From the NCBI GenBank assembly GCA_963840455.1, contig CAWIYV010000011.1, forward strand, positions 672,001 to 736,000: DNA of 64,000 nt, given 5' to 3'. Position numbers and translations under genes: made by a program. This document shows positions 1-64,000 of this stretch, piece after piece (the first letter of the stretch is position 1; every line of letters begins with the position of its first letter). This stretch comes from Nitrospirota bacterium. GTDB lineage: Bacteria > Nitrospirota > UBA9217. Under the pieces are notes generated by a model. That model ran no database searches. It saw only the letters and a list, made by a program, of their open reading frames with translations, and had not been told where the DNA came from.

Positions 1-1
1 C

Positions 2-1006
<1,005 letters not shown>

Positions 1007-1062
1007 CGGACGGGACCATCGTCATTTCTTCTTTAATGAAGATGCAGACTGAAGGGGTGCGT

Positions 1063-3732
1063 ATGGGTACAGTAACGACACGTTTCGTACGGGGCGCGGT
1101 CGTGTGGTTCCTGCTTTTGTCGATGCCGGCAGGGGCGGCTGTGGCCGTTGATGTTCTCCGCGCGACCCTTGCGAATGGTCTGCGCGTGGTGATCGTTCCA
1201 AATACCCTGGCGCCCGTGGTCACCACTGAAGTAAACTATTTCGTAGGTTCGAATGAAGCACCCGACGGCTATCCGGGAATGGCTCATGCCCAGGAGCATA
1301 TGATGTTTCGCGGTAGCCCTGGGATGTCTGCCGCCCAGCTAGCGAACATTATCGCCTTGATGGGAGGCAATTTCAACGCAGACACGCAGCAGACCGTTAC
1401 CCAGTATTTCCTTACAGTGCCGAAGGATGACCTGGATGTTGCGCTGAAGGTGGAAGCGGTACGCATGCGCGACATTCTCGACTCGGAGGAACTGTGGGCG
1501 CAGGAACGGGGAGCGATCGAGCAGGAGGTGGCACAGGACCTTTCAAATCCCGAGTACGTTTTTTCCATGCGGCTTCTCGAGAACCTGTTCGGCAATACGC
1601 CCTATGCCCATGATGCCCTGGGTACGCGCCCTTCGTTCGACAAGACGACCGGTGCAATGCTCAAAAAATTCTACGACATGTGGTATGCTCCGAACAATGC
1701 CATTCTTATTATTGCGGGAGATGTAGACCCGTCCAAGACCCTCAATAAGGTGAAGGAACTGTTCGAATCGATTCCTGCAAGACCTTTACCAACGCGCCCG
1801 GATATTCATCTTGAGGCACTCAGGCCGACGTCGATCGAGCTCGATACCGACCTTCCCTATGGTCTTGCCATTGTGGCATTCCGTCTGCCCGGCTACGACA
1901 GTCCTGACTATGCGGCTGGGCAAATTTTGTCCGATGTTCTGGACAGTCGGCGGGGAAGCCTTTACACACTGGTTACTGAAGGTAAGGCACTTTTCACCGG
2001 ATTCGACGGTGGGTCACTTCCAAAAGCCTCATTCGGGTATGCAACAGCAGCATTCCCCTCTGGAGGGGATGGTACTGCACTGGTCGCCACAATAAAAAAT
2101 ATAGTGGCTGATTATGTAAAAAACGGGGTTCCGGCCGATATTGTCGAGGCGTCAAAACGCCATGAAATTGCGGACGCTGAATTTCAGGCCAATTCCATTT
2201 CCGGACTTGCTGCGGTTTGGTCCCAGGCGCTTGCTGTGGAAGGCCGCTCCTCTCCGGACGACGATATCGTTGCAATAAAAAAAGTGACCGTAGCGGACGT
2301 GAACCGTGTTCTCAAAGAATACCTCGTGAATGATACAGCAATTACAGCCGTTCTTACACCGCGCCCTTCAGGAAAGCCGGCGTCGGCAAAAGGGTTTGGC
2401 GGCGGGGAATCCTTTGCCCCAACAGGTACCACTCATACCAAACTTCCCGTTTGGGCGAAAAGTGTAGAATCATTGCCCGGTGTCCCGATTTCCAGGGTCA
2501 AACCCACGGTCTCCACATTGCCCAATGGCATCCGTTTGATCCTTCAAGCGGAAAACGTGAGCCCAACGATAACTGTCTTGGGGCAAATTAAGAACAAACC
2601 GGAGCTTGAAGAACCCGCGGGAAAAGAAGGGGTCGCCGATCTCCTGGAAAGCCTTTTCTCATACGGTACGACGTCCCTTGACAGGCTTGCATTTCAAAAG
2701 GCACAGGATGATATCGGAGCAAACATTTCCGTGGGCACAGTTTTTTCGCTCAGGGTTCTCTCCGACCGATTCGACAGCGGTATGGCGCTTCTCGCCGACA
2801 ATCTACTGCACCCCGCTCTTCCCGATTCCGCGTTCGAGATCATGCGGCAGGAAAAATTAAGCTCACTGCCGGGTCTGCTCAAAAGCCCTTCTTATCTTTC
2901 ACGGCGCGCACTTCGTGAAGCGCTCTATCCCAAGAATGACCCATCCCTCCGTCAGGCCTTGCCCGAGACAGTAAGCAAGCTGTCGTTACAAGACCTCAGG
3001 TCTTATTATGACACAGTGTTTCGCCCCGATCTGACGACGATCGTTGTCATCGGTCGGACAACTCCTGCGCAAGCCAGGGTCATCGTTGAAAAGTATCTCG
3101 GTTCATGGAAGCCACGCGGTAGCAAGCCGGAGACCGACCTCCCGCCGGTAGCGCCCAACAAGCCCTCTTCATCCACGGTGCCCGATGCAAGCAGGGTCCA
3201 GGACGAGGTAACATTATTGGAGACCGTCGGCATCACGCGCTCACATCCGGATTATTACAAACTTGTGCTCGGCAATCACGTGTTATCAGGTGCATTTTAC
3301 GCTTCTCGCCTGTACCACGATCTCCGCGAGCAGGCCGGCCTGGTCTACACGGTCGAGTCCTTCATCGAAGCGAGAAAGACCCGTTCGCTTTTCGGGGTTT
3401 TCTTTGCCTGCGATCCCCCGAATGTTGTCAAGGCACGTACCATTGTTGAACGCAACCTGAGGGCAATGCAGACTGTCCCTGTTACGCAGGCTGAATTGCA
3501 GCGGGCTAAAATCCTGCTGATACGGCAGTTGCCTCTTTCAGAAGCCAGCACGGACAGCATCGCCCAGGGAATACTTTCCCGTTCACAGGAGGACCTGCCG
3601 CTCGACGAGCCGGTCCGCGCCGCAGTTCAGTACCTAAAAATTACGGATAGACAGGTGCAGAAAGCCTTTGAAAAATGGATCCGACCCGCGGGATTTGTGC
3701 AAGTGACTCTTGGGCCGAACCCGGGACCATAA
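1063..3732 (+). CDS. M16 (pitrilysin/insulinase) family zinc peptidase, two-domain fused, secreted
   Basis: Inverted zinc motif HAQEH (HxxEH), TLANGL/TLPNGI domain starts, signal peptide; start placed at ATG 1063 after GAAGGGG. Confidence 0.9.
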   Translation: MGTVTTRFVRGAVVWFLLLSMPAGAAVAVDVLRATLANGLRVVIVPNTLAPVVTTEVNYFVGSNEAPDGYPGMAHAQEHMMFRGSPGMSAAQLANIIALMGGNFNADTQQTVTQYFLTVPKDDLDVALKVEAVRMRDILDSEELWAQERGAIEQEVAQDLSNPEYVFSMRLLENLFGNTPYAHDALGTRPSFDKTTGAMLKKFYDMWYAPNNAILIIAGDVDPSKTLNKVKELFESIPARPLPTRPDIHLEALRPTSIELDTDLPYGLAIVAFRLPGYDSPDYAAGQILSDVLDSRRGSLYTLVTEGKALFTGFDGGSLPKASFGYATAAFPSGGDGTALVATIKNIVADYVKNGVPADIVEASKRHEIADAEFQANSISGLAAVWSQALAVEGRSSPDDDIVAIKKVTVADVNRVLKEYLVNDTAITAVLTPRPSGKPASAKGFGGGESFAPTGTTHTKLPVWAKSVESLPGVPISRVKPTVSTLPNGIRLILQAENVSPTITVLGQIKNKPELEEPAGKEGVADLLESLFSYGTTSLDRLAFQKAQDDIGANISVGTVFSLRVLSDRFDSGMALLADNLLHPALPDSAFEIMRQEKLSSLPGLLKSPSYLSRRALREALYPKNDPSLRQALPETVSKLSLQDLRSYYDTVFRPDLTTIVVIGRTTPAQARVIVEKYLGSWKPRGSKPETDLPPVAPNKPSSSTVPDASRVQDEVTLLETVGITRSHPDYYKLVLGNHVLSGAFYASRLYHDLREQAGLVYTVESFIEARKTRSLFGVFFACDPPNVVKARTIVERNLRAMQTVPVTQAELQRAKILLIRQLPLSEASTDSIAQGILSRSQEDLPLDEPVRAAVQYLKITDRQVQKAFEKWIRPAGFVQVTLGPNPGP

Positions 3733-3831
3733 GGAATGCCTGCGAAGAAAGAATGTCGCCAACGAGTGCGGAACCGGGTCCCGGAACGAGATGGTAGCAA
3801 TAACCGCGCTGGTCTTAATAAATGGCTGTTT

Positions 3832-4332
3832 ATGAAGACAATCATCTTGCTGTTCGGCTCCATCATTCTTCTCCAGGGTTGCATCTATCCGATTTCGGGG
3901 GATCTCGTTGCAAAAACAGACAGGACCGTCACCTTTGAAATACTGCAGGCTGACCCCGATCTTTATAAGGGGAGACTCATCATACTCGGCGGGAGTATCG
4001 CCGCGGTCACCAGCCTAGCGGAGGGTTCGCTGATCGACGTTTATCAGGCCCCCCTTGATTACTGGGGCAAGCCCATCCGCACAAATGGAGTAAAAGGGCG
4101 GTTTCTGATATATACGCTGGTGTATATCGATCCTGATGTCTATGCACCTGGCAGAGAGATCACCGTGGCCGGTGAAATAGAAGGGACCACACTGAAATTA
4201 TCGGAAAATTCGGAACTCACCAAATACACCTATCCCGTTCTTGTTTCAAAGGAGCTCAAGCTTTGGCCGAGAACGCGAGGCCCGGAGGAACCCGACTGGT
4301 GGGATCCGCTTTCCCCGATGTTGGGCAGGTAG
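3832..4332 (+). CDS. Slp family outer-membrane lipoprotein
   Basis: Lipobox LQGC; GGSI..., Q.PLD.WGKP, GRFL, DP.VY.PGREITVAG, Y.YPV....LKLW motifs. Confidence 0.85.
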   Translation: MKTIILLFGSIILLQGCIYPISGDLVAKTDRTVTFEILQADPDLYKGRLIILGGSIAAVTSLAEGSLIDVYQAPLDYWGKPIRTNGVKGRFLIYTLVYIDPDVYAPGREITVAGEIEGTTLKLSENSELTKYTYPVLVSKELKLWPRTRGPEEPDWWDPLSPMLGR

Positions 4333-4486
4333 CAGGTGTTGTTTACAACAGCAGTATACTAAAGACTGGCTTATTTCATTACGCGAATACCGTGCAGCAT
4401 CCAAACGCTGGGTACGAAACTCCGTCTACGCTTACCTCGGTTCAGGACAGCGCAGGGTTTAAAAGAACGCAAAATAAGGTCATCCC

Positions 4487-5251
4487 ATGCACAACGTACG
4501 TGCCATCCTCTATAAAGCTATCCCCCTTTTCCTGATTGCCACCGTCATTGCTGTCGGAGATGAGGGGCTCGTGGCGGAAGAAACGCCCCCCGCCGCCCGG
4601 AAGGTCCAGGCCATTGTGAGTAAGATCGTTCATGCCTACGGAGGGAAGGCTGTCCTCGAGAAGAATGGATCGCTCACCGCTAAGGGGGTGATCGAATCGC
4701 CCCTTTACGAGGGACCCGCAGAATACTCGTTCTTCATCAGGCGTGACCGCAGGCTCCGTGTCGAGACGCGGTCAGGCAACTCGTTAGAGGTGCGGATATT
4801 GGATGCTAAGCATGGCTATTACCGGACGACTGACTCTCCCCTGACCGAGGTCTCGGGACCCCAATTCCTTTCCATGGTCTATCAGTTCAAAGAGCTCACC
4901 ATGCCCTATCAGCTCATGACCAAGGCATTCACGATCACTGATGAGGGCAGGAGCACCTTACAGGGCGCACCGGTGCTCATCCTCATGCTCAGTGACAAAG
5001 AAGGTCCTCCCATGACATTGTACATCGACATGAAGAACTACCGGATCGTAAAGGATTCAGGGACGTTCTCGATGGGCGGGGTGGAAACGGAACTTTCATC
5101 TGAATTTCATGACTTCAGAAAAGTGAATGGCAGGCTGCTGCCCTTCCGGGTTGTCAATTATGCCGGAGGACAAAAGGTTGGAGAAATCCGTATCCGCGAT
5201 TACCAAGTGAACCCTAAGCTACCGGATTCATTGTTTGTTCCGGGTGAATAA
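4487..5251 (+). CDS. Exported hypothetical protein, possible LolA-like/lipoprotein-sorting fold
   Basis: Signal peptide; 'AYGG..' N-terminal and 'DFR.VNG..LPF...VNP.LPDSLF' C-terminal patterns. Confidence 0.6.
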   Translation: MHNVRAILYKAIPLFLIATVIAVGDEGLVAEETPPAARKVQAIVSKIVHAYGGKAVLEKNGSLTAKGVIESPLYEGPAEYSFFIRRDRRLRVETRSGNSLEVRILDAKHGYYRTTDSPLTEVSGPQFLSMVYQFKELTMPYQLMTKAFTITDEGRSTLQGAPVLILMLSDKEGPPMTLYIDMKNYRIVKDSGTFSMGGVETELSSEFHDFRKVNGRLLPFRVVNYAGGQKVGEIRIRDYQVNPKLPDSLFVPGE

Positions 5252-5261
5252 AGGAGCCGGA

Positions 5262-6113
5262 TCAGAAGTTGCCTCTTACGAGAGCGTCGACAATCGTTTT
5301 GATATTGTCCGAGGGGACGATATCGGGCGCGCGTTTGCTCATCCTGCGCACGATCTTCGTCCATTCCGTGCGGTCGAAATGCCGGCGCTCGATGTCCTCG
5401 GTAACATGGCAAGCTGAACAATAGCGGCCGACCAACGACGTCCCGGACACCGGCGCGGAGGTTTTCGGAACACGTGTCGCCTGCAAATAATCGAGGACTT
5501 GGCCTGCCTCGTCAGGGCTGATCCGCGGTTGAGCAAGCTTGACCATGCGTGTGACGATTGCCTCCCACTCCTTCGGCTTGCGCGGGGTCAGGATGTCCCG
5601 TAGTGGATGGCAAACGGAACATCTCGTGATGAAAAGCTCCAGACCGAGCCGTGGGTCCTCCATTTTGCCGGGAAGCGTCCTGTGTGAGATATATGGCACA
5701 CCGCGGAACGCCTGCAGCAGGTAGTAACCGGCCGTTATGCCCACAAGGACGAAACCCGCCAAGTAAATAGAGACACCGAAAACAAAGAGATGCTTGGACA
5801 GACCCGGGAACAGCCGCGGGATCGCGATCTTGACGCAAAGAAGCACGAACAGGCTGAACGCCAGGGTGACATGGATCGCAATGCGCGCAGGCGCTGTCTC
5901 CCAGTACCGCTCGATCCTTCCGACCATCACGACCAGCAGGATCAGGTACAGGACCGCGAAGCTCCAACCCATAACGCGATGGACACGCGTTGCAAACTCC
6001 GGACGGGCAAATTGCTTTCCCCCTAGTTTCCCCAACATGATGACAAGGGAAACACTTCCTGCTAAGACAAATAACAGGGACAAGATCGTGGTTGCCATCG
6101 GCGACAAGTTCAT
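5262..6113 (-). CDS. Membrane-anchored diheme c-type cytochrome (4 TM N-domain + two CxxCH)
   Basis: CSVCH and CSACH, each followed by W...V.RM; four hydrophobic helices with His; SD AAGGGAGG before ATG 6113. Confidence 0.8.
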   Translation of the reverse strand: MNLSPMATTILSLLFVLAGSVSLVIMLGKLGGKQFARPEFATRVHRVMGWSFAVLYLILLVVMVGRIERYWETAPARIAIHVTLAFSLFVLLCVKIAIPRLFPGLSKHLFVFGVSIYLAGFVLVGITAGYYLLQAFRGVPYISHRTLPGKMEDPRLGLELFITRCSVCHPLRDILTPRKPKEWEAIVTRMVKLAQPRISPDEAGQVLDYLQATRVPKTSAPVSGTSLVGRYCSACHVTEDIERRHFDRTEWTKIVRRMSKRAPDIVPSDNIKTIVDALVRGNF

Positions 6114-6213
6114 GTTTCCTCCCTTGAAGCGCACAACCCTCTGCTATATTCCCGGATGCCCTCCGGACCGACGGTATTGATGACCGGTGCCCGGGTAGGA
6201 GGGTCGGGAACTA

Positions 6214-7473
6214 TCATTGCGGCTGTTCTCCCTCCATGAATTCGATCGCGCGAAGCAATTGCCGGTCCTTCTTTGCGCGCAACTCTTCGGAGGTCATGTG
6301 CCGTTCCGCTTCCGGGAGCAAAGGCGATGCACCTACGGGAAGCGAAATTTTGATATCGGGCGTGATGCCCTTGTGCCAGATCGTGCGGCCCTTCGGGGTA
6401 AGCCATTCCAGGAAGGCGAGTTGCACTGCCGATCCGTCGGAGAGCGGGATGGTTTTCAGGACCGTACCTGTTCCGAAGGTGGTTTCCCCCACGAGCGTCG
6501 CGCGCAGTGCATCCTGGAGTGCTCCTGCAACGATCTCCGCCGCACTGGCGGTCCCGGCATTGATGAGAACGGCAAGAGGAAGACCGCTTCTTTTGACACC
6601 GCTTTCAAGGGGAACGGACCGTACCTTGCCATGAGCGTCCTTTTCAATCAACGCATTGCCTTCCTTCAGAAATTGACTCGCCACGCCAACTGCCATGTCC
6701 AGGAGGCCGCCAGGATCGTTCCGGAGATCGAGAACCAGCCCTTTTGCTCCCATCCGCTCAATATCAACGAGCGTTTTTTCCAGGGCCTTGGACGTTCCAT
6801 CGCTGAAAAGCGCGATCCGCACATGCGCCAGATCGGTACCCGGGAGCATCTGCCAGGTAACACTGCGGAGCGATATGTTCGCGCGGATGATTTCGACTGT
6901 TCGTTCCTGCCCGTTTGTCGGGTTCATGATTGTCAGCGACACCCTTGTTCCGGCAGGGCCCTTGATTCTGCCGATAACCTGCTGTATCGGCAGGCCTTCC
7001 ACGCTGCGGCCGTCAACCCGCATGATCACATCGCCCGGGTGAAGTCCGGCCTTCTGCGCTGGTGATCCGTCCATGGGCGCAACAATCACCAGCTGTTTGT
7101 TTTTCACCTGAAGCTCGGCGCCGATACCGGCGAATTCGCCGCGTTCAATGCTTCGTTCGGCCTGCACCATGTCCGGGGTCAGAAAGACGCTGTGGCCGGT
7201 GTCGCCCAGGGAGGCCACCATACCGTCGATCGCGCCGTAGGCCATCGTCTTCGTTTGCACCGCGGACCGGTCGACGTAGTGCTGCTCAATGGCATTCCAG
7301 GCTTCCGCCATCAAGTTAAATTGAGGGACAGCTTGCTTCGGGATTGCCGTTGATGGATAAGGATCACCAAAAATATAGTTGTGCAGAAGAGCTCCTAGAA
7401 AGATCCCCACGATAAGCGGAAGGAGCGAGTTGGAAAGACCTTTTCCATTGTCGAGCCGATGTTCTTTGTCCAT
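6214..7473 (-). CDS. S41A carboxyl-terminal processing protease (CtpA/Prc-like)
   Basis: GIGAEL PDZ, LDLRNDPGG, TASAAEIVAGAL, GETTFG, GITPD motifs; N-terminal TM. Confidence 0.92.
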   Translation of the reverse strand: MDKEHRLDNGKGLSNSLLPLIVGIFLGALLHNYIFGDPYPSTAIPKQAVPQFNLMAEAWNAIEQHYVDRSAVQTKTMAYGAIDGMVASLGDTGHSVFLTPDMVQAERSIERGEFAGIGAELQVKNKQLVIVAPMDGSPAQKAGLHPGDVIMRVDGRSVEGLPIQQVIGRIKGPAGTRVSLTIMNPTNGQERTVEIIRANISLRSVTWQMLPGTDLAHVRIALFSDGTSKALEKTLVDIERMGAKGLVLDLRNDPGGLLDMAVGVASQFLKEGNALIEKDAHGKVRSVPLESGVKRSGLPLAVLINAGTASAAEIVAGALQDALRATLVGETTFGTGTVLKTIPLSDGSAVQLAFLEWLTPKGRTIWHKGITPDIKISLPVGASPLLPEAERHMTSEELRAKKDRQLLRAIEFMEGEQPQ

Positions 7474-7513
7474 GAGAATCCTTTCGCGCTGTCAGCTTGG
7501 GGGAACCACCCCG

Positions 7514-9922
7514 TCATGTTCTTGAAATTCCCACAGTATAGTCAATGCCGTCCCATCTCGCCTGATCAGTCCAATAGATGGTGAAAAAAATCATGCCGCC
7601 GGCGGAAAGGCCGATCGAAGGCAGATCCGCAACGTGAACGTCGAGCCCGGTATCACGGGTCGGGATATCCTGTGCTGCCTGCCAGTTATCCGCGCTCCAG
7701 TGGATCACAGCCGGAGCGAGCACTTCGATGCGCAATATCCTGCCCGCCTTCATGGTGCGGATCTTGTGGTTAAAACGCCATATTGCATGGAGCGGGGCTT
7801 TCTTCTCGACCTGGTAGCGCCGTACGGTCTGGGGAGGCATGCCGAAGACCCTGTTGTCGCGGAGGGACCGCAGCAGCGTGACATATTCAGCGTGAGCCCA
7901 CACGAGCGGCATGGCCGAGCCCGACGGCCTGCCGAAAAAGAGCTCCCTTCCCGGAATGTCCCCTTCGTCCCAGACTTGCTCGGGGATGAGACCGCCGGCA
8001 TTCGCGGAAAACGCCAGGACGCGAAGAAGTTTCTCTGCTTCGCTCCTCCTGCCTGCCGCGAGCTCATAGTGCGCCCGCTCGCCCGCGATCAGGGGCCATG
8101 CCCTCCCGATGCCGGTGCCATCGAAAGGAGAACCGTCCGCGTGTTCTCCATACCCGTCGTCATTGTACCGGTGCCAGAGCGGACCGTAGGACATATCGAC
8201 CTTGAGCAGGGAATCGATGACCCTGACGGTGTTCAGGACCCGGGGATCATCGGCTCGTCGAAGCCCGAAGCGAACGAGCGCGAGGGCATCGGGACTCACG
8301 ATCTCTGCAGCGGGCAGACTGCTCTGGCCCGGCGGCCGATTCTTGATCGTCACAAAGCCGGACGCCGGCGACGATGCGTCGGATATCTCGGGAGGAGCGA
8401 TCCTGACATAATGGCCCTCCACTCCCGCATGCTTTGCGAGGTCAGTCCCTTTTACATAGATCCACCGTTCGATGTTTTCGTTCCAGAAGTCCGCAGTCTC
8501 GCGCAGATAGATCGCGACTTCCGGCTCCTGAGCGAACTCCGCCAGATCGGCAGCACAGAGCAGGGCCGCAATCTCCGCTGCGAGTGTAAAGGGGGAGTAG
8601 CCCGGGTCCTCCTCCCACCGGTCCTGCTGCGTCACCGGTCCGTTCTGGACGATAAAGGTCGCCGCCCGTTTCACCATGGGCCACAGCCGCTGCTGCTCTC
8701 CCTGGTCAAGCGCTTGTTCCCTCCGCGCAAGATCGACGAGCAGGATCGGGAGCGCCGTTTCATCCATCTGGATCCCGCCCCAGTAAGGAGTGCCGTCGAG
8801 CCACATGTTCTGAGGCCAATGGCCATCCGCTTCCTGCGTGGATTGCAGATAATGGAGCACCCTTCGCGCGTCCTCGTGCGCTCCTGCCGCCAGGAGCCCC
8901 GAGGCGGTCTCCACAAGATCGCGGGGCCAGGCAAGATGATAGCCGCCCAGATCGTCGTCGCCTTTGGAAAAACCCCAGGGCACCGAGAGGCTCGCGATCA
9001 GACCTCCGGGAGCGTCCTTTGCCTCGTGGGTACGCATGACAGCCGTGCTGGTCCGGTATATATCGCGAGCACCCTCTTTTTCTTCGGAAAGCGGAAAAAG
9101 TCCATGCTGCCATGCCTGCCACTCGCTGACGTAGTCCTTTTTTGCACGGTCGAAGCCGTCGGACAGGCTCGCTAAAGCGCGGTTTCCTGCCTCCGCAGCA
9201 TTTCTACCGAAGCCGAGGGCAAGCGTAAATGCTCCCTGCGCAGCCTGATGATCGATCTCTCCCACGAGAGCGATATTGCCGTTCTCCGCCCTGTTATAGG
9301 TCCAGGCCATCCGTTTATGCTGTGAAAGATCCTGCCATCCGTCGGAAAAACCGACAAAACCCACGGACCGATTGAGCCATGGCGCCGAGCAGGCAAGAGC
9401 GAGCGTTATCCCCGCCCGTTCGGCAAAAAGCATCGGCACTCCCTTGTAGTCGCCGAGCCAGCCCGTGTTTCCCGAACCCCCATTCGCAATGTGCGGAGCA
9501 AGAAGAACATAGATCCGGTATGTTTCCATCGTTCCCTGAAGCGGCACGAAACGCGTCTGCTGGAGCAGCACCTCACGCCACGGATCGGTCAATATCTCCT
9601 TCTCGGTCTTATACCGGTCGTCGAGGCTCCTATTTTCGATGCGATAGGCAGGGACGCCCGGCGACGGTTGGCTGATCATGCTCCTGGTATTTCGTTTCTC
9701 TTCGGAGAAATACTCCGCGCCGTCGGTCACGATCAGCCCCATGTCGCGGGTGCATGCCTGGTCAATGCGGGGATAGTAGATCTCGTTCACGATGCCGTGG
9801 CTCACCGTGAACCAGATGCGGCTCGCGGGGTTCAGGGATGTGCCCACGCCGTCCTTAGCGCTCGACGTCCATCGAGACAGGATCCCGGGCCAGCCGGGAG
9901 CGTTGCGACATCCTTTACTCAT
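7514..9922 (-). CDS. Glucan 1,4-alpha-glucosidase / glucoamylase (GH15 with glucodextranase N-domain)
   Basis: KDGVGT, EIYYP, GGYHLAWPRD, QDRWEE, PEQVW, SAMPLVWAHAEY; start overlaps upstream dehydrogenase. Confidence 0.92.
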   Translation of the reverse strand: MSKGCRNAPGWPGILSRWTSSAKDGVGTSLNPASRIWFTVSHGIVNEIYYPRIDQACTRDMGLIVTDGAEYFSEEKRNTRSMISQPSPGVPAYRIENRSLDDRYKTEKEILTDPWREVLLQQTRFVPLQGTMETYRIYVLLAPHIANGGSGNTGWLGDYKGVPMLFAERAGITLALACSAPWLNRSVGFVGFSDGWQDLSQHKRMAWTYNRAENGNIALVGEIDHQAAQGAFTLALGFGRNAAEAGNRALASLSDGFDRAKKDYVSEWQAWQHGLFPLSEEKEGARDIYRTSTAVMRTHEAKDAPGGLIASLSVPWGFSKGDDDLGGYHLAWPRDLVETASGLLAAGAHEDARRVLHYLQSTQEADGHWPQNMWLDGTPYWGGIQMDETALPILLVDLARREQALDQGEQQRLWPMVKRAATFIVQNGPVTQQDRWEEDPGYSPFTLAAEIAALLCAADLAEFAQEPEVAIYLRETADFWNENIERWIYVKGTDLAKHAGVEGHYVRIAPPEISDASSPASGFVTIKNRPPGQSSLPAAEIVSPDALALVRFGLRRADDPRVLNTVRVIDSLLKVDMSYGPLWHRYNDDGYGEHADGSPFDGTGIGRAWPLIAGERAHYELAAGRRSEAEKLLRVLAFSANAGGLIPEQVWDEGDIPGRELFFGRPSGSAMPLVWAHAEYVTLLRSLRDNRVFGMPPQTVRRYQVEKKAPLHAIWRFNHKIRTMKAGRILRIEVLAPAVIHWSADNWQAAQDIPTRDTGLDVHVADLPSIGLSAGGMIFFTIYWTDQARWDGIDYTVGISRT

Positions 9923-11024
9923 GTGACCACTCCAATACGACCTTGATCTCATCCGTTTCATGGCGCGTTAATGCCTGCTGAAATTCCGTGTAAGGGCGGC
10001 TGTGAGAAATGAGGCGCGTCACATGGTCTCCCCAGGCGAGCCGCGCACGAAGGAGGTCGTCAACAGCCATTTGAAAATGATCGCGGGAAGCATTCACACT
10101 TCCGATCATCACCTGATTGCCGAGCACAAGCCTTCGTATCAGTTCGGCGCCATCGAGCTGAAGAGGCCGGTCCCCGCCGGGAATGCCGGTGAGAACATAG
10201 ACGCCGTTCTTGCCGAGCGCGTCGAGCAGGTTGAACTCGAGCGCAGCCACACCGGTTGCCTCAAGGATCAGGTCCATCTGCCCGAGTTCGCGTTCGACCC
10301 TGTCAGGAGGAATCTTCCGGCCGTCGACGTAGCTGCCGCCAATATGGGCAAGCCATTGCGGACGGGCGCTGTCCCTATCCACGACATCGAGGCCGTAGAC
10401 CGTTGCCCCGCGCAGGCACAAAGCGAGCGCCGCAAGAAGCCCGATGGGCCCCAGGCCCGCCACGAGGCAGCGGCGGCCGTGGAGCCAGTTGGGTGTTGCC
10501 GCAGCTTCGGGAAGGCGTGCTGATTGGATGCGGACGGACTCGTCGATGGCCTTCTCAGCTACTGAAAGGGGCTCGGTTAGCACGCCCGCGGCTCGCAGAT
10601 CATCGGGGACGCGGACAATGTACCGCTCCCTGTCCACGGCATATTCGGTCTGATACCCGTTCAATCCCCAGATGCCCCGCTCATGATAGTTGCCGGTCAG
10701 GCACATGTCCGAGCGGTTCATCATGCAGGGCAGACATTCACTGCAGCCGCGGCGCACCGTGAACACAGCATAATCGCCCGGCTTCACCCGGGTCACGGCC
10801 TTCCCGGTCTCGACGACCCGGCCGAACATCTCATGGCCTATCACCAGCTCTTTTTGTTCACGGGGGACTAAGGCCCGCCCCCCCGACGCCTCTTCGCGGT
10901 CCGTGCCGCAGATGCCCACGCGAAGAATGCGCACTTTCACATCATCGGGAGAAATGACTGACGGTTCAGGAAGATCTATCAGCCTGATCACAGATGATCC
11001 AGGGGTGAGTGCGATCGCTTTCAT
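9915..11024 (-). CDS. Zn-dependent (MDR) glucose 1-dehydrogenase
   Basis: GICGTDRE, GHE, structural CxxCxxCx7C, GLGPIG, GSVNA motifs. Confidence 0.88.
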   Translation of the reverse strand: MKAIALTPGSSVIRLIDLPEPSVISPDDVKVRILRVGICGTDREEASGGRALVPREQKELVIGHEMFGRVVETGKAVTRVKPGDYAVFTVRRGCSECLPCMMNRSDMCLTGNYHERGIWGLNGYQTEYAVDRERYIVRVPDDLRAAGVLTEPLSVAEKAIDESVRIQSARLPEAAATPNWLHGRRCLVAGLGPIGLLAALALCLRGATVYGLDVVDRDSARPQWLAHIGGSYVDGRKIPPDRVERELGQMDLILEATGVAALEFNLLDALGKNGVYVLTGIPGGDRPLQLDGAELIRRLVLGNQVMIGSVNASRDHFQMAVDDLLRARLAWGDHVTRLISHSRPYTEFQQALTRHETDEIKVVLEWSHE

Positions 11025-12289
11025 GGATGAACCTCCTTGTGTTCATGATCTGCCGGGGAGGAAGCAAATCGTGTACCAGCAAGCACGATGAGGCCAGCGC
11101 CGACGCCGATGATCCCCATCATGGGAATCGCGGCATAACCCCATCGATTCGCTGCCCATCCTCCCAGGGCCGCCCCGATAACGCCGGACAGCGCGGTGAC
11201 CGCGTTAAAGACGCCCATTCCCTCCCCCTCGTTCTTCGGCGACAGGCCGGCAACCAGTGCCGTGCTGCTCACGCTGAGCAAAGACCATGCAAGCACAACG
11301 AATAAAAAGAACGACAGGGCAAGCCAACCGCGTCCTGGCACGGATAGGACTGCCAGCATGGTCAACACAATAAAAGCTACGATACGAAGGACCAGCGCGT
11401 CCCGGAGGAGGGGCAGCGGCCCCCTCTGCGCAGACCACGTCCCCGCCGGAGCATAGAGGATGAGTCCCAGACCGGCAGCCAGGGCATATCCTGTTGACGA
11501 CAGCCCCGGCTGCACCCCGTAGACCTTCTGCATTAAGACAGGATAGAAGGAAAAGAATGCCGCGCTGCCTGAAAAACTCATTAGCCAGGCGATCAAAAAA
11601 AGACCGAAGGACGTCTTCAACGGCGTGAGGAGCATCCTTATGCCCTGCAGGCTCAGATGGTGAAAAAGATGCTGGGGTGAGCCGGCAGGCCACTCTGCAT
11701 GGTGCACGGGGTGTGAGAGCAGGGGCCGGCGCTGCAGGGGAGCAGCCGGCACCCGGTGCGTTCCAATCAGGGCAGGAATAATCGCGCCAATTCCTATCCC
11801 ACCGGCCAGCCAAAGACCGGCATCAGGCCTGCTTTGACCGATCACTCCCGCGAGCACCAGTCCTACGACCTGACCGCCACCGTAAAAGGTCTGGAGCCAG
11901 CCGATGCGTGCGCCCCACTCCGACTCCGGATGGACCTCGACGATAAAAAGGTTCGCGACCGTCGAGGCCGCTGCCAGACCGATGCCCGACAGGAGTGCCA
12001 GCCCGGTCCGAAGGAATAACGACAGAGCGAAAGGGAAGACGGCTGCTCCGAGAGCAGTCCCGAAAAGACCGCCTATGAGCAGCTGTCGATGCATGCGAAA
12101 GCGGTCGGCAAGTCCGCCCCAGACCGGCGCCGTGAGACCTCCCATGCTGAATGTCGCCATGACAAGGCCAATGTCCGCTGCTCCGCCGGTCCGACCGATC
12201 AGAATGGGCAGCAGGATCGGGACCAGCCCAGCCGCGGTCATGCCGAGCAAAGCATACGAAATGTACCAGCGTTCAATCCACTTCATCAA
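11021..12289 (-). CDS. MFS transporter
   Basis: About 12 TM helices, motif A 'GGLADRF', ATGA overlap with dehydrogenase. Confidence 0.88.
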   Translation of the reverse strand: MMKWIERWYISYALLGMTAAGLVPILLPILIGRTGGAADIGLVMATFSMGGLTAPVWGGLADRFRMHRQLLIGGLFGTALGAAVFPFALSLFLRTGLALLSGIGLAAASTVANLFIVEVHPESEWGARIGWLQTFYGGGQVVGLVLAGVIGQSRPDAGLWLAGGIGIGAIIPALIGTHRVPAAPLQRRPLLSHPVHHAEWPAGSPQHLFHHLSLQGIRMLLTPLKTSFGLFLIAWLMSFSGSAAFFSFYPVLMQKVYGVQPGLSSTGYALAAGLGLILYAPAGTWSAQRGPLPLLRDALVLRIVAFIVLTMLAVLSVPGRGWLALSFFLFVVLAWSLLSVSSTALVAGLSPKNEGEGMGVFNAVTALSGVIGAALGGWAANRWGYAAIPMMGIIGVGAGLIVLAGTRFASSPADHEHKEVHP

Positions 12290-12494
12290 TTCCCCGAAGG
12301 CATTCTTATTGAATTATATATCCATCTCTCTTTCTTCGCAGGCTATCAGCTTCTCCGCCCGGGTCGTCCTCGCGATTTGAACGTCATATACCGTTGATGC
12401 CGAATAATCCTATCCAGCGGTCGCGTCAGCCGAGAGGAACGCCAGCGGGCAGACTGCTGGTTCGACTCACCATAGAATGACCGCTCGATACCTT

Positions 12495-13934
12495 CTAGTG
12501 CCCTGCGGTATCAGCGCCATTCTTCCTTCCCTGCCTGACGCCAGCTTCTTCAAGAATGACGTCACTAATGTGTCCGTACTTTCCTTCGAAATGGTGTCCT
12601 CCGGGCATCCGAATGACCTTTGCCACGCCTTGTCCAAGCAGGGGGCAGAGGCTGTCCGCTTCCTCTGCCCCGTAGAGACAAACCACATTTCTGCCCCTCA
12701 GTTTTTCTACTTCCGGCAAAATCGGCCTTGCAGACTCGCCACCTGAATATCCCAGCCACTCCGAGAAATGGAATTCAAACTCCGTTTTCCTGGCCGGACC
12801 CAGAAGGACGATCTCACGCACATGGTCCAGGAGGTCCTTCGGCAAACGGTTCGCCATAAAGGGAAGTACGTCCGCACCAAGGGAATAACCGACCAGAAGG
12901 ACGTTGTTCCTGTTCCATATGCGCTCATAGTGCCGCAGTATCCTGGCGAGGTCTTCTGAAGCACCTTCGGGCGTTCGCCTGGTCCAAAAATATTGGAGGG
13001 CGTTCAGTCCAACTACGGGGATGCCACGTTCGGCGAGTGTAGTTCCCACTTCCCGGTCCAAACCTGCCCAGCCGCCGTCTCCGGATATGATGACGGAGAA
13101 CAAGTCCGACCGGTCACCCTGCACCGGGACCTCCACGAGGGGCAGGTCGTCCAAAGAACCGCTCGCTGTGGTAGTCATTTCTTTTCCATCAGCGAGCTGG
13201 TCAAAAGCTTTCCTAAATTCGGGGAGCCAATGTCTTTCCACAGAAAATCCATGCCCCACGGAGGGAAGTACAACTATGTGGGAATCGGGAACACGCCGCA
13301 TGAACGATCGCGCCGCTTCAGCGTTACAGACCCTGTCGATCTCGCCCTGTAGAACGGTCCAGGGCGTCTCTAGTTTACGGTCTGGCAGGAATATCGTTTT
13401 TTTAGCATCAGGCTCTTGCTTCGATACCAGCCCATAACCGCGGCACAGCGGCTTTCGCATCGCAAGGTCGGGACAGAATCCCAAGCTGATGCCTCCCTGA
13501 AAGGTATTCGGCGGAGCCTGTGCCAGAACGGCATAGACCAGCGTCGCGCCGGATGAGTAGCCAACAAGAATTGGAAGCTTATACCGCGGGAGATCCAGCC
13601 GTTTCTGTACGTACTTGCTGAGGGCCTCAAAGTCAGCTGCCGGATAGATGCATCTGTCCCTTGATGTTTCAAGGTTGTGAAGATAACGCGTGATATCCAC
13701 ACCTGCGACAACACAGCCAAGCCTGACGAGCGCGCGAGTCATCTCCACTACTCCCTTGTTCCATCCGCCGTCCCCGGAGACGAAGATCACCACGGCACGC
13801 GGTTGCGCCACCTCCCGGTACAGGAAGACCCTCCCGAAGGGTCTGAAGTTAAATGACTCCGCCTCAGCATGAACGAAGTCACAGCAAACCAGGACCAGGG
13901 TTGCGGTAAGCAAGATAACGAATAATCTCTTCAT
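12495..13934 (-). CDS. acvB: AcvB/VirJ family lysyl-phosphatidylglycerol hydrolase
   Basis: Two SGDGGW motifs, GYSSG / GYSLG nucleophile elbows, GGHHF; coupled to mprF. Confidence 0.9.
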   Translation of the reverse strand: MKRLFVILLTATLVLVCCDFVHAEAESFNFRPFGRVFLYREVAQPRAVVIFVSGDGGWNKGVVEMTRALVRLGCVVAGVDITRYLHNLETSRDRCIYPAADFEALSKYVQKRLDLPRYKLPILVGYSSGATLVYAVLAQAPPNTFQGGISLGFCPDLAMRKPLCRGYGLVSKQEPDAKKTIFLPDRKLETPWTVLQGEIDRVCNAEAARSFMRRVPDSHIVVLPSVGHGFSVERHWLPEFRKAFDQLADGKEMTTTASGSLDDLPLVEVPVQGDRSDLFSVIISGDGGWAGLDREVGTTLAERGIPVVGLNALQYFWTRRTPEGASEDLARILRHYERIWNRNNVLLVGYSLGADVLPFMANRLPKDLLDHVREIVLLGPARKTEFEFHFSEWLGYSGGESARPILPEVEKLRGRNVVCLYGAEEADSLCPLLGQGVAKVIRMPGGHHFEGKYGHISDVILEEAGVRQGRKNGADTAGH

Positions 13935-16486
13935 TTCTTGAGTGCCCCCATAAGACCTCCCGATATCAGGGATGCGAGGTTCGCCAGAATGCGGGGGAGC
14001 AGAAAGATCCGGGGAAAGACAAGATATTTCGGCTCCCAGAGAGGATCGAATTTTCCCTTGAACTGTCTCAATCCCTGGAAGTTATAAAAATGCTCGCCAT
14101 GCCGGAATATCTGCGCACCCAGGCGGTTCCAGACCGGTGCAAGTGCCCGATCTTCGAGGCCGGCAAGGGGCACCATACCGAGGTTGAACTCGCGATAGCC
14201 CTGCTCCTTGCCCCAGAGCATCAGTTCCACGAAGAGGAATTCCATGATGCCCTCCGGGGAATCAGGTGCATGACGCATGAGGTCAATGGAAAGCTCTTCC
14301 TTGCCTGCTCCAGGCCAGATATTGGAAAAGGCGATGATGTTCCCTTCCCTCGTGACCAGAGCCATGGGGAACTCCCGCAGGTAGGTATCGTTGAAATTCC
14401 CGAGGGAGAAGCGTTTCTCTCTCGTATTCTTTGCCGCAAGCCAGGCGTTGGAGATGACCCTGAGCCGGGGCAGGAGCGCTGGTATCTCCTGCGCCGGCAC
14501 GACCGAAAAGACTGCACCATCCCGCTGCGCACGCCGGTGTGCGTAACGCAGGCCTTTCCGGCCGCCGCCTTCCAGGGAGAATTCGGCAAGAACAACCTTC
14601 GCCTCTTCGCCGATCTTCAGTGTAGTAAGACCAAGGTCGACATAGAAATACAGGTTGTCCTTGGCTACTTCGTAGAATACGGGCCACCCTCCGTGCCGAT
14701 CGCACAGCTCCCGAAAACCCCAAACCAGGTCCTTACGGTCCTCTTCGAGACCCACCGGGTCCCCCATAGCGATCCAACTCTTTCCCTCCACAGCGTACAT
14801 GATGAATGACCGGTTGCTCTCGCTAAAAAGAAATCTCTTGTCCCCGAGGAGGCCAAGGTACGCACTGGTTTCCCTGCTCGCCGAGATGGCCGCGCGGGCC
14901 CTGTCCCTGTCTGCTGGTCCGGTAACATAGGCGCCTGGCGGCATCGGCTTCAGGAGCCGCGTGATCCCCATGATAACCGCGAGGCAGATCACGCCGACGC
15001 TCGCCCGCAGGAACCGCGATGCGTCGCCCGTTATGGTGAACTGCCACCACAGATCCTGAGAGTATTCCACGTGACGATAGGCAAATACCCCCAGCCAGAC
15101 CGTTCCGGCCAGGACGGCGACGATGGACATGATCCACCCGGCGGAAAAGCTCTGGCCCAGGAGCGAGGCGCGGCGGTAGAAGAACCCTTTAGCCGGCAGC
15201 AGGGCGGCAAGCATGACTGCGAGGATTAATGCTTCCTCGTAATCGAAGCCCTTGAGCAGGGAAAACAGAATGCCCGCGACAAGGAGGGCGACCGTGAGGT
15301 GGTACGCCGCATCCAATCTTCGCTGTATCCCGCGTGCCACAAGCAGCAGGGCGACGCCGCTCAGGCTGCCAAAAAAATGAGATGCCTCCAGGAAAGCAAG
15401 CGGGATGATGTCGGTGATCCATTCCAGCCGTGCCGGAAGTTCAGGCGTCGCGCCCGAGAACAGAAGCAGCGCCCCTGCTGCGAATATGATCACCGAAAGG
15501 ACCCGGGGCGCAATGGCAGCCGCTCCCTGACCCATGATCCGGCTGAAAGAGGCGACCTTGGCCTCCAACCGGGCAAGTTCATAGGAACCGAGCAGGACCG
15601 CCGCGATGATGAGCGGCAGGAGGTAGTATATCCCCCGGTACAACAGGAGAGCGCCCGCAATTTGCGAGGTCGTGAGCCCGGGAGGGGAGAGCAGGAGAAA
15701 TACGGTCTCAAACACGCCAAGACCCCCCGGAACCTGGCTCACAAGCCCGGCCACCTGAGCCAGAAAAAAGACGCCATAAAGGAGCGGCAGCGAGGAGAGG
15801 GCCGTGGGGGGGAGAAGCACGAACAGTACGCTCCCGGCCAGCAGCCAGTCAAGAGCGGATACCGCGATCTGCGCCAAAGACAGTCCCGTCGAGGGGAGCG
15901 GAATCTCGCGCTGCCGAATCATTAGGGGCTTCCTGGAGACCGTGCTCCAGGTGAGGTAGAAGGCTGTTACGGAAAGAAAGAGAATTCCCAGCGGGCGCGC
16001 AGAAAGGATAGGTAGTCCCAGAAGTGACGGCACTTCAACGGGCTCCACAACGAAAACGATGCCTCCTACTGTCAGGAGCCCGAGCCAGAGCGTCAGCGTA
16101 GAAAAAACCACCATCTTCGTGACATCCAGCACCGAGAGGCCCCACGATGTGTACAACCGGTACCGGATGGAACTTCCCGCCAGCATGGACAGCCCGATGT
16201 TGTTGCTGACGGCATATCCGATGAACGATACGAATGCAATCCTTCCATACTCCAGATTGCGGCCGACGTATCGGAACGCCAGGGCATCGTATCCCGTGAG
16301 GACAAAATAGTTCAGCGCCGTCAGCAGCATGGAAGCGATCAATCGCAACGCTGGAACGGCGCGCGCCGCTGCGGTGATATCCCCGTAGTGGTATTCGGAC
16401 AACGCGCGGTGGAGGACCCAGAGGGCCGCAAGGAAGAACACGAGACCCAGGAGGGACTCAATCAGATCTGTGATCTTTCTGTTCAT
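13931..16486 (-). CDS. mprF: Bifunctional lysylphosphatidylglycerol flippase/synthetase MprF
   Basis: VPGGLGVFE flippase motif, GDPVG, EKRFSLG, IDLMRH, FYNFQGLRQFKGKF. Confidence 0.95.
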   Translation of the reverse strand: MNRKITDLIESLLGLVFFLAALWVLHRALSEYHYGDITAAARAVPALRLIASMLLTALNYFVLTGYDALAFRYVGRNLEYGRIAFVSFIGYAVSNNIGLSMLAGSSIRYRLYTSWGLSVLDVTKMVVFSTLTLWLGLLTVGGIVFVVEPVEVPSLLGLPILSARPLGILFLSVTAFYLTWSTVSRKPLMIRQREIPLPSTGLSLAQIAVSALDWLLAGSVLFVLLPPTALSSLPLLYGVFFLAQVAGLVSQVPGGLGVFETVFLLLSPPGLTTSQIAGALLLYRGIYYLLPLIIAAVLLGSYELARLEAKVASFSRIMGQGAAAIAPRVLSVIIFAAGALLLFSGATPELPARLEWITDIIPLAFLEASHFFGSLSGVALLLVARGIQRRLDAAYHLTVALLVAGILFSLLKGFDYEEALILAVMLAALLPAKGFFYRRASLLGQSFSAGWIMSIVAVLAGTVWLGVFAYRHVEYSQDLWWQFTITGDASRFLRASVGVICLAVIMGITRLLKPMPPGAYVTGPADRDRARAAISASRETSAYLGLLGDKRFLFSESNRSFIMYAVEGKSWIAMGDPVGLEEDRKDLVWGFRELCDRHGGWPVFYEVAKDNLYFYVDLGLTTLKIGEEAKVVLAEFSLEGGGRKGLRYAHRRAQRDGAVFSVVPAQEIPALLPRLRVISNAWLAAKNTREKRFSLGNFNDTYLREFPMALVTREGNIIAFSNIWPGAGKEELSIDLMRHAPDSPEGIMEFLFVELMLWGKEQGYREFNLGMVPLAGLEDRALAPVWNRLGAQIFRHGEHFYNFQGLRQFKGKFDPLWEPKYLVFPRIFLLPRILANLASLISGGLMGALKK

Positions 16487-16758
16487 GATTTATTATAATT
16501 TTAGCGGATTTTCTTTCGGCCTGTGCGAGGAAACCGGCTCACGTAGCTGATCACGTTGGCTCTGAAAGGTAGCACTATATTTCTTGCGCCGGCGGAGAAA
16601 TATTGCCCTACCTATACCTATCCCGAATTTTCCTCCCGTCTAGTCAGATGGTACGGGAGGGCTGCCCTGCCCTGTGGAACTTGACGATCTCCGGATGTAA
16701 AATAATTGTAGATAGATCAGGAACCGTATTGTTCTTGGCTGAAAGGGAGGTGCGAATC

Positions 16759-17151
16759 ATGCTCCGCAAGAAATTGACCATCAATGTTTCGACGGCGGCG
16801 CGTATCCTGGCGGATATCCTCGTTCTGATCGCTGTCGCGCTCGTTGTGGTGTCATTTGTCGAGACGGCATTTGCCGCCGTACCCCTGCAGGGGAGCAGGA
16901 CAAATACCCTGAGAGGGGAGATAGTGGCTGTCGACAACGTCGGCTACGTGACGGTCCTGACCGTCCGGTCTGCCCAGATAGGCCCGTTCCCCAACAACGA
17001 GCTGAACATCTTTACGAATCAGAACACCATGGTGAAGATCTGCAAGGAACGCGAACCTGCCAGGGACATAAATGTCGGCAGTAATGCGACCATTACCTAT
17101 CATGAAGAAGGAAGGGTAGCCGTCGCGAACGAGATCTTGGAACGCTGCTGA
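16759..17151 (+). CDS. Exported hypothetical protein (small beta-rich)
   Basis: SD AAGGGAGG, signal peptide ending AFA, followed by a terminator. Confidence 0.65.
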   Translation: MLRKKLTINVSTAARILADILVLIAVALVVVSFVETAFAAVPLQGSRTNTLRGEIVAVDNVGYVTVLTVRSAQIGPFPNNELNIFTNQNTMVKICKEREPARDINVGSNATITYHEEGRVAVANEILERC

Positions 17152-17176
17152 TGCCAGAAGCGTTCTGTTTTTCGTT

Positions 17177-17207
17177 AAAGGCTCCGCAGGAATGCGGAGC
17201 CTTTTTT
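17177..17207. terminator. Intrinsic terminator, likely bidirectional
   Basis: AAAGGCTCCGCA-GGAA-TGCGGAGCCTTTTTT. Confidence 0.8.
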
Positions 17208-17351
17208 CTAATTTGGTTCTACGGAGAACACCTGGCACCGGAGAGAGAGGAACTCCGCCTCCTGCCCGATCCGAACCTCTGCTTCATAAGGTTCACACTT
17301 CCCCCCAAAACATGACGCAGCGTTCTTTTTCAAGATCGTGGCAAATTTCAT
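17208..17351 (-). CDS. Possible small protein (47 aa)
   Basis: GGAAAGGA SD before ATG 17351; stop abuts terminator; no recognised motif. Confidence 0.35.
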   Translation of the reverse strand: MKFATILKKNAASCFGGKCEPYEAEVRIGQEAEFLSLRCQVFSVEPN

Positions 17352-17422
17352 CCGTTCCTTTCCCAAACTGTTCCTGTCGGGAATGCTAATATTGCCCTCC
17401 GCTCGTCTTGGAACGTTGACTC

Positions 17423-17605
17423 TCAATGTACATCGCACATGCAGGAACACTGTTCATTTTGGTTCAGACCGGATGGTTGCTCTTCAGTCCCTTGCTCATC
17501 CCAATTCATCAACCGCCATATACCCCATCCCATAAGGGACCAGAGAACGATAATAATAGGCGCTGGCCATCCCATGGTCCATTCAAGTATCTCAACAGGT
17601 TTCAC
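17423..17605 (-). CDS. Possible small single-TM protein (60 aa) with Cys-rich tail CSCMC
   Basis: GAGAGGAG SD before GTG; Trp-rich hydrophobic helix. Confidence 0.45.
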   Translation of the reverse strand: MKPVEILEWTMGWPAPIIIVLWSLMGWGIWRLMNWDEQGTEEQPSGLNQNEQCSCMCDVH

Positions 17606-17731
17606 GATCGATCACTCCTCTCACGATACTTCATTCTCTCCTGACTCAATTTTGGAGAGTTTTTCTGATACGCCCGACAAGCCATTGATTACACCAATCA
17701 CGCGGATTAGATCTGATTGGCGACGTCGGCT

Positions 17732-18811
17732 TCAATTTTTAAAAAGTTTCACGTACTTTCCATAACCATCTTTTACCAGGTCCTCTTTTGGTATGAACCT
17801 GAGAGCCGCCGAGTTCATGCAATAACGCAGGTGCGTCGGCGCCGGGCCGTCATCAAACACGTGGCCGAGGTGCGAGTCGGCTTGTTTGCTCCGCACCTCG
17901 GTCCTGACCGCGAAGTACCATGTCCGGTCCTTCTTTGTAACGATATTGCCGGGCTCGAGCGGCCTGGTGAAGCTCGGCCATCCCGTGCCGGACTCGTATT
18001 TATCGAGAGAGCTGAACAGAGGCTCGCCGGAGACGATATCGACATAGATGCCGGGCTTATGGTTGTCCCAATATGCATTGTTGAAGGCCGGTTCCGTTCC
18101 GTCCTCCTGCGTCACCTTATACTGCATCGGGGTCAGTCTTTTTTTCAGCTCTTCCTTTGACGGTTTCACAAAGGCTCCACTGGCCTCATTGGCCATTGCC
18201 GTATGCATCATTTTCTCTTTCCCCCAGACCTTCTCAAGATACTTGTCACGGCCGCAGCTGGACCTGTAGAACTTGTACCGGATAGGGTTCTTTTTATAAT
18301 AATCCTGATGGTACTCCTCGGCCTTATAGAATGCAGAGGCTTTGATCAGTTCGGTCACAATGGGTTTCTGATACCTACCGGTCTTTTCGAGCGCTTCTTT
18401 CGATTCTTCAGCCAGCCGTTTTTGTTTGGCATTTTCGTAAAATATCGCTGAACGATACTGCGGTCCTCTGTCGCAAAATTGGCCGCCTTGATCCGTCGGG
18501 TCTATTTGACGCCAGAAGACGTCAAGCAATGCCGAATAGCTTATCTTGGAAGGATCATAGGTGATCTGCACCGCTTCTATGTGGCCCTTCTCTGCATAGT
18601 CCTTGTAGGTGGGATCCGGGCTATTGCCGCCTGTATACCCTGATACCACCTCGTTAACACCGTTCAATTTCTCAAAAGGCGGCGTCATGCACCAAAAGCA
18701 CCCGCCCGCAAAGGTTGCTTTTTCAAGATGAGTCATACTGCCTGCATCGGCTTGAGTAGCCATGAGCGGCAGAATCAGCAATGTTCCTATCAACAATAAT
18801 TTCACCAGCAT
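17732..18811 (-). CDS. msrAB: Periplasmic peptide-methionine sulfoxide reductase MsrA-MsrB fusion
   Basis: [15 protein letters not shown] (MsrA); [20 protein letters not shown] (MsrB); signal peptide; SD GAGGA. Confidence 0.95.
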
Positions 18812-19056
18812 GGTCAGTTCCTCGCTTTTTCTGTGATCATTCCAACATATGTTCCGGCCTTTTTCAAAGCGGACTCCATTTCCTTGATTGTAATGGCCTT
18901 CGGGTCCATAACAGACAGTGTCTGTCTCACCGACCCTCCGCATATGCCAGCTATGCATGCTTATTAAAGACAAATTCACTCTTATATTTAATTATAGCAT
19001 TCTTTATGCCAGAATGTTTCTCTGTTATACCGTAGACTCGCTGGGAGCTGTGTTCC

Positions 19057-19150
19057 ATGAGGGCGGCGGAATCGAACCCGCGTGCGAAAGCCATCAAACC
19101 TAAAGCACATACATGTTTATACCCTCGCTTGATGCTCGGCTCCTCCTGCC
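19057..19150 (-). pseudogene. Decayed ~95-bp copy of the tmRNA 3' portion (distal att scar)
   Basis: GGCGGCGGAATCGAACCCGCGTGCGAAAGCCATCAAACCTAAAGCACATACATGTTTATACCCTCG aligns to tmRNA 31281-31372, roughly 80% identical by eye. Confidence 0.85.
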
Positions 19151-19204
19151 TTTCTGTTCATGATAAAAAAGAGGGAATTCCTAATTGGAATCCAGGGCAC
19201 GCAA

Positions 19205-19563
19205 TATAATAGTTTGTCCAATCGCCTGAATTGCTGCCACTATTAGAAATTCGATTTGTAAAACATACCCCAAAAAATACCCCAACTTGTGAACGCTAGA
19301 AAACAAAAAAAGAGCTAATTCCTTTAAGGAGTTAGCCCTGGTCCCCGCCTGTGTTCAATGGAGACTTTCGGAAAAAATCAAAATATCACGATAATGTCAA
19401 ATAGTTATGGTGGAGGCGGCGGGAATTTAATAGCTTGTCCAACCTATTGAAATTCCACGCTTTATTTTCGGCGTTATTTCGACATACCCCGAATTAATAC
19501 CCCTAAAATGCTGGATGTCATAAGCTCTAGATGGACTAATTCGGCCGTTATTGCACATCTAAC
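19205..19563. repeat. att-like direct repeat copy 1 (half-core, ATACCCC pair, terminator, tmRNA 3' core 19407-19427, half-core, ATACCCC pair)
   Basis: Colinear with 25119-25489; contains ATGGTGGAGGCGGCGGGAATT identical to tmRNA 31274-31294. Confidence 0.9.
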
Positions 19564-19672
19564 CTATATATACCTTGCTAAAAAGTGAACGACGCGCGTT
19601 TCGACGGAGCCGGTTCGTACCGCAATGACTACCGATAAGAAACGACGCAGCAACAAACTCAATCTTGACCGC

Positions 19673-20509
19673 TCATCGGCGCGGCAAGGCCGCATCCGGT
19701 GCAGCGTCGCATTGTTCGGCACCTTCCTTGAGCGCAAAGGCTTCGGCGCAGGCGAGTTGCGCAAGCCGTCCTGCTGTATCCTCAAGGGGCTTGAGAGATA
19801 TATCTTCGCCGGAATGTCGCTCGTAGTACCCGAAGGGGTTGTCGAGATCCCTGATCAGCATCAGGAGGTAAATCATCAGGTACGAAATAACTCCCACAAA
19901 GAACAACGACTCGTAAAACGGCTCGATCTTTGCCAATATAAGCCCTATACATAGAAGGATCGTGGTGAGATCCGCGAGCAAATAACCCGAGGCAATAAAA
20001 GACGTTTCCCGAATAGTGTGAACGCGAAGGAGCGTACGTCGGAGATTGCTCTGCTCCTGCTTCAATCGAGCTACCAGAGTCGCCTGAGTCCATTGTTCCA
20101 TCGCCGCGAACTGAGGGGTTAGATCGTTCACGTGCTCCAGCAATTCTGTGGTTCGGTGCTTCTTATGGAACCAGTCCAGAATGTCCCGGCTCAATTGGGA
20201 CAGCAGGAGCAGACAGGCGCCAACACTGGCTTCCGATCGCGTCATCTTGATACCGCGCACTTCTTGCGCCAAATTCTCCAAACATGCGCTCAACTCGCCT
20301 GGAAGGCGCTCGCTCTCCTTGAAATCCGACAGAACGCCGCTCAGAAGAAATCCCATGAGGAAGACATTTGCGGCCACAATCCCCGAGAAGAGCGGATTGA
20401 TGGAGAGGATCTCTGCCCCGAAGAAATGGACAAGGAGTTTTGCGCCTACGACCAGCGCAACCACGGCGCTGACACGAAGCAGAAGACGGTATTTGTTCTG
20501 GATGGTCAT
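19673..20509 (-). CDS. Integral membrane hypothetical protein (possibly bestrophin/DUF4239-like)
   Basis: Four hydrophobic segments, 'GFLLSGVLSDFKESE' and 'IRDLDNPF' motifs; SD GAGGGA before ATG 20509. Confidence 0.7.
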   Translation of the reverse strand: MTIQNKYRLLLRVSAVVALVVGAKLLVHFFGAEILSINPLFSGIVAANVFLMGFLLSGVLSDFKESERLPGELSACLENLAQEVRGIKMTRSEASVGACLLLLSQLSRDILDWFHKKHRTTELLEHVNDLTPQFAAMEQWTQATLVARLKQEQSNLRRTLLRVHTIRETSFIASGYLLADLTTILLCIGLILAKIEPFYESLFFVGVISYLMIYLLMLIRDLDNPFGYYERHSGEDISLKPLEDTAGRLAQLACAEAFALKEGAEQCDAAPDAALPRR

Positions 20510-20516
20510 CGTTCCC

Positions 20517-21503
20517 TCATCTGTCATGGTCATGGTGTTCTTGATGATGCTTCCTGGCGCCATGACCCCAGTGGAAGCCCTTTTCTATAATAACGTGACC
20601 TGCTGCCAAGCCGACTGCGGCCAGGGCAGCAATGAATAATGCAAGCCATTTCCACAACGCCTTCCCTGGGCTAGGGTATCGCCATGCGCTTCTCATCGCA
20701 GTGCGGCCCTTCATAAGGATTTTCCTGGCTGTTTCACTGCATCGGCTAGCGTTTGCCACAGCGGGCCACGGCTCCCGCTTCGATTCTCGACTCTCCTTCA
20801 ACTGCTGATGCGCTTTCTCATCAGCAGGACGGTCATCCCAGTATTTACGAAACCGTCCGAACATACCGCTTGCCTCTTCCTGCTGCATTTCCCGGCACTG
20901 CCGCAGAACAGAACCCCGGCACCAGAGCATGGTTCCGCTCCATTGCGGTAGACCGTTGAGTGCGTCGAGAAACTCCTTTTTGCCCTCCACCTGCTCGTCA
21001 TACTCCCGTGGGCCGATAATGAGCATATTAGACTCGACATTGCAGAGCCCGCTCACGATTCGGTCTAATTCCTCATGCGCCTTCCACTGGATCCGGCCGT
21101 CGGCTGCAATTGTAATTTGATAGCGTCCGACACGGTATGCTCCGGGGTGCGCGAGTTCTGCGTGGGGGAGGACTGCGCGGTTCATCCTGGCAAAGGAGGA
21201 TAACTGCTCCAGCGGCTCGCCGGCTAGTGCCTGACCTGTCGCGCTGTCGAGCAGATCGCCTTCGAAACAATAAAATCGCGTCAGGGTCCAGGGAGGTAAT
21301 TTCCTCAAATGGTCAAGGAACTCGCCGCTCTGGAAGCCGTCTTCATCGTGATACTTTTTTCCAATGATGAGAACGTCTCCGAAGAGAAAGCACTTTCCGC
21401 TGCGCGCCATCGCCAGGGGAACATGCCGCTCCCATTGGACGAGAACAGCATCATACATGGTGATCCGGTAGTTTCCCAGGCGATATGATTTTTCAAGCGT
21501 CAT
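20517..21503 (-). CDS. Hypothetical protein with duplicated ~85-aa domain, C-terminal TM and His-rich tail
   Basis: Internal repeat YR.G.Y.IT...QW..H...SG.C......LIIG...EFLD.L..LP.W; ATGA overlap with kinase. Confidence 0.75.
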
Positions 21504-22957
21504 GTGCTGTTCTCGTCCCCTGTCGGCTCGTTGCTTCCCGGGGACCGGGTGCGGTTCTCAGCGATAGGAATAACCACCGTGAACCTGCTGCCCTTGTCCG
21601 GTTCGCTCTGGACCGTGATCGTTCCGCCGTGAGCCTCGACAACAGACTTGACGATGCTCAACCCCAGTCCGGTGCCGTCCATGCTTCTTACTGTGTCGGC
21701 GCGATAAAAGCGCTCGAAGATTTTCGACCGGTCGCTCTCCCTGATGCCGATCCCCATGTCACTGATGGTGATGACCGCTTTCCCGGCCTCGTGTATCGCG
21801 AAGACGGTGACCGCTCCCTTCTCCCTGTTATATCTCACCGCGTTCTCAATGAGATTCAGAAAAGCCTCGGACAGGGCGATGCGCGATCCCGTAACCAGAA
21901 GCGTTTCATCAATTTCGACGGAGAGGTTGATCTGTCGCTCGTTCGCCTGTTGCGCTGTCATGGTTATTGCGTGGTCGATACACTCCTTGATCGACACCGC
22001 GGCAAAGCCCGAGGTCGAAAGAAGCCCCGCGTCAAGGCGGGCCAGGGAGAGGAGATCGTTAATAAGTCTCGTCATACTCTTTGACGACGACTGGACCGTA
22101 CGAAGTGCGTCGATGTACTCTTCAGGCGTTCTCGCCTTCTGCAGCGCCACATCGCACTGTGTCCTGAGTACCGAGAGTGGAGTTTTGAGTTCATGAGACG
22201 CGTCGGCGATAAGCCGCCTCTGGCTTTCAAACACGGTGTGCAAACGATCGAGCATGGCGTTGAACGCCTGCGCAAGCCGCGCCAGCTCATGATCCATGGC
22301 CCCGGCATTCAGGCGGTCCGCAAGGTTCTTATGGGTGATCGTCTCGATCGTCGTAGACAGGGATTCGATCGGACGGAGCGCCGCCTTTGCGATCCTCCAG
22401 GCTGCCAGGCAAAGGACCAAAATGATCAGAGGAACGGAAACGAGCAAATATCGTTCGAACGTGGAAATCATCGCGATGCCGTCTGTCAGGCTTTCGGCTA
22501 GGGTGATATCGAAGTTCCTGCCGAAGGCCCAATATCGATACCGAAGCACGCGCACCGGTTCATCATCGGGCCCCATTGAGGTGTACATGCTCTCGCCGGG
22601 AGGTCCGTTGACCGTTGCCGCGCCGGCGGGAATAAATTCATAACCATCAGTGACCAGGGATGGTGACGCAGCAAGAACCGCGTTGTCCATCATCACCCGG
22701 TAGTAATGGCCTGATCGCGGAATGACGTACTCACCGGCTATGATGTCCGAAAGCTCGAGTTCAATCCTGCCGTGCTCTTCGTGCAAGAGCCCGGTAACCA
22801 TTTGCCGCTTGGAGTGGAGGGTGCGATCAACGGACCCAACGACGATCCCTCTGACCTCTCTGGAAAGGAAGGCTGCCGCAACGGTTAGGACAATGGCAGT
22901 GCCGAGGAAGAGCCAGGCCACGAGTCTCCCGGATATGGATCGCAGGACAAGTTTCAT
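21500..22957 (-). CDS. HAMP-domain sensor histidine kinase (heavy-metal CusS/CzcS-like class)
   Basis: Two [16 protein letters not shown]-box, N/G1/F/G2 boxes. Confidence 0.92.
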
Positions 22958-23628
22958 GGCTCACCCTTGAGCACGTAGCCCGCGCCGCGCTTCGTATGGA
23001 TGAGAGGCTTTCCGAAGCCCTTGTCGATCTTGTTTCGGAGATAATTGATGTACACGTCGATGACGTTGCTGTCCCACTCGTATTCCGTGGCGTAGACATG
23101 GTCGATCAGCTCGGTCCTGCTCACCACGCGGCCGGCATTGAGCGCAAGATATTCGAGGAGCATATATTCCCGGGCCGAGAGCGGGATAGCTTTGCCTGCC
23201 CGGGTAGCGGTTTTTGCGTTCGTGTCAATGGCAAGATCCTCGACCGCTACGATCGGTGATGGTTTTCCCTTGTTCCTCCTAATCGCCGCGCGCAGGCGGG
23301 CCATTAACTCGGCAAGGTCAAAAGGCTTGGGAATGTAGTCGTCAGCGCCGAAATCGAGTCCCTTGATCCTGTCCTCTATCTCTCCTCGGGCTGTGACAAC
23401 GAGCACCGGCACATCGATCTTTTTTGCGCGCAGGGTCTTCAGGATCGTGAGGCCGTCCTTGCCTGGCAGCATGAGGTCCAGGAGCACGGCGTCGTAGGGA
23501 TAGGACTCGGCCATGTGCAGGCCTTCCTCACCATCAAAGGAGAGGTCCACGGTGAAATCGTTCTCTTCGAGCCCCTTTTTCAGGATGCGCGCTAGCTTTT
23601 GTTCGTCTTCGATAATAAGGATCTTCAT
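22954..23628 (-). CDS. OmpR-family response regulator
   Basis: [21 protein letters not shown], winged-helix RGAGY. Confidence 0.95.
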
Positions 23629-24254
23629 TGTCGTTCTAGAAGCGCTTCCGGCTGGTCGTTCCGCGTGCTTATTGTATCAGAGATGAAGAATATTTTCCTC
23701 CAGATGTGGTTGCCGTGCAGGGCATGCATGATGACCGCGCCGACGTGAAACGACAAGAACACCGGTATAAGCACCATGCCGATCTCGTGCAGCTCCTTGA
23801 CATCATGAACGAGACCCCGAGTTTTTTGCCCCGGTTCCAGGTAGAAAAACAGATAGGCGCCTGTCGCTGCCACGAAAATAAACACCAGAAGACCGAATGT
23901 CTGGACCACACCGGCCAGGCCTTCGTGGGTGCTCCGGTCAGGCATGCGAAACTTCAGCAACCCTGAAATATCCTCAAGTACGAGTTTGATCCGCGCCGCC
24001 GTGAAAGGCATCCATCGCAGAAACTGTACGCTCCGGGGGCCGATGATCCCCGTGATCAGCCTCAGACCGGCAAAGGCCGCAAGACCCATGCCGAGCCAGC
24101 TGTGGACCGTAAATCCCGGGTGCATCATCCTTTTATAATCGTCGGCCATAAGGCCGGTAAGCCACGCTGTAAGGCCAAAGGCCAGGAGACCCAAGTGGAT
24201 GAGGATTGCAACAGGGCCTAGTTTGCTGTTCTTATCATCGATTTGTCTTGACAT
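23625..24254 (-). CDS. Cytochrome b/b6 domain (Ni-hydrogenase cyt b-like) membrane protein
   Basis: Four TM with His ligands (LIH, VHSWLG, ELHE, FHVGAV). Confidence 0.8.
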   Translation of the reverse strand: MSRQIDDKNSKLGPVAILIHLGLLAFGLTAWLTGLMADDYKRMMHPGFTVHSWLGMGLAAFAGLRLITGIIGPRSVQFLRWMPFTAARIKLVLEDISGLLKFRMPDRSTHEGLAGVVQTFGLLVFIFVAATGAYLFFYLEPGQKTRGLVHDVKELHEIGMVLIPVFLSFHVGAVIMHALHGNHIWRKIFFISDTISTRNDQPEALLERQ

Positions 24255-24309
24255 GGCATTCTTCCTCCTGCGTGTAAGACGGTAACCTGCCGCGGTATTA
24301 GCTGCCGAT

Positions 24310-24693
24310 TTATTTAGACCGCTTCACTTCAACCTCGTAGGCCGTAAATGTCTTGCCCGTGGTGTTGCCTTCAACTTCTACGTAGGCCCCGGCCTCTGCT
24401 CTGCCGTGCTTTTCCTTGATCTTCGTAGTTTTAGTCACAGCGACTTCCCTGCCGTTCACGACCCATATGCCGACGAGATCCTGCGGCACCTTTTCGATAA
24501 TTCCATAAATCTTGCTCTCATATTCGCCATGCTCCCGGTACTCACCGTCACGGCGACCTTCATGATCGCTGGCCAAGGCAGCTCCAGCCGCGAAAAACAT
24601 GCTAAGCAACGCCGCGGCCGCAATAAAGCTGGCCTTACGGCATGCCATCGTAATATTCGACTCCTCAACAAAATTCCGAGTATTAGATATCAT
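24310..24693 (-). CDS. Exported DUF5666-like small beta-barrel protein
   Basis: SD AAGGAGG; signal peptide ALA-S; His/Glu linker; G.W.VNG..V.V...T.I....G.YVEVEG pattern. Confidence 0.7.
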   Translation of the reverse strand: MISNTRNFVEESNITMACRKASFIAAAALLSMFFAAGAALASDHEGRRDGEYREHGEYESKIYGIIEKVPQDLVGIWVVNGREVAVTKTTKIKEKHGRAEAGAYVEVEGNTTGKTFTAYEVEVKRSK

Positions 24694-24770
24694 GACATCC
24701 TCCTTTAATTCCGGTGAAATAGAATTCGGTTGTCCAATCCTTTGATGTTGTTGCGATACTATCACAGTGG

Positions 24771-24789
24771 AGATTAAGGGAAGATTAGA
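24771..24789 (-). promoter_or_regulatory. OmpR/PmrA-type direct-repeat box upstream of the DUF5666-cytb-RR-HK operon
   Basis: AGATTAAG / AGATTAGA with 11-bp period; TAGTAT -10 just downstream on the minus strand. Confidence 0.55.
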
Positions 24790-25118
24790 ACATCAAGCGA
24801 TACATTTACTGGTTGATTTTGAACAGTAATGAAACTGGCGGGAACATTCTGATGTTGAACTTGACTAACCGAGACAATTTCGATAAATTCCATCTATCAA
24901 AATCCGAAGAGTTGGATGCAATTAACTCATCGCAGGTTTAAATATTTCCCATTCAATTAATATTAATGTCTCGATCGGCGAAGGTATAGAGGTGTTGACT
25001 TGATAATGAATGTTCTTCTGGATAGGGACATGAGAAACCATAAAGAAGCTGGCAATTCAAGTCCTGAGCAGTGAATTAAACCCGCATCCAAGAAATCCAC
25101 TTATATTAGCTTGCTCCA

Positions 25119-25489
25119 TTTAATAATTCGTCCAATCACTTGTATTACTGTCACTACTTGCAGCGCGATCTATTTCAACATACCCTAAAAACTACCCCAA
25201 CTTGTGAATGCTAGAAAACAAAAAGAGAGCCAAATCCTTTAAGGACTTAGCTCCAGTTCCCATCTGTGTTCGATGGAGTCGATAGAGACTTTCGGAAAAA
25301 ATAAAAATATCACTGCAATATCAAATAGATATGGTGGAGGCGGCGGGAATTGAATAGTTTGTCCAACCGATTGAAATTCCACGCTGAGTATTTTGGCGTT
25401 AAATCGACATACCCCGAATTAATACCCATAAAAAGCTGGATGTCATAAGATCTTGTTGGACTAATCTGGTCCTCGGAGGACATCTATCC
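25119..25489. repeat. att-like direct repeat copy 2 (tmRNA 3' core 25331-25354)
   Basis: ATGGTGGAGGCGGCGGGAATTGAA identical to tmRNA 31274-31297; same architecture as 19205-19563. Confidence 0.9.
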
Positions 25490-25576
25490 TTTTCGGTTTG
25501 CTCTCGTGCAGAGTTTTCGTATTCTTAGCACAGAGCATGATCCTTTGATAAAACATCAATTAGATTACTGATCAGC

Positions 25577-25605
25577 TTGACAGGGGCATATCGTTCGATT
25601 ACTAT
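25577..25605 (+). promoter_or_regulatory. sigma70 promoter
   Basis: TTGACA-17-TACTAT, 25 bp before ATG 25631. Confidence 0.7.
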
Positions 25606-25630
25606 TTAAGCCACAAGGTGAAAGCTCGCC

Positions 25631-25918
25631 ATGAAGATATCATATCTGACACTCATTAATATCTTTCTATTTTGTTTTATTGCAATGGCATGCATTGCAC
25701 ATCCTCTGGAAATGTGCAATGAGACATCCGCGCCTAATTCGTCAGTATGCTCAATCAGTGACACGCTTGAGAATCACGATAATGACTCAGATCAGGATTT
25801 TGAAATTCACACCTATAAGACACGCCCGACACCTGTGCGCAGCGCCGCTATCAACAACTCGATGTTTATGCCAGTATTGGTCAGTTCCATTTTCACTCCT
25901 CCGCAGTTTCTTTCCTGA
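25631..25918 (+). CDS. Small exported Cys/His protein ending in SIFTPP (DUF2946-like leader)
   Basis: Promoter plus AAGGTG SD, hydrophobic N-terminus, Pro-Pro tail. Confidence 0.55.
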   Translation: MKISYLTLINIFLFCFIAMACIAHPLEMCNETSAPNSSVCSISDTLENHDNDSDQDFEIHTYKTRPTPVRSAAINNSMFMPVLVSSIFTPPQFLS

Positions 25919-26096
25919 TAATAATCCAGCCTCGTTTGCTATCAACGTGACACGTTTTTCGTTACGGTGAACGCCGCATTATCGTAATACAGGAATCGCG
26001 CGATCGGTGCGTGGAGAAAGGGCTCTCCTTTGACGAGTTGTTGAGCGAATACAATCCGATCGCACCTATATTGAGAATCGTCAGGAGGTTATTGCC

Positions 26097-26372
26097 ATGA
26101 AATGCCCTATATGTACATCCATTGATCTTGTTATGACCGACAGGCAGGGTGTGGAAATCGACTACTGTCCTACATGCCGGGGTGTCTGGCTGGATCGAGG
26201 CGAACTGGACAAAATAATCGAACGGTCGTACAGCCAGGTAGCACCGGCTGCTCCGGTCACCCAGCACGATGCGCGTACGATTAAGAATGAGACCGACCAT
26301 CATCATGAGGATGAGCACCATAGCGGGGGCCACAAGAGACGCAAATCATGGATGGGCGAGCTGTTTGATTAG
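26097..26372 (+). CDS. zf-TFIIB zinc-ribbon protein with His-rich C-terminus
   Basis: MKCPIC...GVEIDYCPTCRGVWLDRGELDKII, ..ELFD end; SD AGGAGG. Confidence 0.9.
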   Translation: MKCPICTSIDLVMTDRQGVEIDYCPTCRGVWLDRGELDKIIERSYSQVAPAAPVTQHDARTIKNETDHHHEDEHHSGGHKRRKSWMGELFD

Positions 26373-26383
26373 CAGTATCAGGC

Positions 26384-26411
26384 ATGAGGATGGAGACATC
26401 TCCATCCTCAT
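26384..26411. terminator. Perfect 13-bp hairpin between zf-TFIIB and DHC genes
   Basis: ATGAGGATGGAGA-CA-TCTCCATCCTCAT; no long U-tract. Confidence 0.5.
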
Positions 26412-26462
26412 ATTGACTTAACAGTCTTTCGTTCAACGCGCTTTGAGAGGAGGTCCACCAAC

Positions 26463-26960
26463 ATGAATAAAAGGCTTATTGGCCTGCTGATAGTCATGTC
26501 GATGGTTCCATTGCTTATGGCACTGGATAATCACGGCGAAAGCGAATCACTTTTAAAGGTCACGAATAACACCTATAAAAATACCTGTGGGTCCTGTCAT
26601 ATGGCATATCAAGCGGGTCTATTGCCTGAGCGATCTTGGTTGAAAATACTTAATTCCGGCGGCCACGTCGGAGGTGATGTTTCTCTTAATCGGGAAGCAA
26701 AGGCTGAAATAGAGAAATATCTCGTTCAAAACAGTGCGGATAAAATTCCGTCAAAAAGATCGCAAAAAGTATTGGCTTCGATCGGCAATAATGCTCCCAC
26801 AAGAATTTCGGAAATCCCCTATATCAAGAAGAAGCACCGTGATATCAGCGAAGATATTTTCGCTAGAAAGACCATAAGATCTCGGGCTAAATGCAGCGCA
26901 TGTCATAAGCGTGCAGATAGCGGCATATATGATGAAGAAGATGTGATAATTCCCAAGTAG
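26463..26960 (+). CDS. Diheme cytochrome c (DHC family)
   Basis: CGSCHMAY..GLLP.RSW, RISE.PY..KKH, CSACH; signal peptide; SD GAGGAGG. Confidence 0.88.
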   Translation: MNKRLIGLLIVMSMVPLLMALDNHGESESLLKVTNNTYKNTCGSCHMAYQAGLLPERSWLKILNSGGHVGGDVSLNREAKAEIEKYLVQNSADKIPSKRSQKVLASIGNNAPTRISEIPYIKKKHRDISEDIFARKTIRSRAKCSACHKRADSGIYDEEDVIIPK

Positions 26961-26980
26961 CCAAAGGAGGTCCTACAATT

Positions 26981-27544
26981 ATGGGATTCGGCAAGAAAAT
27001 AGTATACCGCGCGTGTGAACTGTCGCGTGACAACCCACGCCGGATGAAGAAAATCATCCTTTATGCCGGTGTGATATTATTGTGTTGTATCATGGTTGCA
27101 GGTCTTCTGATTTATTCTGCGATCAGCGGCTTGAAAAGCCTCGCTGCGTCATCGCCCGATCTTGACCTGCTTGCATTGCAGGAGCTTCTCAAAAATAAGG
27201 GGTTGATTCTTAGTGAGACGCAAAAGACGCAGATTATACCCCTTGTACAGAGAATGTCGCGGGAAACAGCGCTGGCCGACCGGGCAGCCTTGAAGAAACA
27301 GCTCGTTGGACTTCTAGATCCCATCCAGATTCAGAAGATGGATGAGTGGAAAACCGAGGTCACCAAAAAGGCTGGGGAATTTACCTCAACCCCGCATTAT
27401 ATCGTTTCCGTTATAGAACGCTATACCGGCATCTCGGTGAAGCCATTGAAGGGATGGATTGATGCGTTATTCTCGTGGTGGAAAATAACAAAACCAGAGA
27501 ATAACGCGCAAGGACTCAACGAGGCTTTAAAGAAGAAGGAGTAA
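26981..27544 (+). CDS. Hypothetical membrane-anchored protein
   Basis: SD AAGGAGG, single TM, helical body. Confidence 0.7.
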   Translation: MGFGKKIVYRACELSRDNPRRMKKIILYAGVILLCCIMVAGLLIYSAISGLKSLAASSPDLDLLALQELLKNKGLILSETQKTQIIPLVQRMSRETALADRAALKKQLVGLLDPIQIQKMDEWKTEVTKKAGEFTSTPHYIVSVIERYTGISVKPLKGWIDALFSWWKITKPENNAQGLNEALKKKE

Positions 27545-27566
27545 CACTAGTCCGCCGGACAATGCG

Positions 27567-30128
27567 ATGAAGATTGACACTGAAATAAAGAAATATATCG
27601 GCCTCACCACCCATGACGCCTCACGGATACTGGCGGAGGAAGGCCCGAACGAACTGCCTTCAGCAAAGCCGCGCAGCATTTGGAAGATTGCTTTTGAAAT
27701 CATGAGAGAGCCGATGTTTCTTCTGTTGGTTGCGTGCGGCATCGTCTATCTGGTCATCGGCGACCGCGAGGAAGCGTTGATGCTGATCGCCTTCGTGTTC
27801 TTTGTCATGGGCATTACGCTTTATCAGCAACGCAAAACTGAGCGGGCGCTCGAAGCGCTGCGCGATCTTTCGAGCCCTCGTGCAGCGGTCGTCCGCGACG
27901 GCTCCCGTCTGCGCATACCTGGCCGCGAGGTCGTTCGAGGAGATATCATCTTTCTGGCGGAAGGCGACCGGGTTCCCGCAGATGCCGTTGTGCTCGAATG
28001 CTCGAATCTGACCCTCGACGAGTCGCTTCTTACCGGCGAATCCGTAGCGGTCAGAAAAAGAGCCGGTACCCCGTCCGCGCCCTCTTCGCGGCCTGGCGGC
28101 GATGATCTGCCGCATGTGTTCTCCGGAACGCTCGTGGTTCAAGGCCAGGGCATAGCTCAGGTATCTGCAACAGGCGCCAGGAGTGCCATCGGCACAATCG
28201 GCACGCAACTTCAAACGGTAACCGATGAGGAGACGCTGCTCCAACGGGAGACAGGGAAACTTGTCCGAATCCTTGCGCTGGCTGTATCCGGACTATGTCT
28301 TCTGCTCTTCGTGATCCATGTGATCATACGCGGAGCCTGGCTTGACGGCATCTTGAGCAGCTTAACGCTTGCCATGGCGGTTATGCCGAACGAACTGCCG
28401 GTTGTTCTTACTATTTTTCTCGCGCTCGGCGCCTGGCGCTTGTCCCTCCAGAGGGTGCTGACGAGAAACGCTCCGGTCATAGAAACGCTGGGCTCGGCCA
28501 CGGTGTTGTGCGTGGACAAAACCGGCACACTTACCGTTAATCAAATGTCGGTCGGTATGTTATATTCGGGTGGTTCATTTCATAATGTTCAGGACTACAC
28601 CTGCGGTCCGCCGCCTGATAAATTCCATGATCTTGCTGAATTCGGCATTCTTGCCAGCCAGCGCGACCCGTTCGATCCTATGGAGAGGGCCATCAAAAAG
28701 TTCGGCGAAGAGTATCTGGCCCGTACAGAACACCTTCATGGAGACTGGCGATTGGAGCGGTCATATCCTCTCTCGCCTGAGCTTCTGGCCATGTCTCACG
28801 TTTGGCGATCACTCGACGGCAGTGACTACGTCATCGCGGCCAAAGGGGCTCCGGAGGCTGTCGCCGATCTGTGCCATTTCAGTACGGAACAGCTGTCAGC
28901 GTTGAATCAGACAGTGATGAAGATGGCCGATCAGGGTCTGCGTGTGCTGGGCGTCGCCCGCTCCCGCTTCAAGGAGGAAAGCCTCCCCGGACAGCAGCAT
29001 GATTTTACCTTTGAATTTCTCGGGCTCATAGGCCTCATTGATCCGGTGCGTCCTACGGTGGCAGCGGCACTTCAGGATTGTTATCGGGCAGGCATGAGAA
29101 TGATCATGATCACCGGGGACTACCCCGGAACAGCGCGCAACATAGCACGTCAGATAGGGCTCAAGAACCACGAGACCGTGATCACCGGGCCGGAGCTGGA
29201 TGCGCTCAGCAACGAGGAACTGAGCCGCCGAATCACCGACGTGGACATATTTGCCCGGGTCGTGCCAGAACAAAAACTCCGCCTCGTGACCGCGCTCAAA
29301 GCCAACGGCGAGATAGTGGCGATGACCGGCGACGGGGTGAATGATGCACCTGCGCTCAAAGCTGCCCATATCGGCATCTCCATGGGTGAAAGAGGCACTG
29401 ATGTGGCCCGTGAGGCATCCGATCTTGTCCTGCTTGATGATGATTTCGCCTCCATCGTCCGCTCTGTCAAAATGGGCAGAAGGATCTTTGACAACCTGAA
29501 GAAAGCAATGGCCTACCTCCTGGCTATCCACATCCCAATCGCCGGAATGTCACTGCTTCCGGTGCTTTTCAAATGGCCGCTGCTGTTCATGCCAATTCAC
29601 ATTGCATTCCTGCACCTGATTATCGATCCGGCATGTTCCGTCGTGTACGAGGTGGAGCCTCCCGAGGACGGCGTTATGAACAGAAAACCGCGCTCTCCTA
29701 ACGAACCGCTATTCAATCGGCAGGTTCTCCTGCTCAGCACCCTCCAGGGAATCGGCGTACTGATGATCTTATTCGTTGTTTACGGAGTTACACTCGTCAG
29801 GGGGCAGGGTGAATTGGAAGCGAGGACACTTGCCTTCACCACGCTTATCATCGCCAATCTCGGACTGATGTTGACGAACCGTTCCTGGACCGCGTCAATA
29901 TTCCAGATGATCAGAAAACCGAATGCCGCACTCTGGTGGGTGACGGCTGGCGCACTGCTGTTCCTCTGGCTCACCGTGGCGGTTCCTGCTGTCCGCAGTG
30001 TTTTTCGCTTTTCAGTGCTTCACAGCCTAGACGTTTTCATATGTATTATAGCCGGATGCATAAGTATTCTTTGGTTTGAGCTGTTTAAGCGCATCAGAAG
30101 CGGCAAGGCAATTCGTTTGCAGACTTGA
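27567..30128 (+). CDS. Cation-translocating P-type ATPase (type IIA-like)
   Basis: DESLLTGES, DKTGT, KGAPE, MITGD, TGDGVNDAPAL. Confidence 0.95.
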   Translation: MKIDTEIKKYIGLTTHDASRILAEEGPNELPSAKPRSIWKIAFEIMREPMFLLLVACGIVYLVIGDREEALMLIAFVFFVMGITLYQQRKTERALEALRDLSSPRAAVVRDGSRLRIPGREVVRGDIIFLAEGDRVPADAVVLECSNLTLDESLLTGESVAVRKRAGTPSAPSSRPGGDDLPHVFSGTLVVQGQGIAQVSATGARSAIGTIGTQLQTVTDEETLLQRETGKLVRILALAVSGLCLLLFVIHVIIRGAWLDGILSSLTLAMAVMPNELPVVLTIFLALGAWRLSLQRVLTRNAPVIETLGSATVLCVDKTGTLTVNQMSVGMLYSGGSFHNVQDYTCGPPPDKFHDLAEFGILASQRDPFDPMERAIKKFGEEYLARTEHLHGDWRLERSYPLSPELLAMSHVWRSLDGSDYVIAAKGAPEAVADLCHFSTEQLSALNQTVMKMADQGLRVLGVARSRFKEESLPGQQHDFTFEFLGLIGLIDPVRPTVAAALQDCYRAGMRMIMITGDYPGTARNIARQIGLKNHETVITGPELDALSNEELSRRITDVDIFARVVPEQKLRLVTALKANGEIVAMTGDGVNDAPALKAAHIGISMGERGTDVAREASDLVLLDDDFASIVRSVKMGRRIFDNLKKAMAYLLAIHIPIAGMSLLPVLFKWPLLFMPIHIAFLHLIIDPACSVVYEVEPPEDGVMNRKPRSPNEPLFNRQVLLLSTLQGIGVLMILFVVYGVTLVRGQGELEARTLAFTTLIIANLGLMLTNRSWTASIFQMIRKPNAALWWVTAGALLFLWLTVAVPAVRSVFRFSVLHSLDVFICIIAGCISILWFELFKRIRSGKAIRLQT

Positions 30129-30159
30129 GATGTTGACTGGCCATTCAATACGTCAATTC

Positions 30160-31062
30160 CTATTTCCGCAGGCTTGTATCTCCACGCCTGCAAACCAGCA
30201 CCGAGCAGTCGGCATGGCCAAGGATATTCCGGGCTACGCTTCCGAGCATACCGCTGAAACCGCGCATACCCCGGCTGCCGAGAGCGATGATTTGCGCCCG
30301 CGTTTCCCGCGCCGCCTGGAGTATCTGGTCCGCCGGATCTCCGTTTCTGATTAGCACCGCCGTGTTCCTGAACTTCTCCCGCAACCGAGTTCGTGCCTGG
30401 TCGAGGACTTTTTCGGCGTGAGCCGTCTCCGCCAGCCTCATACCTTCAGCGATCTTGTTAAGCCGTTCGTCCATCCCCGGATAGAACCGTTCGGGAATAT
30501 CCATATACGTTGAAGGCGAGACATACACAGCGGTGAGGCTCGTTTCAGGATAAAATGGTATCAGGGATAATACTTTTTCTGTTTCCTCAGCGCAGGCCGA
30601 ACCGTCTGTGGGAAAGAGCACGTTGAGTGGCCCGTCCTGTTTACCCTGGAACGGCTTGATGACGAGGACGGATTGCTCTGAGTTGATCACCACGGCCCGC
30701 GTCACGCTCCCGAGAAAAAATGAACCGACCGCCTTCATGCCCCGGTTGCCCATGACGATGATATCTGAGGCGGACCTCCTGCCCGCTGCAAGAATTGCAT
30801 CGGCCGGATGGCCCCTGGTCACTAAGGTGGAGACGTACGCCCCGAGGTCTTTCAATAGTCCGGCGGTCTCGTCTACAATCATAGGCGCCAGTTCCTCGCC
30901 GAGCTGCATCAAGGCCTTTAGGTAAGACCCACTGCTGTGGGGAACGTTAGGTATGACGTACAGCACTGTGATCTCATCGGCCTGCGAGAACTTGAACCGC
31001 CCAAGAAAACGGGCCGCGCTATCGGAGTATTTCGAACCGTCTGTGGCAAACAGTATTTTCAT
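30160..31062 (-). CDS. Tandem-domain universal stress protein
   Basis: Two USP domains (ATDGS / PTDGS, G.RG...LGSV); SD AAGGAGG. Confidence 0.9.
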   Translation of the reverse strand: MKILFATDGSKYSDSAARFLGRFKFSQADEITVLYVIPNVPHSSGSYLKALMQLGEELAPMIVDETAGLLKDLGAYVSTLVTRGHPADAILAAGRRSASDIIVMGNRGMKAVGSFFLGSVTRAVVINSEQSVLVIKPFQGKQDGPLNVLFPTDGSACAEETEKVLSLIPFYPETSLTAVYVSPSTYMDIPERFYPGMDERLNKIAEGMRLAETAHAEKVLDQARTRLREKFRNTAVLIRNGDPADQILQAARETRAQIIALGSRGMRGFSGMLGSVARNILGHADCSVLVCRRGDTSLRK

Positions 31063-31164
31063 CGGTCGCCTCCTTGTTATACCAAACCTGCCCGTTCCCA
31101 CCTTTTATCAGTATAGCAGTATAGAAAACCCAGATTCCCGAAAAATGCCCTTCATGCTAATGTT

Positions 31165-31198
31165 AAAAAAAGAGCTAATTCCTAATAGGAATTAGCTC
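31165..31198 (-). terminator. tmRNA intrinsic terminator (island-supplied)
   Basis: GAGCTAATTCC-TATTA-GGAATTAGCTC-TTTTTTT on minus; homologous hairpins at ~19305-19337, ~25221-25253, ~19165-19193. Confidence 0.8.
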
Positions 31199-31274
31199 AA
31201 ATTCGCGAAAGTCTATAGGGTGGCAGGCTTGCCTAAAGACAAAAAATATCCATTAGAATCAATGACTTATTAAA

Positions 31275-31624
31275 TGGTGGAGGCGGCGGGAATTGAACCC
31301 GCGTCCGAAAACCTTCAACCGAAAGCTCATACATGCTTATCCCCTCGTTTACAGCTCTCGCTTCCTCCGGCGCCTCAGGGAAAGCTCCGGGATCAGCCAG
31401 CCCGGTAGTTCTTATCGCTCCGCCCCGGACATAGCGAAGAGACCAGCCCGAATTGTGACATCTCTTCAGCCGCTCAGGCGGCAGCCGGGAGACGCGCTAC
31501 TTAGTTAAGCAGCGTATGCCAGTTCGTTATTGGCAGTTCTATTTTGCCATGTGTTTTACGAGCCCCATGGCACCTCGGCATGCAACTCCCGATCTCTCGA
31601 TCCCCGTCGAAGCCAGTCGCCCCC
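31275..31624 (-). ncRNA. ssrA: tmRNA (SsrA), tag peptide ANNELAYAA (31505-31534)
   Basis: 5' GGGGGCGACTGGCTTCGACGGGG, 3' GGGTTCAATTCCCGCCGCCTCCACCA, resume ORF GCC AAT AAC GAA CTG GCA TAC GCT GCT TAA. Confidence 0.97.
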
Positions 31625-31646
31625 TTTCTTAAAGAATCAACTACCT

Positions 31647-31682
31647 GACACGGAGACACGGGGAAGGGGTGACGCGGGGACA
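31647..31682. repeat. 8-mer tandem repeat (GACACGG(A/G)) in the tmRNA leader
   Basis: gacacggagacacggggaaggggtgacgcggggaca; reverse-complement relatives at 32928-33003 and 60860-60926. Confidence 0.65.
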
Positions 31683-31735
31683 AATGCCCGTATAGCCTTC
31701 CTCTTTGTTCTCCGTGGTCAAACTCTCTGCTATAT

Positions 31736-31764
31736 ATAATAACCTATTGCTTGGCTGTATTCAA
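31736..31764 (-). promoter_or_regulatory. Putative sigma70 promoter for ssrA
   Basis: TTGAAT-17-TATTAT on minus. Confidence 0.55.
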
Positions 31765-32058
31765 TAGCCGAATGACATCTTCCTCGCTCTTTCCGCTGAT
31801 CTTCACGCGTTTTTCCCGGGAGGTGTGGCCGGAGAGGATCTCGATCTGCGATTTGCTGACAGAGAGGGTGTCGGAAAGAAACGTAACCAGGGCCTCGTTG
31901 GCGGCGCCATCAACGGGCGGCGCCGTCAGCCTGATCTTGAGGGAGCCGTCCTGCATGCGGGAGATGCCGTTCTTCGAGGCACGGGGCTGGATCCGGACGC
32001 TGAGGGTGGCGCTGATCTCAGTCTGCTTTTGCTTCCGGCTGCTCGGCCGTGCTTTCAC
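31744..32058 (-). CDS. DUF167/YggU family protein
   Basis: VRIQPRAS, LKIRLTAPPVDGAAN, SGHTSREK. Confidence 0.9.
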   Translation of the reverse strand: MKARPSSRKQKQTEISATLSVRIQPRASKNGISRMQDGSLKIRLTAPPVDGAANEALVTFLSDTLSVSKSQIEILSGHTSREKRVKISGKSEEDVIRLLNTAKQ

Positions 32059-32506
32059 TGCCCGCCTCCTCGAAGCTCACCATTTCCTGGTGCATCTGGA
32101 GCATCTTCCGCATGTCCTGCAGGAAGTGGTGCTTCTGGCGCCGCAGCTCGATCAGCTCCGATTCCAGGCGGAGCCGCTCCTCCCGGGCGCGCTCGAGGGT
32201 CTGCTGATACTTGATCTCGGCATCTTTCACCATGAGCTGCGCCTCCTTCCGGGCGTTCTCACGGATGTCCTCGGCCAGCTTGTGCGTCGTGATCATGGTG
32301 CTCTTGAGTGTGTCCTCCCGGTCCCGGTAGTCCCGCATGCGCTCGTCATAGGTGTCGCGGAATTCGCGAAGCTCGGTCACCTCGCGTACGAGGCCCTCCA
32401 TCTCTTCGCGCACCACGTCGAGGAACGCCTCGACCTCGGTGCGTTCGAAGCCGCGGAAGGCGATGTGGAACCGTTTCTGCTGGATATCGAGTGGTGTTAC
32501 CTTCAT
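32018..32506 (-). CDS. divIVA: DivIVA domain coiled-coil protein
   Basis: TPLDIQQKRF...FRGF...EV..FL N-terminus. Confidence 0.9.
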   Translation of the reverse strand: MKVTPLDIQQKRFHIAFRGFERTEVEAFLDVVREEMEGLVREVTELREFRDTYDERMRDYRDREDTLKSTMITTHKLAEDIRENARKEAQLMVKDAEIKYQQTLERAREERLRLESELIELRRQKHHFLQDMRKMLQMHQEMVSFEEAGSESTAEQPEAKAD

Positions 32507-32524
32507 GGCACGTTCTCCCTTTCC

Positions 32525-32824
32525 TCAGCGCATGGAATAGCCGATACGGACCAGCGTGTCGACAACGGCGATCTCCAGGAAATAGATGATCAGGACAGCA
32601 ATGAGCGGCGAGAGATCGATCCCCAGCCGGTATGCCGGCACCAGCTTCCGGAGCGGCCTGAGTACCGGTTCGGTGATCCGCGTCAGGAACTGGACAATGG
32701 GATTATAGGGGTCCGGGTTCACCCAGGACAGGAGCGCCCGGATGATGATGATCCACAGGTAGATATTGAGAGCAATGCCCAGGACCTTGGCGATGCCAAG
32801 TATGACGTTTCCGAAAACGAACAT
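32525..32824 (-). CDS. yggT: YggT family membrane protein
   Basis: LLSWVNPDPYNP..TEPVL.P.R..IDLSP; SD AAGGGAGG. Confidence 0.92.
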   Translation of the reverse strand: MFVFGNVILGIAKVLGIALNIYLWIIIIRALLSWVNPDPYNPIVQFLTRITEPVLRPLRKLVPAYRLGIDLSPLIAVLIIYFLEIAVVDTLVRIGYSMR

Positions 32825-32848
32825 TGTTCCTCCCTTGATAGACCACAA

Positions 32849-33003
32849 AGTAAGAAGAGGAAAGGAGAGTAAGCATTGGCAGAATTTCTTACCTTCTTAC
32901 CTTCCTACCTTGATTTACTTTCTGCCTTCCCCGTGTTTCCCCGACTCCGCGTCTGTTTTCCCTTCCCCTTGTCTCCTTGTCTGTTTCACTGTCCCCTTGT
33001 CGG
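32849..33003. repeat. Two adjacent 8-mer periodic repeat tracts in the proC-yggT spacer
   Basis: AGTAAGAAG...CTTACCTTCTTACCTTCCTACCTT (inverted), then TCCCCGTG/TCCCCTTG tandem tract. Confidence 0.65.
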
Positions 33004-33006
33004 AAC

Positions 33007-33819
33007 TTACTTCCCCAGCTCCTTGCTCCTTGCTGTCGCCGCTTCCACCGCGTTTATAAGCGTCGCCCGCAGTTTGCCCTTCTCGAGCATATGCAGCCCT
33101 TCTATGGTCGTGCCGCCCGGCGAGGTCACCATGTCCCGCAGCTTTCCGGGGTGTTCATGGGTCTCGAGCACCATCTTTGCCGCGCCATAGACCGTCTGGG
33201 CCGAGAGCTCGAGTGCGAGCGGCCGGGGAAGGCCTGCCTTGACGCCGGCGTCCGTCAGCGCCTCAATGATCGTAAAGACGTATGCCGGCCCACTGCCCGA
33301 GAGGCCTGTCACCGCATCCATGAGCTTTTCTTCGACCACCACGGCCCGGCCGACAGCGCCGAAGATCTGCTGGGCAATCATCATGTCCGACGCTGTGGAG
33401 ATCGACCCGGCGGCAAGCGCAGCCGCGCCGGAAAGCACCAATGCAGGGGTGTTCGGCATCACCCGTATGACCCTGGGCTTCTTCGTCAGCATCGTCTCGA
33501 TCCGGGCGATGGTCACCCCCGCTGCGATCGAGATCACGAGCTTCTCCTTGTCCGCCACAGGCTCGATCTTGGACAGCACCACGTCGATGATCTGGGGCTT
33601 CACGCAGAGCAGGATGATATCGGCCTGTGCCGCGGCGTCCTTGTTGCTCCTCTGAACGACGATTCCATAGGTCTCGTTCAGATGCTCGAGCCGCTCGGTG
33701 GACACGTCGGACACAAGGATCCGGTCCGGCTTCGCGATCCCTGCAGCGAGCATCCCCTTGATGAGCGCCTCGGCCATATTCCCGCCGCCGAGGAAGGCGA
33801 TCTTTTGATCTAAGGCCAT
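33007..33819 (-). CDS. proC: Pyrroline-5-carboxylate reductase
   Basis: GGGNMAEA, RVMPNTP, SGSGPAY, VTSPGGTT; SD GGAGG. Confidence 0.96.
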   Translation of the reverse strand: MALDQKIAFLGGGNMAEALIKGMLAAGIAKPDRILVSDVSTERLEHLNETYGIVVQRSNKDAAAQADIILLCVKPQIIDVVLSKIEPVADKEKLVISIAAGVTIARIETMLTKKPRVIRVMPNTPALVLSGAAALAAGSISTASDMMIAQQIFGAVGRAVVVEEKLMDAVTGLSGSGPAYVFTIIEALTDAGVKAGLPRPLALELSAQTVYGAAKMVLETHEHPGKLRDMVTSPGGTTIEGLHMLEKGKLRATLINAVEAATARSKELGK

Positions 33820-33877
33820 ACAACCTCCAAAGTCATCTGATACATGCGACTCGAATAAAGAACCATTAAATATCATA

Positions 33878-33980
33878 ACACGAATGTCACGAATGTACGA
33901 ATTTCACGAATAAGAGCTTTACAGCAACAGCTCCCTTTGTCATTCGTGCTATTCGATATCAATTCGTGTCATTCGTGATA
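33878..33980. repeat. Periodic palindrome (ACGAAT x4 ... ATTCGT x4)
   Basis: acacgaatgtcacgaatgtacgaatttcacgaat ... attcgtgctattcgatatcaattcgtgtcattcgtg. Confidence 0.8.
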
Positions 33981-34037
33981 ATGCTTTTCCTTTTCGTCAG
34001 ATACTCTGTCGCTGTATCTTAGTGGCGAAAAGCCCTG

Positions 34038-34721
34038 TTATCTTGCCCCGAATATCGCCGATCCCACGCGCACCAGCGTCGCACCTTCCTCGATCGCCAC
34101 CTCAAAGTCGCCGCTCATGCCCATGGACAGCTCGTTCATCGAAATGCCGTCGATCCCTTCCTTCCGGACGGCACTGGCCAGGTCCCGCAGCTTCCGGAAA
34201 TAGGGGCGTGAGTCCTCAGGATCATTCGAGAGCGGCGGCATGGTCATGAGGCCCAGGACCCTGATGTGCTTCAGCCCCGCCGCTTCCCTGACGAGCCGTA
34301 CCGTGTCCCCGATGCTCACGCCGGCCTTGGCCGCCTCTCCCGCGATGCTCACCTCGATGAGGACGTCCTGTACCTTCCCGTTCTTGGCGGCCTGCTTATC
34401 GATCTCCTTTGCGAGCTCAAGGTTGTCGACGGAATGGATGAGGTTGAAGAGTTTCACCGCGTACTTCGCCTTGTTCGTCTGAAGGTGGCCGATCAAGTGC
34501 CAGCTCGCAATCCTGCCGAGCGCATCGATCTTCTCCTTCGCTTCCTGCACGCGGTTCTCGCCGAGGACCAAAGCCCCGGCCGCGGTCGCCTCACGAATGC
34601 GGTCAAGGTCCACGGTCTTGGTAACGGTCACGAGCCGGATGGCTGATGGGTCCCTGCCTGCGCGCTTCGCCGCGGCAACGATCCTGTCTGTGACAGTCTT
34701 GAGATTTTCAGCAATAGACAT
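34038..34721 (-). CDS. yggS: YggS family PLP homeostasis protein
   Basis: VTKT, GENRVQE, WHLIGHLQTNK, LSMGMSGD, VRVGSAIFG. Confidence 0.96.
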   Translation of the reverse strand: MSIAENLKTVTDRIVAAAKRAGRDPSAIRLVTVTKTVDLDRIREATAAGALVLGENRVQEAKEKIDALGRIASWHLIGHLQTNKAKYAVKLFNLIHSVDNLELAKEIDKQAAKNGKVQDVLIEVSIAGEAAKAGVSIGDTVRLVREAAGLKHIRVLGLMTMPPLSNDPEDSRPYFRKLRDLASAVRKEGIDGISMNELSMGMSGDFEVAIEEGATLVRVGSAIFGAR

Positions 34722-35053
34722 GAAAATGTTACCTGCTTTTGTCCCGACCCCGGGTAGTCCGGCTGCGACGACTGTGCGTTTAAGCTCCCTGAAAATAACT
34801 GCATGGAGCTTCGATCCCTATGGATTACGCATGCCCCGCCATGCATGGAGCAAGAACAGACCAGAAGGCAGCGCGTCCGACGGGGAAGCGCTGCCGAAGA
34901 CTCCGGCTCGTGACAGAAACGCGCAACAGCATTCTCCATGCTCAGCACAGCAGGGCTACCGGGCTGCCCAAGTAAAAAAACGCCGCAGCATATGTTGATC
35001 TGCGTTCAGCTGCGGTTCAGAAACCTGTGACGTTATCTTCGGGTCCAGGCGGC

Positions 35054-35842
35054 TTACTGCTTCAGCATGATCACCGACAGCATCCTGCCCGTCCTGCCCT
35101 CTGCACGGAAGGAATAGAACAGCTCCTTCCTGCAGGACGTGCACATGCCGGCGGCGTGAATGTTCTTTTCCGCTAGGCCGACCTGCATTAATTCGATGTG
35201 GTTCGCCTTCACGAGATCAAGGCTCCACCGGTCCTTCCCCTGCGGCTCAGAAACTTCCCGCCAGAAAGAGAAGGCCGCTTGCACCGGCCCCATGACCGGC
35301 TCGTCCACCTCGTAGCACTCCGGCCCGATAGCAGGGCCGATGGCGGCGATCAGCCGGGACGGCTCGGAGCGGAACTCCTCGTGCATCCGATAGACCGCCT
35401 TCTGGACGATCTTCTTCACCGTGCTCCTCCATCCCGCGTGCACCGCGGCCACAGCCGGCCTCACCGGGTCGAAGAGCAGGATGGGCACGCAGTCGGCGGT
35501 CTCGACGCCAACGGCGATCCCCGGTACATCGGTCATCAAAGCGTCGGCATGGACGGACCGGGCCCCCCGGATGTTCAGCTCATCGATACGGATGATGTTC
35601 TCGCCATGCACCTGGTTCACCGTCGCCACGCGGTCGATATGGATCCCGAAGGCGTCGGCAACTGCGCTCCAGTCATCAGGCTGCCTGACGCCGTTGCTCT
35701 TGGCGCCCAGCCCGCCGTGCCGTGTGGTAAAGGCGTGGAGGAATCTCCCCGTCTTGTCCAGGGCCGGTACCGTTAGATACTCCATCTCGCTGACCGATCC
35801 GGCGATAGTGCTTCTCTTATGATGGGACCTTACCGTGTTCAT
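35054..35842 (-). CDS. pgeF: Peptidoglycan editing factor PgeF (YfiH); start could be ATG 35785
   Basis: FTTRHGG, QVHG, TADCVP, HAGWR, GPAIG, CT.C..FYSFR. Confidence 0.92.
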   Translation of the reverse strand: MNTVRSHHKRSTIAGSVSEMEYLTVPALDKTGRFLHAFTTRHGGLGAKSNGVRQPDDWSAVADAFGIHIDRVATVNQVHGENIIRIDELNIRGARSVHADALMTDVPGIAVGVETADCVPILLFDPVRPAVAAVHAGWRSTVKKIVQKAVYRMHEEFRSEPSRLIAAIGPAIGPECYEVDEPVMGPVQAAFSFWREVSEPQGKDRWSLDLVKANHIELMQVGLAEKNIHAAGMCTSCRKELFYSFRAEGRTGRMLSVIMLKQ

Positions 35843-35857
35843 CGTTCGCTTCTTTCG

Positions 35858-35908
35858 TTGAAGATTCCCCGCAGCAAGCTGCGGGGAATGTGCTCACTCC
35901 TGGATTCA
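35858..35908. repeat. Short copy of TTGAA...TTCAA MITE/REP-like element
   Basis: TTGAAGATTCCCCGCAGCAAGCTGCGGGGAATGTGCTCACTCCTGGATTCA; overlaps the radical SAM stop. Confidence 0.8.
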
Positions 35909-37633
35909 TGCGCAGACCCCGCAGGTCCTGCACGTTCCGACCTTACAGGGCGGCGTGAATCTGCCCTCCAGCGCCCGCGTATGCTCGTTCTTAAGATATT
36001 CTTTTCTCACCCCTATGTCAATGAAATCCCAGGGAAGGACCTCGTCGAAGGCCCGTTGCCGCGTTACGTAGAACGCCGTGTCGAACTTAAGCTCACGGCA
36101 TGCCGCCTTCCAGTCGCCTCCCCGCTCATGGACCGCCTTGAGAAGCCTGTTGACCCGACGATCGCCGCGCGACAAGAGCGCCTGGATGGACTCCCACTTG
36201 GGAAGGTCGTGGATGATGTTCATATTGCCGATCTTCTTCACGGCCTTTTCGAGATGGCGCTGTTTCCGGTTCAGGTCCGCCACCTCCTCCATGGGCTCCC
36301 ACTGGAACGGCGTGAATGGCTTGGGCACGAAGGAATTCACGGACAGCGTGATCCTGCCGATCCTGCCGGCGGGCCGCGCGTGCCTGAGCTGGACCTTGCG
36401 AACCTGTTCGGCGAGGACGATGATGGCGTCGATGTCCTCCTGCGTTTCCGTCGGCAGACCGATGATGAAATATAATTTGAGGTTGGGGATGCCCGCGCCG
36501 AAGACCATATCCGCAGCGCGCAGGATATCCGCCGCCGTTATACCCTTGTTGATCACCTTCCGGAGGCGTTCGGAGCCCGCCTCGGGCGCGATAGCAATGG
36601 TCTTGTGGCCGCTCTTCGCCAGTCGTTCGATGAGCGGCCGGCTGAGCGAATCGGCGCGCAGGGACGACACGGACAGACTTCCCTGTATCGATGAACAGAG
36701 GTCGTCGATCGCAGGATAATCGGACAGGGCCGACCCGACGAGGCCGATCTTTCCGCAACGTTCGTCAGCCTGTTTCGCCTGTGCCTGCCCTCCCTGGGCC
36801 GAAAGGTTCCGCGGCGGGAGGTAGATGTAGCCGGCCATGCAGAATCGGCAGTGCCGTCCGCATCCCCGCGTCACCTCGGCGAGATGCATGTCGCTGAACT
36901 CGGTGTCCGGCGTGAGGATGACCGTAGCTGCCGGCTTGCCGTCGATGTCCGCGACGCGCCGCTTCTTGATGATAGCCGGGGCCTCCGGCATGAGCGTCCG
37001 CCGCTCCCGGACCGTGCCATCATCGTTGTACGTGATCTCGTAGAATTCGGGGATATACGCGCCCGGTATCGAACAAAGGGCGCGAAGCAGCTCCTGCCGG
37101 CCGTGACCCCGGTTCGCCTTGTAGGCATCGAGAAACTCGCCGGCAACCTCCTCGCCTTCACCCACGATCACCACATCGAAGAGGTCCGCGAGCGGCTCCG
37201 GATTGAAGAACGTGCAGATGCCGCCAAGGACGAGGAGCGGATCTTCCCCGGTCCGCTCTGTTCTGTCCGGCGCGATGCCCGCAAGCCGCAGCATCTCGAG
37301 CACGTTCAGATAGTCCTGCTCGAAAGAGATGGAGAAGGCGAGGATATCGAAGTCCCGAACCGGCCGCCGGGTCTCAATCGAAAAGAGCCTCGTACCTGAC
37401 CGCTCGTACTCCGGAAGGTCCACTTCATCGGGCAGGAACACGCGCTCGCATGCCGTGTCACGACGCCGGTTCAGGACAGAATAGACCTGGTGCACGCCGA
37501 GGTTCGACATGCCCACATGGTAGGTGTTGGGATAGGCCAAGGCGATCTCGATATCGGCCCCCCGCGCCTTGAAGACGGTCCCCCTCTCCGCGGCGAGCAG
37601 TGCTTCGGCCTTTTCTTTGAGCCCTCTGGACAT
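35906..37633 (-). CDS. B12-binding-type radical SAM protein (TIGR03960-like)
   Basis: YPNTY.VGMSNLG, RGCGRHCRFC (CxxxCxxC), APEAGSERLR, FVPKPFTPFQW, C-terminal CxxCGVC. Confidence 0.9.
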   Translation of the reverse strand: MSRGLKEKAEALLAAERGTVFKARGADIEIALAYPNTYHVGMSNLGVHQVYSVLNRRRDTACERVFLPDEVDLPEYERSGTRLFSIETRRPVRDFDILAFSISFEQDYLNVLEMLRLAGIAPDRTERTGEDPLLVLGGICTFFNPEPLADLFDVVIVGEGEEVAGEFLDAYKANRGHGRQELLRALCSIPGAYIPEFYEITYNDDGTVRERRTLMPEAPAIIKKRRVADIDGKPAATVILTPDTEFSDMHLAEVTRGCGRHCRFCMAGYIYLPPRNLSAQGGQAQAKQADERCGKIGLVGSALSDYPAIDDLCSSIQGSLSVSSLRADSLSRPLIERLAKSGHKTIAIAPEAGSERLRKVINKGITAADILRAADMVFGAGIPNLKLYFIIGLPTETQEDIDAIIVLAEQVRKVQLRHARPAGRIGRITLSVNSFVPKPFTPFQWEPMEEVADLNRKQRHLEKAVKKIGNMNIIHDLPKWESIQALLSRGDRRVNRLLKAVHERGGDWKAACRELKFDTAFYVTRQRAFDEVLPWDFIDIGVRKEYLKNEHTRALEGRFTPPCKVGTCRTCGVCA

Positions 37634-37860
37634 GTGCAATTATACTATGCTTTCGCGTATGAGCGCAAAACAAAACCCGGCACGGGCCAAGTTGAGCATG
37701 TATTTCTATGAAATCATCTTCTGCGCGAGCGGGCAGCACGGGACTCCCACCCTACTTTTTCGATCGCCGTATCAGCGCCGAGAATGCTTGCAGCCCTTTT
37801 CAGAGACACAAAATTATTTTGGAGTATCCACGCGAGGATCGATCAGGATAAGACGTAAGG

Positions 37861-37889
37861 TTGACATTATCTTTTCCGTCTGATATCTT
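37861..37889 (+). promoter_or_regulatory. sigma70 promoter of FKBP gene
   Basis: TTGACA-17-TATCTT. Confidence 0.65.
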
Positions 37890-37919
37890 CGACCCATCTC
37901 TTATCCAGGGGAGGATGTC

Positions 37920-38570
37920 ATGGAGCTGAAGGACCAGAAGCACAAGGTAAGCTACAGTATCGGGGTCGACATCGGACGAAGCCTGCAGAGGAACGGTACG
38001 GATGTCGATGTCAAAGTGCTCGCCCAGGGCATGAAGGACCTGCTGGCAGGTGGGCCCCTCCTTATGACCGATGAGGAGATCAAGGAGGTCTTCACGAAGG
38101 TCAAGGCCGAGAATGCGGCAAAGCAGTATGCGAAATACGAAGCGAAGGCCGAGACGAACAAGAAGGACGGAGCGGCATTTCTTGAACGCAACAGCAAGGA
38201 GGAGGGGGTCATCCTTTTGCCCAGCGGCCTGCAGTACCAGGTGCTGAAGGAGGGTTCAGGGCGGTCTCCCCGGCCGAGCGATACGGTCAGCGTCCACTAC
38301 CGCGGCATGCTCATCGACGGCAGGGAATTCGACAGCTCCTACCAGCGGGGCCAACCGACCTCATTCCCGGTCATGGGTGTCATCAAGGGGTGGACCGAGG
38401 CCCTGCAGCTGATGAAGGAGGGGGGCCAATGGAGGATCGCCGTTCCGCCGGACCTTGCGTACGGAGAGTCCGGCACGCCGGGGGGGCCCATCGGCCCGAA
38501 CCAGGTCCTGCTCTTCGAGCTCGAAATCCTTCAGATCGTCGACGCCGAGCAGGGATCGCCGAAGGCGTAG
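37920..38570 (+). CDS. FKBP-type peptidyl-prolyl isomerase (FklB/Mip-like, no signal peptide)
   Basis: SYSIG N-domain, SGLQY, VHYRG.LIDG.EFDSS, VIKGWTEAL, LAYG. Confidence 0.95.
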   Translation: MELKDQKHKVSYSIGVDIGRSLQRNGTDVDVKVLAQGMKDLLAGGPLLMTDEEIKEVFTKVKAENAAKQYAKYEAKAETNKKDGAAFLERNSKEEGVILLPSGLQYQVLKEGSGRSPRPSDTVSVHYRGMLIDGREFDSSYQRGQPTSFPVMGVIKGWTEALQLMKEGGQWRIAVPPDLAYGESGTPGGPIGPNQVLLFELEILQIVDAEQGSPKA

Positions 38571-38796
38571 CTATGGGATGTGCAGGGCCGGACGCTCCGC
38601 TGCCATCGACGGAAGCAACCGTACGGGCAGGAACGGCCCGTTAAGACGCAGGGAAACAAATGGGCATTGAATCAAGAAATGCCCTTGATAATGTCTCCTT
38701 CAGATTTAAAGGCTAAAGAGACATCACGAGAGCTTCGTTTACTGCCCTGAATATCCTTGCTCTGCCCGGACCCCTTTTCGTATAATCACCCCAGCC

Positions 38797-39531
38797 ATGA
38801 CCGTACCGGATCCCCTCGACAATATCAGCATCGTGCTCGTCAACACCAAGGCGCCGGCCAACATCGGGTCCGTTGCCCGGTGCATGATGAACGCCGGGCT
38901 GTCCCGACTCATCCTCGTTCGGCCGCCCGGGGACATGCATGACGAGGCCATGAAGCTCGCTGCGGGGGCTGGGAAGGTCCTGCTCGAGGCAAAGCAGTTC
39001 AAGACGCTCAGGGAGGCCGTGGCTGACCATCAGCTCGTGATCGGCACCTCCCGGCACCTGACCCGCCATCGGAGGAATATCCACTCTCCGCGAGACGCTG
39101 CCGAATGGATCATCCCGCTGCTCGGAAGGAACCGCATCGCCCTGGTCTTTGGCAGGGAGGTGAACGGCCTCGAGAAAGAGGACCTGTCCCTCTGCCATGA
39201 GCTCATCGCCATCCCCTCGTCTGAAGCGTTCCCATCGCTCAATCTTTCCCACGCGGTCATGGTGATCGCCTACGAGCTGTTCCTCTTGGCCCGGGACGGC
39301 CTGCCCCGGGACGGGCGAACGCTTGCCTCCGCGGAAGAGGTCGAGCGCTTCTTCGGTCACCTGCAGACCGCGCTCCGGTATATCAGGTTCCTTGACGATG
39401 CGAACGCGGAGCATATGATGTTCTCGCTCCGCCAACTCTTCGGCAGGGCCCGCCTTGAGCCGCGTGATGTAAAGATCCTGCGCGGTATCCTCTCCGCCGT
39501 TGCCGGTACACCTAAGCGAAACGACGGCTAA
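38797..39531 (+). CDS. trmJ: TrmJ/LasT-type SPOUT tRNA methyltransferase
   Basis: NIGSVAR.M.N.G, ALVFGRE.NGL, PSLNLSHAV. Confidence 0.88.
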   Translation: MTVPDPLDNISIVLVNTKAPANIGSVARCMMNAGLSRLILVRPPGDMHDEAMKLAAGAGKVLLEAKQFKTLREAVADHQLVIGTSRHLTRHRRNIHSPRDAAEWIIPLLGRNRIALVFGREVNGLEKEDLSLCHELIAIPSSEAFPSLNLSHAVMVIAYELFLLARDGLPRDGRTLASAEEVERFFGHLQTALRYIRFLDDANAEHMMFSLRQLFGRARLEPRDVKILRGILSAVAGTPKRNDG

Positions 39532-39631
39532 AGCTGCAACTGCATAACTTCTCCAGCCACAATCTTGGTTTGAATTCCTTGTTCCTCCTGTCTTAGAGCA
39601 GCGACCCTGCGCCATGGTCACTATCACAGCA

Positions 39632-39727
39632 TTGAGACTCCCGTCTTAATCTTGAGACAAAAACCACAAGCAGCAGGAACGCAACTTCCTGTATTCCGAA
39701 GGAATTGTGTTTGGCAATGTATTTGCT
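39632..39727 (+). promoter_or_regulatory. sigma54 promoter (-24/-12 at 39712-39727) with upstream palindromic activator site
   Basis: TGGCAATGTATTTGCT (GG-N10-GC); GTCTTAATCTTGAGAC palindrome plus extra TGAGAC half-site upstream. Confidence 0.7.
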
Positions 39728-39789
39728 AATTATGTGATCAAGCGCATCGTCCTTTACGCTGCATGACATGCTTGAGCGGGGTGATTACC

Positions 39790-40158
39790 ATGGTGATACT
39801 CGTTGACCAAAAGAAAGCAACGGCGATCAAGATCAACTGCTGGGAGTTCAAGAAGTGCGGCCGCCAACCAGGCGGGCACAAGGAAAAAGAACTGGGCACC
39901 TGTCCGGTGACGGTCCACGGGGACTTCGACGGCGCACACGAAGGGAAGAACGGGGGAAGGGCCTGCTGGGCGATCGCGGGCTCGCTCTGCGGCGGCAAGA
40001 TTCAGGGGACCTACGCGCAAAAGTTGCTCAATTGCTGGCGCTGCGAATTCATGAACCTCGTCAAGAAGGAAGAAGAGCCCACAGAGTTCGGTTTCTCGGC
40101 GACGCGGCTGGGCATTGAGAAGGTGCTCGAAAAGACCAAGTGGAAAGAGTTCCGTTAG
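39790..40158 (+). CDS. Two-CW domain Cys-rich protein, paralog 1
   Basis: NCWEFKKCGR.PGG..ELG.CP...GKNGGRACW.IAGSLCGG..QGT.A.K..NCWRC. Confidence 0.85.
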   Translation: MVILVDQKKATAIKINCWEFKKCGRQPGGHKEKELGTCPVTVHGDFDGAHEGKNGGRACWAIAGSLCGGKIQGTYAQKLLNCWRCEFMNLVKKEEEPTEFGFSATRLGIEKVLEKTKWKEFR

Positions 40159-40202
40159 GCCGAAGGGCCTGAATATCCTTATTCAAAGGGGAATCATCGA
40201 CG

Positions 40203-40559
40203 ATGGGAAAATTGAACTGTTGGGAACACAAGAAGTGCGGGCGTCAGCCCGGTGGGCACAAGGCCAATGAGCTCGGCATCTGCCCCGTGACCGTCCACCA
40301 GGACCTGCACGGTGCCCACGACGGAAAGAACGCGGGCAGGGCCTGCTGGGTCGTGGCCGGCTCGCTCTGCGGCGGTAAGATCCAGGGGACCTATGCGCAG
40401 AAGCTCACCAACTGCTGGCGCTGTGATTTCATGACCGCGGTGAAGAAGGAAGAAGAGCCCGCCGACTTCGGCTTCACGGCAACGCGGCTGGGATTGGAGC
40501 GGGTATTGGAAAAGAAAAAAGGCGGAAAGACCGCTGATCCGGTGAACTCGGACCACTAG
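40203..40559 (+). CDS. Two-CW domain Cys-rich protein, paralog 2
   Basis: Same seven-Cys pattern, highly similar to paralog 1; SD AAGGGG. Confidence 0.85.
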   Translation: MGKLNCWEHKKCGRQPGGHKANELGICPVTVHQDLHGAHDGKNAGRACWVVAGSLCGGKIQGTYAQKLTNCWRCDFMTAVKKEEEPADFGFTATRLGLERVLEKKKGGKTADPVNSDH

Positions 40560-40590
40560 GAGTATTGCCCGAACCGCACCCCTTCACGTT

Positions 40591-40636
40591 TCCCCTTCGC
40601 CAGACGGCCGAGAGGCTGTCACGAAGGGGATTTTTT
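40591..40636 (+). terminator. Intrinsic terminator
   Basis: TCCCCTTCG...CGAAGGGGA-TTTTTT. Confidence 0.65.
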
Positions 40637-40798
40637 ATCCCCGCGACGCCCGCTGCCGCAAAACGTACAGCGACAATAGGACGCGGATCAGATCGGATAA
40701 GGAGGTGATTGATCTGCTTTGGAACTTATCCGCTTTTATCATGCTATCAAGCCGCTTCTTCTGTGTCTAGTGTTCTTTCTGGAATGAATGCAGCGACC

Positions 40799-41329
40799 TC
40801 AGCTCCCGGTCTGCGCCGTCCTGACAAGCCTGCCGATATCGAATCCTCTGCTCTGCAGTCGTTCCACGATGCCTGCATAGGCGGCTTCGTCCATGCGGGC
40901 CGTCCTGCTCAGCACCCACAAATAGGAGCGGTCGGGATTGCTCACCACCGCGTACTCGTACTGCGCTCCCAGCTCGATGATCCAGTAATCCCCGGAAAAG
41001 GGCCAGAAGAACGTGACCTTGAGCTTCGCGTTCGTCGATGCATCGGCTACCTTTGCCCTGCCTTTGATCGAGTCGGTCTTCCCGGCCCTGGTGCAGCGGT
41101 TCAGGACCTCGATCCCGCCGTCGGGCATGAGTGTGTAGGTGGCCGACGTGCCGGAACAGCCCTTCTGAAAACGGTTGGTATAGCTCGCGATCTCGTACCA
41201 GGTCCCGACATAGCGGGCGAGATCCACGGACGGAACAACGTCGGGCGGGGGAAGGGACGGCCCGCGCTTGATGGTGCATGCCGCGAGCATTGCGATCGAC
41301 AGGACCGCGAGAATGATAGCGATGCGCAT
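40799..41329 (-). CDS. blc: Outer-membrane lipocalin lipoprotein Blc
   Basis: Lipobox LAAC, VDL.RY.GTWYEIA, FFWPF.GDYWI, YLWVLSR. Confidence 0.93.
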   Translation of the reverse strand: MRIAIILAVLSIAMLAACTIKRGPSLPPPDVVPSVDLARYVGTWYEIASYTNRFQKGCSGTSATYTLMPDGGIEVLNRCTRAGKTDSIKGRAKVADASTNAKLKVTFFWPFSGDYWIIELGAQYEYAVVSNPDRSYLWVLSRTARMDEAAYAGIVERLQSRGFDIGRLVRTAQTGS

Positions 41330-41357
41330 AGTTTCCTCCGCTCCCGGTGCTCCGCGG

Positions 41358-42503
41358 TCAATCCGCCGCGCGCCGCAGATACGCGGGCAGGTCCAGGTTC
41401 ACTTTCGATCCGAAGAGGTCGCCGGTGGCGTTGGACGCCGCCTCCCGCCCCCGCTTGAACGCGGCGGGCCGGTCCACGACCTGCCGCTGCTCCTTCTGCA
41501 TCAGTTCCTTGAGGTTCGCGGGATGCTTCACCAGGAGCCTGACGCCCTCTTCGTCGAATCCCGTGGCGATGACCGTCACCTTGAGCTCTTCGCTCATGTC
41601 CACGTTGTCCACCATGCCGAAGATGATGTTCGCGTCCGGATCGGCCTCGGCCTTGATGACCCCCATCACCTCGTCGATCTCGGTGATGCCCATGTCGCTG
41701 CCGCCGCTGATGTTGATCAACGCCGCCCGTGCGCCCTTGATGGATCCGTCCTCGATCAGCGGGCTCGAGATCGCCTTGTGCGCGGCCTCAACAGCTCTCC
41801 CCGGGCCCTTGGCGATGCCCATGCCCATGACGGCCCTCCCGCGGTTGGCCATCACGGTCTTCACGTCCGCGAAGTCCACGTTCACGCGGCCCGGCACCAG
41901 CACCACGTCGGAGATGCCCTTCACCGCCTGCATCAGCACGTCGTCGGAGAGCTTGAAGGCCTCCCCGATGCGGGTGTTCTTCTCGGACAGGTTGATGAGC
42001 CGGTCGTTAGGGATCACGATGAGCGCGTCCACGTTTTTCTTGAGCTCGGCGATGCCTTCCTCGGCGTAGCGCATCCGCCTGACGCCCTCGAAGCTGAAGG
42101 GCCGGGTGACCACGCCGACCGCGAGCGAGCCGCCCTCGCGCGCCAGCTTTGCGATGATGGGCGCAGCGCCCGTGCCCGTCCCGCCTCCCATGCCCGCCGT
42201 GATGAAGACCATCTCGGTCCCTTCCAGAATGGCCTTGATCTTATCGGTGTCCTCAAGGGCCGCGTTCCTGCCGACCTCGGGATTGGCCCCTGCGCCCCGT
42301 CCCCGTGTGAGCTTCGAGCCGATCTGGAGCTTGTTGGGCGAACCGGTCCGGTCGAGGGCCTGCCGGTCCGTGTTGGCGATCACGAACTCCACTCCCTGGA
42401 TCCCCGCCAGCACCATGGTGCTCACCGCATTGCCCCCGCAGCCGCCCACCCCGATCACCTTGATCCGGGCCGGCAGTTTCTGCTCGTCATCGAACTGGAT
42501 CAT
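41358..42503 (-). CDS. ftsZ: Cell division protein FtsZ (alternative in-frame starts at 42590 and 42629)
   Basis: [37 protein letters not shown]-terminal peptide; SD AGGAGGGAGG. Confidence 0.97.
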
Positions 42504-42643
42504 CGTCGCCTCCCTCCTATCATCGCCGCTCTGCTCGCCGGCGACGAACTCCATGATGTCCTGGAATTGCATTTCCATTTTATCGTCCATGGCATGCTCT
42601 CCTGAATTCTTCATGGGTTTCCTTGTCATTGCGCGTCCCTCCG

Positions 42644-43864
42644 TCACAGTAAGTCGCTTATCGCCTTCAGGATCCTGCTCATGATCCCGCCGCCGCTGAA
42701 CTTCCCCGGCGATGCCTGGTGGTTCTCGGCACCGTAGAGCACGAGCCCCACGCCCGTGGCGTAGATCGGGCTGTTCACCACATCCATCAACCCTCCGATG
42801 TTCTTCGGCGCGCCGCGCCGGACCGGCATGCCGAGGTATTTCTCCGCAGCATCCTGGATCCCCTCCATCAGTGCGGTCCCGCCGGTGAGCACGACCCCCG
42901 AAGCGATCAGGTCCTCGGACCCGGTGCTCCGGAGCCGCTGCTGCACCAGTTCGAAAAGCTCAGCGATCCGGGGCTCGATAATCTCGCACAGGATCTGGCG
43001 TGACAGGAGACGGGGAGGCCTGCCGCCCGTCGTCGGGACCTCAAGGGTGTCCTCGTGCCTGACCATGGAAGCCATGGCGCAGCCGTGCTTGATCTTGATT
43101 TTCTCGGCCTCTGCCGACGGCGTGCGAAGGCCCACGGTGATGTCGTTCGACACGTGGTTCCCTCCGACGGGGATGACGCCGGTGTAGCAGAGGCTCCCGT
43201 CGCGGAAGAGCGCCATGTCCGTGGTCCCGCCGCCGATGTCCACAACACATACGCCGATCTCCTGCTCCTCCTGGGTCAGCACCGCCCGGCTCGACGCCAG
43301 GGGCTGCAGCACCACGTCGTTCACCTGCAGGCCGGCGCGGGAACAGCTCTTGACGATGTTCTGGATGGCGGTCTCGGCGCCGGTGATGATGTGGACCTTC
43401 ACGTCGAGCCGCGTCCCCGACATGCCCAGGGGTTCCTTGATCCCTTCGAGGTCGTCGATGACGAACTCCTGGGGCAGGATGTGGAGGATCCGCTGCGTGC
43501 CCGGGATGTTGATGGAGCTCGCCGTGTCGATGGCGCGCGCCACATCGGCCGCTCCCACCTCCCGGTTCTTGATCGCCGCGACGCCCTTGGACTCCATGCC
43601 CTTGATGTGATCGCCCGAGATCCCGACATAGACAGCGTTGATCTGGACGCCGGACATGAGCTCGGCCTCCTTCACCGCCTTCTTGATGGACTCCACGGTC
43701 CGGTCGATGTTCACCACCACACCCTTCGAGAGGCCGTTGGACGGGCTGATGCCGATGCCGATGATGTCCACCTGGCCGTCCTCCTTGACCTCGCCGACGA
43801 TGGCGCAGACTTTGGTCGTCCCCAGATCGAGGCCCACGATGATATTGTTCAGTTTCTTCGCCAC
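42644..43864 (-). CDS. ftsA: Cell division protein FtsA
   Basis: [29 protein letters not shown]; GTG start after GGGGGG. Confidence 0.96.
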
Positions 43865-43888
43865 GCTACACCCCCCTTTGAACAGCGA

Positions 43889-43915
43889 GTTCAAAGTGTA
43901 AAGTTCAAAGTTCAA
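43889..43915. repeat. 7-mer tandem (GTTCAAA) tract, ftsQ-ftsA spacer
   Basis: gttcaaagtgtaaagttcaaagttcaa. Confidence 0.65.
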
Positions 43916-43926
43916 CGGGACGGCGC

Positions 43927-44817
43927 TTATCCCTTGCGCTTTCCCCTACCCGCTGGCCCTTGACCTTTGCTTCTGTCCTTCATCACCATCACCGCTGCCT
44001 GACGCTCGGGCCGCAGTTCAATGTAGGAGTACTCGAGGCCGCGCTGGCGCATGTCCGCAGCGATCTCGCCCAGCCGCTTCAGCTTCTCTCCGTAGCTCCC
44101 GCTGCCCATGCGGAATTCATGGTCCGCATAGACGATGGCGATGGTCTCGGGAGTGTCCGCCTTCACGGTCACTGCGCCCGGGTCCCATCCGCCGCGCGCA
44201 GCGAGCTCTTGCGCCAGCTCCAGGGCCTCAGCCACGGCGCGTGCGGTCACCGTCTCACGGGGCACGGCACGGCAGTCCCGGACCGCGATGACCGGAAGGC
44301 CTGCGGTTGCCGCTTCATCCTTCGGGACCGGCACCAAGACCACGCCCTCGGCATCAATGAGGTACCGTCCGTTCGCCGCCTGCAGCACCGCCCGGGGCGC
44401 CCGTTCCGTGAAGATCATGCTGATCCGGTTCGGCAGACTTCGCTCGATCCTGACCTCGCGGACCCAGGGGTTTGCCAGCGCCCTCCGGGTCGCGGCATCC
44501 AGGTGGACGCGGAAGACGTTCTGGCCGGTGAACATCCCGGCCAGCTCCCGGATGTCCGCGTCGCTCACCGAGCGTACGCCCCGCACGTCGACGCCGGCGA
44601 TCTGGAACATCTCGGCAGTGGTCAGCCAGCGGTACGCTTCCCACCCGCCGTAGCAGAGCCCTGCGGTCAGCAGGACCGCGAAGATCGCGCCCAGTGCGCC
44701 TTTCTCCGCGCTGCTGTGCCTGGCCGGACCGCGACCTACGTTCAGCCGCTTCGTCGTGGTGCGCCGGTTCGCCGTACGGTAGCTCCGGGGTACCTTGACA
44801 TTCTTGTAGTCGCGCAT
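43927..44817 (-). CDS. ftsQ: Cell division protein FtsQ/DivIB
   Basis: Basic N-terminus, TM, POTRA (NPWV..V.IER.LPN), position between ddl and ftsA. Confidence 0.88.
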   Translation of the reverse strand: MRDYKNVKVPRSYRTANRRTTTKRLNVGRGPARHSSAEKGALGAIFAVLLTAGLCYGGWEAYRWLTTAEMFQIAGVDVRGVRSVSDADIRELAGMFTGQNVFRVHLDAATRRALANPWVREVRIERSLPNRISMIFTERAPRAVLQAANGRYLIDAEGVVLVPVPKDEAATAGLPVIAVRDCRAVPRETVTARAVAEALELAQELAARGGWDPGAVTVKADTPETIAIVYADHEFRMGSGSYGEKLKRLGEIAADMRQRGLEYSYIELRPERQAAVMVMKDRSKGQGPAGRGKRKG

Positions 44818-44825
44818 GTTTTACT

Positions 44826-44853
44826 GGTCTCTCGTCACTCGTCTTTCGTCACG
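44826..44853. repeat. 7-mer tandem (TCGTCAC) tract, ddl-ftsQ spacer
   Basis: gtctctcgtcactcgtctttcgtcacg. Confidence 0.6.
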
Positions 44854-45775
44854 ATTTCTTGATCGACAACCGCAGGATCTCCTCCACCAGGGATGGGAAC
44901 GGGATCCCCGCGCCCTGGGCGATCTCGGGCAGCAGGCTCGTGGCCGTCATGCCGGGCAGCGTGTTCACTTCCAATATATAGGGCACGCCGTCATGGCCGA
45001 TGATGAAGTCCACCCGGCTGTAGCCGCGGCATCCCAGCGACCGGTGCGCCAGGAGCCCCGCGTCGAGCGTCCGCCGGTATACCTCTTCCGGGATGCGCGC
45101 GGGGAGGAAGTGTTCCGATCCGCCCTTCTCGTACTTTGCCTTATAGCTGTAGAAGACGTCCTTCGGCACGATCTCGATGGCACCGAGGGACCGCTCCCCC
45201 AGGATCCCGACCTGGACCTCCATGCCCTTGATGTATTTCTCGACGATGATCTCGGGATCGTATTGGAACGCCAGCTTCACCGCGGGCTCGAACTGTTCGA
45301 TGCCGTTGACGATGCTCACGCCCACGCTGGATCCCTCGGAGCTCGGCTTCACCACCAGCGGGTAACCGACCTCCTTCTCCGCTGTTGTGAGGGCCTCCCG
45401 GTCTCCGCGCGATACGACCATGAACGGCCCCACAGAAAGTCCATAGGCCCGGAACAGGGTCTTGGAGACGATCTTGTTCATGCCCATGGCAGAAGCAAGG
45501 ATCCCGGAACCCGTGCAGGAGATCCCCATGATCTCGAGCAGTCCCTGGATGGCGCCATCCTCGCCGAACTTGCCATGGAGCGCATTGAACGCGGCCTCGA
45601 TGCCCGCCTTCCGGATCTGCTCTCCCGCGTCGCGTCCCACGTCGATGGCGACGGCATCATAGCCCCGGTCGACAAGCGCCTTCAGCACCGCGGTGCCCGA
45701 GGCGAGGGACACCTCCCGTTCGGACGACAGCCCGCCCATCAGCACGCCGATCTTTTTCTTCGTCACAAGAGCCAT
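44849..45775 (-). CDS. ddl: D-alanine--D-alanine ligase
   Basis: GGLSSEREVSL, LHGKFGEDG, EGSSVG, LEVNTLPG. Confidence 0.96.
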   Translation of the reverse strand: MALVTKKKIGVLMGGLSSEREVSLASGTAVLKALVDRGYDAVAIDVGRDAGEQIRKAGIEAAFNALHGKFGEDGAIQGLLEIMGISCTGSGILASAMGMNKIVSKTLFRAYGLSVGPFMVVSRGDREALTTAEKEVGYPLVVKPSSEGSSVGVSIVNGIEQFEPAVKLAFQYDPEIIVEKYIKGMEVQVGILGERSLGAIEIVPKDVFYSYKAKYEKGGSEHFLPARIPEEVYRRTLDAGLLAHRSLGCRGYSRVDFIIGHDGVPYILEVNTLPGMTATSLLPEIAQGAGIPFPSLVEEILRLSIKKS

Positions 45776-45787
45776 GCTTAACCCCTC

Positions 45788-45880
45788 TTACCGCAGAGAC
45801 CGCGGAGATCGCGGAGAGAAACTTCCAAATCGCCCTGGTTTATTGTTTTCCTCTGCGTACTCTGCATACTCTGCGGTGAA
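45788..45880. repeat. 9-mer x3 periodic palindrome, murB-ddl spacer
   Basis: ACCGCAGAG ACCGCGGAG ATCGCGGAG ... CTCTGCGTA CTCTGCATA CTCTGCGGT. Confidence 0.85.
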
Positions 45881-45887
45881 CATGATG

Positions 45888-46796
45888 TTAATCCTCGCCG
45901 ATGATCTTGATCTCCGGCTCCAGCCGTATCCGGTGCATCTCGAGCACCTTTTCCCGGATGGCATCCATGAGCGCCAGCACATCGGCCGCTTTTGCGTTCC
46001 CCGTGTTCACGATGAAGTTCGCATGCTTGTCCGAGACCTTCGCGCCGCCGGCGGTACGACCCTTGAGGCCCGCCTCCTCGATGAGCTTGCCGGCCGCCTC
46101 GTCCATGGGGTTCTTGAACACCGAGCCGGCGTTCGGCAGGCCCCAGGGCTGATGGGCCTTCCGCTGTTCCATGAGCTTCTTGACCTGCGCCTTGATCTTC
46201 TCGGCGTCGCCGTGCCGCAGGATGACCTTGGCATCGAGCACGATATGGCCGGGAGGCACGTTTGCCGTCCGATATCCGAAGCCCATCTCATCGCGGTGCC
46301 GGAGGACCAGTTCGCCCGACGGGGCAAGCAGTGTCACCGTGTCGACGACATCGCTGATCTCACCCTGCGCCGTGCCTGCGTTCATGCATATCGCTCCGCC
46401 CACCGTGCCGGGGATCCCGGTCACGAACTCGAGACCCGTGAGCCCGCGCTCCACCGAGATGCTCAGGAGCTGCCCCAGGGCCGCGCCGGCCTCGGCATGG
46501 ACGAGCACGAACGACCCTCCCAGGGAACGGTACTCGCGGGCGACCTTGATCGCGGACATCTGCTTCAGGCTGATGACCACGCCGCGGAAGCCCCCGTCCC
46601 GGACCAGCAGGTTCGTCCCGCCGCCGAGGACCACAGAGGGAATGCCCTGCTCCCGGATTTCGGCGAGCAGCGTGATCAGGTCTTCCCGGTCTGCCGGCAC
46701 GACCAGCGCGTCAGCAGGACCGCCGATGCGGAAGGAGGTATGGCTGCTCAGGGATTCGTTCAGCCTTACCTCTCCCCGTACGTTTGCGAACTTCAT
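45888..46796 (-). CDS. murB: UDP-N-acetylmuramate dehydrogenase
   Basis: [39 protein letters not shown]. Confidence 0.95.
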
Positions 46797-48163
46797 TTCT
46801 TGAGCTCCTCGAGCACCGCCTCGCCCAGCTTCCATACATCGCCCGCCCCCAGGGTCAGGAGCAGGTCCCCCTTCCGGAGCGTACCCGCAAGGTGCTCCAC
46901 TGCCTGTTCCCTGCCTCCGATATACGCTGCGTCCTTGTGTCCGTAGTTCCTGATCCCCTCGTACACTGCCTGTCCTGAAACGCCCGGGATGGGCTGTTCC
47001 CCCGCGGCGTAGATGTCCAGGATGATGACCTTGTCCGCCTGGTTGAATGCCGTAAAAAAATCCTCGAGCTGGTGCTTGGTGCGCGTATACCGGTGGGGCT
47101 GGAACACGCAGACCACCCGCCGGCCGAGTGCCGCCTTGGCCGCGGCCAGTGTCGCGCGGACCTCGGTTGGGTGATGGCCGTAGTCGTCCACAACGAGGAC
47201 GCCCTTCGCCTCGCCCTTGATCTGGAAACGCCGCTGCACGCCGCTGAACTCCTTGAGCGACCGGCGGATCACTTCGAGGTCGATTTCCAGCTCACGCGCG
47301 ACGGCAATGGCGGCAAGACCGTTGCTCACGTTGTGCATGCCCGGCACCGCGAGCTCGAACCACCCGAGGTCGCCCGTATGGTTCGTGACGCGGAACTTCG
47401 ATCCCAGCGGCAGGAGCGTCACGTCCTTCGCCTGGTAGTCCGCCTGGGTGCTTGTCCCGTAGGTAAGGTAGCGCTTCTCGACCTTCGGCAGGAGCGACTG
47501 GATGTGCTTCTGGTCCAGGCAGAGGATCGCCACCCCGTAGAACGGCACCTTGTTGATGAACGCGAGGAACGCGGCCTTGATCTCGTTGATGTCCTTATAG
47601 TAGTCCAGGTGCTCCTCGTCGATGTTCGTCACCACGGCGATGGTTGGCGACAGCTTCAGGAAACTGCCGTCGCTCTCGTCGGCCTCTGCCACGAGGAACT
47701 CACCCTGGCCCAGCTTGGCGTTGGAGCCCAGGCTGTTGAGCTTTCCGCCGATGACCACCGTGGGGTCGATGCCGCCGGCCGCCAGCACCGTGGCCACCAT
47801 GGAGGTGGTCGTGGTCTTGCCGTGCGCGCCCGCAATGGCCACACCGTACTTGAGCCGCATGAGCTCCGCCAGCATCTCTGCCCGCGGGATCACCGGTACG
47901 AGCTTTTCGCGCGCGGCAACGACCTCGACGTTGTCCTTCTTCACCGCCGACGAGATCACGACCACATGGGGCGACGTGATGTTCTCGGCCCGGTGGCCGA
48001 TCCGGATATCACCGCCCAGCTGCCGGAGCCTTTGGACCGTGTCCGATTCCCGGAGGTCGGAGCCCGAGACCTTGTAGCCGAGGTTCAGCAGAACCTCGGC
48101 GATGCCGCTCATGCCGATCCCACCGATGCCGACGAAGTGGATATGTTTAATCTTTTTGAACAT
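46793..48163 (-). CDS. murC: UDP-N-acetylmuramate--L-alanine ligase
   Basis: [38 protein letters not shown]. Confidence 0.97.
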
Positions 48164-49223
48164 GGTGTTTGCAGGCCCTCACGATCTCTTCCGCAGCGGT
48201 CGATGGCAGGGGGGACGTTGTCCTGCCTTCTCCGCGTGCGTACCGTTGTATCACTGCCGCCAGTTTCGATGGCGTCAGGTCCTTCTGGACGATCACCTCG
48301 CCGCCGCCCCGTTCCGCGAGCGACCGCGCGTTGTGTTCCTGGTGGTTGTCCGCAGCGAACGGATAGGGAATCAGCACTGCCCGCTTGCCGCAGACCGCGA
48401 GCTCGGCGACGGTCGTGGCGCCGGCACGCGAGACCACGAGGTCCGCCGCGGCATAGGCGCCTGCCATGTCGTGGATGTAGGGCAGCACTGCGGCCTTCAC
48501 CCCCGCCCGTTGATAGCCGTCCTTCACGTCCTCGACGTCCTTCTCGCCGGTCTGGTGCAGCACCTGGAGGCCCGGGACGCCCTTCAGCTCCTGTGCCGCC
48601 TCCTTCATCGCCATGTTGATGGCATGGGCTCCGCCGCTGCCGCCCATGACGAAGACCGTGAACCATGCCGACTCAAGCCCGAACGCGGCCAGCGCCCGGC
48701 TTCGGTCGCCGCCGGTGATGCCCTTCCGCACCAGCGGCCCGGTCAGGACCTTCTTCTTCGCGGAAAAGAATCCCTGCAGGTCCCTTCCCGGAAAACAGAC
48801 GAACACGGTATTCGCGAACCTGCCGAGCACCCGGTTCGCCAGCCCGGCATAGGAATTGGGCTCCACGATCACCAGCGGGACCCTGAGGAGCCACGCTGCA
48901 AGTGCCACGGGACCCGAGGCGTATCCGCCCACGCCGACCACCGCGTCCGGCCGCTCCCGCCGGAGAAGACCTACGGACCGGGACAGGCTCCGCGGCATCG
49001 TAACGATCGTCTTGACGATGGACCGCGTACTCATGCCCTTCAATCGTCCGACGGTGATGAACTGCACGGGGAGCGATTCCTTCGGCAGCACCCGCGCCTC
49101 GATCCCCTGTTCGGTGCCGACGAAGAGCACCTCGTTCCCTTCCTCGGCCAGGACCTCGCGCGCGATGGCGATCCCCGGGTAGAGGTGCCCGCCGGTGCCG
49201 CCGGCCGCGATCACAACCTTCAT
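48147..49223 (-). CDS. murG: Undecaprenyldiphospho-muramoylpentapeptide GlcNAc transferase
   Basis: [31 protein letters not shown]. Confidence 0.96.
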
Positions 49224-49235
49224 CAGAGATTTGTC

Positions 49236-49330
49236 CACCGCAGAGAACGCGGAGAACGCAGAGTGGAATTCTTGTCTAAAGCAAAGGATTGATCTTTCAT
49301 GCTCAGCGACCTCTGCGACCCCTGCGGTAA
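49236..49330. repeat. 9-mer x3 periodic palindrome, ftsW-murG spacer
   Basis: CACCGCAGAG AACGCGGAG AACGCAGAG ... CTCAGCGAC CTCTGCGAC CCCTGCGGT. Confidence 0.85.
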
Positions 49331-49346
49331 AAGATCCTCCGTCGTT

Positions 49347-50447
49347 CTAACCCGTTTCCTTCGATATGTTCAGCAGCACGCCCACCGCGGCCAGCGTGAC
49401 CACGAGCGCGGACCCGCCGTAGCTTATCAGCGGCAGGGCGATGCCCTTGGTCGGCATGATGCCCGTGACCACCGCCATGTTGATCAGGGCCTGCACGCAG
49501 ATGAGCGACGTGATCCCTAGCGCCAGCATCCTGCTGAACCCCTCGGCGTGGAGGGCGATGCGAAGCCCGCGCCACAGGATGACGCAGAACAGCAGCAGCA
49601 CCACGCCCGCGCCGATCAGCCCCAGCTCCTCGCCGATCACGGCATAGATGAAGTCCGAATGCCGCTCGGGCAGGAAGAGCAGCTTTTGCCGCCCCTCGCC
49701 GAGCCCCCTGCCGAACACGCCGCCGCTGCCGAAGGCGAGGTACGACTGGATGATCTGGTGGCCCGCTCCCAGCGGGTCGTCCCAGGGGTTCAGGAACGAC
49801 GTGATCCTCCGCAGCCGGTAGGCCTTCTGCGCGATCGCCAGGAACGCAAGGAACGCGGCCGCGAGGGAAACGAGCCCGAGATGCGTGATGCGGGCCCCGC
49901 CGGCGTGCAGCATGAGCATGATCACGACACCCATGGCCATGACCGTTCCGAAATCGGGCTGCAGCAGGACCAGGCCGAGAAGGGTCCCGGTCACCGCGAA
50001 TGCGGGCAGCAGGCCCCGTTGAAAATCCCGGATGAGCTCCTTCCTGCCGCTGAGGTATGAGCTCAGGTAGACGACAAGCGTGAACTTCACCAGCTCCGCA
50101 GGCTGGAAGGTGAGCGGCCCCGCCTTGAGCCACCGCCGCGCGCCGTTGACCGTCCTGCCGATGCCGGGGAAGAAGGTCGCCGCAAGCAGCGCGAAGGACA
50201 CGAGCAGGAGCACGGCGACCACCCGTTTGTTCGCCAGCATCTCATGGTCAACCCGCATGGTCACCATCATCATGATAAGCCCGATCGCCGCCCAGATGAT
50301 CTGGCGGCGCATGAAGTACGTGGGGTCGTTGTACGTGGTGAGGGCGACAACGCTGCTCGAGCTGTAGACCATGACCACGCCGCCGGCGAGAAGCACCATC
50401 ACCGCCGTAAGCAGGATCCTGTCGTATTGTCCCCGTGATTCGACCAT
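49347..50447 (-). CDS. ftsW: Peptidoglycan polymerase FtsW
   Basis: NGARRWL, FQPAELVK, QPDFG, LPERHSDF, LPLISYGGS. Confidence 0.95.
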   Translation of the reverse strand: MVESRGQYDRILLTAVMVLLAGGVVMVYSSSSVVALTTYNDPTYFMRRQIIWAAIGLIMMMVTMRVDHEMLANKRVVAVLLLVSFALLAATFFPGIGRTVNGARRWLKAGPLTFQPAELVKFTLVVYLSSYLSGRKELIRDFQRGLLPAFAVTGTLLGLVLLQPDFGTVMAMGVVIMLMLHAGGARITHLGLVSLAAAFLAFLAIAQKAYRLRRITSFLNPWDDPLGAGHQIIQSYLAFGSGGVFGRGLGEGRQKLLFLPERHSDFIYAVIGEELGLIGAGVVLLLFCVILWRGLRIALHAEGFSRMLALGITSLICVQALINMAVVTGIMPTKGIALPLISYGGSALVVTLAAVGVLLNISKETG

Positions 50448-50483
50448 GCTTGAGTACTCGCGCTCCGAACTCCCCACTCGACG

Positions 50484-51821
50484 TTAGAGGTTCTTTACTG
50501 CTTCCTTGAACTGCCGCCCCCGGTCCTCGAAGTCCTTGAACATGTCGAAGCTCGCGCAGGCAGGCGATAATAGCACTACGTCGCCGCGTGTGGCCCGCGT
50601 TGCGGCAAGCTGCACGGCGTCCCTGAGCGTCTTCGCGAGGACGGTCTCGGTGGATCCACCGAGCGCCCCGGCCATTGTGCCAGCCGCCTTGCCGATAAGG
50701 ATGAGCAGCTTCACCCTTTCCTTGAACAGTCCGGTGAGAGGGCTGAAGTCGCTCCCCTTGTCGAGGCCGCCGGCGATCAGGATCACCGGCCGGGTGAACC
50801 CCTCGACCGACTTCATCACGGCGCCGACGTTGGTGCCCTTGGAATCGTTGATATAGGTTACGCCGTCCTTTTCCCGCACGAACTCGAGACGGTGTTCGAG
50901 CCCCGGGAACTCCCGGAGGACCGCGGCCACCGAGGCCTGGTCCGCTCCTGCTGCGAGCGCCGCGGCAGATGCGGCCATGGCGTTCTCGATATTGTGCACA
51001 CCCTTGATCAGGATCTCATCGATGCCGCACACGGTCTCTCCGCGTACCATGAGCCGGCCGTTCTCGATATAGGCCCCGGTCTCGTGCTTTTCGGACCGGG
51101 AGAACGGGACCACCCGCGACAGGGCGCGCGACGCCAGGGCCCGCACGAGCGGATCATCGAAGTTCAGGACCAGGACGTCTTCCCTATGCTGGTTCTCAAA
51201 TATCCGCGCCTTGGCCTCGCCGTACTCGGTGATGTCCTTGTACCGGTCCAGGTGGTCCTGGGTGATGTTCAGGACCGCCGCCACGCGGGGCCGGAAGGTG
51301 TCGATGTCCTCGAGCTGAAAGCTCGATAGTTCCACCACGATCCAGTCCTGTCCGTGGAGCAGTTCAGGTGTTTCGGTGAGTGCGTTCCCGATGTTCCCGG
51401 CAACGAGGACCTTTATCCCGGCCTTCTTGAGCATGAGGCCCACGAGCGTCGTGACCGTGGACTTGCCGTTCGTTCCGGTGATCCCTAGGAAGGGGGCATC
51501 GGACAGGAGCCAGCCGAGCTCGAGCTCGCTGATGACCGGCACGCCGTGCCGGCGCGCTGCCAGCACCTGCGGGATCTTCGGCACGCCGGGGGAGAGCACG
51601 ATGAGCCCGGCCTCGACGAATATCCGGTCCGGGTGGCCGCCCGCCTCGATCTTGATCTCCCCACGTCCGAGCGCCTGGACCTGCTCAGCGAGCTGTCCCA
51701 GCGGCTTCTTGTCCGTGATGGTCACGCGGGCACCCAGCGAGTGAAGGACCCGCGCCGCGGCGATGCCGCTCCGCGCCATGCCCACCACCGTCACCCGTTT
51801 ACCGGTAAAATCAGGATGCAC
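50484..51821 (-). CDS. murD: UDP-MurNAc-L-Ala--D-glutamate ligase
   Basis: SPGV, GTNGKST, ELSSFQL, DHLDRY, NDSKGTN, SPACASFD. Confidence 0.96.
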   Translation of the reverse strand: MHPDFTGKRVTVVGMARSGIAAARVLHSLGARVTITDKKPLGQLAEQVQALGRGEIKIEAGGHPDRIFVEAGLIVLSPGVPKIPQVLAARRHGVPVISELELGWLLSDAPFLGITGTNGKSTVTTLVGLMLKKAGIKVLVAGNIGNALTETPELLHGQDWIVVELSSFQLEDIDTFRPRVAAVLNITQDHLDRYKDITEYGEAKARIFENQHREDVLVLNFDDPLVRALASRALSRVVPFSRSEKHETGAYIENGRLMVRGETVCGIDEILIKGVHNIENAMAASAAALAAGADQASVAAVLREFPGLEHRLEFVREKDGVTYINDSKGTNVGAVMKSVEGFTRPVILIAGGLDKGSDFSPLTGLFKERVKLLILIGKAAGTMAGALGGSTETVLAKTLRDAVQLAATRATRGDVVLLSPACASFDMFKDFEDRGRQFKEAVKNL

Positions 51822-51842
51822 ACACCCTCCAACAATTCTTTT

Positions 51843-51923
51843 TTCACCGCAGAGGGCGCAGAGCCCGCTGAGAAATTCAGGCTCGATCCATACCTCTGCG
51901 ATCTCTGCGTTCTCCGCGGTGAA
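51843..51923. repeat. 9-mer x3 periodic palindrome, mraY-murD spacer
   Basis: TTCACCGCAGAG GGCGCAGAG CCCGCTGAG ... CTCTGCGAT CTCTGCGTT CTCCGCGGTGAA. Confidence 0.85.
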
Positions 51924-51930
51924 ACCGTCT

Positions 51931-53013
51931 TTACCGCAGCTTCAGCGAGCTGAGCGACACCAGCGCCAGGATGATCCCCACGATCCAGAACCGGATGATG
52001 ACCTTCGATTCCGGCCAGCCGATCTGCTCGAAGTGGTGGTGGATCGGCGCCATCCTGAAGATGCGCTTCCCGGTCACCTTGTACGATGCGACCTGGAGCA
52101 TGACCGATACGACCTCGGCAACGAAGATACCGCCGGTGATGATCAGGATCAGCTCGTGCTTGGTCACGACCGCGAGGGCCCCCAGCGCCCCTCCCAGGGA
52201 GAGGGAGCCCACATCGCCCATGAACACCTCGGCGGGATGGGCGTTGTACCACAGGAACCCGAGGCTCGCACCCAGGAGCGCGCCGCAGAAGACGACCAGC
52301 TCGCCGCTCCCCGGGATGTACTGGATCTTGAGGTAATCGGCAATGATCCGGTTCCCGCCGACATACACGATGACGGCATTCGCCGTTGCCGCTACGGCCA
52401 CGAGCCCTGCTGCAAGGCCGTCGAGCCCGTCCGTCAGGTTCACGGCGTTGGACGAGCCCACGACCACGAGCGCCGTGAAGGGTATCATGAACCAGCCGAG
52501 GTTGATGACCAGCTGCTTCGCGAAGGGAACCGAAAGGTATGCAGCCGCAGGATCGCCGGAGAAGAAATACAGGAAGACGCCGATGACCAGCGACGCGGCG
52601 ATCTGGAGCCCGAACTTCTCCACAGCGCGGAGCCCCGTGGAGCGCCGCTTCACCACTTTCAAGTAATCGTCCCACAGGCCGATGCCGCCGAACGACAGGG
52701 TCGCAAAGAGCACGACCCATACGTACTTGTTGGTCAGGTCCGACCAGAGGAGGACCGATAGGGCGATGGCCGCGATCAGCAGCAGGCCTCCCATGGTCGG
52801 CGTGCCCTGCTTGGTCAGGTGGGTCTGGGGTCCGTCATCGCGCACCTGCTGGCCCACCTTGAGCAATCGCAGCCGCCGGATGATCACCGGGCCGAGCAGG
52901 AAGCTCACCACGAGCGCCGTGATCACCGCGCCGGCGCTGCGGAACGTCAGGTACCGGAATACATTGAACCCGGAGAACGTCTTGCTGAGCGGGTAGAGCA
53001 GGTGATAAAGCAT
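51931..53013 (-). CDS. mraY: Phospho-MurNAc-pentapeptide transferase
   Basis: KQGTPTMGG, DDYLK, NAVNLTDGLDGL, FMGDVG, MAPIHHHFE. Confidence 0.97.
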   Translation of the reverse strand: MLYHLLYPLSKTFSGFNVFRYLTFRSAGAVITALVVSFLLGPVIIRRLRLLKVGQQVRDDGPQTHLTKQGTPTMGGLLLIAAIALSVLLWSDLTNKYVWVVLFATLSFGGIGLWDDYLKVVKRRSTGLRAVEKFGLQIAASLVIGVFLYFFSGDPAAAYLSVPFAKQLVINLGWFMIPFTALVVVGSSNAVNLTDGLDGLAAGLVAVAATANAVIVYVGGNRIIADYLKIQYIPGSGELVVFCGALLGASLGFLWYNAHPAEVFMGDVGSLSLGGALGALAVVTKHELILIITGGIFVAEVVSVMLQVASYKVTGKRIFRMAPIHHHFEQIGWPESKVIIRFWIVGIILALVSLSSLKLR

Positions 53014-54392
53014 CAGAACCCCTCCAGAACTTTTTCCATCTTCATGCCGCGCGACCCTTTGACGAGGACCGTGTCGCCCGGCCGCGAATGCTCCCGCAGG
53101 AGTGCGGCGCCCCGTGAGGTCGTTTCAGCCTCGAATACCCTGTTGCGGGCCATGCCCGCCGCGACCGCCCCCTCGGCGATGTGCCGGGCGAGCGGTCCCA
53201 CGCAGATCAGAAGGTCGATGCCCAGGCTGGACGCGGTCCGTCCCGTGTCGCGGTGCGCTTCCGCCGCCGTCTCGCCGAGCTCCAGCATGTCGCCCAGCAC
53301 GGCAACGGCGCGCTTCCCGCCCTTGAGCGAGGCCAGCGTCTCGAGGGCGGCCTTGACCGAGGCCGGGTTCGCGTTGTAGTAGTCGGCGAGGACCGTCCGG
53401 CCGTTCAGGACCCTGAGCTCGGAGCGCATGGCCACCGGCCGGAACTCCTCAAGGCCGAACTTCACGGTCTCAAGCGGAAGTCCCGTGGCAAGCGCCCCAG
53501 CGGCCGCTGCCAGGGCGTTGTACACGTTGTGCCTCCCCACGGTCCGCAGCCGGACCAGGACCGACCGCCCGGCGGCGTGGAGCGTAAGGTCCGTCAGGTC
53601 GCGCTCCTGGCGGATGTCCTTTGCCTGCACGTCGGCTTGCCGGTCGATGCCGAAGGAGAGGACGCGGCCGGAATACTTGCTCCGGAGCGTGGTAAAATAC
53701 CGGTCGTCGGCGTTCAGCACCGCGGTTCCGTCGGACCGCATCATTTGCAGCAGTTCGCCCTTCGCTTGGGCGACCGTGTCCGTGCTGCCGAGAAACTGGA
53801 GGTGCGCCGGCCCGATGTTCGTGATCACGCCCACCGAGGGCATGGCGAGCCGCGCCAGCGTCTCGATCTCGCCCAAGCCGCTCATGCCCATCTCGATGAT
53901 GGCGGCCTTGTGCCGTGCCTCCAGCTTCAGGAGCGTGAGCGGCACTCCGATGTGGTTGTTCAGATTCCCTTCGTTCTTGAGCACCGGTCCTTGCTGGAGC
54001 AGGATGGCGGCAAGCATCTCCTTGGTCGTGGTCTTGCCATTCGTTCCCGTGACGGCGATGACGGGCAGAAGGAACTTCTTCCGGTGCATCAGCGCCATCT
54101 CCTGGAGGGAGAAAAGCGTGTCCTCAACGGGAATGACGTTCTTGAGGCCGCTGATGTCGGCGTACTTCGCCTCCAGGGCGCTCCGGTCCACGATCGCCCC
54201 CCAGGCGCCCTTCCGGATCGCGTCGGGGACGAAGTCGTGTCCGTCGTACCGCTCGCCCCGGATGGCGATGAAGAGCTCGCCTTCCTTGACCGTCCGGGAG
54301 TCTATGGATATCCCCTTGATCTCCATCTGCTGAAGCCTTTTCTGAAGCTGCTCGAGCGTTTTCTTATCCTGATCGTTCATGGTCCCGTGCAC
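53013..54392 (-). CDS. murF: UDP-MurNAc-tripeptide--D-Ala-D-Ala ligase (start may be ATG 54380)
   Basis: SIDSR, DGHDF, GTNGKTTTKE, GNLNNHIG, YNANP, GDMLELG, KGSRG. Confidence 0.95.
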   Translation of the reverse strand: MHGTMNDQDKKTLEQLQKRLQQMEIKGISIDSRTVKEGELFIAIRGERYDGHDFVPDAIRKGAWGAIVDRSALEAKYADISGLKNVIPVEDTLFSLQEMALMHRKKFLLPVIAVTGTNGKTTTKEMLAAILLQQGPVLKNEGNLNNHIGVPLTLLKLEARHKAAIIEMGMSGLGEIETLARLAMPSVGVITNIGPAHLQFLGSTDTVAQAKGELLQMMRSDGTAVLNADDRYFTTLRSKYSGRVLSFGIDRQADVQAKDIRQERDLTDLTLHAAGRSVLVRLRTVGRHNVYNALAAAAGALATGLPLETVKFGLEEFRPVAMRSELRVLNGRTVLADYYNANPASVKAALETLASLKGGKRAVAVLGDMLELGETAAEAHRDTGRTASSLGIDLLICVGPLARHIAEGAVAAGMARNRVFEAETTSRGAALLREHSRPGDTVLVKGSRGMKMEKVLEGF

Positions 54393-54401
54393 ACGCGAAC
54401 G

Positions 54402-55949
54402 TCATGCTTTCGTCGCGCCCCGCGCTCCGTTCTTCGCACTGCGTTTTGCTATCGCCGTCCGCGCCTGCTCCCGGTCGTCGAAATGGTGCTTCGTGGAGCC
54501 GACGATCTGATAATCTTCGTGGCCCTTCCCGGCGATCACCACGATGTCGCCGGGCTCCGCGAGGGAAACCGCAGTGTCGATGGCCTCCGCGCGATCGGGA
54601 ATGACCAGGTACGGCGTCGGCCCGCCCTGGGCCGTGATCTCACCGAAACGCGACACCTTGCGCCCGCTGCCCATGCCCGTCTCGATCTCGGCGATGATGG
54701 CCTGCGCGTCCTCGGTCCTCGGATTGTCGGACGTCACGATGACGATATCGCTGCCCAGCACTGCCGCGGCCCCCATCTTCGGCCTTTTGGTGCGGTCGCG
54801 GTCGCCGCCGCACCCGAAGACCGTGATCACCCGCTTCACCGCGACCTCGCGCACCGCCTCGAGGAGCCGGAGGAGTGCGTCCTCGGTGTGGGCATAGTCA
54901 ACGAATACCCCGAAGGGCTGCCCTGCATCCACCTTCTCCATGCGGCCGGGGACGGCCTTCATTCTGCTGATGCCTGCGACGACGGCGTCGCGGGGAAAGC
55001 CCAGCGCAAGCCCCATGCCGACCGCCGTCAGGATATTGTAGATGTTGTGCCTCCCCACGAGCGGTGATTCGATGTTGATGGTGCCTGCCGGTGTGGTCGC
55101 GGTAAAGGTCAATCCGCCGAGCCCCTGGTCGACGGGGCCGGCGGGCCTTATATCGGCCTGTTGCGAAAGACCGAAGGTGATGATCCGCGCACGGGTATTC
55201 GCGATGATGTCGCCTGCCCGCGCATCGTCGCTGTTCACGACCACGACCGCATCAGGTGCAAGCCCGGAGAACAGCCGGAGCTTGGCCTGGAAGTAGGCCT
55301 CCATGGTCTCATGAAAATCCAGGTGGTCCTGCGTCAGGTTCGTGAACGCGGCAGTCCGGAACTCGCAGCCCTCGGTCCTTCCCAGGGCGAGTGCATGGGA
55401 CGAGACCTCCATAACGCAATAGCTCACGCCGCCCCCGGCCATCTCGGCCAGCAGCCGCTGCAGGTCCAGCGATTCCGGTGTGGTGTTCGGCGCCGGGTAG
55501 ACCGTCTTGCCGATACGGTAGTCGATGGTGCCGATCAACCCCGCGGTATGGCCTGCGGCCTCGATGATCGATCGCACCAGATAGCTCGTCGTGGTCTTGC
55601 CGTTCGTCCCGGTGATGCCGGCGAGGGCAAGGCGGCGCGAGGGATACTCGTAGAACCGCGCCGCGAGACGCGCCAGCGCCCGACGGGAGTCCGGCACGCG
55701 GATGATCGGCGTGTCCGGAAGCGCTTCGATCCGGACGTTTTCCTCTACCACGACAGCCGCCGCACCCTGCCGGACGGCCTGCGGAACAAAGTGATGGCCG
55801 TCCGAGTGAAATCCTCGCACGGCCACAAAGACTGCACCGGGTGACGCCTTCCGTGAATCCTGCACAAGGTCGGTCACCTCGCGCTGGCGCCACGGTCCGG
55901 GGAGTTCGCCTACCCCGTCCAGCGCGGAAACCAGCTCACCCAGCTTCAT
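54402..55949 (-). CDS. murE: UDP-MurNAc-dipeptide--meso-DAP ligase
   Basis: GTNGKTT, MEVSSH, DYAHT, GCGGDRD, DNPR (DAP specificity), GKGHE. Confidence 0.97.
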   Translation of the reverse strand: MKLGELVSALDGVGELPGPWRQREVTDLVQDSRKASPGAVFVAVRGFHSDGHHFVPQAVRQGAAAVVVEENVRIEALPDTPIIRVPDSRRALARLAARFYEYPSRRLALAGITGTNGKTTTSYLVRSIIEAAGHTAGLIGTIDYRIGKTVYPAPNTTPESLDLQRLLAEMAGGGVSYCVMEVSSHALALGRTEGCEFRTAAFTNLTQDHLDFHETMEAYFQAKLRLFSGLAPDAVVVVNSDDARAGDIIANTRARIITFGLSQQADIRPAGPVDQGLGGLTFTATTPAGTINIESPLVGRHNIYNILTAVGMGLALGFPRDAVVAGISRMKAVPGRMEKVDAGQPFGVFVDYAHTEDALLRLLEAVREVAVKRVITVFGCGGDRDRTKRPKMGAAAVLGSDIVIVTSDNPRTEDAQAIIAEIETGMGSGRKVSRFGEITAQGGPTPYLVIPDRAEAIDTAVSLAEPGDIVVIAGKGHEDYQIVGSTKHHFDDREQARTAIAKRSAKNGARGATKA

Positions 55950-57688
55950 TGCGACACCAGGAGCATCCTGCCCCCCAGATCGTCCGGCCGCACCTGCAGG
56001 TAGGTCAGGCTCTGCTCCGCCACGGCCTTGAAGACCGGAGCCGCGACGCTGCCTCCCCAGGTGACGCCGACCGGGCTGTCGACCATCACCACGATGACCA
56101 GCTTCGGCGTCCCTGCCGGCGCGAAGCCGGCGAAGGAGCTCACATAATCCTCTTTCGAATAGTGGCCCGTGCGCTGGTCGATCTTCTGAGCCGTGCCCGT
56201 CTTGCCCGCTGCGCTGTAACCCGCTGGCTTTGCCTTCTGTCCGGTCCCTGTTTCGACCGCCTTCTGCAGGATCTGCCTGACCGTCCGGCTCGTCTCTTCG
56301 GACACCGCACGGCCGACAGCCACAGGTCCGACGGTCACCAGCTCCCTGCCTTCCTTGTCCTTCGGATCCCTGATCTCGGAAACGAGATAGGGCTTCATGA
56401 GGATGCCTCCGTTGGCGATGGCGCTATAGGCCGCGGCCATCTGGATGGGTGTGACGCCGATCTCCTGGCCGATGGATATGGAGCCGAGCGAAACGCCGGA
56501 CCACAGCCGGTGGTCCTTGACGAGCCCGGCGATCTCACCGGGAAGGTCGACGCCGGTCTTCCTGCCGAACCCGAATGCCGAAAGGTACTTCGCGAAGCGG
56601 GCCTTGCCCAGCCGCTGGGCGACCTTGATGGTCCCTACGTTGCTCGACTCGGCGATGACGTCGGCGAAGGTGAGCACACCGTTCCTGTGCACGTCCTTGA
56701 TCACCCGATCTGCCACCTGGATGCTCCCGGCGCTGCAGTCGATCCGCTCCTGAGGATGGACCACCTTCTCCTCGAGGGCCGCTGATGCCGTTACCATCTT
56801 GAAGATGGAGCCCGGCTCGAACGCATCGGTCACCGCCCGGTTCCGCCACTCCTCGGGCCGGTACTGCTTCGGCTCGTTGGGGTTGAACGCGCCCCGCCCG
56901 CGCAGGGTGGAGCGGACAGAGAGCGCCAAGACCTCTCCCGTCTGAGGGTTCATGACGATGCAGACCCCGCCGCGGGCCTTCGATTCGGCGAGGCCCTTGT
57001 CGAGCTCCTTCTCGGCGATGTGCTGGATGACCTCGTCGAGCGTGAGCGTGATGTCCTTGCCCGCCTGGGGCTGCCTGAACTGAAATCCATGGCCGCCGGG
57101 AAACACGGTCCGGCCGCGGGCATCCTTCTCCGCAAGCACCAGGCCGTCAACGCCCCGGAGCATGGAGTCGTACCACAACTCAACGCCCTCGATGCCCTTG
57201 TTGTCCACGTTGGTAAAGCCGAGCACGGTACCTGCCAAGGTCTTCTTGGGATAGAACCGGCGGGACTCCGTCTGGAGGCCGATGGCCGAGCGGTCGAGGT
57301 CCCGCACCCGTTCGGCCCGTACCGGATCCACCTTGCGGCTGAGCCAGACAAAGCGGCGGTCACTGGCGAGCCGCCGCTCGAGCTCTGCTGGGTTCTCGTG
57401 CAGGATGCGGGCGAGCTCCCGCGCGACAGGCCGTGGATTCCCGACCTCTGTCGGCACGCCGTACACGGAATCCACGTCCACGCTCACCGCGAGCTCGCGG
57501 CCCCTGCGGTCGACGATGGTCCCCCGCTTGGGCTCGAGCTTCACGAGCCGCTCCTGCTGGCGCTCGGCGCGGCGCGACAGTTCCCCGTGCTCGATGATCT
57601 GCAGATGGACGAGCCGGAGCCCGACGGCCGCGAAACCCGCGCCCATCAACAGGAGAACGAACAGTATGCGACCCCGTTTTTCCCTCAT
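55946..57688 (-). CDS. ftsI: Class B penicillin-binding protein FtsI (PBP3)
   Basis: EPGSIFK (SxxK), SSN, KTGT; N-terminal TM; dcw position. Confidence 0.93.
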   Translation of the reverse strand: MREKRGRILFVLLLMGAGFAAVGLRLVHLQIIEHGELSRRAERQQERLVKLEPKRGTIVDRRGRELAVSVDVDSVYGVPTEVGNPRPVARELARILHENPAELERRLASDRRFVWLSRKVDPVRAERVRDLDRSAIGLQTESRRFYPKKTLAGTVLGFTNVDNKGIEGVELWYDSMLRGVDGLVLAEKDARGRTVFPGGHGFQFRQPQAGKDITLTLDEVIQHIAEKELDKGLAESKARGGVCIVMNPQTGEVLALSVRSTLRGRGAFNPNEPKQYRPEEWRNRAVTDAFEPGSIFKMVTASAALEEKVVHPQERIDCSAGSIQVADRVIKDVHRNGVLTFADVIAESSNVGTIKVAQRLGKARFAKYLSAFGFGRKTGVDLPGEIAGLVKDHRLWSGVSLGSISIGQEIGVTPIQMAAAYSAIANGGILMKPYLVSEIRDPKDKEGRELVTVGPVAVGRAVSEETSRTVRQILQKAVETGTGQKAKPAGYSAAGKTGTAQKIDQRTGHYSKEDYVSSFAGFAPAGTPKLVIVVMVDSPVGVTWGGSVAAPVFKAVAEQSLTYLQVRPDDLGGRMLLVSQ

Positions 57689-57728
57689 GTCCTTGATAAT
57701 CCGGCGGCATGGCCCCCGGTGACTGTCC

Positions 57729-58088
57729 TTACTTCGCGGGAGGCTGCAACTCGCTTCCCGCGGCGTCCGCCTTTTTCCGTTTTACGACCACCACATTCTC
57801 TTTTGACGGCCGGACCATGCCAAGCCGCTTTACAGCGATATCCTCGATCCTTCCTGGCGCCGAGAGGCTCGAAGCCTCGATCTGGAGCGAGCGGTTCATG
57901 CGTTCAAGATCGCGCTTCTGTTTCTCCAGCTCCTCGATCTGGTATCCCAGCCGCATGATCTGCACCTTGCCACCCACGTACAGCATCAGGACCAGCACGA
58001 CGAAGCCGGAGATCAGCACCAGGCGCAGGTTGCTGCTCCTTGTCCGGGGGAACGGGAAGGACCCGATATTTCCGGCACGAGTGTTCAT
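57729..58088 (-). CDS. ftsL: Cell division protein FtsL
   Basis: TM + leucine-zipper + RIE.IA..RLGM..P; ATGA overlap with rsmH. Confidence 0.85.
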   Translation of the reverse strand: MNTRAGNIGSFPFPRTRSSNLRLVLISGFVVLVLMLYVGGKVQIMRLGYQIEELEKQKRDLERMNRSLQIEASSLSAPGRIEDIAVKRLGMVRPSKENVVVVKRKKADAAGSELQPPAK

Positions 58089-59032
58089 ACAGATAATTTC
58101 TCCGCCGCCCGGAGTTTCGCGCTTCGGGCGGCCGGATTCGCTGCGGTCTCGTCCTCCGATGCCATCAACGGCCGCTTCGTCAGGACCTTCAGGTCCGGCT
58201 TCTTCCCGCACCGGCACACCGGGAGTCGGGGAGGACAGATGCAGCCCTTCGCGTGCGCCGCGAAGGCCTGCTTCACGATGCGGTCCTCGAGAGAGTGGAA
58301 CGAGATGATTGCCACTCGGCCGCCGGGCTTGAGCAGGCTGACCGCCTGTTCCAGCCCGTCGCGCAGGGCACCCAACTCGTCATTCACGGCGATTCGCAGC
58401 GCCTGGAAGGTCAGCGTGGCGGGATGGGTCCGCCGGGGAGGATACGGTGGGAACACGGTGGAAACTATCTGTGCAAGTTGCGTGGTACTGGTGATCGGCT
58501 CCCGGTCCCTCGCCCGTTCAATGGCCTTCGCTATGGCATATGCCTTATTATCTTCGCCGTACTCGCGGATGATGCGAGCAAGATCGTGCCGGGACAGGGT
58601 GTTCACCAGGTCCGCGGCCGTGGTGGAACGGCCCGCATCCATCCGCATGTCCAGGGGGCCCTCCGTCATGAAGCTGAAACCGCGCTCCGGGCTCCTGAGA
58701 TGGAACCAGGAAAGCCCCAGGTCCAGCAGGACGCCGTCAACACACTCGATCTTGAGCTCGGCGAGGACCTGCTTCAGGTCGCGGAAATTCGCCTGGCAGA
58801 TGATCGCACGCCCGCCGTACCGTGCCAGCCGTTCCCGGCTCCGGGCCACGGCTTCCTTGTCCTGGTCCAGACCGACCAGAACGCCGTCGGGTTCCGAGCG
58901 CTTCAGGACCTCTTCCGCATGGCCGCCGCCGCCGAGCGTGCCGTCAACATACACGCCGCCCGGCCGGGGAGCGACCAGATCCACCGCCTCGCGGAGCAGA
59001 ACGGTTGTGTGTTCCAATTGCGGATTATGCAT
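58085..59032 (-). CDS. rsmH: 16S rRNA m4C1402 methyltransferase RsmH (start ATG 59032 or TTG 59017)
   Basis: H..VLL.E, DGTLGGGGH, DLGLS, PLDMRM, FQALRIAVN, FHSLEDR, ARSAKLR. Confidence 0.95.
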   Translation of the reverse strand: MHNPQLEHTTVLLREAVDLVAPRPGGVYVDGTLGGGGHAEEVLKRSEPDGVLVGLDQDKEAVARSRERLARYGGRAIICQANFRDLKQVLAELKIECVDGVLLDLGLSWFHLRSPERGFSFMTEGPLDMRMDAGRSTTAADLVNTLSRHDLARIIREYGEDNKAYAIAKAIERARDREPITSTTQLAQIVSTVFPPYPPRRTHPATLTFQALRIAVNDELGALRDGLEQAVSLLKPGGRVAIISFHSLEDRIVKQAFAAHAKGCICPPRLPVCRCGKKPDLKVLTKRPLMASEDETAANPAARSAKLRAAEKLSV

Positions 59033-59120
59033 TTCGGATTGCGGATTGAACCTCTCACCGAACACCGCGCTTCGCGAATCCGCGCTCACAATCCACAATT
59101 CGTAATCCGCATTCCGCAAT
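59017..59120. repeat. 7-mer periodic palindrome (ATTGCGG.../CCGCAAT) overlapping the rsmH start
   Basis: attgcggattatgcatttcggattgcggattg ... aatccgcgctcacaatccacaattcgtaatccgcattccgcaat. Confidence 0.8.
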
Positions 59121-59126
59121 GCATCT

Positions 59127-59492
59127 TCAGAGCCCCAGCGGGAGGTTCGTCTCCACATCCTTCAGGGCGACGCCATAGCTCTTCGCCGCCTGGCCCACGG
59201 TATCGAATACCGGGAACGCCTCGAGGACGCCGGTGGTCTTGAAAATGTTCTTGATATAATCGGAAAGGGCGGCAAGCCGGATGTCGCCGCCAAAGGATTG
59301 GAGCCGCTTCTTCTCATCCGCGAGGGAAGGAAGGATGGCGAAGTTGACATGTTCCACGGCCTCGAAGTTCAGGATCAGGCCGTACATCTCTCCTTTGATC
59401 AGCTGGCCGACTATGCGGCTGATCTCGGCCATCTTGGCCGCGTCGACCTCTCCTTCGAGGTTCATCTGATATATCTTGATCTTTCCCTCCAT
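59127..59492 (-). CDS. STAS / anti-sigma-factor-antagonist-like protein
   Basis: L.GEVD, LILNF..V.H.N, GG.IRLA.L...IKNIF..TG....FP.F pattern. Confidence 0.8.
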   Translation of the reverse strand: MEGKIKIYQMNLEGEVDAAKMAEISRIVGQLIKGEMYGLILNFEAVEHVNFAILPSLADEKKRLQSFGGDIRLAALSDYIKNIFKTTGVLEAFPVFDTVGQAAKSYGVALKDVETNLPLGL

Positions 59493-59495
59493 CGC

Positions 59496-59930
59496 TTATA
59501 GGCCCAGCGTGGACAGCACCTCTCCGATCTTATCGCCATTCTGGGGACGCCTCGCTTCCCAGGCCGCCCTGTCCCAGATCTCCATCTTGTTGATGATCCC
59601 CACGACCATCACGCCCTTGCTGATGCCTGCACGCTCGCGGAGCGCCGGCGGGATGAGGATGCGGCCCTGCTTGTCGAGCTCGCACTCCGTGGCGTTCGAG
59701 AATACGAACCGCGTGAAGTCCTTCACTTCCTTCTGCGACTGGGGAAGGGCTTTGATCTTCTCCTCGACGCGCTCCCATTCCTCAAGGGGGTAGGCCATGA
59801 TGCATTTGTCGAAGTCCATGGTGAGCACGAGCTTGCCTTCGTATCGCTCCGCGAGGATGTCGCGGAAACGCGATGGGACGCTCACTCTTCCCTTGGAATC
59901 GACACTATGTTCGAAGCTGCCGCGGAACAT
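59496..59930 (-). CDS. mraZ: Division/cell wall cluster repressor MraZ
   Basis: Two DxKGR/DKQGR motifs, EIW. Confidence 0.97.
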   Translation of the reverse strand: MFRGSFEHSVDSKGRVSVPSRFRDILAERYEGKLVLTMDFDKCIMAYPLEEWERVEEKIKALPQSQKEVKDFTRFVFSNATECELDKQGRILIPPALRERAGISKGVMVVGIINKMEIWDRAAWEARRPQNGDKIGEVLSTLGL

Positions 59931-59944
59931 TCAGCTCACCCTCT

Positions 59945-59968
59945 CCACCCTTCCCCACTTTATACCAC
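59945..59968 (-). promoter_or_regulatory. MraZ operator (GTGG-N6 x3)
   Basis: CCAC at 59945, 59955 and 59965 (10-bp period) between promoter and mraZ. Confidence 0.8.
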
Positions 59969-59978
59969 TATTGCGCAA

Positions 59979-60007
59979 AGTATAACTATCCACAAGACTT
60001 CTGTCAA
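59979..60007 (-). promoter_or_regulatory. sigma70 dcw promoter
   Basis: TTGACA-17-TATACT on minus. Confidence 0.75.
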
Positions 60008-60199
60008 GAAAATTATTTATATTTTGAGAAGTTACAGGGTGGGACAGCTTTTGGGACCGTTGCCAATTTTATTCGTGACAAGGGGATTGAAAATGGGTAG
60101 AATTGCCGGCAGGTGAAAGAAGAAAGCGGTAAAAGGACAGATAAAAAACAGTCGCTTTCGCTTTTCTCTTACTTTTTAATTCTCACTTTTCAACCTATC

Positions 60200-60499
60200 A
60201 TGCCCGATCATTTCATCTCATCGGACGAAGAGCACATCAAGCGGGAAAAAGCACGCGCCCGGGAGCTCCGAAATTCCCAGTGGTGGAAGCGGAAACGCTC
60301 AAGCGGTACCTGCTACTATTGCGGCGGCAAGTTCAAGGCTGATGAGCTTACTATGGACCACCTCATCCCGATCGTACGCGGAGGCAGATCGATCGCGGGC
60401 AACGTGGTCCCCGCCTGCAAGGAATGCAACACCAAGAAAAAATACCTCCTCCCTACGGAATGGGAAGAGTACCTGGCGAATCTGAAAAAAGAGGAATAA
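60200..60499 (+). CDS. Stand-alone HNH endonuclease
   Basis: CYYC..LTMDH.IP..RGG.S..GN.VPAC.ECN. Confidence 0.9.
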   Translation: MPDHFISSDEEHIKREKARARELRNSQWWKRKRSSGTCYYCGGKFKADELTMDHLIPIVRGGRSIAGNVVPACKECNTKKKYLLPTEWEEYLANLKKEE

Positions 60500-60563
60500 A
60501 CCGGACAGGGCGATCGGACGCGGATCTGCTCAGATAAGATCTGATCCGTCAATTGCTTTTGTT

Positions 60564-60681
60564 TTGAATCCAGGAGCGAGCGCATTCCCCGAAGCTTGCT
60601 GCGGGGTTAGCGAGCGATTAGAATAAATATTACTACCTTGAGGATCGAGGACTCCCTGCAGCTTTCTGAAGGGAGCTTCAA
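60564..60681. repeat. TTGAA...TTCAA MITE/REP-like element (two-hairpin form)
   Basis: TTGAATCCAGGAGCGAGCGCATTCCCCGAAGCTTGCTGCGGGG...CTCCCTGCAGCTTTCTGAAGGGAGCTTCAA; relatives at 35858, 62828, 34779. Confidence 0.8.
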
Positions 60682-60773
60682 TGAGAAAAGAAAAGGCCAT
60701 GATTGTAGAACTTCTTTGAATTCCGCCCTTATCGGACGTTATTAGATTTGATCCGCATCCAAATGACTTTCTC

Positions 60774-60810
60774 AAAAAAAAGCGGGGATCATCGATCCTC
60801 GCTTCTCTTT
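60774..60810. terminator. Bidirectional intrinsic terminator
   Basis: A-tract, AAGCGGGGATC-ATC-GATCCTCGCTT, T-rich tail. Confidence 0.7.
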
Positions 60811-60928
60811 GTCTTGCCGCTTTGCAATGTCTTGCTGTATCTTTATCAGGTTTTGACCTTTCCCCGTGTCCCCCCGTCTCCGCGTCTCCGTGTCAGTCTT
60901 TTCTTATCCCCCTGTTGCCGTGTCGGCG

Positions 60929-61444
60929 CTATACCTCTTCCCGCGCCCAGTCCACTCGCACCAGTTTGTTGTCGTGGGACCAGTGGTACTTCACGTCGCC
61001 GTGGAATGCCTTTTTTATGGCCCTGCCGAGACGCTGGGCGAGCTTCTCGTTCGTCGTGTTGATGATGATGCTCCCGTGACCGTTCTCCTTGATGGACATC
61101 ACCCGTTCCAGGGGATTGAAGCCGCGGGCCCGGTCCTCCTCGTTCTTGACAAGCTTGATGAGCTCCCGTTTATGTGGCAGCACATAACCGCCCACTAAGG
61201 TCACGATGCCGCCCGGGAAGTTGTCCCGGATCTTGAGGCATGCAGGGCAGACCACCTTCATCATCACCGTTCCGGCCTTGATGATCTCGGGGCCCACGTA
61301 CCAGCGCTTGTTCCGGTACACAGCCTGGCAGCCCTCGCATACCGCAGCGCCCTGTCCGCCCTTCGTAATGTACGTATCGGTGATCACGATCTTTTTCTTA
61401 TAGCTGGTGCTGTACTTCTTTCCTTTCCCTGCGGGTGTCTTCAT
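60929..61444 (-). CDS. BCAM0308-family protein (Zn ribbon + alpha/beta domain)
   Basis: CxxC.AVY...RW, CPAC..I.D..PGG, NPLER.M, LA.RLG.AI.KAF.G, VRV.W.R; SD GAGGAGG. Confidence 0.8.
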   Translation of the reverse strand: MKTPAGKGKKYSTSYKKKIVITDTYITKGGQGAAVCEGCQAVYRNKRWYVGPEIIKAGTVMMKVVCPACLKIRDNFPGGIVTLVGGYVLPHKRELIKLVKNEEDRARGFNPLERVMSIKENGHGSIIINTTNEKLAQRLGRAIKKAFHGDVKYHWSHDNKLVRVDWAREEV

Positions 61445-61484
61445 GGCCTGCCTCCTCACTGCTCACGTTGCTGACGGTGACCGT

Positions 61485-61697
61485 TTATCTCACCTTGCGA
61501 TGGATCTCAGTGAACTGCGTCTTGAACTCCGGCAGGTTCCTCGTCAAGAACAGCTTCAGCGCCTTGAGCTCCCTCACGATGTCGCGTTGGCCTTCTTCAA
61601 GATCGAGGCCCCGCTTCTTGAAGGAGTCACCGAGGTTTGCGACAGCCTTTTCGAGGATCCTGACCCGTTCCAAGGCATCATCCGTTATCTTCGGCAT
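61485..61697 (-). CDS. Small helical hypothetical protein (70 aa)
   Basis: SD GGGAGGGAG; co-oriented in a 3-gene run. Confidence 0.7.
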   Translation of the reverse strand: MPKITDDALERVRILEKAVANLGDSFKKRGLDLEEGQRDIVRELKALKLFLTRNLPEFKTQFTEIHRKVR

Positions 61698-61712
61698 GGC
61701 TGCTCCCTCCCT

Positions 61713-62018
61713 TCAGCGATTAAGCTTCTGCCCGAGCTTCTGCTCGACCGATTCGAGCTTGGTGTCGAGACGTTCGCCCTTGCCCTTGTAATCGTCGATC
61801 TTGATGGTCGTCACGACCCGGTCCGCGTCCTTCAGGGCCTCGTCATGGCATTTTTTAATGAGGTCCATCAACTGTCCCCACTCCCCTTCGACCACCGTCC
61901 CCATGGGATTCGCCTTATACCGCACACCATTCTCCATGATGATCTTCATCACCCGGGCTATCACCGGGCTGACGCTCGCGCCTTTCCCCAGCGGGACAAT
62001 GCTAAACTCGGCCATCAT
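61713..62018 (-). CDS. MTH1187/UPF0045 thiamine-binding family protein
   Basis: EFSIVPLG..SVS, NPMGTVVEG, RV.T.IKID, K..SVE; SD AAGGAGG. Confidence 0.9.
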   Translation of the reverse strand: MMAEFSIVPLGKGASVSPVIARVMKIIMENGVRYKANPMGTVVEGEWGQLMDLIKKCHDEALKDADRVVTTIKIDDYKGKGERLDTKLESVEQKLGQKLNR

Positions 62019-62298
62019 GTTCAGCTGCCTCCTTCTTCTCAGGAATCGAGGACTTGCGGAGAAAAACACTGATAATATAAGTACACGTACCTCACAAGTA
62101 AAGTATAGCGCTCGTTACGGGGTATGTAAAGGAATGCAGCCGTGACGCGCAAGGACCGCTTGTGCCTCGGAGAAGAGTTTCTCATTGAAAAACAATGTTT
62201 TTTACTTCATAATGAGAAACAGATGGTGTTCGCATGTCGCAACGGCTTCAAACTGCGGCGCCGCTGAGTTCCGTATGTATTGATGAGGTTCAACGACC

Positions 62299-62817
62299 AT
62301 GAGCATATTGATAGGAAAAGAAATTTTGAAGGCTTTAAAAAATGGATCGATCGCTGTCGAACCATTCGACAGATCGCAGATCGGACCCGGCTCGATCGAT
62401 CTTACGCTCGGCAATGATTTCCGGGTCTTTAAAAAGCAATCAAAGGTCTATCACATCAAGAATGACTCCCGGTTCGAAGATATAACCAAAAGCGTTCATG
62501 TTGCGGATGGCGGCTATGTCGTGATAAAACCGGGCGAGATGATCCTGGGGATCACGAAAGAAAAGATCACCCTCGCCGATAATATCTCGGGCCGGCTTGA
62601 AGGCAGGAGCAGATTTGCGCGTTTTGGACTTGCGGTCCATGTTACCGCAGGTTTCATGCATCCCGGCATCTCGAACCATCAGGTCCTGGAAATAGTCAAT
62701 CTCGGGCATGGACCCTTGGCGTTGTATCCGGGCACCAAGATCTGTCAGTTCGTATTCGAGAAATGTGAAGGCCATGCTCAATACAAGGGAAGATTTGTCG
62801 AGCAGATCAGGCCGTGA
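62299..62817 (+). CDS. dcd: dCTP deaminase
   Basis: PGSIDL.LG, GRSRFARFGL.VH.TAG, LEIVN, ICQF; TTGAAA-17-CATAAT promoter at 62185-62213. Confidence 0.88.
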   Translation: MSILIGKEILKALKNGSIAVEPFDRSQIGPGSIDLTLGNDFRVFKKQSKVYHIKNDSRFEDITKSVHVADGGYVVIKPGEMILGITKEKITLADNISGRLEGRSRFARFGLAVHVTAGFMHPGISNHQVLEIVNLGHGPLALYPGTKICQFVFEKCEGHAQYKGRFVEQIRP

Positions 62818-62827
62818 ACTTGATCCC

Positions 62828-62974
62828 TTGAAGGTCCCACGGAATCTTCGAACCTCAGGGTAGTATGGTTAGCCTCATCGCTCGCTAGCCCCCTGCACTC
62901 GCGGTTCCACTCGTAAACGCTGGGGGCAAGACCCCGCAGCAAGCTGCGGGGACCGTACTTGCTCCTGGATTCAA
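62828..62974. repeat. TTGAA...TTCAA MITE/REP-like element (inverted versus 60564 copy, with internal insertion)
   Basis: TCGAACCTCAGGGTAGT...ATCGCTCGCTA...CCCCGCAGCAAGCTGCGGGG...CTCCTGGATTCAA. Confidence 0.8.
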
Positions 62975-62993
62975 AGCATAAGCGCGCGCTCTC

Positions 62994-63896
62994 ATGCTCA
63001 TGCGAATCGTTCTCAAATCGATCATTATCTTCCTGTTCCTTCTCCTGTACACGCTGATCGCGCTGGGCATCATGGCTCTGCCCGCAGGGCGCGCGCGGAA
63101 GCGGGCGCGTCTGACCGGGAACGTCATGTTCTTCGCGCGCCTCGGCCTCCGTGTGCTGGGCATCCGCATGCTCTCCCGCCGTCAGAAACGAAAAGGCATC
63201 CGCGCGCGCGCGGTGAACTATCTCATCATCGCGAACCATCTCTCCTACACCGACATCCTCGTTGTCGGGGCCCTCATGCCATCGGTGTTCATCACCTCGG
63301 TTGAGCTGAAGCGCACGTTCCCGCTCGGCATGCTCGCGTGGCTCGGCGGCAGCATCTTCGTGGAGCGGCGAAGTCCGGCGGGGCTCAAGCAAGAGATCAG
63401 AGAGATCGAGCAGGTGCTTGCCGAAGGGACCTCGGTCGCCTTGTTCCCGGAAGGTACGACCTCGGACGGAGATACCGTGAGGCCCTTCAAGAACTCGCTT
63501 ATCACCGCGGCCATCGGCACGGGCTCGAGCCTTCTCCCGGTCTGCATCCGTTACACCAAGGTCAACGGCCACCCGGTGAGAACGCATAACCGGGACCTGG
63601 TCTATTACTACGGAGGGACGACGTTCTTCGAGCACCTGCCGCGACTGCTCAAGCTCAAGACCATCGAGGTGGAATGCGTCGTGCTGCGGCCCATTTCGAC
63701 GCACCAGCATCATTCGAGAAAAGACCTGGCCACCAGGGCGCATGCCCTGATCAGCGCGGCGTACCACGAACGGCCATCGGGCCGCACCGGGCAGCAGGAA
63801 CAATTCGTGGAACCATCCCCGGCTGAGTCTCCCGGGGACAGGCAGATGAGCACAGATAAAAGCGGAATTTCCAGCTCGGGGGAAAGGCATCCTTAG
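62994..63896 (+). CDS. Lysophospholipid acyltransferase (PlsC/OlsA-like)
   Basis: NHLSYTD (HxxxxD), FVER, FPEGT; N-terminal TM. Confidence 0.9.
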   Translation: MLMRIVLKSIIIFLFLLLYTLIALGIMALPAGRARKRARLTGNVMFFARLGLRVLGIRMLSRRQKRKGIRARAVNYLIIANHLSYTDILVVGALMPSVFITSVELKRTFPLGMLAWLGGSIFVERRSPAGLKQEIREIEQVLAEGTSVALFPEGTTSDGDTVRPFKNSLITAAIGTGSSLLPVCIRYTKVNGHPVRTHNRDLVYYYGGTTFFEHLPRLLKLKTIEVECVVLRPISTHQHHSRKDLATRAHALISAAYHERPSGRTGQQEQFVEPSPAESPGDRQMSTDKSGISSSGERHP

Positions 63897-63977
63897 CAGT
63901 TTAATGAACGTATCTTGCGCGGCGGATTAATTCTTCGTCCCCGTGAAAACGGAGATAGAGCAAATATCTGAATGCCC

Positions 63978-64000
63978 TGGATTCCCGCCTGGGCGGGAAT
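63978..64000. repeat. dRS3-like REP palindrome (truncated at window edge)
   Basis: GGATTCCC-GCCTGGGC-GGGAAT (ATTCCC-N8-GGGAAT). Confidence 0.6.

Follow-up and report, generated by a model that had tools for sequence, protein, structure and literature searches.

How did copies of the 3' end of a tmRNA gene come to lie between blocks of unrelated genes, in DNA that encodes no integrase? The window analysed here (64,000 nucleotides of contig C11, from the 14-contig assembly of the genome under study, G000) carries the tmRNA gene, ssrA, on the minus strand at 31275-31624 (ARAGORN; Rfam RF00023, 200 bits; tag ANNELAYAA). Its last 24 nt, counted with position 31274, form the att core. We found three occurrences of this 24-mer, ATGGTGGAGGCGGCGGGAATTGAA, in the window when up to 3 mismatches are allowed, against 0.00 expected by chance (100 shuffles): at 31274-31297 in the gene itself, as an exact plus-strand copy at 25331-25354, and as a plus-strand copy of the acceptor strand, T stem and T loop at 19407-19430, whose single mismatch lies in the T loop. 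The core-to-core spacings are 5924 and 5943 bp. The original prediction had pointed to the same recurrence, and the interval it gave for the third copy, 19407-19427, is the exact 21-nt portion of the full span; it was also right that identity to the tmRNA stops within the T-loop 7-mer, as the junction alignments confirm.

The cores sit in direct repeats (19262-19565 and 25177-25490) that are 82-90% identical in three blocks and that reach the predicted length of ~360 bp once a 28-nt box at 19203 and 25117 is counted. At the outer junction, a terminator-like hairpin followed by a T run (19175-19193, minus strand; hairpin scan, block H) precedes the distal part of a left (P') arm (19203-19300, plus strand; repeat family D4, with block 'a_oldP' common to 5 junctions), which resembles the start of a right arm in carrying the 28-nt box and then CATACCCC-N5-ATACCCC. 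A copy of the tmRNA terminator hairpin (19305-19336, minus strand; family D5, block T) comes next, and beyond the core, opposite the hairpin side, lies the right (P-type) arm of module A (19431-19565, plus strand), a conserved stretch of ~135 nt in which TAGCTTGTCCAA, ACATACCCC-N6-ATACCCC, GCTGGATGTC and TGGACTAATTCGG follow in that order. The inner junction joins the left arm of module A (25117-25330, plus strand; 28-nt box, ATACCC repeats, terminator at 25220-25254 and spacer) to the right arm of module B (25355-25490, plus strand; 82-90% identical to that of module A), and this left arm matches, at 78-82% identity, the DNA that immediately follows the true tmRNA gene in two relatives, G002 and G005. 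The working gene's own terminator, at 31165-31198 on the minus strand (repeat comparison and hairpin scan), would on the standard model come from the left arm of module B; the segment 31165-31274 shares 85% identity with sequence lying downstream of a core copy in another relative (G003:C426). A terminator-hairpin homologue had been predicted at each core copy, and three are present (19305-19336, 25220-25251 and 31165-31196; 88% identity), two of them detected by the hairpin scan on the minus strand.

The consensus junction is the same in 52 distinct junctions, and the right arm is conserved across all of them. Among junctions the T-loop 7-mer is variable (AATT[G/T/C][A/T]A) and the acceptor portion is conserved; judged by these alignments, the crossover position is the T loop of the tmRNA. 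Direct repeats are present on the arms at 8 array junctions, and the words ATACCCC and GTTACCCC are putative arm-type binding sites of an integrase. The proposal that the repeats mark att-type junctions between islands, stacked at ssrA by T-loop crossover, is supported. Because the arms diverge by 10-30% between junctions, the insertions are not recent. A further trace of tmRNA sequence, absent from the original account, is a diverged fragment of the 3' region of ~100 nt at 19060-19156 on the minus strand (nhmmer E 1.4e-8; blastn 84% over 70 nt; Rfam tmRNA 14.5 bits, E 0.01), which is 84% identical to the tmRNA 3' end of G003. It appears to be an older scar, for which simple T-loop integration does not account. 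At the equivalent position of the next junction, 25065-25100 (minus strand), alignment by eye, without statistical support, places a degenerate T-arm remnant.

The window holds only the end of a longer array, whose extension past the left edge had gone unnoticed. We found that the junction recurs at least nine times on C11, with core copies (at most 4 mismatches) at 618818, 621400, 648600, 656348, 660772, 666399, 691407, 697331 and 703274, all on one strand. One further copy lies at the end of contig C5, and none was found elsewhere in the 4.03-Mb genome at the same threshold; a genome search with the 391-nt repeat gave 13 matches. Seven of the eight displaced C11 cores have a terminator-type hairpin before the core, at about -105 to -70, and seven of the eight precede a right arm; at 648600 only the first ~27 nt match. 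The array spans at least 85 kb and possibly ~116 kb (C11, about 587/618.8 kb to 703.3 kb). The near-equal spacing that had been noticed in the window is real, but the other junctions lie 2.6, 27.2, 7.7, 4.4, 5.6 and 25.0 kb apart, so the equality is a coincidence and not a property of the system. Nor does the description "modules of about 6 kb" hold, as actual sizes run from 1.8 to 27 kb. Contig C5, which terminates in a junction, matches C11:581.6-586.9 kb as a variant of 96-99% identity, a pattern that points to probable strain polymorphism in the co-assembly.

Modules A and B have no genes in common. Module A (cargo 19673-24765, minus strand, 91% coding; Pfam) encodes a pair of unknown proteins (296 and 328 aa), a cytochrome b561, a DUF5666 protein, and a sensor kinase with a response regulator of the heavy-metal type (TIGR01386 and TIGR01387 of NCBIfam, each scoring under its cut-off). 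Module B (cargo 25631-31101, 92% coding; Pfam, NCBIfam) carries two small unknown ORFs, a dihaem cytochrome c, an unknown 187-aa protein, a type II cation P-type ATPase (853 aa) and a tandem universal stress protein (Usp). The next module, of ~25 kb (C11:666423-691059), has its far junction outside the window at C11:666399 and its ssrA-proximal part at 1-19059 (Pfam); it contributes a DegP-like protease, M16 and S41 peptidases, Slp, a GH15 glucoamylase, MFS, VirJ, MprF and MsrAB. The cargo of the array is of the stress and metal type, and no conjugation or mobilisation genes were seen in the modules. The idea that the modules carry promoters was not borne out: 11 promoter-like sites were counted where 11.0 are expected, and none lies inside the repeat.

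At the DNA level, modules A and B are absent from all five same-genus genomes, in which the side upstream of ssrA is syntenic; the 12 kb is therefore not one fixed block. A Cus-type RND module with a junction is also present in G003 (94-98% amino acid identity), in a different neighbourhood. The same junction type occurs in 12 other genomes of the family and on 46 metagenome contigs.

A scan of 12 ORFs and six-frame searches alike turned up no integrase, transposase or phage family, in agreement with the original prediction. No tyrosine or serine recombinase was found within the array, HMMs of two integrase families matched nothing in C11:581-704 kb, and no module across ~123 kb of array contained an integrase or a remnant of one, such as the pseudogene in each module that had been named as contrary evidence. 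Genome-wide, the only full-length PF00589 matches are an XerC/D-like pair on C1 and C9, with a similar-scoring pair in all five relatives searched; PF00239 and PF07508 gave 0 matches, and the remaining recombinases in the genome are pseudogenes and fragments. Fragments of a P4-type integrase family persist at C14:532928-533158, adjoining tRNA-Ala(cgc) and a pair of ATACCCC repeats, and at two sites on C11 (311.5 and 359.4 kb). Within C11:302.7-311.8 kb, 9 kb separate a right arm from an integrase fragment, the two being oriented as expected of one island, which suggests that right-arm islands formerly had their own integrase. Since G000 has no intact candidate, an integrase could at present act in trans only if an element brought one in.

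The P4-type integrase is present in 19 of 63 other genomes of the family, with its architecture confirmed as an arm-binding domain (Arm-DNA-bind_3, PF13356), a central Phage_int_M and a catalytic domain. Of 16 loci examined, 5 lie at tRNA-Glu, 6 at tRNA-Ala(cgc), 1 at tRNA-Met and 3 at tmRNA genes, and 1 is without a tRNA. The three tmRNA-linked copies, 93-275 nt downstream of the tmRNA, are intact in G011 (93 nt from the tmRNA end), interrupted by one stop codon in G058 and a fragment in G013; in G011, the DNA downstream of a single tmRNA gene continues in two alternative ways, one of which includes the integrase. Some relatives have ATACCCC or GTTACCCC repeats just upstream of the integrase: GTTACCCC occurs three times at the tmRNA-linked integrases of G011 and G058, and ATACCC-type pairs lie between tRNA and integrase at 3 of 12 tRNA-linked loci (G002, G019:C75 and G023). 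Thus, a P4-family tyrosine integrase associated with GGGGTAT-type repeats, as had been predicted, does exist in relatives, directly downstream of tmRNA and tRNA genes. Metagenome contig L100 shows the order right arm, core, P' arm, integrase, the last being 87-90% identical to that of G011, and contig L069 carries integrase fragments.

From these results, we conclude that the locus is probably the product of ordinary tandem accretion of ssrA islands by site-specific recombination, whose members are now integrase-less modules resembling CIMEs. The interval 19057-31297 is best read as the two ssrA-nearest members of a tandem islet array that starts at the tmRNA gene, and its two ~6-kb blocks as the newest members of a long chain of foreign gene blocks. 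Each islet would have arrived through site-specific recombination of its own att site with the tmRNA T loop, bringing a new 24-nt tmRNA 3' end and terminator (the P' or left arm), while the older 3' end would have been displaced outward and left as a direct repeat fused to the incomer's ~135-nt P (right) arm. Repeated rounds would give the order tmRNA, module B, junction, module A, junction, 25-kb module, junction, and onward; the order of the insertion events is read from this arrangement. The recombinase would be a P4-type tyrosine integrase of the family found in relatives just downstream of tmRNA and tRNA genes, which presumably made these particular junctions and whose members in this genome would all have been lost or fragmented. 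The modules are best regarded as immobile unless an outside integrase arrives, in which case they might be mobilised in trans. Several observations count against accretion, among them the tmRNA fragment at 19060-19156 and the primase-helicase islet described below. The distal limit of the array is not firmly placed. Integrase remnants turned up on only 2 of 47 junction-bearing contigs (46 metagenome contigs and one MAG locus), fewer than would be expected had each module brought an integrase with it. The integrases of G011, G058 and L100 come with GTTACCCC repeats and a different terminator, without the ATACCCC left arm of most G000 junctions, so that the exact cognate enzyme for ATACCCC-type ssrA arms was not found. 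Finally, no core repeat lies within 32 kb downstream of the integrase in G058 or on the 12.4-kb G011 contig C61, so that no island was seen complete, with an integrase of its own and a right arm to close its far end.

The scarcity of integrase remnants is what an alternative would predict, in which the modules were non-autonomous from the start: cassettes of P arm, core and P' arm, inserted at and excised from ssrA by a P4-type integrase that another island or a phage supplies in trans, in an integron-like or satellite-like system. The integrase-free ~123 kb of G000 is consistent with such cassettes, as is the lack of an integrase between tmRNA and distal junction in G062 (24 kb), G071 (9.4 kb), G057 (5.4 + 4.2 kb) and G007 (3.9 kb). 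So are the smallest cassettes between junctions, 1.8-1.9 kb on contigs L076 and L071, the constancy of the ~135-nt arm on modules with unrelated cargo, and the L100 right-arm module that directly adjoins an integrase-bearing island. An islet of 3.9-4.2 kb without integrase, encoding an 800-aa primase-helicase and flanked by left and right arms beside ssrA in several genera, is 80-89% identical across genera, whereas the four housekeeping proteins adjoining it are 58-74% identical; this conservation would fit movement without an integrase of its own. We nevertheless consider a system of this kind unlikely. No excision product, empty site or circle was seen, and assembled contigs from public runs gave no reliable joint; G000 has no intact integrase able to act in trans, and the ssrA integrases have GTTACCCC where the modules have ATACCCC. 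The right arm and integrase fragment at C11:302.7-311.8 kb and the age implied by arm divergence also argue against it, and CIMEs and accretion already cover the concept.

Exchange of modules by homologous recombination after DNA uptake, with the tmRNA gene and arms as portable homology and site-specific recombination needed for the first event only, is very improbable. It would draw on the arms present at every junction, on a tmRNA that is 97% identical among G000, G001, G002 and G005, and on the tmRNA of G003, which is only 80% identical to that of G000 while neighbouring proteins are 84-98% identical, suggesting a gene replaced by foreign DNA. However, arms of ~135-230 nt that are 70-90% alike are a poor substrate, identity breaks off precisely in the T loop at all junctions, a signature of site-specific recombination, and a matching integrase family adjoins the tmRNA in relatives. 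Misassembly, a collapsed repeat or segmental duplication of one 6-kb block, to which the 14 contigs, the break of C5 just past a junction and the two similar spacings might point, is scarcely credible for repeats that are not identical, modules that differ in gene content and a junction type that recurs in relatives and metagenomes.

Tandem accretion of ssrA islands can be set beside several known systems. In integrons, small or promoter-less cargo units gather at one site through a tyrosine recombinase encoded outside the cassettes. The array here differs in having no adjoining intI, attI or Pc, its head being the tmRNA gene where an integron has intI, attI and a promoter, and in its multi-gene modules of up to 27 kb in both orientations. 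An attC-like arm was considered and rejected, as RNAalifold on 47 arms (plus strand only) gave -0.08 kcal/mol, 4 pairs and no covariation. An Xer-dependent integrative element (IMEX) likewise found no support: with an E. coli dif motif as the probe, a weak test, the junction has no XerD-arm match at up to 4/12 mismatches, and the genome's dif-like site is on C7.

The arm repeats at 8 junctions and the PF13356 integrases of relatives may point to a P4-type (heterobivalent) att site, although the repeat word is ATACCCC at the junctions and GTTACCCC at the tmRNA-linked integrases. Islands at tRNA and tmRNA genes with P4-type integrases are reportedly the subject of Williams' "Traffic at the tmRNA gene", and CP4-57 is said to be one. 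As in islands of the Islander type, the target gene is split and regenerated, a displaced 3' fragment marks the far end, the crossover is in the T loop, and the integrase, here in relatives, is an immediate neighbour of the tRNA or tmRNA gene. We found an intact target gene with its displaced 3' end as a direct repeat, and modules A and B are missing from this site in all five same-genus genomes. The Islander definition requires an integrase inside the island (PMC4383910); the 12 kb and C11:581-704 kb yielded none, and one is present in G011, G058 and contig L100. Prochlorococcus tycheposons, as described by Hackl et al. (bioRxiv 10.1101/2020.12.28.424599), are similar in lying at tRNA and tmRNA genes, with successive insertions displacing older ones outward, scattered partial tRNAs, fragmented integrases and adaptive nutrient or stress cargo. 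They have their own tyrosine recombinase, with excision shown by PCR, whereas the array here is without a recombinase and is known from sequence alone.

The Dehalococcoides ssrA islands described by McMurdie et al. (2011, PMC3146451) are alike in that several are arrayed in tandem in the ~100 kb downstream of ssrA and that some lack an integration module. Their number differs between strains, and the authors suggest that those without the module are cis-mobilizable elements or fixed relics. They differ in phylum, in cargo (reductive dehalogenases as opposed to metal and stress genes) and in enzyme, a CcrB-like serine recombinase (DsiB) in a six-gene module of 16 islands as opposed to the P4-type tyrosine integrase of relatives here. 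Integrase-less tandem ssrA islands are thus already published, as is accretion of CIMEs (Guedon et al. 2017, PMC5704250), and the "integron-like" character put forward for this locus is not a novelty. CIMEs are described there as keeping attL and attR without integration or transfer genes, in tandem at the 3' end of a target gene, and their cis-mobilisation by a neighbouring ICE was experimentally shown. Judged by sequence, modules A and B are likewise bounded on each side by a core with P and P' arms and have no integration or transfer genes, and integrase fragments occur in comparable arrays (L069, L100 and G013), though not in G000 modules. CIMEs are defined as descendants of ICEs or IMEs, whereas here we infer descent from integrase-bearing islands. 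The three steps proposed for their origin, integration, decay and new integration at the regenerated site (PMC5704250), agree with the anatomy of the modules. Island stacking behind a tmRNA gene is therefore already known, and the array here seems to be a case in which all genes for the inserting enzyme have been lost.

We found that the last 24 nt of the tmRNA gene (31275-31624, minus strand; ARAGORN; Rfam RF00023, 200 bits), which read ATGGTGGAGGCGGCGGGAATTGAA on the + strand, occur three times in the window: exactly at 31274-31297 and 25331-25354, and with 1 mismatch at 19407-19430. The chance expectation for such copies was 0.00 in 100 shuffles. The flanks of the two displaced copies of this core are 82-90% identical (19262-19565 versus 25177-25490), and the repeat reaches ~360 bp once a 28-nt box further left is included. 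A homologue of the tmRNA terminator hairpin follows each core copy ~70-105 nt downstream in the sense of the tmRNA, and likeness to the tmRNA body ends within the T-loop 7-mer. The original prediction had described the repeats in these terms, and each of these features was confirmed. What it had missed is a ~100-nt stretch at 19060-19156 that matches the tmRNA 3' region in diverged form (nhmmer E 1.4e-8; Rfam 14.5 bits) and is 84% identical both to the tmRNA of the source genome, G000, and to the variant tmRNA of G003, its closest relative. This fragment sits downstream of a complete junction and is not accounted for by simple T-loop integration. A much weaker tmRNA echo, seen by eye only, lies near 25065-25100; the only Rfam matches in 18900-25700 were this weak tmRNA fragment of 19060-19156 and a snoRNA hit attributable to chance. 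A promoter scan showed no enrichment of promoters within the repeat.

The window holds only the end of a larger structure. When the whole 4.03-Mb assembly was searched for the 24-mer at up to 4 mismatches, copies were found on one strand of contig C11 at 618818, 621400, 648600, 656348, 660772, 666399, 691407, 697331 and 703274, the last being the real tmRNA gene; the small contig C5 has one further copy at its end. At C11:597640 and C11:302727, weaker copies of the arm alone are present. Successive cores on C11 are 2.6, 27.2, 7.7, 4.4, 5.6, 25.0, 5.9 and 5.9 kb apart; the near-equal spacing of ~5.9 kb is thus a coincidence and not a property of the system. Similarly, window positions 1-19059 (MsrAB, MprF, VirJ and others), previously read as chromosomal flank, belong to a 25-kb module. 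The array may start near 587 kb of C11. Contig C5 (7677 nt) is a 96-99% identical variant of C11:581595-586865 with a 2-kb indel; it runs into a core-plus-right-arm junction, and the main path has no junction at that place, indicating that the co-assembled strains differ from one another at the array's distal end. The protein encoded at C11:594910-595731 has a close homologue in G003 only.

Seven of the eight displaced copies on C11 follow a common plan, which in tmRNA sense consists of a right (P) arm of ~135 nt, the 24-nt core, a spacer of ~65 nt and a terminator hairpin. At 648600 the plan is broken: the terminator is another one, and the right arm is kept for its first ~27 nt only. At five junctions a further ~100 nt follow, in which the start of the right arm is repeated. 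This arm contains, in order, TAGTTTGTCCAA, GATATTCC, ACATACCCC-N6-ATACCCC, GCTGGATGTC and TTGGACTAAT; as RNA, it yielded no consensus fold and no Rfam family. The T-loop 7-mer differs among junctions (AATTGAA, AATTTAA, AATTCTA) and the acceptor-stem part is conserved, which is the pattern expected if strand exchange occurs in the T loop. As far as nucleotide comparison can tell, this layout is that of tandem integration: each junction would comprise the P arm of the nearer island, the core, and the terminator-bearing left (P') arm of the farther island, and each incoming island would supply a new tmRNA end and terminator.

The two blocks nearest ssrA differ completely in content. Besides two unknown proteins, module A (19.6-25.1 kb) codes for cytochrome b561, a DUF5666 protein, and a sensor kinase of the heavy-metal type with a response regulator. 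Module B (25.5-31.1 kb) has genes for a dihaem cytochrome c, a type II cation P-type ATPase, a tandem universal stress protein (Usp) and one unknown protein, as well as two small unknown ORFs. Because they share no gene, duplication is ruled out. Both modules are 91-92% coding, which leaves no space for a sizeable pseudogene, and unfiltered six-frame HMM searches gave no integrase signal (best E 2.9). The claim that these 12 kb lack an integrase holds. Across the array, we surveyed ~55 of ~85 ORFs, setting aside giant ORFs of 1715 and 3077 aa. The cargo includes arsenic functions (two ArsP permeases, an Acr3-type carrier, a methyltransferase), exporters (a MacB-type ABC exporter, a Cus-type and an Acr-type RND pump), stress and proteolytic functions (KatG with a Fur-family regulator, DegP and further peptidases), and a Kelch/Ig protein, AsmA, ExbBD with TPR proteins, a porin and a molybdate carrier.

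Comparison with other genomes of the family indicated that the cargo is variable. The upstream side of ssrA (a 373-aa protein, ProC, YggS and others) is syntenic in G001, G002, G003, G005, G007, G011 and G020, and the downstream sides are all different. The 373-aa ORF (31751-32872, + strand), which lies directly upstream of the tmRNA gene and has no Pfam match, is kept beside ssrA in all relatives examined (39-84% aa identity). Modules A and B were found in none of the five same-genus genomes, so the 12 kb is not one block fixed among relatives; the 25-kb module had only paralogue-level matches there. G003 contains the Cus-type module with its junction at 94-98% aa identity and a KatG module at 91%, in a different arrangement, and G019, from another genus, has the ExbBD/TPR module (55-76% aa identity) adjoining the same core and arm. 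Overall, 13 of 64 family genomes, belonging to 6 of 19 genera, have the core-plus-arm junction, with 10 copies in G000 and 1-2 in each other genome. It was also found on 46 metagenome contigs; by eye, a recognisable tmRNA end precedes 49 of 51 pattern matches. The shortest cassettes, on metagenome contigs L076 and L071, measure 1.8-1.9 kb. Viral contigs gave no match to either search pattern. In public Logan assembled contigs, the best run contained 0.24 of the sampled words; short contigs from 4 runs partly covered module B at 90-99% identity, and module A had no cover, although cover this thin does not amount to absence. The single joint seen in these contigs, 19260 to 25177, has a 26-nt side, lies inside the repeats and is unreliable.

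Two further observations concern the ssrA locus itself. The G003 tmRNA (C122:764-1114) is ~80% identical to that of G000, the adjacent proteins being 84-98% identical, and foreign sequence seems to have taken the place of the G003 gene or of its 3' part. Genes past the distal junction in G062 and G071 match G000 contig C10:231-236 kb (up to 88% aa identity) and not C11, and the ancestral ssrA neighbourhood thus appears to have been rearranged in the genus of G000. The 54-kb tmRNA-to-junction interval of G056, which contains genes 89-91% identical to G000 C10 genes, was not counted as an island.

What enzyme could have built the array? A six-frame search with PF00589 detected only two full-length tyrosine recombinases in G000, on C1 and C9; since a pair with similar scores occurs in all five relatives searched, these enzymes are XerC/D-like. 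The same search picked up a few short fragments, none of them on C11. Xer/dif mimicry at the junction was considered, and no match was found. Serine recombinases (PF00239, PF07508) had no match in G000 and were absent from the ssrA-to-junction intervals of G062, G071, G057 and G007. In a second, large tyrosine recombinase family (~440-480 aa), G000 has broken copies, frameshifted and partly deleted, at C7:124556-126346 and C4:217286-217471; intact members occur in multiple copies near contig ends in same-genus relatives. We set this family aside as the array enzyme, as no tRNA, core, arm or ATACCCC pair lies nearby.

Tracing the ATACCCC repeat through relatives led instead to an intact integrase in G002, ~40 nt past the repeat and 117 nt past a tRNA-Glu. 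The integrase family to which it belongs is P4-type in domain architecture (Arm-DNA-bind_3, Phage_int_M and catalytic domain) and was found in 19 of 63 other family genomes. We examined 16 of the 21 P4-type loci listed, leaving out four short fragments and one 31%-identical match. In all 15 that have a tRNA or tmRNA, the integrase lies directly downstream of it in the same orientation: tRNA-Glu(ctc) at 5 loci, tRNA-Ala(cgc) at 6, tRNA-Met at 1 and tmRNA at 3; the stretch around the remaining locus has no tRNA. The tmRNA-linked integrases are intact in G011 (on contig C61, 411 aa as read, 93 nt from the tmRNA end), interrupted by one internal stop in G058 (147 nt; tag peptide as in G000) and a fragment in G013 (275 nt). 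The P4-family integrase predicted to lie beside GGGGTAT-type repeats exists in relatives, just past a tmRNA or tRNA gene. Within G000, this family is represented by scraps and no intact gene. One, at C14:532928-533158, lies 100 nt from tRNA-Ala(cgc) and 18 nt from an ATACCCC pair; the site (C14:532752-533194) comprises the tRNA, a ~75-aa integrase C-terminal remnant with two stops and ATACCCC-N4-ATACCCC, and is occupied by intact integrases in six other family genomes. Other scraps lie at C11:311549-311761 and C11:359406-359549, with none in C11:581-704 kb. The first of these is ~9 kb from an isolated right arm with a decayed core (C11:302727-302892), 400 kb from ssrA. The pair is oriented as expected for one island, no tRNA was found there, and it may represent a decayed or translocated island.

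Evidence for integrase-bearing islands at ssrA itself came from G011, in which the final 102 nt of the integrase contig are identical to tmRNA on another contig with a different continuation. The two continuations suggest that one sample contained cells with and without the integrase island; contigs C22, C28 and C61 of G011 could not be joined into one path. In addition, metagenome contig L100 carries, in order, a right arm, a core, a P' arm of the ssrA-linked integrase type and a frameshift-split integrase 87-90% identical to that of G011, and L069 carries two integrase fragments. These contigs indicate that integrase-bearing islands and right-arm modules coexist in the same arrays.

The reading with the best support is ordinary tandem accretion, in which P4-type integrases stacked islands at ssrA and their genes were afterwards lost, leaving att-flanked cargo modules. 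Tandem accretion at ssrA is a process already known, of which this array is an unusually long, clean and integrase-free example. The original prediction, in which an integrase acting in trans stacked non-autonomous modules at ssrA, is partly supported: its observation was confirmed and extended, and it is possible that many modules do ride on an integrase supplied in trans. Consistent with that idea, integrase remnants are scarce (none in ~123 kb of the G000 array and in only 2 of 47 junction contigs), and the arm is conserved regardless of cargo. Also in its favour is an integrase-less, 4-kb islet found between left and right arms beside ssrA in several genera and complete in G007. It encodes an 800-aa protein in which an AEP-TOTE primase domain is combined with an SF2 helicase, and has PIN or Gp49/HigB-like toxin genes alongside, at G007:C18 40789-43191, G002:C12 100879-103278 and L045:4017-6413, and on L039, L087, L076 and L096. 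The gene is absent from G000 and adjoins the right arm of the ssrA junction wherever the contig reaches far enough; its product is 80-89% identical across genera, versus 58-74% for neighbouring housekeeping proteins. The islet may function in defence or as a replicative satellite; a literature search on the term 'TOTE' for the primase domain returned nothing. Set against transport in trans, the ssrA integrases found so far use the arm word GTTACCCC, three copies of which follow the terminator in their P' arms, whereas most G000 junctions carry ATACCCC. Moreover, assembled public contigs showed no excision product, and G000 holds nothing able to act in trans today. A complete island with both integrase and right arm was not seen in the material examined.

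A stronger version of that idea would make ssrA in this family the site of a genuine cassette system. Its modules (1.8-27 kb) would lack an integrase and would all bear the same ~135-nt P arm, together with a P' arm containing a terminator; a P4-type ssrA integrase, housed on another island of transient presence, would insert, excise and reshuffle them in trans. The widespread 4-kb primase-helicase/toxin-antitoxin islet would count as the most successful satellite of this kind, and the 10-junction array of G000 would be what the system produced before its driver was lost. Taken jointly, we regard these propositions as a tentative and rather doubtful picture. An integron is rejected: there is no intI, no attI and no conserved fold in the arm.

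The locus makes up ~3% of G000, as foreign DNA that accumulated stepwise at one site, and brought in genes for the handling of arsenic and metals, RND efflux, catalase, envelope proteases, MprF, MsrAB, a P-type ATPase and two-component sensors. The array is also a lead to a possible trans-mobilised cassette system: if the modules are movable in trans, the conserved arm and a G011-type integrase would offer a compact natural means of adding cargo, unit upon unit, to a single-copy gene found universally. Stacked elements with remnants are described for Prochlorococcus islands (10.1101/2020.12.28.424599), and the accretion model, with its cis-mobilizable elements (CIMEs), has been reviewed (PMC5704250). 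Dehalococcoides presents the same picture: PMC3146451 describes tandem ssrA islands, some without an integration module and termed possible cis-mobilizable elements. The two systems share tandem ssrA islands with integrase-less members but differ in their enzymes, a serine integrase there and, judging from the relatives, a P4-type tyrosine integrase here. The array thereby carries this pattern beyond Dehalococcoides into a lineage with tyrosine integrases of the P4 type.
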